From: Eledone cirrhosa
Lineage: Eukaryota
Length of the DNA: 64,000 nt
NCBI GenBank assembly: GCA_964016885.1
Contig: OZ024743.1
Location: 132,556,001 to 132,620,000, forward strand
Reading direction: 5' to 3'
Made by a program: the position numbers and the translations under genes. This document shows positions 1 to 64,000 of the stretch, piece after piece. Below the pieces are notes generated by a model. It searched no databases, was not told where the DNA came from, and was given only the letters and a program-made list of their open reading frames with translations. Every line of letters begins with the position of its first letter. The first letter of the stretch is position 1.

Positions 1-3000
1 TGGTGTTTGGTGTTTGCTGTTTGGTGTTTGGTCTTTGGTGCTTGGTGTTTGGTGCTTGGTGCTTGGTGTTTGGTGTTTGGTGCTTGGTGTTTGGTGTTTG
101 GTGCTTGGTGCTTGGTGCTTGGTGTTTGGTGCTTGGTGTCTGGTGCTTGGTGTCTGGTGCTTGGTGTTTGGTGCTTGGTGTTTGGTGCTTGGTGTTTGGT
201 GTTTGGTGCTTGTTGCTTGGTGCTTGGAGCTTGGTGTTTGGTGCTTGGTGCTTGGTGTTTGGTGCTGGGTGCTTGGTGTTTGGTGCTTGGTGCTTGGTGT
301 TTGGTGTTTGGTGCTTGGTGCTTGGTGTTTGGTGTTTGGTGTTATATGCTTGGTGTTTGGTGCTTGGTGCTTGGTGTTTGGTGTTTGGTTCTTGATGCTT
401 GGTATTTGGTGCTTGGTGCTTGCTGCTTGGTGTTTGGTGCTTGGTGATTGATGCTTGGTGTTTGGTGCTTGGTGCTTGGTGTTTGGTGTTTGGTGCTTGT
501 TGCTTGGTGCTTGGTGCTTGGTGTTTGGTGCTTGGTGCTTGGTGTTTGGTGCTGGGTGCTTGGTGTTTGGTGCTTGGTGCTTGGTGTTTGGTGTTTGGTG
601 CTTGGTGCTTGGTGTTTGGTGTTTGGTGTTATATGCTTGGTGTTTGGTGCTTGGTGCTTGGTGTTTGGTGTTTGGTTCTTGATGCTTGGTATTTGGTGCT
701 TGGTGCTTGCTGCTTGGTGTTTGGTGCTTGGTGATTGATGCTTGGTGTTTGGTGCTTGGTGCTTGGTGTTTGGTTTTTGGTGCTAGGTGCTTGGTGCTTG
801 GTGTTTGGTGCTTGGTGTTTGGTGTTTGGTGCTTGGTGCTTGGTGTTTGGTACTTGGTGCTTGGTGCTTGGTGTTTGGTGCTTGGTGCTTGGTGTTTGGT
901 GTTTGGTGTTTGGTGCTTGGTGCTTGGTGTTTGGTGCTTGGTGCTTGGTGCTTGGTGTTTCGTGCTAGGTGCATGGTGCTTGGTGTTTGGTGCTTGGTGC
1001 TTGGTGCTTGGTCTTTGGTGTTTGGTGTTTAGTGCTTGGTGCTTGGTGCTTGGTGCTTGGTGCTTGGTGCTTGGTCCTTGGTGTTTGGTGCTTGGTGCTT
1101 GGTGTTTGGTGTTTGGTGCTTGGTGCTTGGTGCTTCGTGTTTGGTGTTTGGTGCTTGGTGTCTGGAGCTTGGTGTTTGGTGTTTGGTGCTTGGTGTTTGG
1201 TGTTTGGTGCTTGGTGCTTGGTGTTTGGTGCTTGGTGCTTGGTGTTTGTACTTGGTGCTTGGTGCTTGGTGTTTGGTGCTTGGTTCTTGGTGTTTGGTGC
1301 TTGGTGTTTGGAGCTTGGTGCTTGGTGTTTGGTGCTTGGTGCTTGGTGTTTGTACTTGGTGCTTGGTGCTTGGTGTTTGGTGCTTGGTTCTTGGTGTTTG
1401 GTGCTTGGTGTTTGGAGCTTGGTGCTTGGTGTTTGGTGCTTGGTGCTTGGTGTTTGGTGTTTGGTGCTTGGTGCTTGGTGTTTGGTGTTTGGTGCTTGGT
1501 GTTTGGTGTTTGGTGTTTGGTGCTTGGTGCTTGGTGTTTGTTGCTTGGTACTTGGTGCATGGTGTTTGGTGCTGGGTGCTTGGTGTTTTGTGCTTGGTTC
1601 TTGGTGTTTGGTGTTTGGTGCTTGGTACTTGGTGTCTGGAGCTTGGTGTTTGGTGTTTGGTGCTTGGTGTTTGGTGCTTGGTGCTTGGTGTTTGGTGTTT
1701 CGTGTTTGATGCTTGGTGTTTTATGCTTGGTGCTTGGTGTTTGGTGCTTGGTGTTTGTATTTGGTGCTTGGTGCTTGGTGTTTTGTGCTTGGTTCTTGGT
1801 GTTTGGTGTTTGGTGCTTGGTACTTGGTGCTTGGTGTTAGGTGTTTGGTGCTTGGTGCTTGGTGTTTGGTGTTTGGTCCTTGGTGCTTGGTGCTTGGTCT
1901 TTAGTTCTTGGTGCTTGGTGTTTGTTGTTTGGTGCTTTCTGTTTGCTGCTTGGTGTTTGCTGCTTGGTGCTTGGTGCTTGGTGTTTGGTGTTTGGTGCTA
2001 GGTGCTTGGTGTTTGGTGTTTGGTGTTTGATGCTTGGTGTTTGGTGCTTGGTGTTTGGTGCTTGGTGCTTGGGGCTTGGTGTTTGGTGCTTGGTGCTTGG
2101 TGCTTGGTGTTTCGTGCTTGGTGCTTGGTGTTTGGTGTTTGGTGTTTGGTGCTTGGTGCTTTGTGTTTGGTGCTTGGTGCTTGGTGCTGGGTGGTTGGTA
2201 TTTGGTGCTTGGTGCTTGGTGTTTGGTGCTTGGTGCTTGGTGCTTGGTGTTTGGTGCTTGGTGCTTGGTGCTTGGTCTTTGGTGCTTGGTGTTTGGTGTT
2301 TGGTGCTTCATGCTTTGTGTTTGGTGCTTGGTGATTAGTGTTTGGTGCTTGGTACTTGGTGTTTGGTGCTTGGTGTTTGGTGTTTGCTGTTTGGTGTTTG
2401 GTGTTTGGTGTTTGCTGTTTGGTGTCTGCTTTTTGGTGTTTGGTGTTTGTTGTATGGTGTTTGCTGTTTCGTGTTTGGTGTTTGCTGTTTGGTGTTTGGT
2501 GTTTGCTGTTTGGTGTTTGGTCTTTGGTGCTTGGTCCTTGGTGTTTGGTGCTTGGTGCTTGGTGTTTGGTGTTTGGTGCTTGGTGCTTGTTGCTTCGTGT
2601 TTGCTGTTTGGTGCTTGGTGTCTGGAGCTTGGTGTTTGGTGTTTGGTGCTTGGTGTTTGGTGTTTGGTGCTTGGTGCTTGGTGTTTGGTGCTTGGTGCTT
2701 GGTGTTTGTACTTGGTGCTTGGTGCTTGGTGTTTGGTGATTGGTTCTTGGTGTTTGGTGCTTGGTGTTTGGAGCTTGGTGCTTGGTGTTTGGTGCTTGGT
2801 GCTTGGTGTTTGGTGTTTGGTGTTTGGTGCTTGGTGTTTGGTGTTTGGTACTTGGTGCATGGTGTTTGGTGCTGGGTGCTTGGTGTTTGGTCCTTGGTGT
2901 TTGGTGCTTGGTGCTTGGTGTTTGGTGTTTGTTGTTTGATGCTTGGTGTTTTATGCTTGGTGCTTGGTGTTTGGTGCTTGGTGTTTGTACTTGGGTCTTG

Positions 3001-6000
3001 GTGCTTGGTGTTTTGTGCTTGGTTCTTGGTGTTTGGTGTTTGGTGCTTGGTACTTGGTGCGTGGTGTTAGGTGTTTGGTGCTTGGTGCTTGGTGTTTGGT
3101 GTTTGGTCCTTGGTGCTTGGTGCTTGGTGTTTAGTGCTTGGTGCTTGGTGTTTGTTGTTTGGTGCTTTCTGTTTGCTGCTTGGTGTTTGCTGCTTGGTGC
3201 TTGGTGCTTGGTGTTTGGTGTTTGGTGCTAGGTGCTTGGTGTTTGGTGTTTGGTGTTATATGCTTGGTGTTTGATGCTTGGTGCTTGGTGCTTGGTGTTT
3301 GGTGTTTGGTGCTTGGTGTTTTATGCTTGGTGTTTGATGTTTGGTGCTTGGTGCTTGGTGTTTGGTGCTTGGTGCTTGGTGTTTGTACTTGGTGCTTGGT
3401 GCTTGGTTCTTGGTGTTTGGTGCTAGGTGCTTGGTGCTTGGTGCTTGGTGTTTGGTGCTTGGTGTTTGGTGCTTCGTGTTTGGTGCTTGGTGCCTGGTGC
3501 TTGGTGCTTGGTGCTTGGTGTTTGGTGCTTGGTGTTTGCTGCTTGGTATTAGGTGTTTGGTGCTTGGTGCTTGGTGTTTGGTGTTTGGTGCTTGGTGTTT
3601 GGTGCTTGGTGTTTGGTGTTTGGTGCTTGGTGTTTGGTGCTTGGTACTTGGTGCTTGGTGCTTGGTGTTAGGTGTTTGGTGCTTGGTGCTTGGTGTTTGG
3701 TTTTTGGTGCTTGGTGCTTGGTGTTTGGTGTTTGGTGCTTGCTGCTGGCTGCTTGGTGTTTGGTGCTTGGTGATTGGTGCTTGGTGTTTGGTGCTTGGTG
3801 TTTGGTGTTTGGTACTAGGTGCTTGGTGCTTGGTGTTTGGTGCTTGGTGCTTGGTGTTTGGTGCTTGGTGCTTAGTGTTTGGTGCTAGGTGCTTGGGGTT
3901 TGGTGTTTGGTGCTTGGTGCTTGGTGTTTGGTGCTTGGTGCTTGGTGTTTGGTGTTTGGTGCTTGGTGCTTGGTGTTTGGTGTTTGCTGTTTGGTGTTTG
4001 GTGTTTGGTGTTTGCTGTTTGGTGTCTGCTTTTTGGTGTTTGGTGTTTGCGGTATGGTGTTTGCTGTTTCGTGTTTGGTGTTTGCTGTTTGGTGTTTGGT
4101 GTTTGCTGTTTGGTGTTTGGTCTTTGGTGCTTGGTGTTTGGTGCTTGGTGCTTGGTGTTTGGTGTTTGGTGCTTGGTGTTTGGTGTTTGGTGCTTGGTGC
4201 TTGGTGCTTGGTGTTTGGTGCTTGGTGTCTGGTGCTTGGTGTCTGGTGCTTGGTGTTTGGTGCTTGGTGTTTGGTGCTTGGTGTTTGGTGTTTGGTGCTT
4301 GTTGCTTGGTGCTTGGAGCTTGGTGTTTGGTGCTTGGTGCTTGGTGTTTGGTGCTGGGTGCTTGGTGTTTGGTGCTTGGTGCTTGGTGTTTGGTGTTTGG
4401 TGCTTGGTGCTTGGTGTTTGGTGTTTGGTGTTATATGCTTGGTGTTTGGTGCTTGGTGCTTGGTGTTTGGTGTTTGGTTCTTGATGCTTGGTATTTGGTG
4501 CTTGGTGCTTGCTGCTTGGTGTTTGGTGCTTGGTGATTGATGCTTGGTGTTTGGTGCTTGGTGCTTGGTGTTTGGTGTTTGGTGCTTGTTGCTTGGTGCT
4601 TGGTGCTTGGTGTTTGGTGCTTGGTGCTTGGTGTTTGGTGCTGGGTGCTTGGTGTTTGGTGCTTGGTGCTTGGTGTTTGGTGTTTGGTGCTTGGTGCTTG
4701 GTGTTTGGTGTTTGGTGTTATATGCTTGGTGTTTGGTGCTTGGTGCTTGGTGTTTGGTGTTTGGTTCTTGATGCTTGGTATTTGGTGCTTGGTGCTTGCT
4801 GCTTGGTGTTTGGTGCTTGGTGATTGATGCTTGGTGTTTGGTGCTTGGTGCTTGGTGTTTGGTTTTTGGTGCTAGGTGCTTGGTGCTTGGTGTTTGGTGC
4901 TTGGTGTTTGGTGTTTGGTGCTTGGTGCTTGGTGTTTGGTACTTGGTGCTTGGTGCTTGGTGTTTGGTGCTTGGTGCTTGGTGTTTGGTGTTTGGTGTTT
5001 GGTGCTTGGTGCTTGGTGTTTGGTGCTTGGTGCTTGGTGCTTGGTGTTTCGTGCTAGGTGCATGGTGCTTGGTGTTTGGTGCTTGGTGCTTGGTGCTTGG
5101 TCTTTGGTGTTTGGTGTTTAGTGCTTGGTGCTTGGTGCTTGGTGCTTGGTGCTTGGTGCTTGGTCCTTGGTGTTTGGTGCTTGGTGCTTGGTGTTTGGTG
5201 TTTGGTGCTTGGTGCTTGGTGCTTCGTGTTTGGTGTTTGGTGCTTGGTGTCTGGAGCTTGGTGTTTGGTGTTTGGTGCTTGGTGTTTGGTGTTTGGTGCT
5301 TGGTGCTTGGTGTTTGGTGCTTGGTGCTTGGTGTTTGTACTTGGTGCTTGGTGCTTGGTGTTTGGTGCTTGGTTCTTGGTGTTTGGTGCTTGGTGTTTGG
5401 AGCTTGGTGCTTGGTGTTTGGTGCTTGGTGCTTGGTGTTTGTACTTGGTGCTTGGTGCTTGGTGTTTGGTGCTTGGTTCTTGGTGTTTGGTGCTTGGTGT
5501 TTGGAGCTTGGTGCTTGGTGTTTGGTGCTTGGTGCTTGGTGTTTGGTGTTTGGTGCTTGGTGCTTGGTGTTTGGTGTTTGGTGCTTGGTGTTTGGTGTTT
5601 GGTGTTTGGTGCTTGGTGCTTGGTGTTTGTTGCTTGGTACTTGGTGCATGGTGTTTGGTGCTGGGTGCTTGGTGTTTTGTGCTTGGTTCTTGGTGTTTGG
5701 TGTTTGGTGCTTGGTACTTGGTGTCTGGAGCTTGGTGTTTGGTGTTTGGTGCTTGGTGTTTGGTGCTTGGTGCTTGGTGTTTGGTGTTTCGTGTTTGATG
5801 CTTGGTGTTTTATGCTTGGTGCTTGGTGTTTGGTGCTTGGTGTTTGTATTTGGTGCTTGGTGCTTGGTGTTTTGTGCTTGGTTCTTGGTGTTTGGTGTTT
5901 GGTGCTTGGTACTTGGTGCTTGGTGTTAGGTGTTTGGTGCTTGGTGCTTGGTGTTTGGTGTTTGGTCCTTGGTGCTTGGTGCTTGGTCTTTAGTTCTTGG

Positions 6001-6625
6001 TGCTTGGTGTTTGTTGTTTGGTGCTTTCTGTTTGCTGCTTGGTGTTTGCTGCTTGGTGCTTGGTGCTTGGTGTTTGGTGTTTGGTGCTAGGTGCTTGGTG
6101 TTTGGTGTTTGGTGTTTGATGCTTGGTGTTTGGTGCTTGGTGTTTGGTGCTTGGTGCTTGGGGCTTGGTGTTTGGTGCTTGGTGCTTGGTGCTTGGTGTT
6201 TCGTGCTTGGTGCTTGGTGTTTGGTGTTTGGTGTTTGGTGCTTGGTGCTTTGTGTTTGGTGCTTGGTGCTTGGTGCTGGGTGGTTGGTATTTGGTGCTTG
6301 GTGCTTGGTGTTTGGTGCTTGGTGCTTGGTGCTTGGTGTTTGGTGCTTGGTGCTTGGTGCTTGGTCTTTGGTGCTTGGTGTTTGGTGTTTGGTGCTTGAT
6401 GCTTTGTGTTTGGTGCTTGGTGATTAGTGTTTGGTGCTTGGTACTTGGTGTTTGGTGCTTGGTGTTTGGTGTTTGCTGTTTGGTGTTTGGTGTTTGGTGT
6501 TTGCTGTTTGGTGTCTGCTTTTTGGTGTTTGGTGTTTGTTGTATGGTGTTTGCTGTTTCGTGTTTGGTGTTTGCTGTTTGGTGTTTGGTGTTTGCTGTTT
6601 GGTGTTTGGTCTTTGGTGCTTGGTG
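1..6625 (+). repeat. Higher-order duplication with a 4,089-bp period (1 to about 2535 repeated at 4090 to about 6625)
   Basis: ORF-track pairs share the offset 4089 (399/4488, 686/4775, 1036/5125, 2034/6123). One difference seen (cttcatg versus cttgatg near 2309/6398). Confidence 0.9.
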
Positions 6626-9600
6626 TTTGGTGCTTGGTGCTTGGTGTTTGGTGTTTGGTGCTTGGTGCTTGGTGCTTGGTGTTTGGTGCTTGGTGCTTGG
6701 TGTTTGGTGCTTGGTGTTTGGTGCTTGGTGCTTGGTGTTTGGTGCTTGGTGCTGGGTGGTTGGTGTTTGGTGCTTGGTGCTTGGTGTTTCGTGCTAGGTG
6801 CATGGTGCTTGGTGTTTGGTGCTTGGTGCTTGGTGCTTGGTGCTTGGTGCTTGGTCCTTGGTGTTTGGTGCTTGGTGCTTGGTCTTTGGTGTTTGGTGCT
6901 TGGTGCTTGGTGCTTCGTGTTTGGTGTTTGGTGCTTGGTGTCTGGAGCTTGGTGTTTGGTGTTTGGTTCTTGGTGTTTGGTGTTTCGTGCTTGGTGCTTG
7001 GTGTTTGGTGCTTGGTGCTTGGTGTTTGGTGCTTGGTGTTTGGGGCTTGGTTCTTGGTGTTTGGTGCTTGGTGTTTGGAGCTTGGTGCTTGGTGTTTGGT
7101 GCTTGGTGCTTGGTGTTTGTACTTGGTGCTTGGTGCTTGGTGTTTGGTGCTTGGTTCTTGGTGTTTGGTGCTTGGTGTTTGGAGCTTGGTGCTTGGTGTT
7201 TGGTGCTTGGTGCTTGGTGTTTGGTGTTTGGTGCTCGGTGCTTGGTGTTTGGTGTTTGGTGCTTGGTGTTTGGTGTTTGGTGCTTGGTGCTTGGTGTTTG
7301 TTGCTTGGTACTTGGTGCATGGTGTTTGGTGCTGGGTGCTTGGTGTTTTGTGCTTGGTTCTTGGTGTTTGGTGTTTGGTGCTTGGTACTTGGTGTCTGGA
7401 GCTTGGTGTTTGGTGTTTGGTGCTTGGTGTTTGGTGCTTGGTGCTTGGTGTTTGGTGTTTGGTGTTTGATGCTTGGTGTTTTATGCTTGGTGCTTGGTGT
7501 TTGGTGCTTGGTGTTTGTATTTGGTGCTTGGTGCTTGGTGTTTTGTGCTTGGGTCTTGGTGTTTGGTGTTTGGTGCTTGGTACTTGGTGCTTGGTGTTAG
7601 GTGTTTGGTGCTTGGTGCTTGGTGTTTGGTGTTTGGTCCTTGGTGCTTGGTGCTTGGTGTTTAGTGCTTGGTGCTTGGTGTTTGTTGTTTGGTGCTTTCT
7701 GTTTGCTGCTTGGTCTTTGCTGCTTGGTGCTTGGTGCCTGGTGTTTGGTGTTTGGTGCTAGGTGCTTGGTGTTTGGTGTTTGGTGTTTGATGCTTGGTGT
7801 TTGGTGCTTGGTGTTTGGTGCTTGGTGCTTGGGGCTTGGTGTTTGGTGCTTGGTGCTTGGTGCTTGGTGTTTGGTGCTTGGTGCTTGGTGTTTGGTGTTT
7901 GGTGTTTGGTGCTTGGTGCTTGGTGTTTGGTGCTTGGTGCTTGGTGCTGGGTGGTTGGTATTTGGTGCTTGGTGCTTGGTGTTTGGTGCTTGGTGCTTGG
8001 TGCTTGGTGTTTGGTGCTTGGTGCTTGGTGCTTGGTCTTTGGTGCTTGGTGTTTGGTGTTTGGTGTTTGGTGCTTTGTGTTTGGTGCTTGGTGATTAGTG
8101 TTTGGTGCTTGGTACTTGGTGTTTGGTGCTTGGTGTTTGGTGTTTGCTGTTTGGTGTTTGGTGTTTGCTGTTTGCTGTTTGGTGTCTGCTTTTTGGTGTT
8201 TGGTGTTTGCTGTATGGTGTTTGCTGTTTCGTGTTTGGTGTTTGCTGTTTGCTGTTTGGTGTTTGCTGTTTGGTGTTTGGTCTTTGGTGCTTGGTGTTTG
8301 GTGCTTGGTGCTTGGTGTTTGGTGTTTGGTGCTTGGTGCTTGGTGCTTGGTGTTTGGTGCTTGGTGTCTGGTGCTTGGTGTCTGGTGCTTGGTGTTTGGT
8401 GTTTGGTGTTTGGTGCTTGGTGTTTGGTGTTTGGTGTTTGGTGTTTGGTGCTTGTTGCTTGGTGCTTGGTGCTTGGTGTTTGGTGCTTGGTGCTTGGTGT
8501 TTGGTGCTGGGGGCTTGGTGTTTGGTGCTTGGTGCTTGGTGCTTGGTGTTTGGTGTTTGGTGCTTGGTGCTTGGTGTTTGGTGTTTGGTGTTATATGCTT
8601 GGTGTTTGATGCTTGGTGCTTGGTGCTTGGTGTTTGGTGTTTGGTGCTTGGTGTTTTATGCTTGGTGTTTGATGTTTGGTGCTTGGTGCTTGGTTTTTGG
8701 TGCTTGGTGCTTGGTGTTTCTACTTGGTGCTTGGTGCTTGGTTCTTGGTGTTTGGTGCTTGGTGCTTGGTGCTTGGTGCTTGGTGTTTGGTGCTTGGTGT
8801 TTGGTGCTTGGTGTTTGGTGCTTGGTGCCTGGTGCTTGGTGCTTGGTGCTTGGTGTTTGGTGCTTGGTGTTTGGTGCTTGGTATTAGGTGTTTGGTGCTT
8901 GGTGCTTGGTGTTTGGTGTTTGGTGCTTGGTGTTTGGTGCTTGGTGTTTGGTGTTTGGTGCTTGGTATTTGGTGCTTGGTACTTGGTGCTTGGTGCTTGG
9001 TGCTAGGTGTTTGGTGCTTGGTGCTTGGTGTTTGGTTTTTGGTGCTTGGTGCTTGGTGTTTGGTGTTTGGTGCTTGCTGCTGGCTGCTTGGTGTTTGGTG
9101 CTTGGTGATTGGTGCTTGGTGTTTGGTGCTTGGTGTTTGGTGTTTGGTACTAGGTGCTTGGTGCTTGGTGTTTGGTGCTTGGTGCTTGGTGTTTGGTGTT
9201 TGGTGATTGGTGCTTGGTGTTTGGTGCTTGGTGCTGGGTTCTGGGTGGTTGGTGTTTGGTGCTTGGTGTTTGGTGCTGGGTGCTTGGTGTTTGGTGCTTG
9301 GTGCTTGGTCTTTGGTGTTTGGTGTTTGGTGTTTGGGGCTTGGTGCTTGGTGCTTGGTGTTTGGTGCTTGGTGCTTGGTGTTTGGTGCTTGGTGCTTAGT
9401 GTTTGGTGCTAGGTGCTTGGGGTTTGGTGTTTGGTGCTTGGTGCTTGGTGTTTGGTGCTTGGTGCTTGGTGTTTGGTGTTTGGTGCTTGGTGCTTGGTGC
9501 TTGGTGTTTGGTGTTTCCTGTTTGCTGTTTGGTGTTTGGTGTTTGGTGTTTGCTGTTTGGTGTCTGCTTTTTGGTGTTTGGTGTTTGCTGTATGTTATTT

Positions 9601-12600
9601 GCTGTTTGGTGTTTGGTGTTTGGTGTTTGGTGCTTGGTGCTTGGTGTTTGGTGCTTGGTGCTTGGTGTTTGGTGCCTGGTGCTTGGGGCTTGGTGTTTGG
9701 TGTTTGGTGCTTGGTGCTTGGAGTTTGGTGTTTGGTGCTTGGTGCTTGGTGTTTTGTGTTTGGTGTTTGGTTTTTGGTGCTTGGTGCTTGGTGCTTGGTG
9801 CTTGGTCCTTGGTGTTTGGTGCTTGGTGCTTGGTGTTTGTACTTGGTGCTTGGTGCTTGGTGTTTGGTTCTTGGTTCTTGGTGTTTGGTACTTGGTGCTT
9901 GGTGCTTGGTGTTTGGTGCTTGGTGCTTGGTGTTTGGTGTTTGGTGTTTGGTGCTTGGTGCTTGGTGTTTGGTGCTTGGTGCTTGGTGCTGGGTGGTTGG
10001 TATTTGGTGCTTGGTGCTTGGTGTTTGGTGCTTGGTGCTTGGTGCTTGGTGTTTCGTGCTTGGTGCTTGGTGCTTGGTCTTTGGTGCTTGGTGTTTGGTG
10101 TTTGGTGCTTGGTGCTTTGTGTTTAGTGCTTGGTGATTAGTGTTTGGTGCTTGGTACTTGGTGTTTGGTGCTTGGTGTTTGGTGTTTGCTGTTTGGTGTT
10201 TGGTGTTTGGTATTTGCTGTTTGGTGTCTGCTTTTTGGTGTTTGGTGTTTGCTGTATGGTGTTTGCTGTTTCGTGTTTGGTGTTTGCTGTTTGGTGTTTG
10301 GTGTTTGCTGTTTGGTGTTTGGTCTTTGGTGCTTGGTGTTTGGTGCTTGGTGCTTGGTGTTTGGTGTTTGGTGCTTGGTGTTTGGTGTTTGGTGCTTGGT
10401 GCTTGGTGCTTGGTGTTTGGTGCTTGGTGTCTGGTGCTTGGTGTCTGGTGCTTGGTGTTTGGTGTTTGGTGTTTGGTGCTTGGTGTTTGGTGTTTGGTGT
10501 TTGGTGTTTGGTGCTTGTTGCTTGGTGCTTGGTGCTTGGTGTTTGGTGCTTGGTGCTTGGTGTTTGGTGCTGTGTGCTTGGTGTTTGGTGCTTGGTGCTT
10601 GGTGTTTGGTGTTTGGTGCTTGGTGCTTGGTGTTTGGTGTTTGGTGTTATATGCTTGGTGTTTGGTGCTTGGTGCTTGGTGTTTGGTGTTTGGTTCTTGA
10701 TGCTTGGTATTTGGTGCTTGGTGCTTGCTGCTTGGTGTTTGGTGCTTGGTGCTTGGTGTTTGGTACTTGGTGCTTGGTGCTTGGTGTTTGGTGCTTGGTG
10801 CTTGGTGTTTGGTGTTTGGTTCTTGATGCTTGGTATTTGGTGCTTGGTGCTTGCTGCTTGGTGTTTGGTGCTTGGTGCTTGGTGTTTGGTACTTGGTGCT
10901 TGGTGCTTGGTGTTTGGTGCTTGGTGCTTGGTGTTTGGTGTTTGGTGTTTGGTGCTTGGTGCTTGGTGTTTGGTGCTTGGTGCTGGGTGGTTGGTGTTTG
11001 GTGTTTGGTGCTTGGTGTTTTGTACTAGGTGCATGGTGCCTGGTGTTTGGTGCTTGGTGCTTGGTGCTTGGTCTTTGGTGTTTGGTGTTTAGTGCTTGGT
11101 GCTTGGTGCTTGGTGCTTGGTGCTTGGTGCTTGGTCCTTGGTGTTTGGTGCTTGGTGCTTGGTGTTTGGTGTTTGGTGCTTGGTGCTTGGTGCTTCGTGT
11201 TTGGTGTTTGGTGCTTGGTGTCTGGAGCTTGGTGTTTGGTGTTTGGTGCTTGGTGCTTGGTGTTTGGTGCTTGGTGCTTGGTGCTTGGTGTTTGGTGCTT
11301 GGTTCTTGGTGCTTGGTCTTTGGTGCTTGGTGTTTGGTGTTTGGTGCCTGGTGCTTTGTGTTTGGTGCTTGGTGATTAGTGTTTGGTGCTTGGTACTTGG
11401 TGTTTGGTGCTTGGTGTTTGGTGTTTGCTGTTTGGTGTTTGGTGTTTGCTGTTTGCTGTTTGGTGTCTGCTTTTTGGTGTTTGGTGTTTGCTGTATGGTG
11501 TTTGCTGTTTCGTGTTTGGTGTTTGCTGTTTGGTGTTTGGTGTTTGCTGTTTGGTGTTTGGTCTTTGGTGCTTGGTGTTTGGTGCTTGGTGCTTGGTGTT
11601 TGTACTTGGTGCTTGGTGCTTGGTGTTTGGTTCTTGGTTCTTGGTGTTTGGTACTTGGTGCTTGGTGCTTGGTGTTTGGTGCTTGGTGCTTGGTGTTTGG
11701 TGTTTGGTGTTTGGTGCTTGGTGCTTGGTGTTTGGTGCTTGGTGCTTGGTGCTGGGTGGTTGGTATTTGGTGCTTGGTGCTTGGTGTTTGGTGCTTGGTG
11801 CTTGGTGCTTGGTGTTTGGTGCTTGGTGCTTGGTGCTTGGTCTTTGGTGCTTGGTGTTTGGTGTTTGGTGCTTGGTGCTTTGTGTTTGCTGCTTGGTGAT
11901 TAGTGTTTGGTGCTTGGTACTTGGTGTTTGGTGCTTGGTGTTTAGTGTTTGCTGTTTGGTGTTTGGTCTTTGGTGCTTGGTGTTTGGTGCTTGGTGCTTG
12001 GTGTTTGTACTTGGTGCTTGGTGCTTGGTGTTTGGTTCTTGGTTCTTGGTGTTTGGTACTTGGTGCTTGGTGCTTGGTGTTTGGTGCTTGGTGCTTGGTG
12101 TTTGGTGTTTGGTGTTTGGTGCTTGGTGCTTGGTGTTTGGTGCTTGGTGCTTGGTGCTGGGTGGTTGGTATTTGGTGCTTGGTGCTTGGTGTTTGGTGCT
12201 TGGTGCTTGGTGCTTGGTGTTTGGTGCTTGGTGCTTGGTGCTTGGTCTTTGGTGCTTGGTGTTTGGTGTTTGGTGCTTGGTGCTTTGTGTTTGCTGCTTG
12301 GTGATTAGTGTTTGGTGCTTGGTACTTGGTGTTTGGTGCTTGGTGTTTAGTGTTTGCTGTTTGGTGTTTGGTGTTTGGTGTTTGCTGTTTGGTGTCTGCT
12401 TTTTGGTGTTTGGTGTTTGCTGTATGGTGTTTGCTGTTTGGTGTTTGGTGTTTGCTGTTTGGTGTTTGGTGTTTGCCGTTTGGTGTATGGTCTTTGGTGC
12501 TTGGTGTTTGGTGCTTGGTGCTTGGTGTTTGGTGTTTGGTGCTTGGTGTTTGGTGCTTGGTGTTTGGTGCTTGGTGCTTGGTGCTTGGTGTTTGGTGCTT

Positions 12601-13742
12601 GGTGCTTGGTGCTTGGTGTTTGGTGCTTGGTGTCTGGTGCTTGGTGTCTGGTGCTTGGTGTTTGGTGTTTGGTGTTTGGTGCTTGGTGTTTGGTGTTTGG
12701 TGTTTGGTGTTTGGTGCTTGTTGCTTGGTGCTTGGTGCTTGGTGTTTGGTGCTTGGTGCTTGGTGTTTGGTGCTGGGTGCTTGGTGTTTGGTGCTTGGTG
12801 CTTGGTGTTTGGTGTTTGGTGCTTGGTGCTTGGTGTTTGGTGTTTGGTGTTATATGCTTGGTGTTTGGTGCTTGGTGCTTGGTGTTTGCTGTTTGGTTCT
12901 TGATGCTTGGTATCTGGTGCTTGGTGCTTGCTGCTTGGTGTTTGGTGCTTGGTGATTGATGCTTGGTGTTTGGTGCTTGGTGCTTGGTGTTTGGTTTTTG
13001 GTGCTTGGTGCTTGGTGTTTGGTGCTTGGTGCTTGGTGCTGGGTCGTTGGTATTTGGTGCTTGGTGCTTGGTGTTTGGTGCTTGGTGCTTGGTGCTTGGT
13101 GTTTGGTGCTTGGTGCTTGGTGCTTGGTCTTTGGTGCTTGGTGTTTGGTGTTTGGTGCTTGGTGCTTTGTGTTTGGTGCTTGGTGATTAGTGTTTGGTGC
13201 TTGGTACTTGGTGTTTGGTGCTTGGTGTTTGGTGTTTGTTGTTTGGTGTTTGGTGTTTGGTGTTTGCTGTTTGGTGTCTGCTTTTTGGTGTTTGGTGTTT
13301 GCTGTATGGTGTTTGCTGTTTCGTGTTTGGTGTTTGCTGTTTGGTGTTTGGTGTTTGCTGTTTGGTGTTTGGTCTTTGGTGCTTGGTGTTTGGTGCTTGG
13401 TGCTTGGTGTTTGGTGTTTGGTGCTTGGTGCTTGGTGCTTCGTGTTTGGTGTTTGGTGCTTGGTGTCTGGAGCTTGGTGTTTGGTGTTTGGTGCTTGGTG
13501 TTTGGTGTTTCGTGCTTGGTGCTTGGTGTTTGGTGCTTGGTGCTTGGTGTTTGGTGCTTGGTGTTTGGTGCTTGGTTCTTGGTGTTTGGTGCTTGGTGTT
13601 TGGAGCTTGGTGCTTGGTGTTTGGTGCTTGGTGCTTGGTGTTTGTACTTGGTGCTTGGTGCTTGGTGTTTGGTGCTTGGTTCTTGGTGTTTGGTGCTTGG
13701 TGTTTGGAGCTTGGTGCTTGGTGTTTGGTGCTTGGTGCTTGG

Positions 13743-13746
13743 TGTT
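13743..13746 (+). other. Target-site duplication TGTT, left copy
   Basis: Junctions read cttggTGTT|tatagcgg and ccgctaca|TGTTtggtg. Removing the element plus one TGTT restores the 7-bp phase and reproduces the paralogous empty site at about 7180-7310. Confidence 0.92.
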
Positions 13747-14112
13747 TATAGCGGGAATACTGGTTGCATGAATGTAACAAAACGAGACAATGTTTGTGTA
13801 TATAATATTTAATTAACGGTAGATAGAATACTTGACATGTCAAAGATAGATGTTAGAATGAAACAAAGTTAGTAGTTACCGTTTTGATTGCCAGGCAAAC
13901 GCGGCTGGCAGAGGGCGCCTGGCCTTAGCCAGGCGCCTGTTGGCCAAATTAATGGCAGAGCCAAATGAGAAGACTCTTGACCTGGTGCCGAAAAGGCAAA
14001 GAGAGAGAGGAAGCTCAAAGCCGCCAGTTTTATAGGGCTCTGACCGGAAGTCGCAGAAAGGGCTCCACCTCCCGTCCAGATCCCAACCAAAACAAGGGAG
14101 ACAACCGCTACA
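13747..14112 (-). repeat. 3' LTR (366 bp)
   Basis: Direct repeat of 15526-15891, preceded on the minus strand by the PPT. Confidence 0.97.
13808..13813 (-). terminator. Putative polyadenylation signal ATTAAA in the 3' LTR (second copy at 15587-15592)
   Basis: ATTAAA followed by CA dinucleotides and a GT/T-rich tract (TTGTCTCGTTTTGTT), about 60 bp before the LTR end. Confidence 0.55.
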
Positions 14113-14126
14113 TAACCTCCCGCCAG
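14113..14126 (-). promoter_or_regulatory. Polypurine tract
   Basis: Minus strand CTGGCGGGAGGTTA directly abuts the TGTAG start of the 3' LTR. Confidence 0.8.
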
Positions 14127-14289
14127 AATTTTAGTGTATAAAAATCGAAATGAAAATATGTAGCAAGTTGGCGAGAATGTTGTAACAGGCATGAAAATTA
14201 CGACAAAAGAATGTTTGGAAAAATCAATGCTAGATATCAAGGTAGTAAAGTAAGGGAAGGGCTCAAAGTTCAAATGTACAAAATATAGT

Positions 14290-15039
14290 TCACTGGTGTG
14301 CAATCACATGACCGCAGGAAAGAAAGTGTGTTCCAGAGAATGAATGCAGGTGGTCTCTGTTCTGTGGTATATCGTGAATTTCCAACCTCCGAATGGATTT
14401 TCTCACAGGAAGAGTGCTGCAAAAATAAATTCTCTGGCTTTGGTTGCTGTTGCTGTTGCTGCTGCTGCTGTATTGCTGTTGCTGCTGCTGTATTGCTGTT
14501 GCTGCTGCTGCTGTAATGCTGTTGTTGCTGTATTGCTGTTGCTGCTGCTGTATTGCTGTTGTTGCTGTATTGCTGTTTCTGCTGCTGCTGTATTGCTGTT
14601 GCTGCTGTATTCGGTGTTTAAATTCACAGTAAAAAAAAATTTTTTTTTTTTTTTTAGAAAAAAATGAGTTGCGCAAAGTGCTAGAAATAGCAGCCGAAGT
14701 TGATGGTCGATGTTGAGAATGCGTTGATCTGGAAGGGTCCAGAGGCCAGCGACCAGAGAAATACGCATTCTTAATAAATGCGCGGTTATCAACGGTTAAT
14801 TTACATTGTAAATTTATAAACCGGCAAATAGAAGAATATAGCTTAAGGCTGAAGAATCCTTGGGGGAGAAATGCTATCTCTGGCGTGCGGCCGTCTGTGA
14901 GGAGAGACATCTCAGTGAATCGAGAATTTATGCTGCCTACACGTGCCAATACAAGGTTGAAAAAAAATAATATTTCTAACGCGCGAGAAAATGATAGTGC
15001 AATTTTGAAAGTGACAATGATGAAAAAGAAAGGCTTCAA
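14290..15039 (-). CDS. Possible 249-aa ORF in the element's sense orientation (Q/S/A-rich segment, no recognisable domain); may be non-coding
   Basis: Longest non-satellite ORF in the track and on the strand the element would transcribe. It crosses homopolymers and a stop-free repeat, and I recognise no homology. Confidence 0.2.
   Translation of the reverse strand: MKPFFFIIVTFKIALSFSRALEILFFFNLVLARVGSINSRFTEMSLLTDGRTPEIAFLPQGFFSLKLYSSICRFINLQCKLTVDNRAFIKNAYFSGRWPLDPSRSTHSQHRPSTSAAISSTLRNSFFSKKKKKIFFYCEFKHRIQQQQQYSSSRNSNTATTAIQQQQQQYSNNSITAAAATAIQQQQQQYSSSSNSNSNQSQRIYFCSTLPVRKSIRRLEIHDIPQNRDHLHSFSGTHFLSCGHVIAHQ
14444..14611 (+). repeat. Compound (TGC/TGT) repeat with an approximately 20-bp unit GCTGCTGCTGTATTGCTGTT, inside the retroelement
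   Basis: Exact units at 14461-14480 and 14481-14500, followed by length-variant copies. Confidence 0.93.
14631..14655. repeat. Adjacent A9 and T16 homopolymers
   Basis: Directly visible in the sequence. Confidence 0.9.
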
Positions 15040-15187
15040 TCAGCATAATTATTGGTGTGAACTTAGGAAAAAAACAAAAAACTTGAACGATGAAGAAAAC
15101 GAAGAACAAAAGGCAATGGTTCATCGAAAATAAATGTTCCTGTTGAAATGTTTTTTAAAGAATATCAAATTTCTTTTTTTTTTTTTG

Positions 15188-15309
15188 TGTTTTGAAAGAG
15201 TTCGTTGTAAGAAACGAGAAACATATATATATATCGTGAAATGTTTTTTTTGTTTTGAAAGTGTTCGTTGTAAGAAACGAGAAACATATATATATATATT
15301 GGTGAAATG
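15188..15309 (+). repeat. Two-copy tandem repeat with a 63-bp period in the element leader region
   Basis: TGTTTTGAAAGWGTTCGTTGTAAGAAACGAGAAACA(TA)n..GTGAAATG starts at 15188 and again at 15251. Confidence 0.92.
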
Positions 15310-15506
15310 CGACAGTTAATTGATGCGTGAGAGAAAAAGTATGTCTGTGCGAATTCCACATGTGCGTGTGTGCGTGTCCTTGAGTATTTTCATAGTTTGT
15401 CGCTAAATTTGCTGTGTATTCGTAATGTTACTCACAAAACCAGATGTGCTATTTTTTTCTTTTTTTGGGGGTGACCACTTATAGCGATGAGCGGCTGCGT
15501 GTTCGT

Positions 15507-15524
15507 ATCACGTCGGGGTCACCA
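15507..15524 (-). promoter_or_regulatory. Primer-binding site for tRNA-Trp(CCA); complementarity extends to 15493
   Basis: Minus strand TGGTGACCCCGACGTGAT is the complement of the 3' 18 nt of animal tRNA-Trp including CCA, the same PBS as avian sarcoma/leukosis viruses. It lies 1 nt from the LTR end. Confidence 0.95.
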
Positions 15525-15525
15525 A

Positions 15526-15891
15526 TATAGCGGGAATACTGGTTGCATGAATGTAACAAAACGAGACAATGTTTGTGTATATAATATTTAATTAACGGTA
15601 GATAGAATACTTGACATGTCAAAGATAGATGTTAGAATGAAACAAAGTTAGTAGTTACCGTTTTGATTGCCAGGCAAACGCGGCTGGCAGAGGGCGCCTG
15701 GCCTTAGCCAGGCGCCTGTTGGCCAAATTAATGGCAGAGCCAAATGAGAAGACTCTTGACCTGGTGCCGAAAAGGCAAAGAGAGAGAGGAAGCTCAAAGC
15801 CGCCAGTTTTATAGGGCTCTGACCGGAAGTCGCAGAAAGGGCTCCACCTCCCGTCCAGATCCCAACCAAAACAAGGGAGACAACCGCTACA
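15526..15891 (-). repeat. 5' LTR (366 bp)
   Basis: Minus strand reads TGTAGCGG...CCGCTATA (7/8 terminal inverted repeat). Followed after a 1-nt spacer by the PBS. Matches 13747-14112 at offset 1779 with no difference found by eye. Confidence 0.97.
15807..15813 (-). promoter_or_regulatory. Putative TATA box in the 5' LTR U3 (second copy at 14028-14034)
   Basis: CCC-TATAAAA-CTGG about 80 bp into the LTR, with a pyrimidine-rich CTCTCTCTCTTTG tract roughly 20-35 nt downstream. Confidence 0.6.
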
Positions 15892-15895
15892 TGTT
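15892..15895 (+). other. Target-site duplication TGTT, right copy
   Basis: Identical to 13743-13746. A 5-bp TSD does not fit (GTGTT versus TGTTT). Confidence 0.92.
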
Positions 15896-18800
15896 TGGTG
15901 TTTGGTGCTTGGTGCTTGGTGTTTGGTGTTTGGTGCTTGGTGTTTGGTGTTTGGTGCTTGGTGCTTGGTGTTTGTTGCTTGGTACTTGGTGCATGGTGTT
16001 TGGTGCTGGGTGCTTGGTGTTTTGTGCTTGGTTCTTGGTGTTTGGTGTTTGGTGCTTGGTACTTGGTGTCTGGAGCTTGGTGTTTGGTGTTTGGTGCTTG
16101 GTGTTTGGTGCTTGGTGCTTGGTGTTTGGTGTTTGGTGTTTGATGCTTGGTGTTTTATGCTTGGTGCTTGGTGTTTGGTGCTTGGTGTTTGTATTTGGTG
16201 CTTGGTGCTTGGTGTTTTGTGCTTGGGTCTTGGTGTTTGGTGTTTGGTGCTTGGTACTTGGTGCTTGGTGTTAGGTGTTTGGTCCTTGGTGCTTGGTGCT
16301 TGGTGTTTAGTGCTTGGTGCTTGGTGTTTGTTGTTTGGTGCTTTCTGTTTGCTGCTTGGTGTTTGCTGCTTGGTGCTTGGTGCTTGGTGTTTGGTGTTTG
16401 GTGCTAGGTGCTTGGTGTTTGGTGTTTGGTGTTTGATGCTTGGTGTTTGGTGCTTGGTGTTTGGTGCTTGGTGCTTGGGGCTTGGTGTTTGGTGCTTGGT
16501 GCTTGGTGCTTGGTGTTTGGTGCTTGGTGCTTGGTGTTTGGTGTTTGGTGTTTGGTGCTTGGTGCTTGGTGTTTGGTGCTTGGTGCTTGGTGCTGGGTGG
16601 TTGGTATTTGGTGCTTGGTGCTTGGTGTTTGGTGCTTGGTGCTTGGTGCTTGGTGTTTGGTGCTTGGTGCTTGGTGCTTGGTCTTTGGTGCTTGGTGTTT
16701 GGTGTTTGGTGTTTGGTGCTTTGTGTTTGGTGCTTGGTGATTAGTGTTTGGTGCTTGGTACTTGGTGTTTGGTGCTTGGTGTTTGGTGTTTGCTGTTTGG
16801 TGTTTGCTGTTTGCTGTTTGCTGTTTGGTGTCTGCTTTTTGGTGTTTGGTGTTTGCTGTATGGTGTTTGCTGTTTCGTGTTTGGTGTTTGCTGTTTGCTG
16901 TTTGGTGTTTGCTGTTTGGTGTTTGGTCTTTGGTGCTTGGTGTTTGGTGCTTGGTGCTTGGTGTTTGGTGTTTGGTGCTTGGTGCTTGGTGCTTGGTGTT
17001 TGGTGCTTGGTGTCTGGTGCTTGGTGTCTGGTGCTTGGTGTTTGGTGTTTGGTGTTTGGTGCTTGGTGTTTGGTGTTTGGTGTTTGGTGTTTGGTGCTTG
17101 TTGCTTGGTGCTTGGTGCTTGGTGTTTGGTGCTTGGTGCTTGGTGTTTGGTGCTGGGTGCTTGGTGTTTGGTGCTTGGTGCTTGGTGCTTGGTGTTTGGT
17201 GTTTGGTGCTTGGTGCTTGGTGTTTGGTGTTTGGTGTTATATGCTTGGTGTTTGATGCTTGGTGCTTGGTGCTTGGTGTTTGGTGTTTGGTGCTTGGTGT
17301 TTTATGCTTGGTGTTTGATGTTTGGTGCTTGGTGCTTGGTTTTTGGTGCTTGGTGCTTGGTGTTTCTACTTGGTGCTTGGTGCTTGGTTCTTGGTGTTTG
17401 GTGCTTGGTGCTTGGTGCTTGGTGCTTGGTGTTTGGTGCTTGGTGTTTGGTGCTTGGTGTTTGGTGCTTGGTGCCTGGTGCTTGGTGCTTGGTGCTTGGT
17501 GTTTGGTGCTTGGTGTTTGGTGCTTGGTATTAGGTCTTTGGTGCTTGGTGCTTGGTGTTTGGTGTTTGGTGCTTGGTGTTTGGTGCTTGGTGTTTGGTGT
17601 TTGGTGCTTGGTGTTTGGTGCTTGGTACTTGGTGCTTGGTGCTTGGTGTTAGGTGTTTGGTGCTTGGTGCTTGGTGTTTGGTTTTTGGTGCTTGGTGCTT
17701 GGTGTTTGGTGTTTGGTGCTTGCTGCTGGCTGCTTGGTGTTTGGTGCTTGGTGATTGGTGCTTGGTGTTTGGTGCTTGGTGTTTGGTGTTTGGTACTAGG
17801 TGCTTGGTGCTTGGTGTTTGGTGCTTGGTGCTTGGTGTTTGGTGTTTGGTGATTGGTGCTTGGTGTTTGGTGCTTGGTGCTGGGTTCTGGGTGGTTGGTG
17901 TTTGGTGCTTGGTGTTTGGTGCTGGGTGCTTGGTGTTTGGTGCTTGGTGCTTGGTCTTTGGTGTTTGGTGTTTGGTGTTTGGGGCTTGGTGCTTGGTGCT
18001 TGGTGTTTGGTGCTTGGTGCTTGGTGTTTGGTGCTTGGTGCTTAGTGTTTGGTGCTAGGTGCTTGGGGTTTGGTGTTTGGTGCTTGGTGCTTGGTGTTTG
18101 GTGCTTGGTGCTTGGTGTTTGGTGTTTGGTGCTTGGTGCTTGGTGCTTGGTGTTTGGTGTTTCCTGTTTGCTGTTTGGTGTTTGGTGTTTGGTGTTTGCT
18201 GTTTGGTGTCTGCTTTTTGGTGTTTGGTGTTTGCTGTATGTTATTTGCTGTTTGGTGTTTGGTGTTTGGTGTTCGGTGCTTGGTGCTTGGTGTTTGGTGC
18301 TTGGTGCTTGGTGTTTGGTGCCTGGTGCTTGGGGCTTGGTGTTTGGTGTTTGGTGCTTGGTGCTTGGAGTTTGGTGTTTGGTGCTTGGTGCTTGGTGTTT
18401 TGTGTTTGGTGTTTGGTTTTTGGTGCTTGGTGCTTGGTGCTTGGTGCTTGGTCCTTGGTGTTTGGTGCTTGGTGCTTGGTGTTTGTACTTGGTGCTTGGT
18501 GCTTGGTGTTTGGTTCTTGGTTCTTGGTGTTTGGTACTTGGTGCTTGGTGCTTGGTGCTTGGTGCTTGGTGCTTGGTGTTTGGTGTTTGGTGTTTGGTGC
18601 TTGGTGCTTGGTGTTTGGTGCTTGGTGCTTGGTGCTGGGTGGTTGGTATTTGGTGCTTGGTGCTTGGTGTTTGGTGCTTGGTGCTTGGTGCTTGGTGTTT
18701 GGTGCTTGGTGCTTGGTGCTTGGTCTTTGGTGCTTGGTGTTTGGTGTTTGGTGCTTGGTGCTTTGTGTTTGGTGCTTGGTGATTAGTGTTTGGTGCTTGG

Positions 18801-21800
18801 TACTTGTTGTTTGGTGCTTGGTGTTTGGTGTTTGCTGTTTGGTGTTTGGTGTTTGGTGTTTGCTGTTTGGTGTCTGCTTTTTGGTGTTTGGTGTTTGCTG
18901 TATGGTGTTTGCTGTTTCGTGTTTGGTGTTTGCTGTTTGGTGATTGGTGTTTGCTGTTTGGTGTTTGGTCTTTGGTGCTTGGTGTTTGGTGCTTGGTGCT
19001 TGGTGTTTGGTGTTTGGTGCTTGGTGTTTGGTGCTTGGTGCTTGCTGCTTGGTGTTTGGTGCTTGGTGATTGATGCTTGGTGTTTGGTGCTTGGTGCTTG
19101 GTGTTTGGTTTTTGGTGCTAGGTGCTTGGTGCTTGGTGTTTGGTGTTTGGTGCTTGGTGCTTGGTGTTTGGTACTTGGTGCTTGGTGTTTGGTGCTTAGT
19201 GCTTGGTGTTTGGTGCTGGGTGCTTGGTGTTTGGTGCTTGGTGCTTGGTGTTTGGTGTTTGGTGCTTGGTGCTTGGTGTTTGGTATTTGGTGTTATATGC
19301 TTGGTGTTTGGTGCTTGGTGCTTGGTGTTTGGTGTTTGGTTCTTGATGCTTGGTATTTGGTGCTTGGTGCTTGCTGCTTGGTGTTTGGTGCTTGGTGATT
19401 GATGCTTGGTGTTTGGTGCTTGGTGCTTGGTGTTTGGTTTTTGGTGCTAGGTGCTTGGTGCTTGGTGTTTGGTGCTTGGTGTTTGGTGTTTGGTGCTTGG
19501 TGCTTGGTGTTTGGTACTTGGTGCTTGGTGCTTGGTGTTTGGTGCTTGGTGCTTGGTGTTTGGTGTTTGGTGTTTGGTGCTTGGTGCTTGGTGTTTGGTG
19601 CTTGGTGCTGGGTGGTTGGTGTTTGGTGCTTGGTGCTTGGTGTTTTGTGCTAGGTGCATGGTGCCTGGTGTTTGGTGCTTGGTGCTTGGTGCTTGGTCTT
19701 TGGTGTTTGGTGTTTAGTGCTTGGTGCTTGGTGCTTGGTGCTTGGTGCTTGGTGCTTGGTCCTTGGTGTTTGGTGCTTGGTGCTTGGTGTTTGGTGTTTG
19801 GTGCTTGGTGCTTGGTGCTTCGTGTTTGGTGTTTGGTGCTTGGTGTCTGGAGCTTGGTGTTTGGTGTTTGGTGCTTGGTGTTTGGTGTTTGGTGCTTGGT
19901 GCTTGGTGTTTGGTGCTTGGTGCTTGGTGCTTGGTGTTTGGTGCTTGGTGCTTGGTGCTTGGTCTTTGGTGCTTGGTGTTTGGTGTTTGGTGCTTGGTGC
20001 TTTGTGTTTGGTGCTTGGTGATTAGTGTTTGGTGCTTGGTACTTGGTGTTTGGTGCTTGGTGTTTGGTGTTTGCTGTTTGGTGTTTGGTGTTTGCTGTTT
20101 GCTGTTTGGTGTCTGCTTTTTGGTGTTTGGTGTTTGCTGTATGGTGTTTGCTGTTTCGTGTTTGGTGTTTGCTGTTTGGTGTTTGGTGTTTGTTGTTTGG
20201 TGTTTGGTTTTGGTGCTTGGTGTTTGGTGCTTGGTGCTTGGTGTTTGGTGTTTGGTGCTTGGTGCTTGGTGCTTGGTGTTTGGTGCTTGGTGTCTGGTGC
20301 TTGGTGTCTGGTGCTTGGTGTTTGGTGTTTGGTGTTTGGTGTTTGGTGCTTGGTGTTTGGTGTTTGGTGTTTGGTGTTTGGTGCTTGTTGCTTGGTGCTT
20401 GGTGCTTGGTGCTTGGTGCTTGGTCCTTGGTGTTTGGTGCTTGGTGCTTGGTGTTTGGTGTTTGGTGCTTGGTGCTTGGTGCTTCGTGTTTGGTGTTTGT
20501 TGCTTGGTGTCTGGAGCTTGGTGTTTGGTGTTTGGTGCTTGGTGTTTGGTGTTTGGTGCTTGGTGCTTGGTGTTTGGTGCTTGGTGCTTGGTGCTTGGTG
20601 TTTGGTGCTTGGTGCTTGCTGCTTGGTCTTTGGTGCTTGGTGTTTGGTGTTTGGTGCTTGGTGCTTTGTGTTTGGTGCTTGGTGATTAGTGTTTGGTGCT
20701 TGGTACTTGGTGTTTGGTGCTTGGTGTTTGGTGTTTGCTGTTTGGTGTTTGGTGTTTGCTGTTTGCTGTTTGGTGTCTGCTTTTTGGTGTTTGGTGTTTG
20801 CTGTATGGTGTTTGCTGTTTCGTGTTTGGTGTTTGCTGTTTGGTGTTTGGTGTTTGCTGTTCGGTGTTTGGTCTTTGGTGCTTGGTGTTTGGTGCTTGGT
20901 GCTTGGTGTTTGGTGTTTGGTGCTTGGTGCTTGGTGCTTGGTGTTTGGTGCTTGGTGTCTGGTGCTTGGTGTCTGGTGCTTGGTGTTTGGTGTTTGGTGT
21001 TTGGTGCTTGGTGTTTGGTGTTGGGTGTTTGGTGTTTGGTGCTTGTTGCTTGGTGCCTGGTGCTTGGTGTTTGGTGCTTGGTGCTTGGTGTTTGGTGCTG
21101 GGTGCTTGGTGTTTGGTGCTTGGTGCTTGGTGCTTGGTGTTTGGTGTTTGGTGCTTGGTGCTTGGTGTTTGGTGTTTGGTGTTATATGCTTGGTGTTTGA
21201 TGCTTGGTGCTTGGTGCATGGTGTTTGGTGTTTGGTGCTTGGTGTTTTATGCTTGGTGTTTGATGTTTGGTGCTTGGTGCTTGGTGTTTGGTGCTTGGTG
21301 CTTGGTGTTTCTACTTGGTGCTTGGTGCTTGGTGTTTGGTTCTTGGTTCTTGGTGTTTGGTACTTGGTGCTTGGTGCTTGGTGTTTGGTGCTTGGTGCTT
21401 GGAGTTTGGTGTTTGCTGCTTGGTGCTTGGTGTTTTGTGTTTGGTGTTTGGTTTTTGGTGCTTGGTGCTTGGTGCTTGGTGCTTGGTCCTTGGTGTTTGG
21501 TGCTTGGTGCTTGGTGTTTGTACTTGGTGCTTGGTGCTTGGTGTTTGGTTCTTGGTTCTTGGTGTTTGGTACTTGGTGCTTGGTGCTTGGTGTTTGGTGC
21601 TTGGTGCTTGGTGTTTGGTGTTTGGTGTTTGGTGCTTGGTGCTTGGTGTTTGGTGCTTGGTGCTTGGTGCTGGGTGGTTGGTATTTGGTGCTTGGTGCTA
21701 GGTGTTTGGTGCTTGGTGCTTGGTGCTTGGTGTTTGGTGCTTGGTGCTTGGTGCTTGGTCTTTGGTGCTTGGTGTTTGGTGTTTGGTGCTTGGTGCTTTG

Positions 21801-24800
21801 TGTTTGGTGCTTGGTGATTAGTGTTTGGTGCTTGGTACTTGGTGTTTGGTGCTTGGTGTTTGGTGTTTGCTGTTTGGTGTTTGGTGTTTGGTGTTTGCTG
21901 TTTGGTGTCTGCTTTTTGCTGTTTGGTGTTTGCTGTATGGTGTTTGCTGTTTCGTGTTTGGTGTTTGCTGTTTGGTGTTTGGTCTTTGGTGCTTGGAGTT
22001 TGGTGCTTGGTGCTTGGTGTTTGGTGTTTGGTGCTTGGTGTTTGGTGTTTGGTGCTTGGTGCTTGGTGCTTGGTGTTTGGTGCTTGGTGTCTGGTGCTTG
22101 GTGTCTGGTGCTTGGTGTTTGGTGTTTGGTGTTTGGTGCTTGGTGTTTGGTGTTTGGTGTTTGGTGTTTGGTGCTTGTTGCTTGGTGCTTGGTGCTTGGT
22201 GTTTGGTTTTTGGTGCTAGGTGCTTGGTGCTTGGTGTTTGGCGCTTGGTGTTTGGTGTTTGGTGCTTGGTGCTTGGTGTTTGGTACTTGGTGCTTGGTGC
22301 TTGGTGTTTGGTGCTTGGTGCTTGGTGTTTGGTGTTTGGTGTTTGGTGCTTGGTGCTTGGTGGTTGGTGCTTGGTGCTGGGTGGTTGGTATTTGGTGCTT
22401 GGTGCTTGGTGTTTTGTGCTAGGTGCATGGTGCCTGGTGTTTGGTGCTTGGTGCTTGGTGCTTGGTCTTTGGTGTTTGGTGTTTAGTGCTTGGTGCTTGG
22501 TGCTTGGTGCTTGGTGCTTGGTCCTTGGTGTTTGGTGCTTGGTGCTTGGTGTTTGGTGTTTGGTGCTTGGTGTCTGGAGCTTGGTGTTTGGTGTTTGGTG
22601 CTTGGTGTTTGGTGTTTGGTGCTTGGTGCTTGGTGTTTGGTGCTTGGTGCTTGGTGCTTGGTGTTTGGTGCTTGGTGCTTGGTGCTTGGTCTTTGGTGCT
22701 TGGTGTTTGGTGTTTGGTGCTTGGTGCTTTGTGTTTGGTGTTTGGTGATTAGTGTTTGGTGCTTGGTACTTGGTGTTTGGTGCTTGGTGTTTGGTGTTTG
22801 CTGTTTGGTGTTTGGTGTTTGGTGTTTGATGTTTGGTGTCTGCTTTTTGGTGTTTGGTGTTTGCTGTATGGTGTTTGCTGTTTGGTGTTTGGTGTTTGCT
22901 GTTTGGTGTTTGGTGTTTGCTGTTTGGTGTTTGGTCTTTGGTGCTTGGTGTTTGGTGCTTGGTGCTTGGTGTTTGGTGTTTGGTGCTTGGTGCTTGGTGC
23001 TTGGTGTTTGGTGCTTGGTGTCTGGTGCTTGGTGTCTGGTGCTTGGTGTTTGGTGTTTGGTGTTTGGTGCTTGGTGTTTGGTGTTTGGTGTTTGGTGTTT
23101 GGTGCTTGTTGCTTGGTGCTTGGTGCTTGGTGTTTGGTGCTTGGTGCTTGGTGTTTGGTGCTGGGTGCTTGGTGTTTGGTGCCTGGTGCTTGGTGCTTGG
23201 TGTTTGGTGTTTGGTGCTTGGTGCTTGGTGTTTGGTGTTTGGTGTTATATGCTTGGTGTTTGATGCTTGGTGCTTGGTGCTTGGTGTTTGGTGTTTGGTG
23301 CTTGGTGTTTTATGCTTGGTGTTTGATGTTTGGTGCTTGGTGCTTGGTGTTTGGTTCTTGGTGCTTGGTGTTTCTACTTGGTGCTTGGTGCTTGGTTCTT
23401 GGTGTTTGGTGCTTGGTGCTTGGTGCTTGGTGCTTGGTGTTTGGTGCTTGGTGTTTGGTGCTTGGTGTTTGGTGCTTGGTGCCTGGTGCTTGGTGCTTGG
23501 TGCTTGGTGTTTGGTGCTTGGTGTTTGGTGCTTGGTATTAGGTGTTTGGTGCTTGGTGCTTGGTGTTTGGTGTTTGGTGCTTGGTGTTTGGTGCTTGGTG
23601 TTTGGTGTTTGGTGCTTGGTGTTTGGTGCTTGGTACTTGGTGCTTGGTGCTTGGTGTTAGGTGTTTGGTGCTTGGTGCTTGGTGTTTGGTTTTTGGTGCT
23701 TGGTGCTTGGTGTTTGGTGTTTGGTGCTTGCTGCTGGCTGCTTGGTGTTTGGTGCTTGGTGATTGGTGCTTGGTGTTTGGTGCTTGGTGTTTGGTGTTTG
23801 GTACTAGGTGCTTGGTGCTTGGTGTTTGGTGCTTGGTGCTTGGTGTTTGGTGTTTGGTGATTGGTGCTTGGTGTTTGGTGCTTGGTGCTGGGTTCTGGGT
23901 GGTTGGTGTTTGGTGCTTGGTGTTTGGTGCTGGGTGCTTGGTGTTTGGTGCTTGGTGCTTGGTCTTTGGTGTTTGGTGTTTGGTGTTTGGGGCTTGGTGC
24001 TTGGTGCTTGGTGTTTGGTGCTTGGTGCTTCGTGTTTGGTGCTTGGTGCTTAGTGTTTGGTGCTACGTGCTTGGGGTTTGGTGTTTGGTGCTTGGTGCTT
24101 GGTGTTTGGTGCTTGGTGCTTGGTGTTTGGTGTTTGGTGCTTGGTGCTTGGTGTTTGGTGTTTCCTGTTTGCTGTTTGGTGTTTGGTGTTTGGTGTTTGC
24201 TGTTTGGTGTCTGCTTTTTGGTGCTTGGTGCTTGGTGCTTGGTCTTTGGTGCTTGGTGTTTGGTGTTTGGTGCTTGGTGCTTTGTGTTTGGTGCTTGGTG
24301 ATTAGTGTTTGGTGCTTGGTACTTGGTGTTTGGTGCTTGGTGTTTGGTGTTTGCTGTTTGGTGTTTGGTGTTTGGTGTTTGCTGTTTGGTGTCTGCTTTT
24401 TGGTGTTTGGTGTTTGCTGTATGGTGTTTGCTGTTTCGTGTTTGGTGTTTGCTGTTTGGTGTTTGGTGTTTGCTGTTTGGTGTTTGGTCTTTGGTGCTTG
24501 GTGTTTGGTGCTTGGTGCTTGGTGTTTGGTGTTTGGTGCTTGGTGCTTGGTGCTTGGTGTTTGGTGCTTGGTGTCTGGTGCTTGGTGTCTGGTGCTTGGT
24601 GTTTGGTGTTTGGTGTTTGGTGCTTGGTGTTTGGTGTTTGGTGTTTGGTGTTTGGTGCTTGTTGCTTGGTGCTTGGTGCTTGGTGTTTGGTGCTTGGTGC
24701 TTGGTGTTTGGTGCTGGGTGCTTGGTGTTTGGTGCTTGGTGCTTGGTGCTTGGTGTTTGGTGTTTGGTGCTTGGTGCTTGGTGTTTGGTGTTTGGTGTTA

Positions 24801-26176
24801 TATGCTTTGTGTTTGATGCTTGGTGCTTGGTGCTTGGTGTTTGGTGTTTGGTGCTTGGTGTTTTATGCTTGGTGTTTGATGTTTGGTGCTTGGTGCTTGG
24901 TTTTTGGTGCTTGGTGCTTGGTGTTTCTACTTGGTGCTTGGTGCTTGGTTCTTGGTGTTTGGTGCTTGGTGCTTGGTGCTTGGTGCTTGGTGTTTGGTGC
25001 TTGGTGTTTGGTGCTTAGTGTTTGGTGCTTGGTGCCTGGTGCTTGGTGCTTGGTGCTTGGTGTTTGGTGCTTGGTGTTTGGTGCTTGGTATTAGGTGTTT
25101 GGTGCTTGGTGCTTGGTGTTTGGTGTTTGGTGCTTGGTGTTTGGTGCTTGGTGTTTGGTGTTTGGTGCTTGGTGTTTGGTGCTTGGTACTTGGTGCTTGG
25201 TGCTTGGTGTTAGGTGTTTGGTGCTTGGTGCTTGGTGTTTGGTTTTTGGTGCTTGGTGCTTGGTGTTTGGTGTTTGGTGCTTGCTGCTGGCTGCTTGGTG
25301 TTTGGTGCTTGGTGATTGGTGCTTGGTGTTTGGTGCTTGGTGTTTGGTGTTTGGTACTAGGTGCTTGGTGCTTGGTGTTTGGTGCTTGGTGCTTGGTGTT
25401 TGGTGTTTGGTGATTGGTGCTTGGTGTTTGGTGCTTGGTGCTGGGTTCTGGGTGGTTGGTGTTTGGTGCTTGGTGTTTGGTGCTGGGTGCTTGGTGTTTG
25501 GTGCTTGGTGCTTGGTCTTTGGTGTTTGGTGTTTGGTGTTTGGGGCTTGGTGCTTGGTGCTTGGTGTTTGGTGCTTGGTGCTTGGTGTTTGGTGCTTGGT
25601 GCTTAGTGTTTGGTGCTAGGTGCTTGGGGTTTGGTGTTTGGTGCTTGGTGCTTGGTGTTTGGTGCTTGGTGCTTGGTGTTTGGTGTTTGGTGCTTGGTGT
25701 TTGGTGCTTGGTGTTTGGTGTTTGGTGCTTGGTGTTTGGTGCTTGGTACTTGGTGCTTGGTGCTTGGTGTTAGGTGTTTGGTGCTTGGTGCTTGGTGCTT
25801 GGTGTTTGGTTTTTGGTGCTTGGTGCTTGGTGTTTGGTGTTTGGTGCTTGCTGCTGGCTGCTTGGTGTTTGGTGCTTGGTGATTGGTGCTTGGTGTTTGG
25901 TGCTTGGTGTTTGGTGTTTGGTACTAGGTGCTTGGTGCTTGGTGTTTGGTGCTTGGTGCTTGGTGTTTGGTGTTTGGTGATTGGTGCTTGGTGTTTGGTG
26001 CTTGGTGCTGGGTTCTGGGTGGTTGGTGTTTGGTGCTTGGTGTTTGGTGCTGGGTGCTTGGTGTTTGGTGCTTGGTGCTTGGTCTTTGGTGTTTGGTGTT
26101 TGGTGTTTGGGGCTTGGTGCTTGGTGCTTGGTGTTTGGTGCTTGGTGCTTGGTGTTTGGTGCTTGGTGCTTAGTGT

Positions 26177-29100
26177 TTGGTGCTAGGTGCTTGGGGTTTG
26201 GTGTTTGGTGCTTGGTGCTTGGTGTTTGGTGCTTGGTGCTTGGTGTTTGGTGTTTGGTGTTTGGTGTTTGCTGTTTGGTGTCTGCTTTTTGGTGTTTGGT
26301 GTTTGCTGTATGTTATTTGCTGTTTGGTGTTTGGTGTTTGGTGTTTGGTGCTTGGTGCTTGGTGTTTGGTGCTTGGTGCTTGGTGTTTGGTGCCTGGTGC
26401 TTGGGGCTTGGTGTTTGGTGTTTGGTGCTTGGTGCTTGAAGTTTGGTGTTTGGTGCTTGGTGCTTGGTGTTTTGTGTTTGGTGTTTGGTTTTTGGTGCTT
26501 GGTGCTTGGTGCTTGGTGCTTGGTCCTTGGTGTTTGGTGCTTGGTGCTTGGTGTTTGTACTTGGTGCTTGGTGCTTGGTGTTTGGTTCTTGGTTCTTGGT
26601 GTTTGGTACTTGGTGCTTGGTGCTTGGTGTTTGGTGCTTGGTGCTTGGTGTTTGGTGTTTGGTGTTTGGTGCTTGGTGCTTGGTGTTTGGTGCTTGGTGC
26701 TTGGTGCTGGGTGGTTGGTATTTGGTGCTTGGTGCTTGGTGTTTGGTGCTTGGTGCTTGGTGCTTGGTGTTTGGTGCTTGGTGCTTGGTGCTTGGTCTTT
26801 GGTGCTTGGTGTTTGGTGTTTGGTGCTTGGTGCTTTGTGTTTGGTGCTTGGTGATTAGTGTTTGGTGCTTGGTACTTGGTGTTTGGTGCTTGGTGTTTGG
26901 TGTTTGCTGTTTGGTGTTTGGTGTTTGGTGTTTGCTGTTTGGTGTCTGCTTTTTGGTGTTTGGTGTTTGCTGTATGGTGTTTGGTGTTTGCTGTTTGGTG
27001 TTTGGTCTTTGGTGCTTGGTGTTTGGTGCTTGGTGCTTGGTGTTTGGTGTTTGGTGCTTGGTGTTTGGTGTTTGGTGCTTGGTGCTTGGTGCTTGGTGTT
27101 TGGTGCTTGGTGTCTGGTGCTTGGTGTCTGGTGCTTGGTGTTTGGTGTTTGGTGTTTGGTGCTTGGTGTTTGGTGTTTGGTGTTTGGTGTTTGGTGCTTG
27201 TTGCTTGGTGCTTGGTGCTTGGTGTTTGGTGCTTGGTGCTTGGTGTTTGGTGCTGGGTGCTTGGTGTTTGGTGCTTGGTGCTTGGTGTTTGGTGTTTGGT
27301 GCTTGGTGCTTGGTGTTTGGTGTTTGGTGTTATATGCTTGGTGTTTGGTGCTTGGTGCTTGGTGTTTGGTGTTTGGTTCTTGATGCTTGGTATTTGGTGC
27401 TTGGTGCTTGCTGCTTGGTGTTTGGTGCTTGGTGATTGATGCTTGGTGTTTGGTGCTTGGTGCTTGGTGTTTGGTTTTTGGTGCTAGGTGCTTGGTGCTT
27501 GGTGTTTGGTGCTTGGTGTTTGGTGTTTGGTGCTTGGTGCTTGGTGTTTGGTACTTGGTGCTTGGTGCTTGGTGTTTGGTGCTTGGTGCTTGGTGTTTGG
27601 TGTTTGGTGTTTGGTGCTTGGTGCTTGGTGTTTGGTGCTTGGTGCTGGGTGGTTGGTGTTTGGTGCTTGGTGCTTGGTGTTTTGTGCTAGGTGCATGGTG
27701 CCTGGTGTTTGGTGCTTGGTGCTTGGTGCTTGGTCTTTGGTGTTTGGTGTTTAGTGCTTGGTGCTTGGTGCTTGGTGCTTTGTGCTTGGTGCTTGGTCCT
27801 TGGTGTTTGGTGTTTGGTGCTTGGTGTTTGGTGTTTGGTGCTTGGTGCTTGGTGCTTCGTGTTTGGTGTTTGGTGCTTGGTGTCTGGAGCTTGGTGTTTG
27901 GTGTTTGGTGCTTGGTGTTTGGTGTTTGGTGCTTGGTGCTTGGTGTTTGGTGCTTGGTGCTTGGTACTTGGTGTTTGGTGCTTGGTGCTTGGTGCTTGGT
28001 CTTTGGTGCTTGGTGTTTGGTGTTTGGTGCTTGGTGCTTTGTGTTTGGTGCTTGGTGATTAGTGTTTGGTGCTTGGTACTTGGTGTTTGGTGCTTGGTGT
28101 TTGGTGTTTGCTGTTTGGTGTTTGGTGTTTGTTGTTTGCTGTTTGGTGTCTGCTTTTTGGTGTTTGGTGTTTGCTGTATGGTGTTTGCTGTTTCGTGTTT
28201 GGTGTTTGCTGTTTGGTGTTTGGTGTTTGTTGTTTGGTGTTTGGTCTTTGGTGCTTGGTGTTTGGTGCTTGGTGCTTGGTGTTTGGTGTTTGGTGCTTGG
28301 TGCTTGGTGCTTGGTGTTTGGTGCTTGGTGTCTGGTGCTTGGTGTCTGGTGCTTTGTGTTTGGTGTTTGGTGTTTGGTGCTTGGTGTTTGGTGTTTGGTG
28401 TTTGGTGTTTGGTGCTTGTTGCTTGGTGCTTGGTGCTTGGTGTTTGGTGCTTGGTGCTTGGTGTTTGGTGCTGGGTGCTTGGTGTTTGGTGCTTGGTGCT
28501 TGGTGCTTGGTGTTTGGTGTTTGGTGCTTGGTGCTTGGTGTTTGGTGTTTGGTGTTATATGCTTGGTGTTTGATGCTTGGTGCTTGGTGCTTGGTGTTTG
28601 GTGTTTGGTGCTTGGTGTTTTATGCTTGGTGTTTGATGTTTGGTGCTTGGTGCTTGGTGTTTCTACTTGGTGCTTGGTGCTTGGTGTTTGGTTCTTGGTT
28701 CTTGGTGTTTGGTACTTGGTGCTTGGTGCTTGGTGTTTGGTGCTTGGTGCTTGGAGTTTGGTGTTTGGTGCTTGGTGCTTGGTGTTTTGTGTTTGGTGTT
28801 TGGTTTTTGGTGCTTGGTGCTTGGTGCTTGGTCCTTGGTGTTTGGTGCTTGGTGCTTGGTGTTTGTACTTGGTGCTTGGTGCTTGGTGTTTGGTTCTTGG
28901 TTCTTGGTGTTTGGTACTTGGTGCTTGGTGCTTGGTGTTTGGTGCTTGGTGCTTGGTGTTTGGTGTTTGGTGTTTGGTGCTTGGTGCTTGGTGTTTGGTG
29001 CTTGGTGCTTGGTGCTGGGTGGTTGGTATTTGGTGCTTGGTGCTTGGTGTTTGGTGCTTGGTGCTTGGTGCTTGGTGTTTGGTGCTTGGTGCTTGGTGCT

Positions 29101-32100
29101 TGGTCTTTGGTGCTTGGTGTTTGGTGTTTGGTGCTTGGTGCTTTGTGTTTGGTGCTTGGTGATTAGTGTTTGGTGCTTGGTACTTGGTGTTTGGTGCTTG
29201 GTGTTTGGTGTTTGCTGTTTGGTGTTTGGTGTTTGGTGTTTGCTGTTTGGTGTCTGCTTTTTGGTGTTTGGTGTTTGCTGTATGGTGTTTGCTGTTTCGT
29301 GTTTGGTGTTTGCTGTTTGGTGTTTGGTGTTTGCTGTTTGGTGTTTGGTCTTTGGTGCTTGGTGTTTGGTGCTTGGTGCTTGGTGTTTGGTGTTTGGTGC
29401 TTGGTGTTTGGTGTTTGGTACTTGGTGCTTGGTGCTTGGTGTTTGGTGCTTGGTGTCTGGTGCTTGGTGTCTGGTGCTTGGTGTTTGGTGTTTGGTGTTT
29501 GGTGCTTGGTGTTTGGTGTTTGGTGTTTGGTGTTTGGTGTTTGGTGCTTGTTGCTTGGTGCTTGGTGCTTGGTGTTTGGTGCTTGGTGCTTGGTGTTTGG
29601 TGCTGGGTGCTTGGTGTTTGGTGCTTGGTGCTTGGTCTTTGGTGTTTGGTGTTTGGTGTTTGGGGCTTGGTGCTTGGTGCTTGGTGTTTGGTGCTTGGTG
29701 CTTGGTGTTTGGTGCTTGGTGCTTAGTGTTTGGTGCTAGGTGCTTGGGGTTTGGTGTTTGGTGCTTGGTGCTTGGTGTTTGGTGCTTGGTGCTTGGTGTT
29801 TGGTGTTTGGTGTTATATGCTTGGTGTTTGATGCTTGGTGCTTGGTGCTTGGTGCTTGGTGTTTGGTGTTTGGTGTTTGGTGTTTGGTGTTTGGTGTTTG
29901 GTGCTTGGTGCTTGGTGTTTGGTGCTTGGTGCTTGGTGTTTGGTGCCTGGTGCTTGGGGCTTGGTGTTTGGTGTTTGGTGCTTGGTGCTTGAAGTTTGGT
30001 GTTTGGTGCTTGGTGCTTGGTGTTTTGTGTTTGGTGTTTGGTTTTTGGTGCTTGGTGCTTGGTGCTTGGTGCTTGGTGTTTGGTCCTTGGTGTTTGGTGC
30101 TTGGTGCTTGGTGTTTGTACTTGGTGCTTGGTGCTTGGTGTTTGGTTCTTGGTTCTTGGTGTTTGGTACTTGGTGCTTGGTGCTTGGTGTTTGGTGCTTG
30201 GTGCTTGGTGTTTGGTGTTTGGTGTTTGGTGCTTGGTGCTTGGTGTTTGGTGCTTGGTGCTTGGTGCTGGGTGGTTGGTATTTGGTGCTTGGTGCTTGGT
30301 GTTTGGTGCTTGGTGCTTGGTGCTTGGTGTTTGGTGCTTGGTGCTTGGTGCTTGGTCTTTGGTGCTTGGTGTTTGGTGTTTGGTGCTTGGTGCTTTGTGT
30401 TTGGTGCTTGGTGATTAGTGTTTGGTGCTTGGTACTTGGTGTTTGGTGCTTGGTGTTTGGTGTTTGCTGTTTGGTGTTTGGTGTTTGGTGTTTGCTGTTT
30501 GGTGTCTGCTTTTTGGTGTTTGGTGTTTGCTGTATGGTGTTTGGTGTTTGCTGTTTGGTGTTTGGTCTTTGGTGCTTGGTGTTTGGTGCTTGGTGCTTGG
30601 TGTTTGGTGTTTGGTGCTTGGTGTTTGGTGTTTGGTGCTTGGTGCTTGGTGCTTGGTGTTTGGTGCTTGGTGTCTGGTGCTTGGTGTCTGGTGCTTGGTG
30701 TTTGGTGTTTGGTGTTTGGTGCTTGGTGTTTGGTGTTTGGTGTTTGGTGTTTGGTGCTTGTTGCTTGGTGCTTGGTGCTTCGTGTTTGGTGCTTGGTGCT
30801 TGGTGTTTGGTGCTGGGTGCTTGGTGTTTGGTGCTTGGTGCTTGGTGTTTGGTGTTTGGTGCTTGGTGCTTGGTGTTTGGTGTTTGGTGTTATATGCTTG
30901 GTGTTTGGTGCTTGGTGCTTGGTGTTTGCTGTTTGGTTCTTGATGCTTGGTATTTGGTGCTTGGTGCTTGCTGCTTGGTGTTTGGTGCTTGGTGATTGAT
31001 GCTTGGTGTTTGGTGCTTGGTGCTTGGTGTTTGGTTTTTGGTGCTAGGTGCTTGGTGCTTGGTGTTTGGTGCTTGGTGTTTGGTGTTTGGTGCTTGGTGC
31101 TTGGTGTTTGGTACTTGGTGCTTGGTGCTTGGTGTTTGGTGCTTGGTGCTTGGTGTTTGGTGTTTGGTGTTTGGTGCTTGGTGCTTGGTGTTTGGTGCTT
31201 GGTGCTGGGTGGTTGGTGTTTGGTGCTTGGTGCTTGGTGTTTTGTGCTAGGTGCATGGTGCCTGGTGTTTGGTGCTTGGTGCTTGGTGCTTGGTCTTTGG
31301 TGTTTGGTGTTTAGTGCTTGGTGCTTGGTGCTTGGTGCTTGGTGCTTGGTGCTTGGTCCTTGGTGTTTGGTGTTTGGTGCTTGGTGTTTGGTGTTTGGTG
31401 CTTGGTGCTTGGTGCTTCGTGTTTGGTGTTTGGTGCTTGGTGTCTGGAGCTTGGTGTTTGGTGTTTGGTGCTTGGTGTTTGGTGTTTGGTGCTTGGTGCT
31501 TGGTGTTTGGTGCTTGGTGCTTGGTACTTGGTGTTTGGTGCTTGGTGCTTGGTGCTTGGTCTTTGGTGCTTGGTGTTTGGTGTTTGGTGCTTGGTGCTTT
31601 GTGTTTGGTGCTTGGTGATTAGTGTTTGGTGCTTGGTACTTGGTGTTTGGTGCTTGGTGTTTGGTGTTTGCTGTTTGGTGTTTGGTGTTTGCTGTTTGCT
31701 GTTTGGTGTCTGCTTTTTGGTGTTTGGTGTTTGCTGTATGGTGTTTGCTGTTTCGTGTTTGGTGTTTGCTGTTTGGTGTTTGGTGTTTGCTGTTTGGTGT
31801 TTGGTCTTTGGTGCTTGGTGTTTGGTGCTTGGTGCTTGGTGTTTGGTGTTTGGTGCTTGGTGCTTGGTGCTTGGTGTTTGGTGCTTGGTGTCTGGTGCTT
31901 GGTGTCTGGTGCTTGGTGTTTGGTGTTTGGTGTTTGGTGCTTGGTGTTTGGTGTTTGGTGTTTGGTGTTTGGTGCTTGTTGCTTGGTGCTTGGTGCTTGG
32001 TGTTTGGTGCTTGGTGCTTGGTGTTTGGTGCTGGGTGCTTGGTGTTTGGTGCTTGGTGCTTGGTGCTTGGTGTTTGGTGTTTGGTGCTTGGTGCTTGGTG

Positions 32101-35100
32101 TTTGGTGTTTGGTGTTATATGCTTGGTGTTTGATGCTTGGTGCTTGGTGCTTGGTGTTTGGTGTTTGGTGCTTGGTGTTTTATGCTTGGTGTTTGATGTT
32201 TGGTGCTTGGTGCTTGGTGTTTCTACTTGGTGCTTGGTGCTTGGTGTTTGGTTCTTGGTTCTTGGTGTTTGGTACTTGGTGCTTGGTGCTTGGTGTTTGG
32301 TGCTTGGTGCTTGGAGTTTGGTGTTTGGTGCTTGGTGCTTGGTGTTTTGTGTTTGGTGTTTGGTTTTTGGTGCTTGGTGCTTGGTGCTTGGTCCTTGGTG
32401 TTTGGTGCTTGGTGCTTGGTGTTTGTACTTGGTGCTTGGTGCTTGGTGTTTGGTTCTTGGTTCTTGGTGTTTGGTACTTGGTGCTTGGTGCTTGGTGTTT
32501 GGTGCTTGGTGCTTGGTGTTTGGTGTTTGGTGTTTGGTGCTTGGTGCTTGGTGTTTGGTGCTTGGTGCTTGGTGCTGGGTGGTTGGTATTTGGTGCTTGG
32601 TGCTTGGTGTTTGGTGCTTGGTGCTTGGTGCTTGGTGTTTGGTGCTTGGTGCTTGGTGCTTGGTCTTTGGTGCTTGGTGTTTGGTGTTTGGTGCTTGGTG
32701 CTTTGTGTTTGGTGCTTGGTGATTAGTGTTTGGTGCTTGGTACTTGGTGTTTGGTGCTTGGTGTTTGGTGTTTGCTGTTTGGTGTTTGGTGTTTGGTGTT
32801 TGCTGTTTGGTGTCTGCTTTTTGGTGTTTGGTGTTTGCTGTATGGTGTTTGCTGTTTCGTGTTTGGTGTTTGCTGTTTGGTGTTTGGTGTTTGCTGTTTG
32901 GTGTTTGGTCTTTGGTGCTTGGTGTTTGGTGCTTGGTGCTTGGTGTTTGGTGTTTGGTGCTTGGTGTTTGGTGTTTGGTACTTGGTGCTTGGTGCTTGGT
33001 GTTTGGTGCTTGGTGTCTGGTGCTTGGTGTCTGGTGCTTGGTGTTTGGTATTTGGTGTTTGGTGCTTGGTGTTTGGTGTTTGGTGTTTGGTGTTTGGTGC
33101 TTGTTGCTTGGTGCTTGGTGCTTGGTGTTTGGTGCTTGGTGCTTGGTGTTTGGTGCTGGGTGCTTGGTGTTTGGTGCTTGGTGCTTGGTGTTTGGTGTTT
33201 GGTGCTTGGTGCTTGGTGTTTGGTGTTTGGTGTTATATGCTTGGTGTTTGGTGCTTGGTGCTTGGTGTTTGGTGTTTGGTTCTTGATGCTTGGTATTTGG
33301 TGCTTGGTGCTTGCTGCTTGGTGTTTGGTGCTTGGTGATTGATGCTTGGTGTTTGGTGCTTGGTGCTTGGTGTTTGGTTTTTGGTGCTAGGTGCTTGGTG
33401 CTTGGTGTTTGGTGCTTGGTGTTTGGTGTTTGGTGTCTGGTGCTTGGTGCTTGGTGTTTGGTGTTTGGTGCTTGGTGCTTGGTGCTTGGTGTTTGGTGCT
33501 TGGTGTCTGGTGCTTGGTGTCTGGTGCTTGGTGTTTGGTGTTTGGTGTTTGGTGCTTGGTGTTTGGTGTTTGGTGTTTGGTGTTTGGTGCTTGTTGCTTG
33601 GTGCTTGGTGCTTGGTGTTTGGTGCTTGGTGCTTGGTGTTTGGTGCTGGGTGCTTGGTGTTTGGTGCTTGGTGCTTGGTGCTTGGTGTTTGGTGTTTGGT
33701 GATTGGTGCTTGGTGTTTGGTGTTTGGTGTTATATGCTTGGTGTTTGATGCTTGGTGCTTGGTGCTTGGTGTTTGGTGTTTGGTGCTTGGTGTTTTATGC
33801 TTGGTGTTTGATGTTTGGTGCTTGGTGCTTGGTGTTTCTACTTGGTGCTTGGTGCTTGGTGTTTGGTCCTTGGTTCTTGGTGTTTGGTACTTGGTGCTTG
33901 GTGCTTGGTGTTTGGTGCTTGGTGCTTGGAGTTTGGTGTTTGGTGCTTGGTGCTTGGTGTTTTGTGTTTGGTGTTTGGTTTTTGGTGCTTGGTGCTTGGT
34001 GCTTGGTCCTTGGTGTTTGGTGTTTGGTGTTTGGTGTTTGGTGCTTGTTGCTTGGTGCTTGGTGCTTGGTGTTTGGTGCTTGGTGCTTGGTGTTTGGTGC
34101 TGGGTGCTTGGTGTTTGGTGCTTGGTGCTTGGTCTTTGGTGTTTGGTGTTTGGTGTTTGGGGCTTGGTGCTTGGTGCTTGGTGTTTGGTGCTTGGTGCTT
34201 GGTGTTTGGTGCTTGGTGCTTAGTGTTTGGTGCTAGGTGCTTGGGGTTTGGTGTTTGGTGCTTGGTGCTTGGTGTTTGGTGCTTGGTGCTTGGTGTTTGG
34301 TGTTTGGTGTTTGGTGTTTGCTGTTTGGTGTCTGCTTTTTGGTGTTTGGTATTTGCTGTATGTTATTTGCTGTTTGGTGTTTGGTGTTTGGTGTTTGGTG
34401 CTTGGTGCTTGGTGTTTGGTGCTTGGTGCTTGGTGTTTGGTGCCTGGTGCTTGGGGCTTGGTGTTTGGTGTTTGGTGCTTGGTGCTTGAAGTTTGGTGTT
34501 TGGTGCTTGGTGCTTGGTGTTTTGTGTTTGGTGTTTGGTTTTTGGTGCTTGGTGCTTGGTGCTTGGTGCTTGGTCCTTGGTGTTTGGTGCTTGGTGCTTG
34601 GTGTTTGTACTTGGTGCTTGGTGCTTGGTGTTTGGTTCTTTGTTCTTGGTGTTTGGTACTTGGTGCTTGGTGCTTGGTGTTTGGTGCTTGGTGCTTGGTG
34701 TTTGGTGTTTGGTGTTTGGTGCTTGGTGCTTGGTGTTTGGTGCTTGGTGCTTGGTGCTGGGTGGTTGGTATTTGGTGCTTGGTGCTTGGTGTTTGGTGCT
34801 TGGTGCTTGGTGCTTGGTGTTTGGTGCTTGGTGCTTGGTGCTTGGTCTTTGGTGCTTGGTGTTTGGTGTTTGGTGCTTGGTGCTTTGTGTTTGGTGCTTG
34901 GTGATTAGTGTTTGGTGCTTGGTACTTGGTGTTTGGTGCTTGGTGTTTGGTGTTTGCTGTTTGGTGTTTGGTGTTTGGTGTTTGCTGTTTGGTGTCTGCT
35001 TTTTGGTGTTTGGTGTTTGCTGTATGGTGTTTGGTGTTTACTGTTTGGTGTTTGGTCTTTGGTGCTTGGTGTTTGGTGCTTGGTGCTTGGTGTTTGGTGT

Positions 35101-37830
35101 TTGGTGCTTGGTGTTTGGTGTTTGGTGCTTGGTGCTTGGTGCTTGGTGTTTGGTGCTTGGTGTCTGGTGCTTGGTGTCTGGTGCTTGGTGTTTGGTGTTT
35201 GGTGTTTGGTGCTTGGTGTTTGGTGTTTGGTGTTTGGTGTTTGGTGCTTGTTGCTTGGTGCTTGGTGCTTGGTGTTTGGTGCTTGGTGCTTGGTGTTTGG
35301 TGCTGGGTGCTTGGTGTTTGGTGCTTGGTGCTTGGTGTTTGGTGTTTGGTGCTTGGTGCTTGGTGTTTGGTGTTTGGTGTTATATGCTTGGGGTTTGGTG
35401 CTTGGTGCTTGGTGTTTGGTGTTTGGTTCTTGATGCTTGGTATTTGGTGCTTGGTGCTTGCTGCTTGGTGTTTGGTGCTTGGTGATTGATGCTTGGTGTT
35501 TGGTGCTTGGTGCTTGGTGTTTGGTTTTTGGTGCTAGGTGCTTGGTGCTTGGTGTTTGGTGCTTGGTGTTTGGTGTTTGGTGCTTGGTGCTTGGTGTTTG
35601 GTACTTGGTGCTTGGTGCTTGGTGTTTGGTGCTTGGTGCTTGGTGTTTGGTGTTTGGTGTTTGGTGCTTGGTGCTTGGTGTTTGGTGCTTGGTGCTGGGT
35701 GGTTGGTGTTTGGTGCTTGGTGCTTGGTGTTTTGTGCTAGGTGCATGGTGCCTGGTGTTTGGTGCTTGGTGCTTGGTGCTTGGTCTTTGGTGTTTGGTGT
35801 TTAGTGCTTGGTGCTTGGTGCTTGGTGCTTGGTGCTTGGTGCTTGGTCCTTGGTGTTTGGTGTTTGGTGCTTGGTGTTTGGTGTTTGGTGCTTGGTGCTT
35901 GGTGCTTTGTGTTTGGTGTTTGGTGCTTGGTGTCTGGAGCTTGGTGTTTGGTGTTTGGTGCTTGGTGTTTGGTGTTTGGTGCTTGGTGCTTGGTGTTTGG
36001 TGCTTGGTGCTTGGTACTTGGTGTTTGGTGCTTGGTGCTTGGTGCTTGGTCTTTGGTGCTTGGTGTTTGGTGTTTGGTGCTTGGTGCTTTGTGTTTGGTG
36101 CTTGGTGATTAGTGTTTGGTGCTTGGTACTTGGTGTTTGGTGCTTGGTGTTTGGTGTTTGCTGTTTGGTGTTTGGTGTTTGCTGTTTGCTGTTTGGTGTC
36201 TGCTTTTTGGTGTTTGGTGTTTGCTGTATGGTGTTTGCTGTTTCGTGTTTGGTGTTTGCTGTTTGGTGTTTGGTGTTTGCTGTTTGGTGTTTGGTCTTTG
36301 GTGCTTGGTGTTTGGTGCTTGGTGCTTGGTGTTTGGTGTTTGGTGCTTGGTGCTTGGTGCTTGGTGTTTGGTGCTTGGTGTCTGGTGCTTGGTGTCTGGT
36401 GCTTGGTGTTTGGTGTTTGGTGTTTGGTGCTTGGTGTTTGGTGTTTGGTGTTTGGTGTTTGGTGCTTGTTGCTTGGTGCTTGGTGCTTGGTGTTTGGTGC
36501 TTGGTGCTTGGTGTTTGGTGCTGGGTGCTTGGTGTTTGGTGCTTGGTGCTTGGTGCTTGGTGTTTGGTGTTTGGTGCTTGGTGCTTGGTGTTTGGTGTTT
36601 GGTGTTATATGCTTGGTGTTTGATGCTTGGTGCTTGGTGCTTGGTGTTGGTGTTTGGTGCTTGGTGTTTTATGCTTGGTGTTTGATGTTTGGTGCTTGGT
36701 GCTTGGTGTTTCTACTTGGTGCTTGGTGCTTGCTGTTTGGTTCTTGGTTCTTGGTGTTTGGTACTTGGTGCTTGGTGCTTGGTGTTTGGTGCTTGGTGCT
36801 TGGAGTTTGGTGTTTGGTGCTTGGTGCTTGGTGTTTTGTGTTTGGTGTTTGGTTTTTGGTGCTTGGTGCTTGGTGCTTGGTCCTTGGTGTTTGGTGCTTG
36901 GTGCTTGGTGTTTGTACTTGGTGCTTGGTGCTTGGTGTTTGGTTCTTGGTTCTTGGTGTTTGGTACTTGGTGCTTGGTGCTTGGTGTTTGGTGCTTGGTG
37001 CTTGGTGTTTGGTGTTTGGTGTTTGGTGCTTGGTGCTTGGTGTTTGGTGCTTGGTGCTTGGTGCTGGGTGGTTGGTATTTGGTGCTTGGTGCTTGGTGTT
37101 TGGTGCTTGGTGCTTGGTGCTTGGTGTTTGGTGCTTGGTGCTTGGTGCTTGGTCTTTGGTGCTTGGTGTTTGGTGTTTGGTGCTTGGTGCTTTGTGTTTG
37201 GTGCTTGGTGATTAGTGTTTGGTGCTTGGTACTTGGTGTTTGGTGCTTGGTGTTTGGTGTTTGCTGTTTGGTGTTTGGTGTTTGGTGTTTGCTGTTTGGT
37301 GTCTGCTTTTTGGTGTTTGGTGTTTGCTGTATGGTGTTTGCTGTTTCGTGTTTGGTGTTTGCTGTTTGGTGTTTGGTGTTTGCTGTTTGGTGTTTGGTCT
37401 TTGGTGCTTGGTGTTTGGTGCTTGGTGCTTGGTGTTTGGTGTTTGGTGCTTGGTGTTTGGTGTTTGGTACTTGGTGCTTGGTGCTTGGTGTTTGGTGCTT
37501 GGTGTCTGGTGCTTGGTGTCTGGTGCTTGGTGTTTGGTGTTTGGTGTTTGGTGCTTGGTGTTTGGTGTTTGGTGTTTGGTGTTTGGTGCTTGTTGCTTGG
37601 TGCTTGGTGCTTGGTGTTTGGTGCTTGGTGCTTGGTGTTTGGTGCTGGGTGCTTGGTGTTTGGTGCTTGGTGCTTGGTGTTTGGTGTTTGGTGCTTGGTG
37701 CTTGGTGTTTGGTGTTTGGTGTTATATGCTTGGTGTTTGGTGCTTGGTGCTTGGTGTTTGGTGTTTGGTTCTTGATGCTTGGTATTTGGTGCTTGGTGCT
37801 TGCTGCTTGGTGTTTGGTGCTTGGTGATTG
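26177..37830 (+). repeat. Three-copy higher-order block with offsets 3,560 and about 4,490 bp
   Basis: ORF starts 26858/30418/34908, 27387/30947/35437, 28062/31622/36112 and 29166/32726/37215. The private variant CTTGAAGTTTGG occurs at about 26435, 29988 and 34485. Confidence 0.88.
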
Positions 37831-40800
37831 ATGCTTGGTGTTTGGTGCTTGGTGCTTGGTGTTTGGTTTTTGGTGCTAGGTGCTTGGTGCTTGGTGTTTG
37901 GTGCTTGGTGTTTGGTGTTTGGTGCTTGGTGCTTGGTGTTTGGTACTTGGTGCTTGGTGCTTGGTGTTTGGTGCTTGGTGCTTGGTGTTTGGTGTTTGGT
38001 GTTTGGTGCTTGGTGCTTGGTGTTTGGTGCTTGGTGCTGGGTGGTTGGTGTTTGGTGCTTGGTGCTTGGTGTTTTGTGCTAGGTGCATGGTGCCTGGTGT
38101 TTGGTGCTTGGTGCTTGGTGCTTGGTCTTTGGTGTTTGGTGTTTAGTGCTTGGTGCTTGGTGCTTGGTGCTTGGTGCTTGGTGCTTGGTCCTTGGTGTTT
38201 GGTGCTTGGTGCTTGGTGTTTGGTGTTTGGTGCTTGGTGTCTGGAGCTTGGTGTTTGGTGTTTGGTGCTTGGTGTTTGGTGTTTGGTGCTTGGTGCTTGG
38301 TGTTTGGTGCTTGGTGCTTGGTGCTTGGTGTTTGGTGCTTGGTGCTTGGTGCTTGGTCTTTGGTGCTTGGTGTTTGGTGTTTGGTGCTTGGTGCTTTGTG
38401 TTTGGTGCTTGGTGATTAGTGTTTGGTGCTTGGTACTTGGTGTTTGGTGCTTGGTGTTTGGTGTTTGCTGTTTGGTGTTTGGTGTTTACTGTTTGATGTT
38501 TGGTGTCTGCTTTTTGGTGTTTGGTGTTTGCTGTATGGTGTTTGCTGTTTCGTGTTTGGTGTTTGCTGTTTGGTGTTTGGTGTTTGCTGTTTGGTGTTTG
38601 GTCTTTGGTGCTTGGTGTTTGGTGCTTGGTGCTTGGTGTTTGGTGTTTGGTGCTTGGTGCTTGGTGCTTGGTGTTTGGTGCTTGGTGTCTGGTGCTTGGT
38701 GTCTGGTGCTTGGTGTTTGGTGTTTGGTGTTTGGTGCTTGGTGTTTGGTGTTTGGTGTTTGGTGTTTGGTGCTTGTTGCTTGGTGCTTGGTGCTTGGTGT
38801 TTGGTGCTTGGTGCTTGGTGTTTGGTGCTGGGTGCTTGGTGTTTGGTGCTTGGTGCTTGGTGCTTGGTGTTTGGTGTTTGGTGCTTGGTGCTTGGTGTTT
38901 GGTGTTTGGTGTTATATGCTTGGTGTTTGATGCTTGGTGCTTGGTGCTTGGTGTTTGGTGCTTGGTGCTTGGTGTTTCTACTTGGTGCTTGGTGCTTGGT
39001 TCTTGGTGTTTGGTGCTTGGTGCTTGGTGCTTGGTGTTTGGTGCTTGGTGTTTGGTGCTTGGTGTTTGGTGCTTGGTGCCTGGTGCTTGGTGCTTGGTGC
39101 TTGGTGTTTGGTGCTTGGTGTTTGGTGCTTGGTATTAGGTGTTTGGTGCTTGGTGCTTGGTGTTTGGTGTTTGGTGCTTGGTGTTTGGTGCTTGGTGTTT
39201 GGTGTTTGGTGCTTGGTGTTTGGTGCTTGGTACTTGGTGCTTGGTGCTTGGTGTTAGGTGTTTGGTGCTTGGTGCTTGGTGTTTGGTTTTTGGTGCTTGG
39301 TGCTTGGTGTTTGGTGTTTGGTGCTTGCTGCTGGCTGCTTGGTGTTTGGTGCTTGGTGATTGGTGCTTGGTGTTTGGTGCTTGGTGTTTGGTGTTTGGTA
39401 CTAGGTGCTTGGTGCTTGGTGTTTGGTGCTTGGTGCTTGGTGTTTGGTGTTTGGTGATTAGTGCTTGGTGTTTGGTGCTTGGTGCAGGGTTCTGGGTGGT
39501 TGGTGTTTGGTGCTTGGTGTTTGGTGCCGGGTGCTTGGTGTTTGGTGCTTGGTGCTTGGTCTTTGGTGTTTGGTGTTTGGTGTTTGGGGCTTGGTGCTTG
39601 GTGCTTGGTGTTTGGTGCTTGGTGCTTGGTGTTTGGTGCTTGGTGCTTAGTGTTTGGTGCTAGGTGCTTGGGGTTTGGTGTTTGGTGCTTGGTGCTTGGT
39701 GTTTGGTGCTTGGTGCTTGGTGTTTGGTGTTTGGTGCTTGGTGCTTGGTGTTTGGTGTTTCCTGTTTGCTGTTTGGTGTTTGGTGTTTGGTGTTTGCTGT
39801 TTGGTGTCTGCTTTTTGGTGTTTGGTGTTTGCTGTATGTTATTTGCTGTTTGGTGTTTGGTGTTTGGTGTTTGGTGCTTGGTGCTTGGTGTTTGGTGCTT
39901 GGTGCTTGGTGTTTGGTGCCTGGTGCTTGGGGCTTGGTGTTTGGTGTTTGGTGCTTGGTGCTTGGAGTTTGGTGTTTGGTGCTTGGTGCTTGGTGTTTTG
40001 TGTTTGGTGTTTGGTTTTTGGTGCTTGGTGCTTGGTGCTTGGTGCTTGGTCCTTGGTGTTTGGTGCTTGGTGCTTGGTGTTTGTACTTGGTGCTTGGTGC
40101 TTGGTGTTTGGTTCTTGGTTCTTGGTGTTTGGTACTTGGTGCTTGGTGTTTGGTGCTTGGTGCTTGGTGTTTGGTGTTTGGTGTTTGGTGCTTGGTGCTT
40201 GGTGTTTGGTGCTTGGTGCTTGGTGCTGGGTGGTTGGTATTTGGTGCTTGGTGCTTGGTGTTTGGTGCTTGGTGCTTGGTGCTTGGTGTTTGGTGCTTGG
40301 TGCTTGGTGCTTGGTTTTTGGTGCTTGGTGTTTGGTGTTTGGTGCTTGGTGCTTTGTGTTTGGTGCTTGGTGATTAGTGTTTGGTGCTTGGTACTTGGTG
40401 TTTGGTGCTTGGTGTTTGGTGTTTGCTGTTTGGTGTTTGGTGTTTGGTGTTTGCTGTTTGGTGTCTGCTTTTTGGTGTTTGGTGTTTGCTGAATGGTGTT
40501 TGCTGTTTCGTGTTTGGTGTTTGCTGTTTGGTGTTTGGTGTTTGCTGTTTGGTGTTTGGTCTTTGGTGCTTGGTGTTTGGTGCTTGGTGCTTGGTATTTG
40601 GTGTTTGGTGCTTGGTGTTTGGTGTTTGGTGCTTGGTGCTTGGTGCTTGGTGTTTGGTGCTTGGTGTCTGGTGCTTGGTGTCTGGTGCTTGGTGTTTGGT
40701 GTTTGGTGTTTGGTGCTTGGTGTTTGGTGTTTGGTGTTTGGTGTTTGGTGCTTGTTGCTTGGTGCTTGGTGCTTGGTGTTTGGTGCTTGGTGCTTGGTGT

Positions 40801-43800
40801 TTGGTGCTGGGTGCTTGGTGTTTGGTGCTTGGTGCTTGGTGTTTGATGTTTGGTGCTTGGTGCTTGGTGTTTGGTGTTTGGTGTTATATGCTTGGTGTTT
40901 GGTGCTTGGTGCTTGGTGTTTGGTGTTTGGTTCTTGATGCTTGGTATTTGGTGCTTGGTGCTTGCTGCTTGGTGTTTGGTGCTTTGTGATTGATGCTTGG
41001 TGTTTGGTGCTTGGTGCTTGGTGTTTGGTTTTTGGTGCTAGGTGCTTGGTGCTTGGTGTTTGGTGCTTGGTGTTTGGTGTTTGGTGCTTGGTGCTTGGTG
41101 TTTGGTACTTGGTGCTTGGTGCTTGGTGTTTGGTGCTTGGTGCTTGGTGTTTGGTGTTTGGTGTTTGGTGCTTGGTGCTTGGTGTTTGGTGCTTGGTGCT
41201 GGGTGGTTGGTGTTTGGTGCTTGGTGCTTGGTGTTTTGTGCTAGGTGCATGGTGCATGGTGTTTGGTGCTTGGTGCTTGGTGCTTGGTCTTTGGTGTTTA
41301 GTGTTTAGTGCTTGGTGCTTGGTGCTTGGTGCTTGGTGCTTGGTGCTTGGTCCTTGGTGTTTGGTGCTTGGTGCTTGGTGTTTGGTGTTTGGTGCTTGGT
41401 GCTTGGTGCTTCGTGTTTGGTGTTTGGTGCTTGGTGTCTGGAGCTTGGTGTTTGGTGTTTGGTGCTTGGTGTTTGGTGTTTGGTGCTTGGTGCTTGGTGT
41501 TTCGTGCTTGGTGCTTGGTGTTTGTACTTGGTGCTTGGTGCTTGGTGTTTGGTGCTTGGTTCTTGGTGTTTGGTGCTTGGTGTTTGGAGCTTGGTGCTTG
41601 GTGTTTGGTGCTTGGTGCTTGGTGTTTGTACTTGGTGCTTGTTGCTTGGTGTTTGGTGCTTGGTTCTTGGTGTTTGGTGCTTGGTGTTTGGAGCTTGGTG
41701 CTTGGTGTTTGGTGCTTGCTGCCTGGTGTTTGGTGTTTGGTGCTTGGTGCTTGGTGTTTGGTGTTTGGTGCTTGGTGTTTGGTGTTTGGTGCTTGGTGCT
41801 TGGTGTTTGTTGCTTGGTACTTGGTGCATGGTGTTTGGTGCTGGGTGCTTGGTGTTTTGTGCTTGGTTCTTGGTGTTTGGTGTTTGGTGCTTGGTACTTG
41901 GTGTCTGGAGCTTGGTGTTTGGTGTTTGGTGCTTGGTGTTTGGTGCTTGGTGCTTGGTGTTTGGTGTTTGGTGTTTGATGCTTGGTGTTTTATGCTTGGT
42001 GCTTGGTGTTTGGTGCTTGGTGTTTGTATTTGTTGCTTGGTGCTTGGTGTTTTGTGCTTGGTTCTTGGTGTTTGGTGTTTGGTGCTTGGTACTTGGTGCT
42101 TGGTGTTAGGTGTTTGGTGCTTGGTGCTTGGTGTTTGGTGTTTGGTCCTTGGTGCTTGGTGCTTGGTGTTTAGTGCTTGGTGCTTGGTGTTTGTTGTTTG
42201 GTGCTTTCTGTTTGCTGCTTGGTGTTTGCTGCTTGGTGCTTGGTGCTTGGTGTTTGGTGTTTGGTGCTAGGTGCTTGGTGTTTGGTGTTTGGTGTTTGAT
42301 GCTTGGTGTTTGGTGCTTGGTGTTTGGTGCTTGGTGCTTGGGGCTTGGTGTTTGGTGCTTGGTGCTTGGTGCTTGGTGTTTGGTGCTTGGTGCTTGGTGT
42401 TTGGTGTTTGGTGTTTGGTGCTTGGTGCTTGGTGTTTGGTGCTTGGTGCTTGGTGCTGGGTGGTTGGTATTTGGTGCTTGGTGCTTGGTGTTTGGTGCTT
42501 GGTGCTTGGTGCTTGGTGTTTGGTGCTTGGTGCTTGGTGCTTGTCTTTGGTGCTTGGTGTTTGGTGTTTGGTGCTTGGTGCTTTGTGTTTGGTGCTTGGT
42601 GATTAGTGTTTGGTGCTTGGTACTTGGTGTTTGGTGCTTGGTGTTTGGTGTTTGCTGTTTGGTGTTTGGTGTTTGGTGTTTGCTGTTTGGTGTCTGCTTT
42701 TTGGTGTTTGGTGTTTGCTGTATGGTGTTTGCTGTTTCGTGTTTGGTGTTTGCTGTTTGGTGTTTGGTGTTTGCTGTTTGGTGTTTGGTTTTTGGTGCTT
42801 GGTGTTTGATTCTTGGTGATTGGTGTTTGGTGTTTGGTGCTTGGTGCTTGGTGCTTGGTGTTTGGTGCTTGGTGCTTGGTGTTTGGTGTTTGGTGTTTGG
42901 TGCTTGGTGCTTGGTGTTTGGTGCTTGGTGCTGGGTGGTTGGTGTTTGGTGCTTGGTGCTTGGTGTTTCGTGCTAGGTGCATGGTGCTTGGTGTTTGGTG
43001 CTTGGTGCTTGGTGCTTGGTCTTTGGTGTTTGGTGTTTAGTGCTTGGTGCTTGGTGCTTGGTGCTTGGTGCTTGGTCCTTGGTGTTTGGTGCTTGGTGCT
43101 TGGTGTTTGGTGTTTGGTGCTTGGTGCTTGGTGCTTCGTGTTTGGTGTTTGGTGCTTGGTGTCTGGAGCTTGGTGTTTGGTGTTTGGTGCTTGGTGTTTG
43201 GTGTTTGGTGCTTGGTGCTTGGTGTTTGGGGCTTGGTGCTTGGTGTTTGTACTTGGTGCTTGGTGCTTGGTGTTTGGTGCTTGGTTCTTGGTGTTTGGTG
43301 CTTGGTGTTTGGAGCTTGGTGCTTGGTGTTTGGTGCTTGGTGCTTGGTGTTTGTACTTGGTGCTTGGTGCTTGGTGTTTGGTGCTTGGTTCTTGGTGTTT
43401 GGTGCTTGGTGTTTGGAGCTTGGTGCTTGGTGTTTGGTGCTTGGTGCTTGGTGTTTGGTGTTTGGTGCTTGGTGCTTGGTGTTTGGTGTTTGGTGCTTGG
43501 TGTTTGGTGTTTGGTGCTTGGTGCTTGGTGTTTGTTGCTTGGTACTTGGTGCATGGTGTTTGGTGCTGGGTGCTTGGTTTTTTGTGCTTGGTTCTTGGTG
43601 TTTGGTGTTTGGTGCTTGGTACTTGGTGTTTGGTGTTTGGTGTTTGTATTTGGTGCTTGGTGCTTGGTGTTTTGTGCTTGGTTCTTGGTGTTTGGTGTTT
43701 GATGCTTGGTGTTTTATGCTTGGTGCTTGGTGTTTGGTGCTTGGTGTTTGTATTTGGTGCTTGGTGCTTGGTGTTTTGTGCTTGGTTCTTGGTGTTTGGT

Positions 43801-44829
43801 GTTTGGTGCTTGGTACTTGGTGCTTGGTGTTAGGTGTTTGGTGCTTGGTGCTTGGTGTTTGGTGTTTGGTCCTTGGTGCTTGGTGCTTGGTGTTTAGTGC
43901 TTGGTGCTTGGTGTTTGTTGTTTGGTGCTTTCTGTTTGCTGCTTGGTGTTTGCTGCTTGGTGCTTGGTGCTTGGTGTTTGGTGTTTGGTGCTAGGTGCTT
44001 GGTGTTTGGTGTTTGGTGTTTGATGCTTGGTGTTTGGTGCTTGGTGTTTGGTGCTTGGTGCCTGGGGCTTGGTGTTTGGTGCTTGGTGCTTGGTGCTTGG
44101 TGTTTGGTGCTTGGTGCTTGGTGTTTGGTGTTTGGTGTTTGGTGCTTGGTGCTTGGTGTTTGGTGCTTGGTGCTTGGTGCTTGGTGCTGGGTGGTTGGTA
44201 TTTGGTGCTTGGTGTTTGGTGTTTGGTGCTTGGTGCTTGGTGCTTGGTGTTTGGTGCTTGGTCCTTGGTGCTTGGTCTTTGGTGCTTGGTGTTTGGTGTT
44301 TGGTGCTTGGTGCTTTGTGTTTGGTGCTTGGTGATTAGTGTTTGGTGCTTGGTACTTGGTGTTTGGTGCTTGGTGTTTGGTGTTTGCTGTTTGGTGTTTG
44401 GTGTTTGGTGTTTGCTGTTTGGTGTCTGCTTTTTGGTGTTTGGTGTTTGCTGTATGGTGTTTGCTGTTTCGTGTTTGGTGTTTGCTGTTTGGTGTTTGGT
44501 GTTTGCTGTTTGGTGTTTGGTCTTTGGTGCTTGGTGTTTGGTGCTTGGTGCTTGGTGTTTGGTGTTTGGTGCTTGGTGCTTGGTGCTTGGTGTTTGGTGC
44601 TTGGTGTCTGGTGCTTGGTCTCTGGTGCTTGGTGTTTGGTGTTTGGTGTTTGGTGCTTGGTGTTTGGTGTTTGGTGTTTGGTGTTTGGTGCTTGTTGCTT
44701 GGTGCTTGGTGCTTGGTGTTTGGTGCTTGGTGCTTGGTGTTTGGTGCTGGGTGCTTGGTGTTTGGTGCTTGGTGCTTGGTGCTTGGTGTTTGGTGTTTGG
44801 TGCTTGGTGCTTGGTGTTTGGTGTTTGGT

Positions 44830-47800
44830 GTTATATGCTTGGTGTTTGATGCTTGGTGCTTGGTGCTTGGTGTTTGGTGTTTGGTGCTTGGTGTTTTATG
44901 CTTGGTGTTTGATGTTTGGTGCTTGGTGCTTGGTGTTTGGTGCTTGGTGCTTGGTGTTTGTACTTGGTGCTTGGTGCTTGGTTCTTGGTGTTTGGTGCTT
45001 GGTGCTTGGTGCTTGGTGCTTGGTGTTTGGTGCTTGGGGTTTGGTGCTTGGTGTTCGGTGCTTGCTGCCTGGTGCTTGCTGCTTGGTGCTTGGTGTTTGG
45101 TGCTTGGTGTTTGGTGCTTGGTATTAGGTGTTTGGTGCTTGGTGCTTGGTGTTTGGTGTTTGGTGCTTGGTGTTTGGTGCTTGGTGTTTGGTGTTTGGTG
45201 CTTGGTGTTTGGTGCTTGGTACTTGGTGCTTGGTGCTTGGTGTTAGGTGTTTGGTGCTTGGTGCTTGGTGTTTGGTTTTTGGTGCTTGGTGCTTGGTGTT
45301 TGGTGTTTGGTGCTTGCTGCTGGCTGCTTGGTGTTTGGTGCTTGGTGATTGGTGCTTGGTGTTTGGTGCTTGGTGTTTGGTGTTTGGTACTAGGTGCTTG
45401 GTGCTTGGTGTTTGGTGCTTGGTGCTTGGTGTTTGGTGTTTGGTGCTTGGTGCTTGGTGTTTGGTGCTTGGTGCTGGGTTCTGGGTGGTTGGTGTTTGGT
45501 GCTTGGTGTATGGTGCTGGGTGCTTGGTGTTTGGTGCTTGGTGCTTGGTCTTTGGTGTTTGGTGTTTGGTGTTTGGGGCTTGGTGCTTGGTGCTTGGTGC
45601 TTAGTGTTTGGTGCTAGGTGCTTGGGGTTTGGTGTTTGGTGCTTGGTGCTTGGTGTTTGGTGCTTGGTGCTTGGTGTTTGGTGTTTGGTGCTTGGTGCTT
45701 CGTGTTTGGTGTTTCCTGTTTGCTGTTTGGTGTTTGGTGTTTGGTGTTTGCTGTTTGGTGTCTGCTTTTTGGTGTTTGGTGTTTGCTGTATGTTATTTGC
45801 TGTTTGGTGTTTGGTGTTTGGTGTTTGGTGCTTGGTGCTTGGTGTTTGGTGCTTGGTGCTTGGTGTTTGGTGCCTGGTGCTTGGGGCTTGGTGTTTGGTG
45901 TTTGGTGCTTGGTGCTTGGAGTTTGGTGTTTGGTGCTTGGTGCTTGGTGTTTTGTGTTTGGTGTTTGGTTTTTGGTGCTTGGTGCTTGGTGCTTGGTGCT
46001 TGGTCCTTGGTGTTTGGTGCTTGGTGCTTGGTGTTTGTACTTGGTGCTTGGTGCTTGGTGTTTGGTTCTTGGTGCTTGGTGTTTGGTACTTGGTGCTTGG
46101 TGCTTGGTGCTTGGTGTTTGGTGTTTGGTGCTTGGTGTTTGGTGCTTGGTGCTTGGTGCTTGGTGTTAGGTGTTTGGTGCTTGGTGCTTGGTGTTTGGTG
46201 CTTGGTGATTGATGCTTGGTGTTTGGTACTTGGTGCTTGGTGTTTGGTTTTTGGTGCTAGGTGCTTGGTGCTTGGTGTTTGGTGCTTGGTGTTTGGTGTT
46301 TGGTGCTTGGTGCTTGGTGTTTGGTGTTTGGTGTTATATGCTTGGTGTTTGATGCTTGGTGCTTGGTGCTTGGTGTTTGGTGTTTGGTGCTTGGTGTTTT
46401 ATGCTTGGTGTTTGATGTTTGGTGCTTGGTGCTTGGTGTTTGGTGCTTGGTGCTTGGTGTTTGTACTTGGTGCTTGGTGCTTGGTTCTTGGTGTTTGGTG
46501 CTTGGTGCTTGGTGCTTGGTGCTTGGTGTTTGGTGCTTGGGGTTTGGTGCTTGGTGTTCGGTGCTTGCTGCCTGGTGCTTGCTGCTTGGTGCTTGGTGTT
46601 TGGTGCTTGGTGTTTGGTGCTTGGTATTAGGTGTTTGGTGCTTGGTGCTTGGTGTTTGGTGTTTGGTGCTTGGTGTTTGGTGCTTGGTGTTTGGTGTTTG
46701 GTGCTTGGTGTTTGGTGCTTGGTACTTGGTGCTTGGTGCTTGGTGTTAGGTGTTTGGTGCTTGGTGCTTGGTGTTTGGTTTTTGGTGCTTGGTGCTTGGT
46801 GTTTGGTGTTTGGTGCTTGCTGCTGGCTGCTTGGTGTTTGGTGCTTGGTGATTGGTGCTTGGTGTTTGGTGCTTGGTGTTTGGTGTTTGGTACTAGGTGC
46901 TTGGTGCTTGGTGTTTGGTGCTTGGTGCTTGGTGTTTGGTGTTTGGTGCTTGGTGCTTGGTGTTTGGTGCTTGGTGCTGGGTTCTGGGTGGTTGGTGTTT
47001 GGTGCTTGGTGTATGGTGCTGGGTGCTTGGTGTTTGGTGCTTGGTGCTTGGTCTTTGGTGTTTGGTGTTTGGTGTTTGGGGCTTGGTGCTTGGTGCTTGG
47101 TGCTTAGTGTTTGGTGCTAGGTGCTTGGGGTTTGGTGTTTGGTGCTTGGTGCTTGGTGTTTGGTGCTTGGTGCTTGGTGTTTGGTGTTTGGTGCTTGGTG
47201 CTTGGTGTTTGGTGTTTCCTGTTTGCTGTTTGGTGTTTGGTGTTTGGTGTTTGCTGTTTGGTGTCTGCTTTTTGGTGTTTGGTGTTTGCTGTATGTTATT
47301 TGCTGTTTGGTGTTTGGTGTTTGGTGTTTGGTGCTTGGTGCTTGGTGTTTGGTGCTTGGTGCTTGGTGTTTGGTGCCTGGTGCTTGGGGCTTGGTGTTTG
47401 GTGTTTGGTGCTTGGTGCTTGGAGTTTGGTGTTTGGTGCTTGGTGCTTGGTGTTTTGTGTTTGGTGTTTGGTTTTTGGTGCTTGGTGCTTGGTGCTTGGT
47501 GCTTGGTCCTTGGTGTTTGGTGCTTGGTGCTTGGTGTTTGTACTTGGTGCTTGGTGCTTGGTGTTTGGTTCTTGGTGCTTGGTGTTTGGTACTTGGTGCT
47601 TGGTGCTTGGTGCTTGGTGTTTGGTGTTTGGTGCTTGGTGTTTGGTGCTTGGTGCTTGGTGCTTGGTGTTAGGTGTTTGGTGCTTGGTGCTTGGTGTTTG
47701 GTGCTTGGTGATTGATGCTTGGTGTTTGGTACTTGGTGCTTGGTGTTTGGTTTTTGGTGCTAGGTGCTTGGTGCTTGGTGTTTGGTGCTTGGTGTTTGGT

Positions 47801-47830
47801 GTTTGGTGCTTGGTGCTTGGTGTTTGGTAC
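44830..47830 (+). repeat. Tandem duplication with a 1,503-bp period
   Basis: ORF pairs 44916/46419, 45128/46631, 45394/46897 and 45618/47121. Boundaries are approximate. Confidence 0.85.
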
Positions 47831-50800
47831 TTGGTGCTTGGTGCTTGGTGTTTGGTGCTTGGTGCTTGGTGTTTGGTGTTTGGTGTTTGGTGCTTGGTGC
47901 TTGGTGTTTGGTGCTTGGTGCTGGGTGGTTGGTGTTTGGTGCTTGGTGCTTGGTGTTTTGTGCTAGGTGCATGGTGCCTGGTGTTTGGTGCTTGGTGCTT
48001 GGTGCTTGGTCTTTGGTGTTTGGTGTTTAGTGCTTGGTGCTTGGTGCTTGGTGCTTGGTGCTTGGTCCTTGGTGTTTGGTGCTTGGTGCTTGGTGTTTGG
48101 TGTTTGGTGCTTGGTGCTTGGTGCTTCGTGTTTGGTGTTTGGTGCTTGGTGTCTGGAGCTTGGTGTTTGGTGTTTGGTGCTTGGTGTTTGGTGTTTGGTG
48201 CTTGGTGCTTGGTGTTTGGTGCTTGGTGCTTGGTGTTTGTACTTGGTGCTTGGTGCTTGGTGTTTGGTGCTTGGTTCTTGGTGTTTGGTGCTTGGTGTTT
48301 GGAGCTTGGTGCTTGGTGCTTGGTGCTTGGTGTTTGTACTTGGTGCTTGGTGCTTGGTGTTTGGTGCTTGGTTCTTGGTGTTTGGTGCTTGGTGTTTGGA
48401 GCTTGGTGCTTGGTGTTTGGTGCTTGCTGCTTGGTGTTTGGTGTTTGGTGCTTGGTGCTTGGTGTTTGGTGTTTGGTGCTTGGTGTTTGTTGCTTGGTAC
48501 TTGGTGCATGGTGTTTGGTGCTGGGTGCTTGGTGTTTTGTGCTTGGTTCTTGGTGTTTGGTGTTTGGTGCTTGGTACTTGGTGTCTTGAGCTTGGTGTTT
48601 GGTGTTTGGTGCTTGGTGTTTGGTGCTTGGTGCTTGGTGTTTGGTGTTTGGTGTTTGATGCTTGGTGTTTTATGCTTGGTGCTTGGTGTTTGGTGCTTGG
48701 TGTTTGTATTTGGTGCTTGGTGCTTGGTGTTTTGTGCTTGGTTCTTGGTGTTTGGTGTTTGTTGCTTGGTACTTGGTGCTTGGTGTTAGGTGTTTGGTGC
48801 TTGGTGCTTGGTGTTTGGTGCTTGGTGCTTGGTGCTTGGTGTTTGGTGCTTGGTGCTTGGTGCTTGTCTTTGGTGCTTGGTGTTTGGAGTTTGGTGCTTG
48901 GTGCTTTGTGTTTGGTGCTTGGTGATTAGTGTTTGGTGCTTGGTACTTGGTGTTTGGTGCTTGGTGTTTGGTGTTTGCTGTTTGGTGTTTGGTGTTTGGT
49001 GTTTGCTGTTTGGTGTCTGCTTTTTGGTGTTTGGTGTTTGCTGTATGGTGTTTGCTGTTTCGTGTTTGGTGTTTGCTGTTTGGTGTTTGGTGTTTGCTGT
49101 TTGGTGTTTGGTCTTTGGTGCTTGGTGTTTGGTTCTTGGTGCTTGGTGTTTGGTGTTTGGTGCTTGGTGCTTGGTGCTTGGTGTTTGGTGCTTGGTGCTT
49201 GGTGTTTGGTGTTTGGTGTTTGGTGCTTGGTGCTTGGTGTTTGGTGCTTGGTGCTGGGTGGTTGGTGTTTGGTGCTTGGTGCTTGGTGTTTCGTGCTAGG
49301 TGCATGGTGCTTGGTGTTTGGTGCTTGGTGCTTGGTGCTTGGTCTTTGGTGTTTGGTGTTTAGTGCTTGGTGCTTGGTGCTTGGTGCTTGGTGCTTGGTC
49401 CTTGGTGTTTGGTGCTTGGTGCTTGGTGCATGGTGTTTGGTGCTGGGTGCTTGGTTTTTTGTGCTTGGTTCTTGGTGTTTGGTGTTTGGTGCTTGGTACT
49501 TGGTGTCTGGAGCTTGGTGTTTGGTGTTTGGTGCTTGGTGTTTGGTGCTTGGTGCTTGGTGTTTGGTGTTTGGTGTTTGATGCTTGGTGTTTTATGCTTG
49601 GTGCTTGGTGTTTGGTGCTTGGTGTTTGTATTTGGTGCTTGGTGCTTGGTGTTTTGTGCTTGGTTCTTGGTGTTTGGTGTTTGGTGCTTGGTACTTGGTG
49701 CTTGGTGTTAGGTGTTTGGTGCTTGGTGATTGGTGTTTGGTGTTTGGTCCTTGGTGCTTGGTGCTTGGTGTTTAGTGCTTGGTGCTTGGTGTTTGTTGTT
49801 TGGTGCTTTCTGTTTGCTGCTTGGTGTTTGCTGCTTGGTGCTTGGTGCTTGGTGTTTGGTGTTTGGTGCTAGGTGCTTGGTGTTTGGTGTTTGGTGTTTG
49901 ATGCTTGGTGTTTGGTGCTTGGTGTTTGGTGCTTAGTGCCTGGGGCTTGGTGTTTGGTGCTTGGTGCTTGGTGCTTGGTGTTTGGTGCTTGGTGCTTGGT
50001 GTTTGGTGTTTGGTGTTTGGTGCTTGGTGCTTGGTGTTTGGTGCTTGGTGCTTGGTGCTTGGTGCTGGGTGGTTGGTATTTGGTGCTTGGTGTTTGGTGT
50101 TTGGTGCTTGGTGCTTGGTGCTTGGTGTTTGGTGCTTGGTGCTTGGTGCTTGGTCTTTGGTGCTTGGTGTTTGGTGTTTGGTGCTTGGTGCTTTGTGTTT
50201 GGTGCTTGGTGATTAGTGTTTGGTGCTTGGTACTTGGTGTTTGGTGCTTGGTGTTTGGTGTTTGCTGTTTGGTGTTTGGTGTTTGGTGTTTGCTGTTTGG
50301 TGTCTGCTTTTTGGTGTTTGGTGTTTGCTGTATGGTGTTTGCTGTTTCGTGTTTGGTGTTTGCTGTTTGGTGTTTGGTGTTTGCTGTTTGGTGTTTGGTC
50401 TTTGGTGCTTGGTGTTTGGTGCTTGGTGCTTGGTGTTTGGTGTTTGGTGCTTGGTGCTTGGTGCTTGGTGTTTGGTGCTTGGTGTCTGGTGCTTGGTCTC
50501 TGGTGCTTGGTGTTTGGTGTTTGGTGTTTGGTGCTTGGTGTTTGGTGTTTGGTGTTTGGTGTTTGGTGCTTGTTGCTTGGTGCTTGGTGCTTGGTGTTTG
50601 GTGCTTGGTGCTTGGTGTTTGGTGCTGGGTGCTTGGTGTTTGGTGCTTGGTGCTTGGTGCTTGGTGTTTGGTGTTTGGTGCTTGGTGCTTGGTGTTTGGT
50701 GTTTGGTGTTATATGCTTGGTGTTTGATGCTTGGTGCTTGGTGCTTGGTGTTTGGTGTTTGGTGCTTGGTGTTTTATGCTTGGTGTTTGATGTTTGGTGC

Positions 50801-53800
50801 TTGGTGCTTGGTGTTTGGTGCTTGGTGCTTGGTGTTTGTACTTGGTGCTTGGTGCTTGGTTCTTGGTGTTTGGTGCTTGGTGCTTGGTGCTTGGTGCTTG
50901 GTGTTTGGTGCTTGGGGTTTGGTGCTTGGTGTTCGGTGCTTGCTGCCTGGTGCTTGGTGCTTGGTGCTTGGTGTTTGGTGCTTGGTGTTTGGTGCTTGGT
51001 ATTAGGTGTTTGGTGCTTGGTGCTTGGTGTTTGGTGTTTGGTGCTTGGTGTTTGGTGCTTGGTGTTTGGTGTTTGGTGCTTGGTGTTTGGTGCTTGGTAC
51101 TTGGTGCTTGGTGCTTGGTGTTAGGTGTTTGGTGCTTGGTGCTTGGTGTTTGGTTTTTGGTGCTTGGTGCTTGGTGTTTGGTGTTTGGTGCTTGCTGCTG
51201 GCTGCTTGGTGTTTGGTGCTTGGTGATTGGTGCTTGGTGTTTGGTGCTTGGTCTTTGGTGTTTGGTACTAGGTGCTTGGTGCTTGGTGTTTGGTGCTTGG
51301 TGCTTGGTGTTTGGTGTTTGGTGCTTGGTGCTTGGTGTTTGGTGCTTGGTGCTGGGTTCTGGGTGGTTGGTGTTTGGTGCTTGGTGTATGGTGCTGGGTG
51401 CTTGGTGTTTGGTGCTTGGTGCTTGGTCTTTGGTGTTTGGTGTTTGGTGTTTGGGGCTTGGTGCTTGGTGCTTGGTGCTTAGTGTTTGGTGCTAGGTGCT
51501 TGGGGTTTGGTGTTTGGTGCTTGGTGCTTGGTGTTTGGTGCTTGGTGCTTGGTGTTTGGTGTTTGGTGCTTGGTGCTTGGTGTTTGGTGTTTCCTGTTTG
51601 CTGTTTGGTGTTTGGTGTTTGGTGTTTGCTGTTTGGTGTCTGCTTTTTGGTGTTTGGTGTTTGCTGTATGTTATTTGCTGTTTGGTGTTTGGTGTTTGGT
51701 GTTTGGTGCTTGGTGCTTGGTGTTTGGTGCTTGGTGCTTGGTGTTTGGTGCCTGGTGCTTGGGGCTTGGTGTTTGGTGTTTGGTGCTTGGTGCTTGGAGT
51801 TTGGTGTTTGGTGCTTGGTGCTTGGTGTTTTGTGTTTGGTGTTTGGTTTTTGGTGCTTGGTGCTTGGTGCTTGGTGCTTGGTCCTTGGTGTTTGGTGCTT
51901 GGTGCTTGGTGTTTGTACTTGGTGCTTATGCTTGGTGTTTGGTTCTTGGTGCTTGGTGTTTGGTACTTGGTGCTTGGTGCTTGGTGCTTGGTGTTTGGTG
52001 TTTGGTGCTTGGTGTTTGGTGCTTGGTGCTTGGTGCTTGGTGTTAGGTGTTTGGTGCTTGGTGCTTGGTGTTTGGTGCTTGGTGATTGATGCTTGGTGTT
52101 TGGTACTTGGTGCTTGGTGTTTGGTTTTTGGTGCTAGGTGCTTGGTGCTTGGTGTTTGGTGCTTGGTGTTTGGTGTTTGGTGCTTGGTGCTTGGTGTTTG
52201 GTACTTGGTGCTTGGTGCTTGGTGTTTGGTGCTTGGTGCTTGGTGTTTGGTGTTTGGTGTTTGGTGCTTGGTGCTTGGTGTTTGGTGCTTGGTGCTGGGT
52301 GGTTGGTGTTTGGTGCTTGGTGCTTGGTGTTTTGTGCTAGGTGCATGGTGCCTGGTGTTTGGTGCTTGGTGCTTGGTGCTTGGTCTTTGGTGTTTGGTGT
52401 TTAGTGCTTGGTGCTTGGTGCTTGGTGCTTGGTGCTTGGTCCTTGGTGTTTGGTGCTTGGTGCTTGGTGTTTGGTGTTTGGTGCTTGGTGCTTGGTGCTT
52501 CGTGTTTGGTGTTTGGTGCTTGGTGTCTGGAGCTTGGTGTTTGGTGTTTGGTGCTTGGTGTTTGGTGTTTGGTGCTTGGTGCTTGGTGTTTGGTGCTTGG
52601 TGCTTGGTGTTTGTACTTGGTGCTTGGTGCTTGGTGTTTGGTGCTTGGTTCTTGGTGTTTGGTGCTTGGTGTTTGGAGCTTGGTGCTTGGTGCTTGGTGC
52701 TTGGTGTTTGTACTTGGTGCTTGGTGCTTGGTGTTTGGTGCTTGGTTCTTGGTGTTTGGTGCTTGGTGTTTGGAGCTTGGTGCTTGGTGTTTGGTGCTTG
52801 CTGCTTGGTGTTTGGTGTTTGGTGCTTGGTGCTTGGTGTTTGGTGTTTGGTGCTTGGTGTTTGGTGTTTGGTGCTTGGTGCTTGGTGTTTGTTGCTTGGT
52901 ACTTGGTGCATGGTGTTTGGTGCTGGGTGCTTGGTGTTTTGTGCTTGGTTCTTGGTGTTTGGTGTTTGGTGCTTGGTACTTGGTGTCTTGAGCTTGGTGC
53001 TTGGTGTTTGGTGTTTGGTGTTTGATGCTTGGTGTTTTATGCTTGGTGCTTGGTGTTTGGTGCTTGGTGTTTGTATTTGGTGCTTGGTGCTTGGTGTTTT
53101 GTGCTTGGTTCTTGGTGTTTGGTGTTTGTTGCTTGGTACTTGGTGCTTGGTGTTAGGTGTTTGGTGCTTGGTGCTTGGTGTTTGGTGCTTGGTGCTTGGT
53201 GCTTGGTGTTTGGTGCTTGGTGCTTGGTGCTTGTCTTTGGTGCTTGGTGTTTGGAGTTTGGTGCTTGGTGCTTTGTGTTTGGTGCTTGGTGATTAGTGTT
53301 TGGTGCTTGGTACTTGGTGTTTGGTGCTTGGTGTTTGGTGTTTGCTGTTTGGTGTTTGGTGTTTGGTGTTTGCTGTTTGGTGTCTGCTTTTTGGTGTTTG
53401 GTGTTTGCTGTATGGTGTTTGCTGTTTCGTGTTTGGTGTTTGCTGTTTGGTGTTTGGTGTTTGCTGTTTGGTGTTTGGTCTTTGGTGCTTGGTGTTTGGT
53501 TCTTGGTGCTTGGTGTTTGGTGTTTGGTGCTTGGTGCTTGGTGCTTGGTGTTTGGTGCTTGGTGCTTGGTGTTTGGTGTTTGGTGTTTGGTGCTTGGTGC
53601 TTGGTGTTTGGTGCTTGGTGCTGGGTGGTTGGTGTTTGGTGCTTGGTGCTTGGTGTTTCGTGCTAGGTGCATGGTGCTTGGTGTTTGGTGCTTGGTGCTT
53701 GGTGCTTGGTCTTTGGTGTTTGGTGTTTAGTGCTTGGTGCTTGGTGCTTGGTGCTTGGTGCTTGGTCCTTGGTGTTTGGTGCTTGGTGCTTGGTGTTTGG

Positions 53801-56800
53801 TGTTTGGTGCTTGGTGCTTGGTGCTTCGTGTTTGGTGTTTGGTGCTTGGTGTCTGGAGCTTGGTGTTTGGTGTTTGGTGCTTGGTGTTTGGTGTTTGGTG
53901 CTTGGTGCTTGGTGTTTGGTGCTTGGTGCTTGGTGTTTGTACTTGGTGCTTGGTGCTTGGTGTTTGGTGCTTGGTTCTTGGTGTTTGGTGCTTGGTGTTT
54001 GGAGCTTGGTGCTTGGTGTTTGGTGCTTGGTGCTTGGTGTTTGGTGTTTGGTGCTTGGTGCTTGGTGTTTGGTGTTTGGTGCTTGGTGTTTGGTGTTTGG
54101 TGCTTGGTGCTTGGTGTTTGTTGCTTGGTACTTGGTGCATGGTGTTTGGTGCTGGGTGCTTGGTTTTTTGTGCTTGGTTCTTGGTGTTTGGTGTTTGGTG
54201 CTTGGTACTTGGTGTCTGGAGCTTGGTGTTTGGTGTTTGGTGCTTGGTGTTTGGTGCTTGGTGCTTGGTGTTTGGTGTTTGGTGTTTGATGCTTGGTGTT
54301 TTATGCTTGGTGCTTGGTGTTTGGTGCTTGGTGTTTGTATTTGGTGCTTGGTGCTTGGTGTTTTGTGCTTGGTTCTTGGTGTTTGGTGTTTGGTGCTTGG
54401 TACTTGGTGCTTGGTGTTAGGTGTTTGGTGCTTGGTGCTTGGTGTTTGGTGTTTGGTCCTTGGTGCTTGGTGCTTGGTGTTTAGTGCTTGGTGCTTGGTG
54501 TTTGTTGTTTGGTGCTTTCTGTTTGCTGCTTGGTGTTTGCTGCTTGGTGCTTGGTGCTTGGTGTTTGGTGTTTGGTGCTAGGTGCTTGGTGTTTGGTGTT
54601 TGGTGTTTGATGCTTGGTGTTTGGTGCTTGGTGTTTGGTGCTTGGTGCCTGGGGCTTGGTGTTTGGTGCTTGGTGCTTGGTGCTTGGTGTTTGGTGCTTG
54701 GTGCTTGGTGTTTGGTGTTTGGTGTTTGGTGCTTGGTGCTTGGTGTTTGGTGCTTGGTGCTTGGTGCTGGGTGGTTGGTATTTGGTGCTTGGTGCTTGGT
54801 GTTTGGTGCTTGGTGCTTGGTGCTTGGTGTTTGGTGCTTGGTGCTTGGTGCTTGGTCTTTGGTGCTTGGTGTTTGGTGTTTGGTGCTTGGTGCTTTGTGT
54901 TTGGTGCTTGGTGATTAGTGTTTGGTGCTTGGTACTTGGTGTTTGGTGCTTGGTGTTTGGTGTTTGCTGTTTGGTGTTTGGTGTTTGGTGTTTGCTGTTT
55001 GGTGTCTGCTTTTTGGTGTTTGGTGTTTGCTGTATGGTGTTTGCTGTTTCGTGTTTGGTGTTTGCTGTTTGGTGTTTGGTGTTTGCTGTTTGGTGTTTGG
55101 TCTTTGGTGCTTGGTGTTTGGTGCTTGGTGCTTGGTGTTTGGTGTTTGGTGCTTGGTGCTTGGTGCTTGGTGTTTGGTGCTTGGTGTCTGGTGCTTGGTC
55201 TCTGGTGCTTGGTGTTTGGTGTTTGGTGTTTGGTGCTTGGTGTTTGGTGTTTGGTGTTTGGTGTTTGGTGCTTGTTGCTTGGTGCTTGGTGCTTGGTGTT
55301 TGGTGCTTGGTGCTTGGTGTTTGGTGCTGGGTGCTTGGTGTTTGGTGCTTGGTGCTTGGTGCTTGGTGTTTGGTGTTTGGTGCTTGGTGCTTGGTGTTTT
55401 GTGTTTGGTGTTATATGCTTGGTGTTTGATGCTTGGTGCTTGGTGCTTGGTGTTTGGTGTTTGGTGCTTGGTGTTTTATGCTTGGTGTTTGATGTTTGGT
55501 GCTTGGTGCTTGGTGTTTGGTGCTTGGTGCTTGGTGTTTGTACTTGGTGCTTGGTGCTTGGTTCTTGGTGTTTGGTGCTTGGTGCTTGGTGCTTGGTGCT
55601 TGGTGTTTGGTGCTTGGGGTTTGGTGCTTGGTGTTCGGTGCTTGCTGCCTGGTGCTTGGTGCTTGGTGCTTGGTGTTTGGTGCTTGGTGTTTGGTGCTTG
55701 GTGTTTGGTGTTTGGTGCTTGGTGTTTGCTGCTTGGTATTTGGTGCTTGGTGCTTGGTGTTAGGTGTTTGGTGCTTGGTGCTTGGTGTTTGGTTTTTGGT
55801 GCTTGGTGCTTGGTGTTTGGTGTTTGGTGCTTGCTGCTGGCTGCTTGGTATTTGGTGCTTGGTGATTCGTGCTTGGTGTTTGGTGCTTGGAGTTTGGTGT
55901 TTGGTACTAGGTGCTTGGTGCTTGGTGTTTGGTGCTTGGTGCTTGGTATTTGGTGTTTGGTGCTTGGTGCTTGGTGTTTGGTGCTTGGTGCTGGGTTCTG
56001 GGTGGTTGGTGTTTGGTGCTTGGTGTATGGTGCTGGGTGCTTGGTGTTTGGTGTTTGGTGTTTGCTGTATGTTATTTGCTGTTTGGTGTTTGGTGTTTGG
56101 TGTTTGGTGCTTGGTGCTTGGTGTTTGGTGCTTGGTGCTTGGTGTTTGGTGCCTGGTGCTTGGGGCTTGGTGTTTGGTGTTTGGTGCTTGGTGCTTGGAG
56201 TTTGGTGTTTGGTGCTTGGTGCTTGGTGTTTTGTGTTTGGTGTTTGGTTTTTGGTGCTTGGTGCTTGGTGCTTGGTGCTTGGTGTTTGGTGCTTGGTGCT
56301 TGGTGTTTGTACTTGGTGCTTGGTGCTTGGTGTTTGGTTCTTGGTGCTTGGTGTTTGGTACTTGGTGCTTGGTGCTTGGTGCTTGGTGTTTGGTGTTTGG
56401 TGCTTGGTGTTTGGTGCTTGGTGCTTGGTGCTTGGTGTTAGGTGTTTGGTGCTTGGTGCTTGGTGTTTGGTGTTTGGTGATTGATGCTTGGTGTTTGGTA
56501 CTTGGTGCTTGGTGTTTGGTTTTTGGTGCTAGGTGCTTGGTGCTTGGTGTTTGGTGCTTGGTGTTTGGTGTTTGGTGCTTGGTGCTTGGTGTTTGGTACT
56601 TGGTGCTTGGTGCTTGGTGTTTGGTGCTTGGTGCTTGGTGTTTGGTGTTTGGTGTTTGGTGCTTGGTGCTTGGTGTTTGGTGCTTGGTGCTGGGTGGTTG
56701 GTGTTTGGTGCTTGGTGCTTGGTGTTTTGTGCTAGGTGCATGGTGCCTGGTGTTTGGTGCTTGGTGCTTGGTGCTTGGTCTTTGGTGTTTGGTGTTTAGT

Positions 56801-59800
56801 GCTTGGTGCTTGGTGCTTGGTGCTTGGTGCTTGGTGCTTGGTCCTTGGTGTTTGGTGCTTGGTGCTTGGTGTTTGGTGTTTGGTGCTTGGTGCTTGGTGC
56901 TTCGTGTTTGGTGTTTGGTGCTTGGTGTCTGGAGCTTGGTGTTTGGTGTTTGGTGCTTGGTGTTTGGTGTTTGGTGCTTGGTGCTTGGTGTTTGGTGCTT
57001 GGTGCTTGGTGTTTGTACTTGGTGCTTGGTGCTTGGTGTTTGGTGCTTGGTTCTTGGTGTTTGGTGCTTGGTGTTTGGAGCTTGGTGCTTGGTGCTTGGT
57101 GCTTGGTGTTTGTACTTGGAGCTTGGTGCTTGGTGTTTGGTGCTTGGTTCTTGGTGTTTGGTGCTTGGTGTTTGGAGCTTGGTGCTTGGTGTTTGGTGCT
57201 TGCTGCTTGGTGTTTGGTGTTTGGTGCTTGGTGCTTGGTGTTTGGTGTTTGGTGCTTGGTGTTTGGTGTTTGGTGCTTGGTGCTTGGTGTTTGTTGCTTG
57301 GTACTTGGTGCATGGTGTTTGGTGCTGGGTGCTTGGTGTTTTGTGCTTGGTTCTTGGTGTTTGGTGTTTGGTGCTTGGTACTTGGTGTCTGGAGCTTGGT
57401 GTTTGGTGTTTGGTGCTTGGTGTTTGGTGCTTGGTGCTTGGTGTTTGGTGTTTGGTGTTTGATGCTTGGTGTTTTATGCTTGGTGCTTGGTGTTTGGTGC
57501 TTGGTGTTTGTATTTGGTGCTTGGTGCTTGGTGTTTTGTGCTTGGTTCTTGGTGTTTGGTGTTTGGTGCTTGGTACTTGGTGCTTGGTGTTATGTGTTTG
57601 GTGCTTGGTGCTTGGTGTTTGGTGTTTGGTCCTTGGTGCTTGGTGCTTGGTGTTTAGTGCTTGGTGCTTGGTGTTTGTTGTTTGGTGCTTTCTGTTTGCT
57701 GCTTGGTGTTTGCTGCTTGGTGCTTGGTGCTTGGTGTTTGGTGTTTGGTGCTAGGTGCTTGGTGTTTGGTGTTTGGTGTTTGATGCTTGGTGTTTGGTGC
57801 TTGGTGTTTGGTGCTTGGTGCTTGGTGTTTGGTGTTTGGTGTTTGGTGCTTGGTGCTTGGTGTTTGGTGCTTGGTGCTTGGTGCTGGGTGGTTGGTATTT
57901 GGTGCTTGGTGCTTGGTGTTTGGTGCTTGGTGCTTGGTGCTTGGTGTTTGGTGCTTGGTGCTTGGTGCTTGGTCTTTGGTGCTTGGTGTTTGGTGTTTGG
58001 TGCTTGGTGCTTTGTGTTTGGTGCTTGGTGATTAGTGTTTGGTGCTTGGTACTTGGTGTTTGGTGCTTGGTGTTTGCTGTTTGCTGTTTGGTGTTTGGTG
58101 TTTGGTGTTTGCTGTTTGGTGTCTGCTTTTTGGTGTTTGGTGTTTGCTGTATGGTGTTTGCTGTTTCGTGTTTGGTGTTTGCTGTTTGGTGTTTGGTGTT
58201 TGCTGTTTGGTGTTTGGTCTTTGGTGCTTGGTGTTTGGTGCTTGGTGCTTGGTGTTTGGTGTTTGGTGCTTGGTGCTTGGTGCTTGGTGTTTGGTGCTTG
58301 GTGTCTGGTGCTCGGTGTCTGGTGCTTGGTGTTTGGTGTTTGGTGTTTGGTGCTTGGTGTTTGGTGTTTGGTGTTTGGTGTTTGGTGCTTGTTGCTTGGT
58401 GCTTGGTGCTTGGTGTTTGGTGCTTGGTGCTTGGTGTTTGGTGCTGGGTGCTTGGTGTCTGGTGCTTGGTGCTTGGTGCTCGGTGTTTGGTGTTTGGTGC
58501 TTGGTGCTTGGTGTTTGGTGCTTGGTACTTGGTGCTTGGTGCTTGGTGTTTGGTGTTTGGTGCTTGGTGTTTGGTGTTATATGCTTGGTGTTTGATGCTT
58601 GGTGCTTGGTGCTTGGTGTTTGGTGTTTGGTGATTGGTGTTTTATGCTTGGTGTTTGATGTTTGGTGCTTGGTGCTTGGTGTTTGGTGCTTGGTGCTTGG
58701 TGTTTGTACTTGGTGCTTGGTGCTTGGTTCTTGGTGTTTGGTGCTTGGTGCTTGGTGCTTGGTGCTTGGTGTTTGGTGCTTGGGGTTTGGTGCTTGGTGT
58801 TCGGTGCTTGCTGCCTGGTGCTTGGTGCTTGGTGCTTGGTGTTTGGTGCTTGGTGTTTGGTGCTTGGTATTAGGTGTTTGGTGCTTGGTGCTTGGTGTTT
58901 GGTGTTTGGTGCTTGGTGTTTGGTGCTTGGTGTTTGGTGTTTGGTGCTTGGTGTTTGGTGCTTGGTACTTGGTGCTTGGTGCTTGGTGTTAGGTGTTTGG
59001 TGCTTGGTGCTTGGTGTTTGGTTTTTGGTGCTTGGTGCTTGGTGTTTGGTGTTTAGTGCTTGCTGCTGGCTGCTTGGTGTTTGGTGCTTGGTGATTGGTG
59101 CTTGGTGTTTGGTGCTTGGTGTTTGGTGTTTGGTATTAGGTGCTTGGTGCTTGGTGTTTGGTGCTTGGTGCTTGGTGTTTGGTGTTTGGTGCTTGGTGCT
59201 TGGTGTTTGGTGCTTGGTGCTGGGTTCTGGGTGGTTGGTGTTTGGTGCTTGGTGTTTGGTGCTGGGTGCTTGGTGTTTGGTGCTTGGTGCTTGGTCTTTG
59301 GTGTTTGGTGTTTGGTGTTTGGGGCTTGGTGCTTGGTGCTTAGTGTTTGGTGCTAGGTGCTTGGGGTTTGGTGTTTGGTGCTTGGTGCTTGGTGTTTGGT
59401 GCTTGGTGCTTGGTGTTTGGTGTTTGGTGCTTGGTGCTTGGTGTTTGGTGTTTGGTGTTTGGTGCTTGGTGCTTGGTGTTTGGTGCTTGGTGCTGGGTGG
59501 TTGGTGTTTGGTGCTTGGTGCTTGGTGTTTCGTGCTAGGTGCATGGTGCTTGGTGTTTGGTGCTTGGTGCTTGGTGCTTGGTCTTTGGTGTTTGGTGTTT
59601 AGTGCTTGGTGCTTGGTGCTTGGTGCTTGGTGCTTGGTCCTTGGTGTTTGGTGCTTGGTGCTTGGTGTTTGGTGTTTGGTGCTTGGTGCTTGGTGCTTCG
59701 TGTTTGGTGTTTGGTGCTTGGTGTCTGGAGCTTGGTGTTTGGTGTTTGGTGCTTGGTGTTTGGTGTTTGGTGCTTGGTGCTTGGTGTTTGGTGCTTGGTG

Positions 59801-62800
59801 CTTGGTGTTTGTACTTGGTGCTTGGTGCTTGGTGTTTGGTGCTTGGTTCTTGGTGTTTGGTGCTTGGTGTTTGGAGCTTGGTGCTTGGTGTTTGGTGCTT
59901 GGTGCTTGGTGTTTGTACTTGGTGCTTGGTGCTTGGTGTTTGGTGCCTGGTTCTTGGTGTTTGGTGCTTGGTGTTTGGAGCTTGGTGCTTGGTGTTTGGT
60001 GCTTGGTGCTTGGTGTTTGGTGTTTGGTGCTTGGTGCTTGGTGTTTGGTGTTTGGTGCTTGGTGTTTGGTGTTTGGTGCTTGGTGCTTGGTGTTTGTTGC
60101 TTGGTACTTGGTGCATGGTGTTTGGTGCTGGGTGCTTGGTGTTTTGTGCTTGGTTCTTGGTGTTTGGTGTTTGGTGCTTGGTACTTGGTGTCTGGAGCTT
60201 GGTGTTTGGTGTTTGGTGCTTGGTGTTTGGTGCTTGGTGCTTGGTGTTTGGTGTTTGGTGTTTGATGCTTGGTGTTTTATGCTTGGTGCTTGGTGTTTGG
60301 TGCTTGGTGTTTGTATTTGGTGCTTGGTGCTTGGTGTTTTGTGCTTGGTTCTTGGTGTTTGGTGTTTGGTGCTTGGTACTTGGTGCTTGGTGTTAGGTGT
60401 TTGGTGCTTGGTGCTTGGTGTTTGGTGTTTGGTCCTTGGTGCTTGGTCCTTGGTGTTTAGTGCTTGGTGCTTGGTGTTTGTTGTTTGGTGCTTTCTGTTT
60501 GCTGCTTGGTGTTTGCTGCTTGGTGCTTGGTGCTTGGTGTTTGGTGTTTGGTGCTAGGTGCTTGGTGTTTGGTGTTTGGTGTTTGATGCTTGGTGTTTGG
60601 TGCTTGGTGTTTGGTGCTTGGTGCCTGGGGCTTGGTGTTTGGTGCTTGGTGCTTGGTGCTTGGTGTTTGGTGCTTGGTGCTTGGTGTTTGGTGTTTGGTG
60701 TTTGGTGCTTGGTGCTTGGTGTTTGGTGCTTGGTGCTTGGTGCTGGGTGGTTGGTATTTGGTGCTTGGTGCTTGGTTTTTGGTGCTTGGTGCTTGGTGCT
60801 TGGTGTTTGGTGGTGGTGCTTGGTGCTTGGTCTTTGGTGCTTGGTGTTTGGTGTTTGGTGCTTGGTGCTTTGTGTTTGGTGCTTGGTGATTAGTGTTTGG
60901 TGCTTGGTACTTGGTGTTTGGTGCTTGGTGTTTGGTGTTTGCTGTTTGGTGTTTGGTGTTTGGTGTTTGCTGTTTGGTGTCTGCTTTTTGGTGTTTGGTG
61001 TTTGCTGTATGGTGTTTGCTGTTTCGTGTTTGGTGTTTGCTGTTTGGTGTTTGGTGTTTGGTGTTTGGTGTTTGGTGTTTGGTGCTTGTTGCTTGGTGCT
61101 TGGTGCTTGGTGTTTGGTGCTTGGTGCTTGGTGTTTGGTGCTGGGTGCTTGGTGTTTGGTGCTTGGTGCTTGGTGCTTGGTGTTTGGTGTTTGGTGCTTG
61201 GTGCTTGGTGCTTGGTGTTTGGTGTTTGGTGTTATATGCTTGGTGTTTGATGCTTGGTGCTTGGTGTTTGGTGCTTGGTGCTTGGTGTTTGGTGCCTGGT
61301 GCTTGGGGCTTGGTGTTTGGTGTTTGGTGCTTGGTGCTTGGAGTTTGGTGTTTGGTGCTTGGTGCTTGGTGTTTTGTGTTTGGTGTTTGGTTTTTGGTGC
61401 TTGGTGCTTGGTGCTTGGTGCTTGGTCCTTGGTGTTTGGTGCTTGGTGCTTGGTGTTTGGTGCTTGGTGCTTGGTGTTTGGTGCCTGGTGCTTGGGGCTT
61501 GGTGTTTGGTGTTTGGTGCTTGGTGCTTGGAGTTTGGTGTTTGGTGCTTGGTGCTTGGTGTTTTGTGTTTGGTGTTTGGTTTTTGGTGCTTGGTGCTTGG
61601 TGCTTGGTGCTTGGTCCTTGGTGTTTGGTGCTTGGTGCTTGGTGTTTGTACTTGGTGCTTGGTGCTTGGTGTTTGGTTCTTGGTTCTTGGTGTTTGGTAC
61701 TTGGTGCTTGGTGCTTGGTGCTTGGTGTTTGGTGTTTGGTGCTTGGTGTTTGGTGCTTGGTGTTTGGTGCTTGGTGTTAGGTGTTTGGTGCTTGGTGCTT
61801 GGTGTTTGGTGCTTGGTGTTTGGTGTTTGCTGATTGCTGTTTGGTGTTTGGTGTTTGGTGTTTGGTGTTAGCTGTTTGGTGTTTGGTGTTTGGTGTTTGG
61901 TGTTTGCTGTATGGTGTTTGCTGTTTCGTGTTTGGTGTTTGCTGTTTTCTGTTTGGTGTTTGCTGTTTGGTGTTTGGTGTTTGGTGCTTGGTGTTTGGTG
62001 CTTGGTGCTTGGTGTTTGGTGTTTGGTGCTTGGTGCTTGGTGCTTCGTGTTTGGTGTTTGGTGCTTGGTGTCTGGAGCTTGGTGTTTGGTGTTTGGTGCT
62101 TGGTGTTTGGTGTTTGGTGCTTGGTGTTTGTTGCTTGGTACTTGGTGCATGGTGTTTGGTGCTGGGTGCTTGGTGTTTTGTGCTTGGTTCTTGGTGTTTG
62201 GTGTTTGGTGCTTGGTACTTGGTGTCTGGAGCTTGGTGTTTGGTGTTTGGTGCTTGGTGTTTGGTGCTTGGTGCTTGGTGTTTGGTGTTTGGTGTTTGAT
62301 GCTTGGTGTTTTATGCTTGGTGCTTGGTGTTTGGTGCTTGGTGTTTGTATTTGGTGCTTGGTGCTTGGTGTTTTGTGCTTGGTTCTTGGTGTTTGGTGTT
62401 TGGTGCTTGGTACTTGGTGCTTGGTGTTATGTGTTTGGTGCTTGGTGCTTGGTGTTTGGTGTTTGGTCCTTGGTGCTTGGTGCTTGGTGTTTAGTGCTTG
62501 GTGCTTGGTGTTTGTTGTTTGGTGCTTTCTGTTTGCTGCTTGGTGTTTGCTGCTTGGTGCTTGGTGCTTGGTGTTTGGTGTTTGGTGCTAGGTGCTTGGT
62601 GTTTGGTGTTTGGTGTATGATGCTTGGTGTTTGGTGCTTGGTGTTTGGTGCTTGGTGCCTGGGGCTTGGTGTTTGGTGCTTGGTGCTTGGTGCTTGGTGT
62701 TTGGTGCTTGGTGCTTGGTGTTTGGTGTTTGGTGTTTGGTGCTTGGTGGTTGGTGTTTGGTGCTTGGTGCTTGGTGCTGGGTGGTTGGTATTTGGTGCTT

Positions 62801-64000
62801 GGTGCTTGGTGTTTGGTGCTTGGTGCTTGGTGCTTGGTGTTTGGTGGTGGTGCTTGGTGCTTGGTCTTTGGTGCTTGGTGTTTGGTGTTTGGTGCTTGGT
62901 GCTTTGTGTTTGGTGCTTGGTGATTAGTGTTTGGTGCTTGGTACTTGGTGTTTGGTGCTTGGTGTTTGGTGTTTGCTGTTTGGTGTTTGGTGTTTGGTGT
63001 TTGCTGTTTGGTGTCTGCTTTTTGGTGTTTGGTGTTTGCTGTATGGTGTTTGCTGTTTCGTGTTTGGTGTTTGCTGTTTGGTGTTTGGTGTTTGCTGTTT
63101 GGTGTTTGGTCTTTGGTGCTTGGTGTTTGGTGCTTGGTGCTTGGTGTTTGGTGTTTGGTGCTTGGTGCTTGGTGCTTGGTGTTTGGTGCTTGGTGTCTGG
63201 TGCTTGGTGTCTGGTGCTTGGTGTTTGGTGTTTGGTGTTTGGTGCTTGGTGTTTGGTGTTTGGTGTTTGGTGTTTGGTGCTTGTTGCTTGGTGCTTGGTG
63301 CTTGGTGTTTGGTGCTTGGTGCTTGGTGTTTGGTGCTGGGTGCTTGGTGTTTGGTGCTTGGTACTTGGTGCTTGGTGTTTGGTGTTTGGTGCTTGGTGCT
63401 TGGTGTTTGGTGTTTGGTGTTATATTCTTGGTGTTTGATGCTTGGTGCTTGGTGCTTGGTGTTTGGTGTTTGGTGATTGGTGTTTTATGCTTGGTGTTTG
63501 ATGTTTGGTGCTTGGTGCTTGGTGTTTGGTGCTTGGTGCTTGGTGTTTGTACTTGGTGCTTGGTGCTTGGTTCTTGGTGTTTGGTGCTTGGTGCTTGGTG
63601 CTTGGTGCTTGGTGTTTGGTGCTTGGGGTTTGGTGCTTGGTGTTCGGTGCTTGCTGCCTGGTGCTTGGTGCTTGGTGCTTGGTGTTTGGTGCTTGGTGTT
63701 TGGTGCTTGGTATTAGGTGTTTGGTGCTTGGTGCTTGGTGTTTGGTGTTTGGTGCTTGGTGTTTGGTGCTTGGTGTTTGGTGTTTGGTGCTTGGTGTTTG
63801 GTGCTTGGTACTTGGTGCTTGGTGCTTGGTGTTAGGTGTTTGGTGCTTGGTGATTGGTGTTTGGTTTTTGGTGCTTGGTGCTTGGTGTTTGGTGTTTGGT
63901 GCTTGCTGCTGGCTGCTTGGTGTTTGGTGCTTGGTGATTGGTGCTTGGTGTTTGGTGCTTGGTGTTTGGTGTTTGGTACTAGGTGCTTGGTGCTTGGTGT

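Follow-up and report, generated by a model that had tools for sequence, protein, structure and literature searches.

How a retrotransposon without recognizable genes of its own came to stand intact in the middle of a satellite array, and what its sequence retains of the way it was copied, are the questions raised by a 64,000-nt stretch of the Eledone cirrhosa genome, hereafter called the window. Our overall reading, which we consider fairly probable, is that a non-coding LTR element with a 32-nt copy of tRNA-Trp was moved in trans by a CsRn1-like helper, landed in the array without being targeted to it, and acquired its long primer-binding site (PBS) through read-through of the modified tRNA position m1A58. 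The extended tRNA copy, its mismatch at position 58 and a duplicated junction of LTR end and PBS are unusual, while the rest of the element is mostly ordinary.

Structure of the element and of its insertion site

The element occupies 2145 bp on the minus strand of the window (13747..15891; Table 1), and its two direct LTRs, target-site duplication (TSD), PBS and polypurine tract (PPT) are those of a non-autonomous LTR retrotransposon. The LTR copies match exactly over 367 nt (13747-14113 against 15526-15892) and, at their best boundaries, are 366 bp long with 0 differences between them. A 5-bp TSD with an LTR one base shorter also fits the letters, and the empty site is identical under both readings and cannot separate them; the 4-bp TSD (13743-13746 = 15892-15895) is preferred because it keeps an 8-bp terminal inverted repeat in register (7/8), which the 5-bp reading breaks. 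The 4-bp reading leaves a 1-nt spacer between LTR and PBS, also seen in Gypsy-32_NVi and in Helenus entries with Trp priming. The PPT, although short, has 8/9 purines and is the sole 9-mer with at least 7 G among the 1405 of the interior, whose GC content is 37.8% against 46.4% in the LTR. Within the LTR, a TATA-like box (position 79) and an ATTAAA (position 300) are pattern matches only, and both agree with the minus orientation. The first-pass annotation had described identical LTRs, an intact TSD, a PBS with a PPT and an AT-rich interior of about 1.4 kb with simple-repeat DNA, and these structural points were borne out; it gave no strand, and overlooked both the second junction copy and the continuation of the tRNA match. 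A derivation of the interior simple repeat from the satellite was rejected, the two having no 11-mer in common.

Table 1. Features of the element and of its host array (window coordinates)
Feature	Position	Strand	Basis or remark
Host satellite, 7-bp unit TTGGTGY, all in one orientation, with internal duplications on the kilobase scale	1..64000	+	
Left target-site duplication, 4 bp	13743..13746	.	Empty-site paralogs at ~7222 and 54042
3' LTR, 366 bp, ends TGT…ATA	13747..14112	-	Identical to 5' LTR
Interior, 1413 bp, without recognisable coding homology	14113..15525	-	
Short G-rich PPT, 3 nt before 3' LTR	14116..14124	-	Purine/G counts
Longest stop-free frame, 249 aa, no ATG start, spans simple repeat	14293..15039	-	
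Compound trinucleotide-based simple repeat, ~170 bp	14443..14611	.	
Internal tandem duplication, 63-bp spacing	15181..15297	.	96% identity over 54 nt
Decayed second copy of LTR-end/PBS junction	15468..15486	-	16/19 columns identical
Possible decayed copy of tRNA positions about 38-44	15487..15492	-	Weak, by eye, suggestive only
PBS extension complementary to tRNA-Trp positions 45-58	15493..15506	-	Mismatch only at 58 (15506)
tRNA-Trp PBS, 18 nt, 1 nt after 5' LTR	15507..15524	-	
5' LTR, 366 bp	15526..15891	-	
ATTAAA in 5' LTR	15587..15592	-	Pattern match; putative function
TATA-like box in 5' LTR	15807..15813	-	Pattern match; putative function
Right target-site duplication, 4 bp	15892..15895	.	

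The host array has a period of 7 with 82% matches, and neither unit was found as a whole word beside 'satellite' or 'repeat' in a literature search. Outside the element, 99.7% of the bases lie in 7-mers with at most one mismatch from the satellite, and the uncovered runs number 123, the longest being 6 bp; with this coverage and no longer gap, the element is the sole insertion in the window, as had been claimed for more than 60 kb of satellite. None of its 14-mers occurs elsewhere in the 64 kb.

Near-identical array blocks scoring at least 700 numbered 79, with a pooled divergence of 0.73%. An empty-site paralog near 7222 is 99.3% and 99.7% identical to the two 300-bp flanks, where the 99th percentile of 1470 in-phase offsets is 86%, and its block differs from the occupied one at 19 of 3503 aligned bases; a second empty paralog lies near 54042 at a divergence of about 1%, which places the empty blocks 0.5–1% away from the occupied one. 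With two empty paralogs at hand, it follows that no array sequence was lost at insertion. Of three near-identical array blocks, only one thus contains the element, which has not been duplicated along with the array after its insertion; most simply, the insertion postdates the block duplications, unless the empty blocks entered later from an unoccupied homologue. Ordinary as the insertion is, it can be used as a dated marker of array turnover.

Coding capacity, age and mobilization

The absence of gag and pol, also claimed by the annotation, was upheld: no Pfam family passed its curated cutoff in six frames translated with stops as X, or in the longest frame, the best match (E 0.007) being of low complexity, with the proviso that short frameshifted coding remnants could escape Pfam and phmmer searches. 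The 249-aa stop-free frame had no usable match in the ESM Atlas and nothing significant in the PDB (E 0.21 and 0.98 only). Its non-repetitive part (130/249 aa), searched by phmmer against 1.84 billion representatives, gave two matches of 26-29 bits pairwise, to a plexin-repeat protein and a bacterial Ig-repeat protein, which were rejected because each sums six weak stretches over tandem domains, and the frame is probably no gene. Three other candidates were discarded or came out negative: a W-P-x-D-P stretch, which we take to resemble a Gag start, had no profile support; a prokaryotic origin found no match in plasmids or phages, and a 25-nt LTR stretch was unmatched in GTDB genomes; and ARAGORN detected no whole tRNA gene, the Rfam matches all falling below gathering scores.

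Zero differences in 366 bp place the LTR divergence below 0.82% (95% upper bound), whereas the interior holds older, decayed duplications, namely the tandem duplication and that of the LTR-end/PBS junction. A non-coding interior with decayed duplications between identical LTRs points to an old interior that has passed through a recent replication cycle, for which, judging from the LTR life cycle, Gag and Pol would have been supplied in trans. The element is thus real as a non-autonomous LTR insertion of recent date, and a helper retrotransposon is likely to have moved it. Recent mobilization in trans had been proposed by the first-pass annotation, and the identical LTRs, the TSD, the clean empty paralogs and the lack of a coding match all agree with it. 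Its corollary, an active partner in this genome, held as regards the need for a helper and not as regards present activity here, since with a divergence bound of only <0.82% the helper could segregate elsewhere or be lost already.

Type of the putative helper

CsRn1-like elements are described as having a 4-bp TSD, ends of the form TGT…AAA or TGT…ATA, a tRNA-Trp PBS and a CHCC Gag (PMC2582038). All three of the cis features are present here (4-bp TSD, TGT…ATA termini, tRNA-Trp PBS), and no Gag, CHCC or otherwise, was found in the Pfam search, as expected for a non-coding element, which we therefore file as CsRn1-like in its cis signals and not as a member of the clade. By eye, the CsRN1 att motifs listed in Table 3 of PMC3601003 match 6/7 positions at each end of the element; the gammaretrovirus motifs of the same table match 7/9 and 6/7, a moderate fit, so that the att test alone is not decisive. 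From these signals, the helper is likely to have been a CsRn1-like Ty3/Gypsy element. What the results uphold of the earlier suggestion of a CsRn1/Kabuki/Boudicca-type element is the signature (TSD, ends and Trp PBS), by which the element behaves as CsRn1-dependent; it has no protein by which to place it in the clade.

The extended tRNA-Trp primer site

The PBS is complementary at 18/18 positions to the 3' end of tRNA-Trp (PMC7555719), and an Rfam RSV_PBS alignment at the same place (E 4.8) remained below the gathering score. The complementarity continues through the T-arm to a total of 32 nt (tRNA positions 45–76), with 31/32 matching. The reference for this comparison was the 26 Trp rows in supplement 5 of PMC6379413, which were compared by eye and may differ from the host tRNA-Trp: against the chr12.trna6 row, 15493-15521 agrees at 28/29 gene-encoded positions (45-73), followed by the CCA, against 26/29 for the commoner Trp rows, and the tRNA type of the element matches vertebrate and insect rows. 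The sole mismatch to the best row falls on position 58, which is A in 26/26 rows and T in the element. By chance, a match of 13/14 beyond the PBS is expected with a probability of about 2e-7 to 2e-6, and one random substitution would strike position 58 with a chance of 1 in 14 to 1 in 32. The plus-strand sequence 15497-15513 can be folded into a T-arm, with a 5-bp stem and a 7-nt loop at the right distance from the CCA end, and the presence of that end suggests that the template was a mature tRNA, or the PBS itself. A hairpin sequestering the PBS was considered and rejected (z -1.5; 16/200 shuffles fold as well).

The second copy of the LTR-end/PBS junction aligns with a score of 27, which 0/2000 dinucleotide shuffles reach (maximum 24). 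Methylation of G37 (m1G37) is a stop to reverse transcription; the second junction starts 38 nt from the CCA end, and a stop at methylated G37 would give 39 nt. The match to tRNA positions 38-44 is weak (5/8 columns with one gap, the shared base 15486 counted), and although positions 45-57 are intact where the second junction has decayed, the difference falls short of significance (P about 0.11).

Plus-strand strong-stop DNA has its stop at m1A58, and products reading through it have been documented; lentiviruses and spumaviruses keep complementary sequence adjoining the PBS, which rescues short over-extensions (PMC13191261). Laboratory reverse transcriptase misreads m1A and leaves little C signal in the m1A-A context (PMC4787781), with which the T at position 58 is compatible as a product of misreading. 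The comparators have shorter tRNA matches, namely 12 nt in PwRn1/AgCR (PMC2582038), about 11 nt in CsRn1_Cv1 (PMC3630058) and 13-14 nt in two Helenus families. The autonomous Gypsy-32_NVi, whose PBS spans the full 18 nt, continues to match at +19 (T), within the 20 nt compared, so that extended PBSs may be a common trait of Trp-primed Gypsy elements. Judged by titles and abstracts in the literature searched, in which subscription journals are thinly covered, a 32-nt PBS with a mismatch at position 58 is undescribed, and so is a non-autonomous CsRn1 element in satellite like this one.

The primer site most likely records, as far as sequence can tell, the reverse transcription of a mature tRNA-Trp past m1A58. 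The element would have been transcribed by Pol II on the minus strand from its 5' LTR, from the TATA-like box to the ATTAAA, and its RNA would have been packaged by the Gag/Pol of the helper, with tRNA-Trp at the PBS and the PPT serving as primers. Integration produced the 4-bp duplication without loss of array sequence, after the array blocks had been duplicated, and the array would turn over fast, leaving only young insertions visible. In an ancestor of the element, plus-strand strong-stop DNA would have passed m1A58 with an A placed opposite, and copying would have continued via the T-arm, possibly as far as position 38, which adjoins G37, before a slip back onto the LTR end had the junction recopied. 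The resulting order would be LTR end, PBS, T-arm copy and second LTR-end/PBS copy, the last since decayed. Once present, the extension would let later over-extended products finish the second strand transfer.

Two other accounts of the primer site deserve attention. A tRNA segment may have been inserted on the chromosome by target-primed reverse transcription, whether by LINE machinery or in break repair, the PBS serving as microhomology and the two junction copies being a target-site duplication of roughly 18 nt. The geometry is the same, with a 5'-truncated tRNA piece between direct repeats of 18-19 nt, and it is how the authors of Culex cqgypsy_1 read that element (PMC3286476); it would, however, require a nick exactly at the PBS, a poly-A tail is absent, and over-extension is a documented by-product of LTR replication (PMC13191261), for which reasons we regard this origin as unlikely. 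Over-extension and the target-primed route predict the same layout, and a single sequence cannot separate them.

About equally doubtful is that the extension is a selected, longer site of primer annealing, perhaps common in Trp-primed Gypsy elements, in which position 58 drifted because m1A cannot pair, with no error of the reverse transcriptase involved. The fully intact positions 45-57, the match of Gypsy-32_NVi beyond 18 nt as far as it was compared (20 nt) and the PBS-adjoining complementary sequence kept by lentiviruses and spumaviruses (PMC13191261) speak for such selection, which explains the upkeep of the extension but not its origin, and the short matches of about 11 to 14 nt in PwRn1/AgCR, CsRn1_Cv1 and Helenus speak against it.

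If over-extension past m1A58 did become fixed in the germline, PBS regions would be a genomic record of tRNA modifications (m1A58 and possibly m1G37), and would reveal how, in cis, a non-coding element may come to compete with its helper. A more far-reaching and rather speculative proposal, to which we give only a small probability, is that the 32-nt primer site of a non-coding CsRn1-type family acts as an over-extension trap, rewritten from the mature tRNA-Trp of the host whenever a replication cycle reads through m1A58, with the modification fixed as a mismatch, allowing the element to complete its copying from strong-stop products wasted by the helper; targeting of the 7-bp satellite by this family is a less likely addition. 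With more sequence complementary to the tRNA, the site would also be expected to offer a wider target for 3' tRNA fragments.

Satellite targeting and other alternatives

The first-pass annotation had further raised the possibility of a satellite-targeting family, which our results do not favor. In a survey of 325 genomes, Gypsy elements are the commonest LTR invaders of satellite arrays, invertebrate arrays have about 10% transposon content, and array-embedded elements are younger and more intact than those outside, which the survey itself reads as centrophily plus turnover (10.64898/2026.09.17.752431); a young, intact Gypsy element in an array is accordingly the rule, and turnover alone suffices for one young copy. 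We consider it improbable that a helper integrase was guided to array chromatin with the non-coding element riding along: the element is indeed young, intact and inside a pure array, but it is a single insertion making up 3.4% of the window, below the invertebrate-array average of that survey, and the available account of CsRn1-like copies reports no preferred target bases (PMC2582038). The 4-bp target is present 3722 times in the array and is therefore uninformative. The element is thus likely to have entered the satellite untargeted; a CsRn1-type integrase directed to satellite DNA would be notable if true, and found no support here.

Even less probable is a one-off deletion derivative, or LTR identity brought about by gene conversion or assembly collapse, for although no second copy lies in the window and identical repeats can be homogenized, the interior has no coding remnant and has decayed duplications of its own, and the identical LTRs come with a TSD and clean empty paralogs. 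Some ERV1 groups have 4-bp TSDs and Trp priming. An ERV1-like, Trp-primed endogenous retrovirus as the parent in place of a Gypsy element would fit the full 18-nt PBS and, moderately, the gamma att motifs, but is highly improbable in view of the ATA end, documented for CsRn1-like elements (PMC2582038) where the retroviral motifs of Table 3 in PMC3601003 end in CA, of the short PPT and of the lack of any env, gag or pol trace in Pfam.

Comparison with known systems

As far as the available descriptions of CsRn1, PwRn1, AgCR and CsRn1_Cv1 go, the element shares with this clade the 4-bp TSD, the TGT…ATA ends, the tRNA-Trp PBS and a PPT adjoining the 3' LTR, and its LTR of 366 bp is near the 381 bp of PwRn1; unlike them, it has no Gag (CHCC) or Pol, carries a duplicated LTR-end/PBS junction, and matches the tRNA over 32 nt in place of about 11-12 nt. 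LARDs have a large interior of several kb, with a size limit of about 4 kb, and the interior here measures 1413 bp. At the other extreme, TRIMs are defined as shorter than 1000 bp, and even the longest Helenus has 1263 bp against the 2145 bp of the element (PMC10886601). The Helenus group is otherwise comparable, being non-autonomous and Gypsy-dependent in animals, with a 4-bp TSD and in some cases a Trp PBS with a 1-nt spacer, but the part of it that resembles a tRNA is a Pol III promoter lying within the LTR (PMC10886601). The LTR of our element has none: neither an A- nor a B-box of the Helenus/TRIMp3 kind was found on either LTR strand by consensus patterns, and no tRNA by ARAGORN.

The non-autonomous Culex cqUNK elements are likewise non-coding, with LTRs, PBS, TSD, interior tandem repeats, lengths of a few kb and no identified master copy; in contrast to the element described here, they are presented with no satellite context, and 'Trp' is absent from the main text of the paper (PMC3286476). 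Centrophilic retrotransposons (Tal1, CRM, ATHILA) likewise are young, intact LTR elements within satellite arrays; their targeting has been shown by enrichment or experiment (10.64898/2026.09.17.752431), whereas here there is a single copy in the window.

For the primer site, the closest parallels are two. Culex cqgypsy_1 also has CCA-ended tRNA sequence at its PBS, flanked by a duplication of the LTR end; it differs in belonging to the Osvaldo lineage and in carrying two whole tRNAs (Lys, Glu) and a 26-nt duplication, and its authors read it as an insertion, the available text making no mention of a position-58 signature (PMC3286476). The over-extension sequence of lentiviruses and spumaviruses resembles ours in extending the complementarity to the primer tRNA past the 18-nt PBS and in rescuing m1A58 read-through, but it serves products ending at positions 54-55, whereas the complementarity of the element reaches position 45 (PMC13191261).

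Organization of the satellite array

Irregular, kilobase-scale higher-order duplications run through the 7-bp TTGGTGY satellite (window positions 1–64000), at offsets that include 1503, 3560, 4089, 4375, 5878, 6497, and 8050 bp, with a divergence of 0.04–1.5% between the duplicated stretches, a sign that the array is under active remodelling. Its higher-order structure is marked by recurring blocks of TTGCTGT-type variant units, spaced ~0.6–2.7 kb apart (table), and a rarer 26-bp variant occurs nine times in the array. A whole-word literature search on the unit sequences found no published account of this 7-bp unit. Between the array block that bears the element (13382–19033) and its empty-site paralog (6857–10387), transversions accounted for 11/19 differences, among which transition bias was absent.

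Coordinates of the repeated features of the array and the LTRs
Feature	Position	Strand	Description
TTGCTGT-type variant-unit blocks	2383–63091		47 clusters, ~100–120 bp each
Bacterial sigma-70 promoter pattern	13832–13859; 15611–15638	+	Near-perfect (11/12 with extended -10), one per LTR
GC-rich near-palindrome	13914–13937; 15693–15716		24 nt, one per LTR

Sequence features of the element

The 7-mer of the satellite's third commonest unit is also found, on the same strand, within the interior simple repeat of the element (14443–14611), an overlap that is probably coincidental; no 11-mers were common to this repeat and the array. Since five sigma-70 pattern sites were observed against 4.0 expected, those in the LTRs probably arose by chance; the pattern could affect cloning of the LTR in bacteria. 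Within 15468–15524, a 7-bp pairing is possible between the tRNA-Trp primer-binding site (PBS) and the second junction copy, a decayed repeat of the LTR end and PBS, and such pairing could occlude the PBS; the predicted fold of the two was no better than those of shuffled sequences. The 24-nt near-palindrome can form a hairpin, located in the predicted R region, and is a possible dimerisation or packaging signal. Finally, CpG is only slightly depleted in the element (13747–15891), with observed/expected ratios of 0.72 in the LTR and 0.99 in the interior, which suggests little germline CpG methylation of its family or of the host.

Follow-up and report, generated by a model that had tools for sequence, protein, structure and literature searches.

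A non-coding LTR retrotransposon copy in the genome of Eledone cirrhosa carries, next to its 5' LTR, a contiguous antisense copy of 32 nt of tRNA-Trp that includes the CCA end and has a single mismatch, at position 58. The modified base m1A58 of a primer tRNA normally stops plus-strand strong-stop synthesis after 18 nt. The long site most probably records a failure of this stop: read-through of the mature primer, misincorporation at m1A58, a switch to the U5 end, and inheritance through RNA thereafter. The mismatched base is fixed in the family of the element, an LTR end plus primer-binding site (PBS) is duplicated downstream, and similar tRNA copies recur elsewhere in the genome, with errors and end points enriched at particular tRNA positions.

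The element lies in a 64,000-nt stretch of contig OZ024743.1, hereafter the window, in which positions 1-13746 and 15892-64000 form a continuous 7-bp satellite (TTGGTGY-type) with a strong strand skew. It is the sole interruption of this array in the window. The copy occupies 2145 nt of the minus strand (13747..15891) and is flanked by a 4-bp target-site duplication, AACA; 4-bp duplications and LTR ends of the TGT...ATA/AAA type are also found in the 30 copies of the family that were displayed. Its 366-nt LTRs (5' LTR, 15526..15891; 3' LTR, 13747..14112) show 0 differences and have the ends TGT...ATA, and a polypurine-tract-like stretch (14113..14124) precedes the 3' LTR. One base separates the end of the 5' LTR (15526) from the start of the core PBS (15524), an 18-nt segment (15507..15524) complementary to tRNA-Trp 76-59 including CCA and perfect in this copy. 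The core is followed on the same strand by an A in place of T opposite tRNA A58 (15506), likely a misincorporation, by a 13-nt over-extension (15493..15505) complementary to positions 57-45 of the G57, C47 isodecoder, by a spacer (15478..15492) whose end repeats the last LTR bases (CGCTATA) and is likely a duplicated U5 end, and by a decayed second PBS (15468..15477). A CTG/TTG-rich microsatellite-like array is located further inside the element (14433-14629). No gag/pol remnant was detected in the element by tblastn (best E 2.0), no tRNA gene within the 64-kb window by ARAGORN, and no tRNA match in an Rfam scan of the element, which returned three sub-threshold chance hits only. A tRNA gene or tRNA-derived SINE was rejected as the identity of the segment, which holds only positions 45-76, antisense and adjoining an LTR.

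The sequence and coordinates of 15493-15524 given in the earlier note were confirmed, with the element placed on the minus strand, and its proposal of a match to tRNA-Trp 45-76 with a lone mismatch at 58 was compared with the tRNA genes of the host. In the 3.0-Gb host genome (G000), tRNA-Trp(CCA) genes were recognized by ARAGORN in 10 of the 18 loci scanned; they do not encode the CCA, read G45-G46-C47-T48...G57/A57-A58, and occur as G57/A57 and C47/T47 isodecoders. Over 15524-15493 of the window, CCA included, 31 of 32 positions are complementary to the G57/C47 isodecoder (e.g. L039, L040, L042, L047), which is mismatched only at 58 and fits 15493-15505 throughout. An array gene with T58 (L124) was rejected as the template, because its base 57 is A, against G57 in the window. 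About 40 tRNA-Trp genes, mostly with A57 and several of them degenerate, form a tandem array at G000:C4:353.39-353.49 Mb. A chance match is excluded, since the reversed control pattern had no match anywhere in the 3.0 Gb, whichever search was run, and the extension was absent from all nine viral contigs sharing the 18-nt site.

A family-specific pattern identified 581 sites in the host genome, with A opposite position 58 in 573 of them, G in 8, and T or C in none. The share of G (1.4%) is near the variation at adjacent bases, which points to a single inherited event in the family. The family is young, since LTR substitutions number 0-6 in most of its 30 closest copies. The earlier note had suggested tabulating position 58 as a means of telling one fixed event from recurrent read-through; within the family the tabulation favours the former, and genome-wide it favours the latter. 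Four loci (L105, L110, L207, L336) contain tandem duplications of a 46-nt unit made of PBS, extension and U5 end, and in L110 and L336 the two duplicated cores differ. Locus L180 (G000:C1:71.73 Mb) reads LTR, PBS, extension, polypurine tract and LTR, is nearly devoid of internal sequence, and stands in tandem with a longer copy.

Downstream of tRNA position 45, the last LTR bases are repeated and followed by the second PBS, and an older copy (L111) has a 22-nt direct repeat of the LTR end plus the PBS start. The same layout of LTR-end repeat and second PBS was found in a coding element (L219), in a relative (L297) whose tRNA copy differs, and in contigs of other samples such as L236, L238 and L240. 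Two- and three-fold arrays of a similar PBS-extension-U5-end unit were also observed in the metagenome loci L240, L255, L269 and L276. The second PBS carries a G-to-C change in 86 of the 97 sites tabulated, as it does in the window copy, and an intact G in 8; by this change 7 nt become identical to the tRNA 3' end and therefore complementary to the first PBS. In insertion L218 (1355-1400), the 3' end passes the LTR and runs through PBS, extension and an internal U5-like repeat; use of the internal repeat as a DNA end could explain tRNA copies inside LTRs.

Long tRNA copies are not confined to this family. Among the matches listed, 42 other junction lineages of the host genome carry 24-52 nt of tRNA-Trp, and some of them belong to gag-pol elements. 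This set comprises all 71 sites with T opposite 58 and the non-T sites located among 100 of 143 listed, so that short non-T sites are probably undercounted, and four rows (three copies of the window family and one fold-back twin) were left out of the counts. Amplified long copies are present in at least three families, of about 580, 38 and 4 copies. Lengths of 40, 38 and 32 nt occur among the gag-pol long sites, the last in 38 copies in which the base opposite 58 is the correct T, and two copies of the second 32-nt family (L017, L371) have one extra G directly after the 18th base. Such sites in gag-pol elements with a correct T count against the earlier idea that a long site aids non-autonomous elements, of which it is no speciality. 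Among 89 consecutive exact-PBS sites (of 410), 30 reach at least 24 nt, in 7 of 25 LTR families; long sites are thus common in the clade but not its norm, which answers a question that the earlier note had left to be checked. A scan of contigs from other samples gave 64 loci with 70 sites. After removal by eye of four loci resembling bacterial tRNA genes (L235, L244, L251, L272) and one near-whole tRNA (L261), the base opposite 58 was T in 34, C in 27, G in 2 and A in 2, and the matches extend up to 50 nt; these counts show spread and not frequency, since the pattern selects for the extension and many rows represent few families.

The errors and end points of these copies likely record sites of tRNA modification. 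Position 58 is wholly mismatched in 10 of the 42 listed lineages (A 4, G 4, C 1, mixed 1), in 8 of them by transversions only, as compared with 21 of 284 lineage-positions at the control positions 45-52 (Fisher p=0.0025); positions 53-57 could not serve as a control because they are fixed by the search patterns. Among 43 listed lineages, 16 end at 35-39 (p=0.0014 against a uniform distribution) and 6 at 25-29, with none at 30-34 and none beyond 25. G37 is mismatched in 2 of the 9 listed lineages that reach past it (L102, L229) and also in the metagenome locus L237, and both isodecoder bases at 57 and both at 47 are represented among the events. The host tRNA-Trp presumably carries m1G37 and m2,2G26, as in other animals, and the two end-point clusters fit blocks at these modifications. 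The accessible text of one source describes m1A, m1G and m2,2G as bases that block or miscode reverse transcriptase (PMC8062790), and that of another describes minor products of HIV-1 reverse transcriptase stopping at 55, 54 and 37 (PMC13191261). The copied CCA, the excess of mismatches at 58 and the end points near G37 and G26 together support the read-through reading that the earlier note had put forward. Several results weigh on the other side. About three quarters of the lineages have the correct T opposite 58, as an unmodified primer or a correct read-through would leave; the LTRs of at least 6 of the 10 mismatched events share the same few end bases and probably belong to one family, so that these events are separate junctions but do not represent separate enzymes; and chance matches and microhomology shift the end points.

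According to the read-through reading, reverse transcriptase would, likely once, have continued plus-strand strong-stop synthesis beyond m1A58 of the mature primer and have inserted a wrong base opposite it. The over-long plus strand, being unable to pair normally, may then have re-primed through a template switch on the U5 end, a switch that would duplicate the LTR end and the PBS. The extension would thereafter be inherited through RNA and the minus strand, and in most rounds only the first 18 nt would be copied anew from the primer. Single-copy junctions in which a tRNA copy is followed by the element's own LTR end (L142, 16 nt; L034, 12 nt) and a fold-back at the anticodon stem (L127) were found among the other events. 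Repeats of the U5 end of at least 8 nt occur in only 4 of the 42 listed lineages, against a background of 3.2%, which indicates that the routes of rescue vary. Chimeras that break at exactly 18 nt (L026, L392 and six inverted joins) indicate that the usual stop is still at 58. Hints that over-extended plus strands can be transferred come from L145, L339/L345 and L297, which depart from related copies in the isodecoder or in the base at 58, as copying anew from the primer would produce.

Two other origins of the segment were weighed against these data. It could have come from a free co-packaged tRNA, or from tRNA-derived DNA, through recombination at the PBS, and not from the attached primer; template-switch insertions of tRNA into retroviral DNA are described in the accessible text of PMC12220202. 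We consider this very unlikely, as all the cases, found by searches that looked only at the PBS, stand in register with it. Growth of the site by point mutation, under selection for long pairing and free only at the base that cannot pair, draws on the extended primer-template contacts known for Drosophila gypsy, Ty1 and ASLV. A stepwise process cannot produce the dozens of events, each in a single copy, in which 36-52 nt are followed by rearranged sequence, nor the G37 errors and the fold-backs, and in most lineages the base opposite 58 is the T that pairs, so that this origin is extremely improbable.

The extension may nevertheless have gained a use after read-through. Among 100 of 481 sites listed, the core PBS has mismatches at both nt 5 and nt 10 in 77, at nt 10 only in 10, at nt 5 only in 1, and at neither in 12 (classes tallied by hand, with a pattern that omits an older subfamily of different spacing). 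A host isodecoder was rejected as the source of the two-mismatch core, as neither a U72 gene nor a double-variant gene was present among the tRNA-Trp genes compared; one A67 gene (L122) is able to explain a one-mismatch class. On a tree of 84 copies made without the PBS, the core classes are scattered (33 changes versus a shuffled mean of 35.9) and the extension stays put; the tree is fast and weakly resolved, with 19 of 81 branches starred, and the starred branches force 10-14 changes per core class. The core thus appears to be often rewritten from the primer and the extension to be inherited, although recombination could scatter the labels as well. In the exaptation reading, pairing over 57-45 would allow full-length tRNA to prime a weakened core that 3' tRNA fragments bind poorly. 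It would account for the prevalence of the two-mismatch core, which no host gene explains, even though primer copying appears to revert it repeatedly. The predicted duplex over 73-45 has -50.9 kcal/mol and that of the variant core by itself -22.7 kcal/mol, so pairing of the extension would outweigh the weakening of the core. The end at position 45 recurs in a second family, of 38 copies, and mouse ETn/MusD elements show the same two-mismatch pattern, read in the accessible part of PMC7472051 as escape from tRNA fragments. Selection for long pairing, suggested in the earlier note, nevertheless fared poorly: 2 of 13 positions of the extension are polymorphic in 30 copies as compared with 5 of 125 just downstream, which gives the extension no conservation beyond that of its flank and no sign of purifying selection. 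In addition, one copy (L396) in which a partner-family leader has replaced the extension was integrated with identical LTRs, a reversion of about 23% per round lets the variant persist through a few master copies without selection, and a core change also weakens the predicted hairpin with the second site (-14.8 with one core change versus -18.5 kcal/mol), which is another possible reason for that change. Exaptation after read-through is therefore rather unlikely, and the extension was most likely tolerated rather than selected.

The probable helper of the window family is a family with a CHCC Gag and an 18-nt PBS (L401-L403, L408-L412, L415), which has recombined repeatedly with it: 8 of the 20 partner-family loci examined are chimeras of the two, the leader in L396 being one product. 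In 6 of 20 partner-family LTR loci (L399, L404-L406, L416, L417), the sequence past the 18-nt PBS is joined to an inverted leader of the window family; these joins, in at least four separate places, land at the spot of the second site (window 15468-15477). The coding element L219 was rejected as the helper, as it has no similarity to the window element beyond the PBS and the CHCC-Gag family makes a stronger candidate. At position 19 this likely helper has an A as well, and the A of the window family could therefore predate the extension.

By its cis features, the window element is placed with CsRn1-like Gypsy elements, as a putative non-autonomous derivative. It shares with this clade, as described in the accessible text of PMC2582038, the tRNA-Trp PBS, the 4-bp duplication and the TGT...ATA ends. 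The Gag motif CX2HX9CX3C, likewise common to the clade, is present in the recombining partner family (8 of 20 loci) and in all five coding elements checked, the window element being non-coding, and related coding elements have the Pfam domain order PR-RT-RNase H-IN. The same text gives PwRn1 and AgCR a PBS of about 12 nt and, so far as it extends, mentions no extension, in contrast to the window element. Our literature search, with thin coverage of subscription journals and the PwRn1 supplementary PBS alignment outside it, retrieved no report of a contiguous PBS of 30 or more nt in Gypsy elements or of a long heritable over-extension.

A primer over-extension sequence was reportedly treated by Muthuswami in 2002. 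The lentiviral form of this sequence, of about 5 nt, is the closest known counterpart; in the accessible descriptions of lentiviruses and spumaviruses (PMC13191261, PMC8599865), it is complementary to the primer directly 3' of the 18-nt PBS and across 58, so that over-extended plus strands can transfer. By analogy, the extension described here would let later read-through strands transfer correctly. The lentiviral match reaches about 55-54 in these descriptions, whereas that of the window element ends at 45 and the ends of the others range between 53 and 25; the mismatch fixed at 58, many separate origins and the location in Gypsy retrotransposons are further differences, and over-extension is not group-wide, with ends that are not near 55-54. 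HIV-1 products reaching 37 are treated as non-transferable dead ends in the available part of PMC13191261; here such products appear to have been integrated and sometimes amplified. The ETn/MusD elements are, according to the accessible text of PMC7472051, also non-autonomous, with two mismatches in their commonest PBS and perfect copies scattered by primer copying; it describes no extension past 18 nt there. The same text states that Ty1 and Ty3 inherit the PBS strictly, whereas the window family, a Gypsy, seems to undergo reversion as retroviruses do. Complementarity to the T arm or anticodon stem is similarly added by the split or second primer sites of Ty1, Ty3 and Drosophila gypsy (PMC1635307, PMC3681743, as far as accessible), but these boxes are short and separate, some with tested annealing, and the window site is one contiguous copy with copying errors. 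Mature tRNA with CCA was also copied into retroelement DNA in the cases of Colicelli and Goff 1986 and Konstantinova 2006, which the accessible text of PMC12220202 presents as rare laboratory clones with non-primer tRNAs, not as heritable families.

A bolder proposal, which we regard as doubtful, is that CsRn1-like elements make heritable sequence out of failed strong-stop events as a matter of routine, so that animal genomes hold a readable fossil record of m1A58, m1G37 and m2,2G26, and that the window family uses its long site for priming by full-length tRNA while its core drifts away from silencing by tRNA fragments, the second site acting as a mimic of the tRNA end that captures strong-stop DNA of the helper. 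The underlying chemistry is already known, and the function of the long site remains putative. The site is explained mainly as a replication fossil, recurrent in the group and not special to the window element. Plus strands copied far past m1A58 are considered non-integrable in reviews; here they appear to have been integrated many times and to have become fixed in at least three families. These copies provide in vivo, germ-line evidence on where the reverse transcriptase of a retrotransposon stops or errs on its modified primer. They also make it possible to infer tRNA modifications from nothing but genome assemblies, and they point to a route through which PBS regions can acquire over-extension sequences and duplicated primer sites. 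In the window family, the frequency with which the primer overwrites a Gypsy PBS can be measured.
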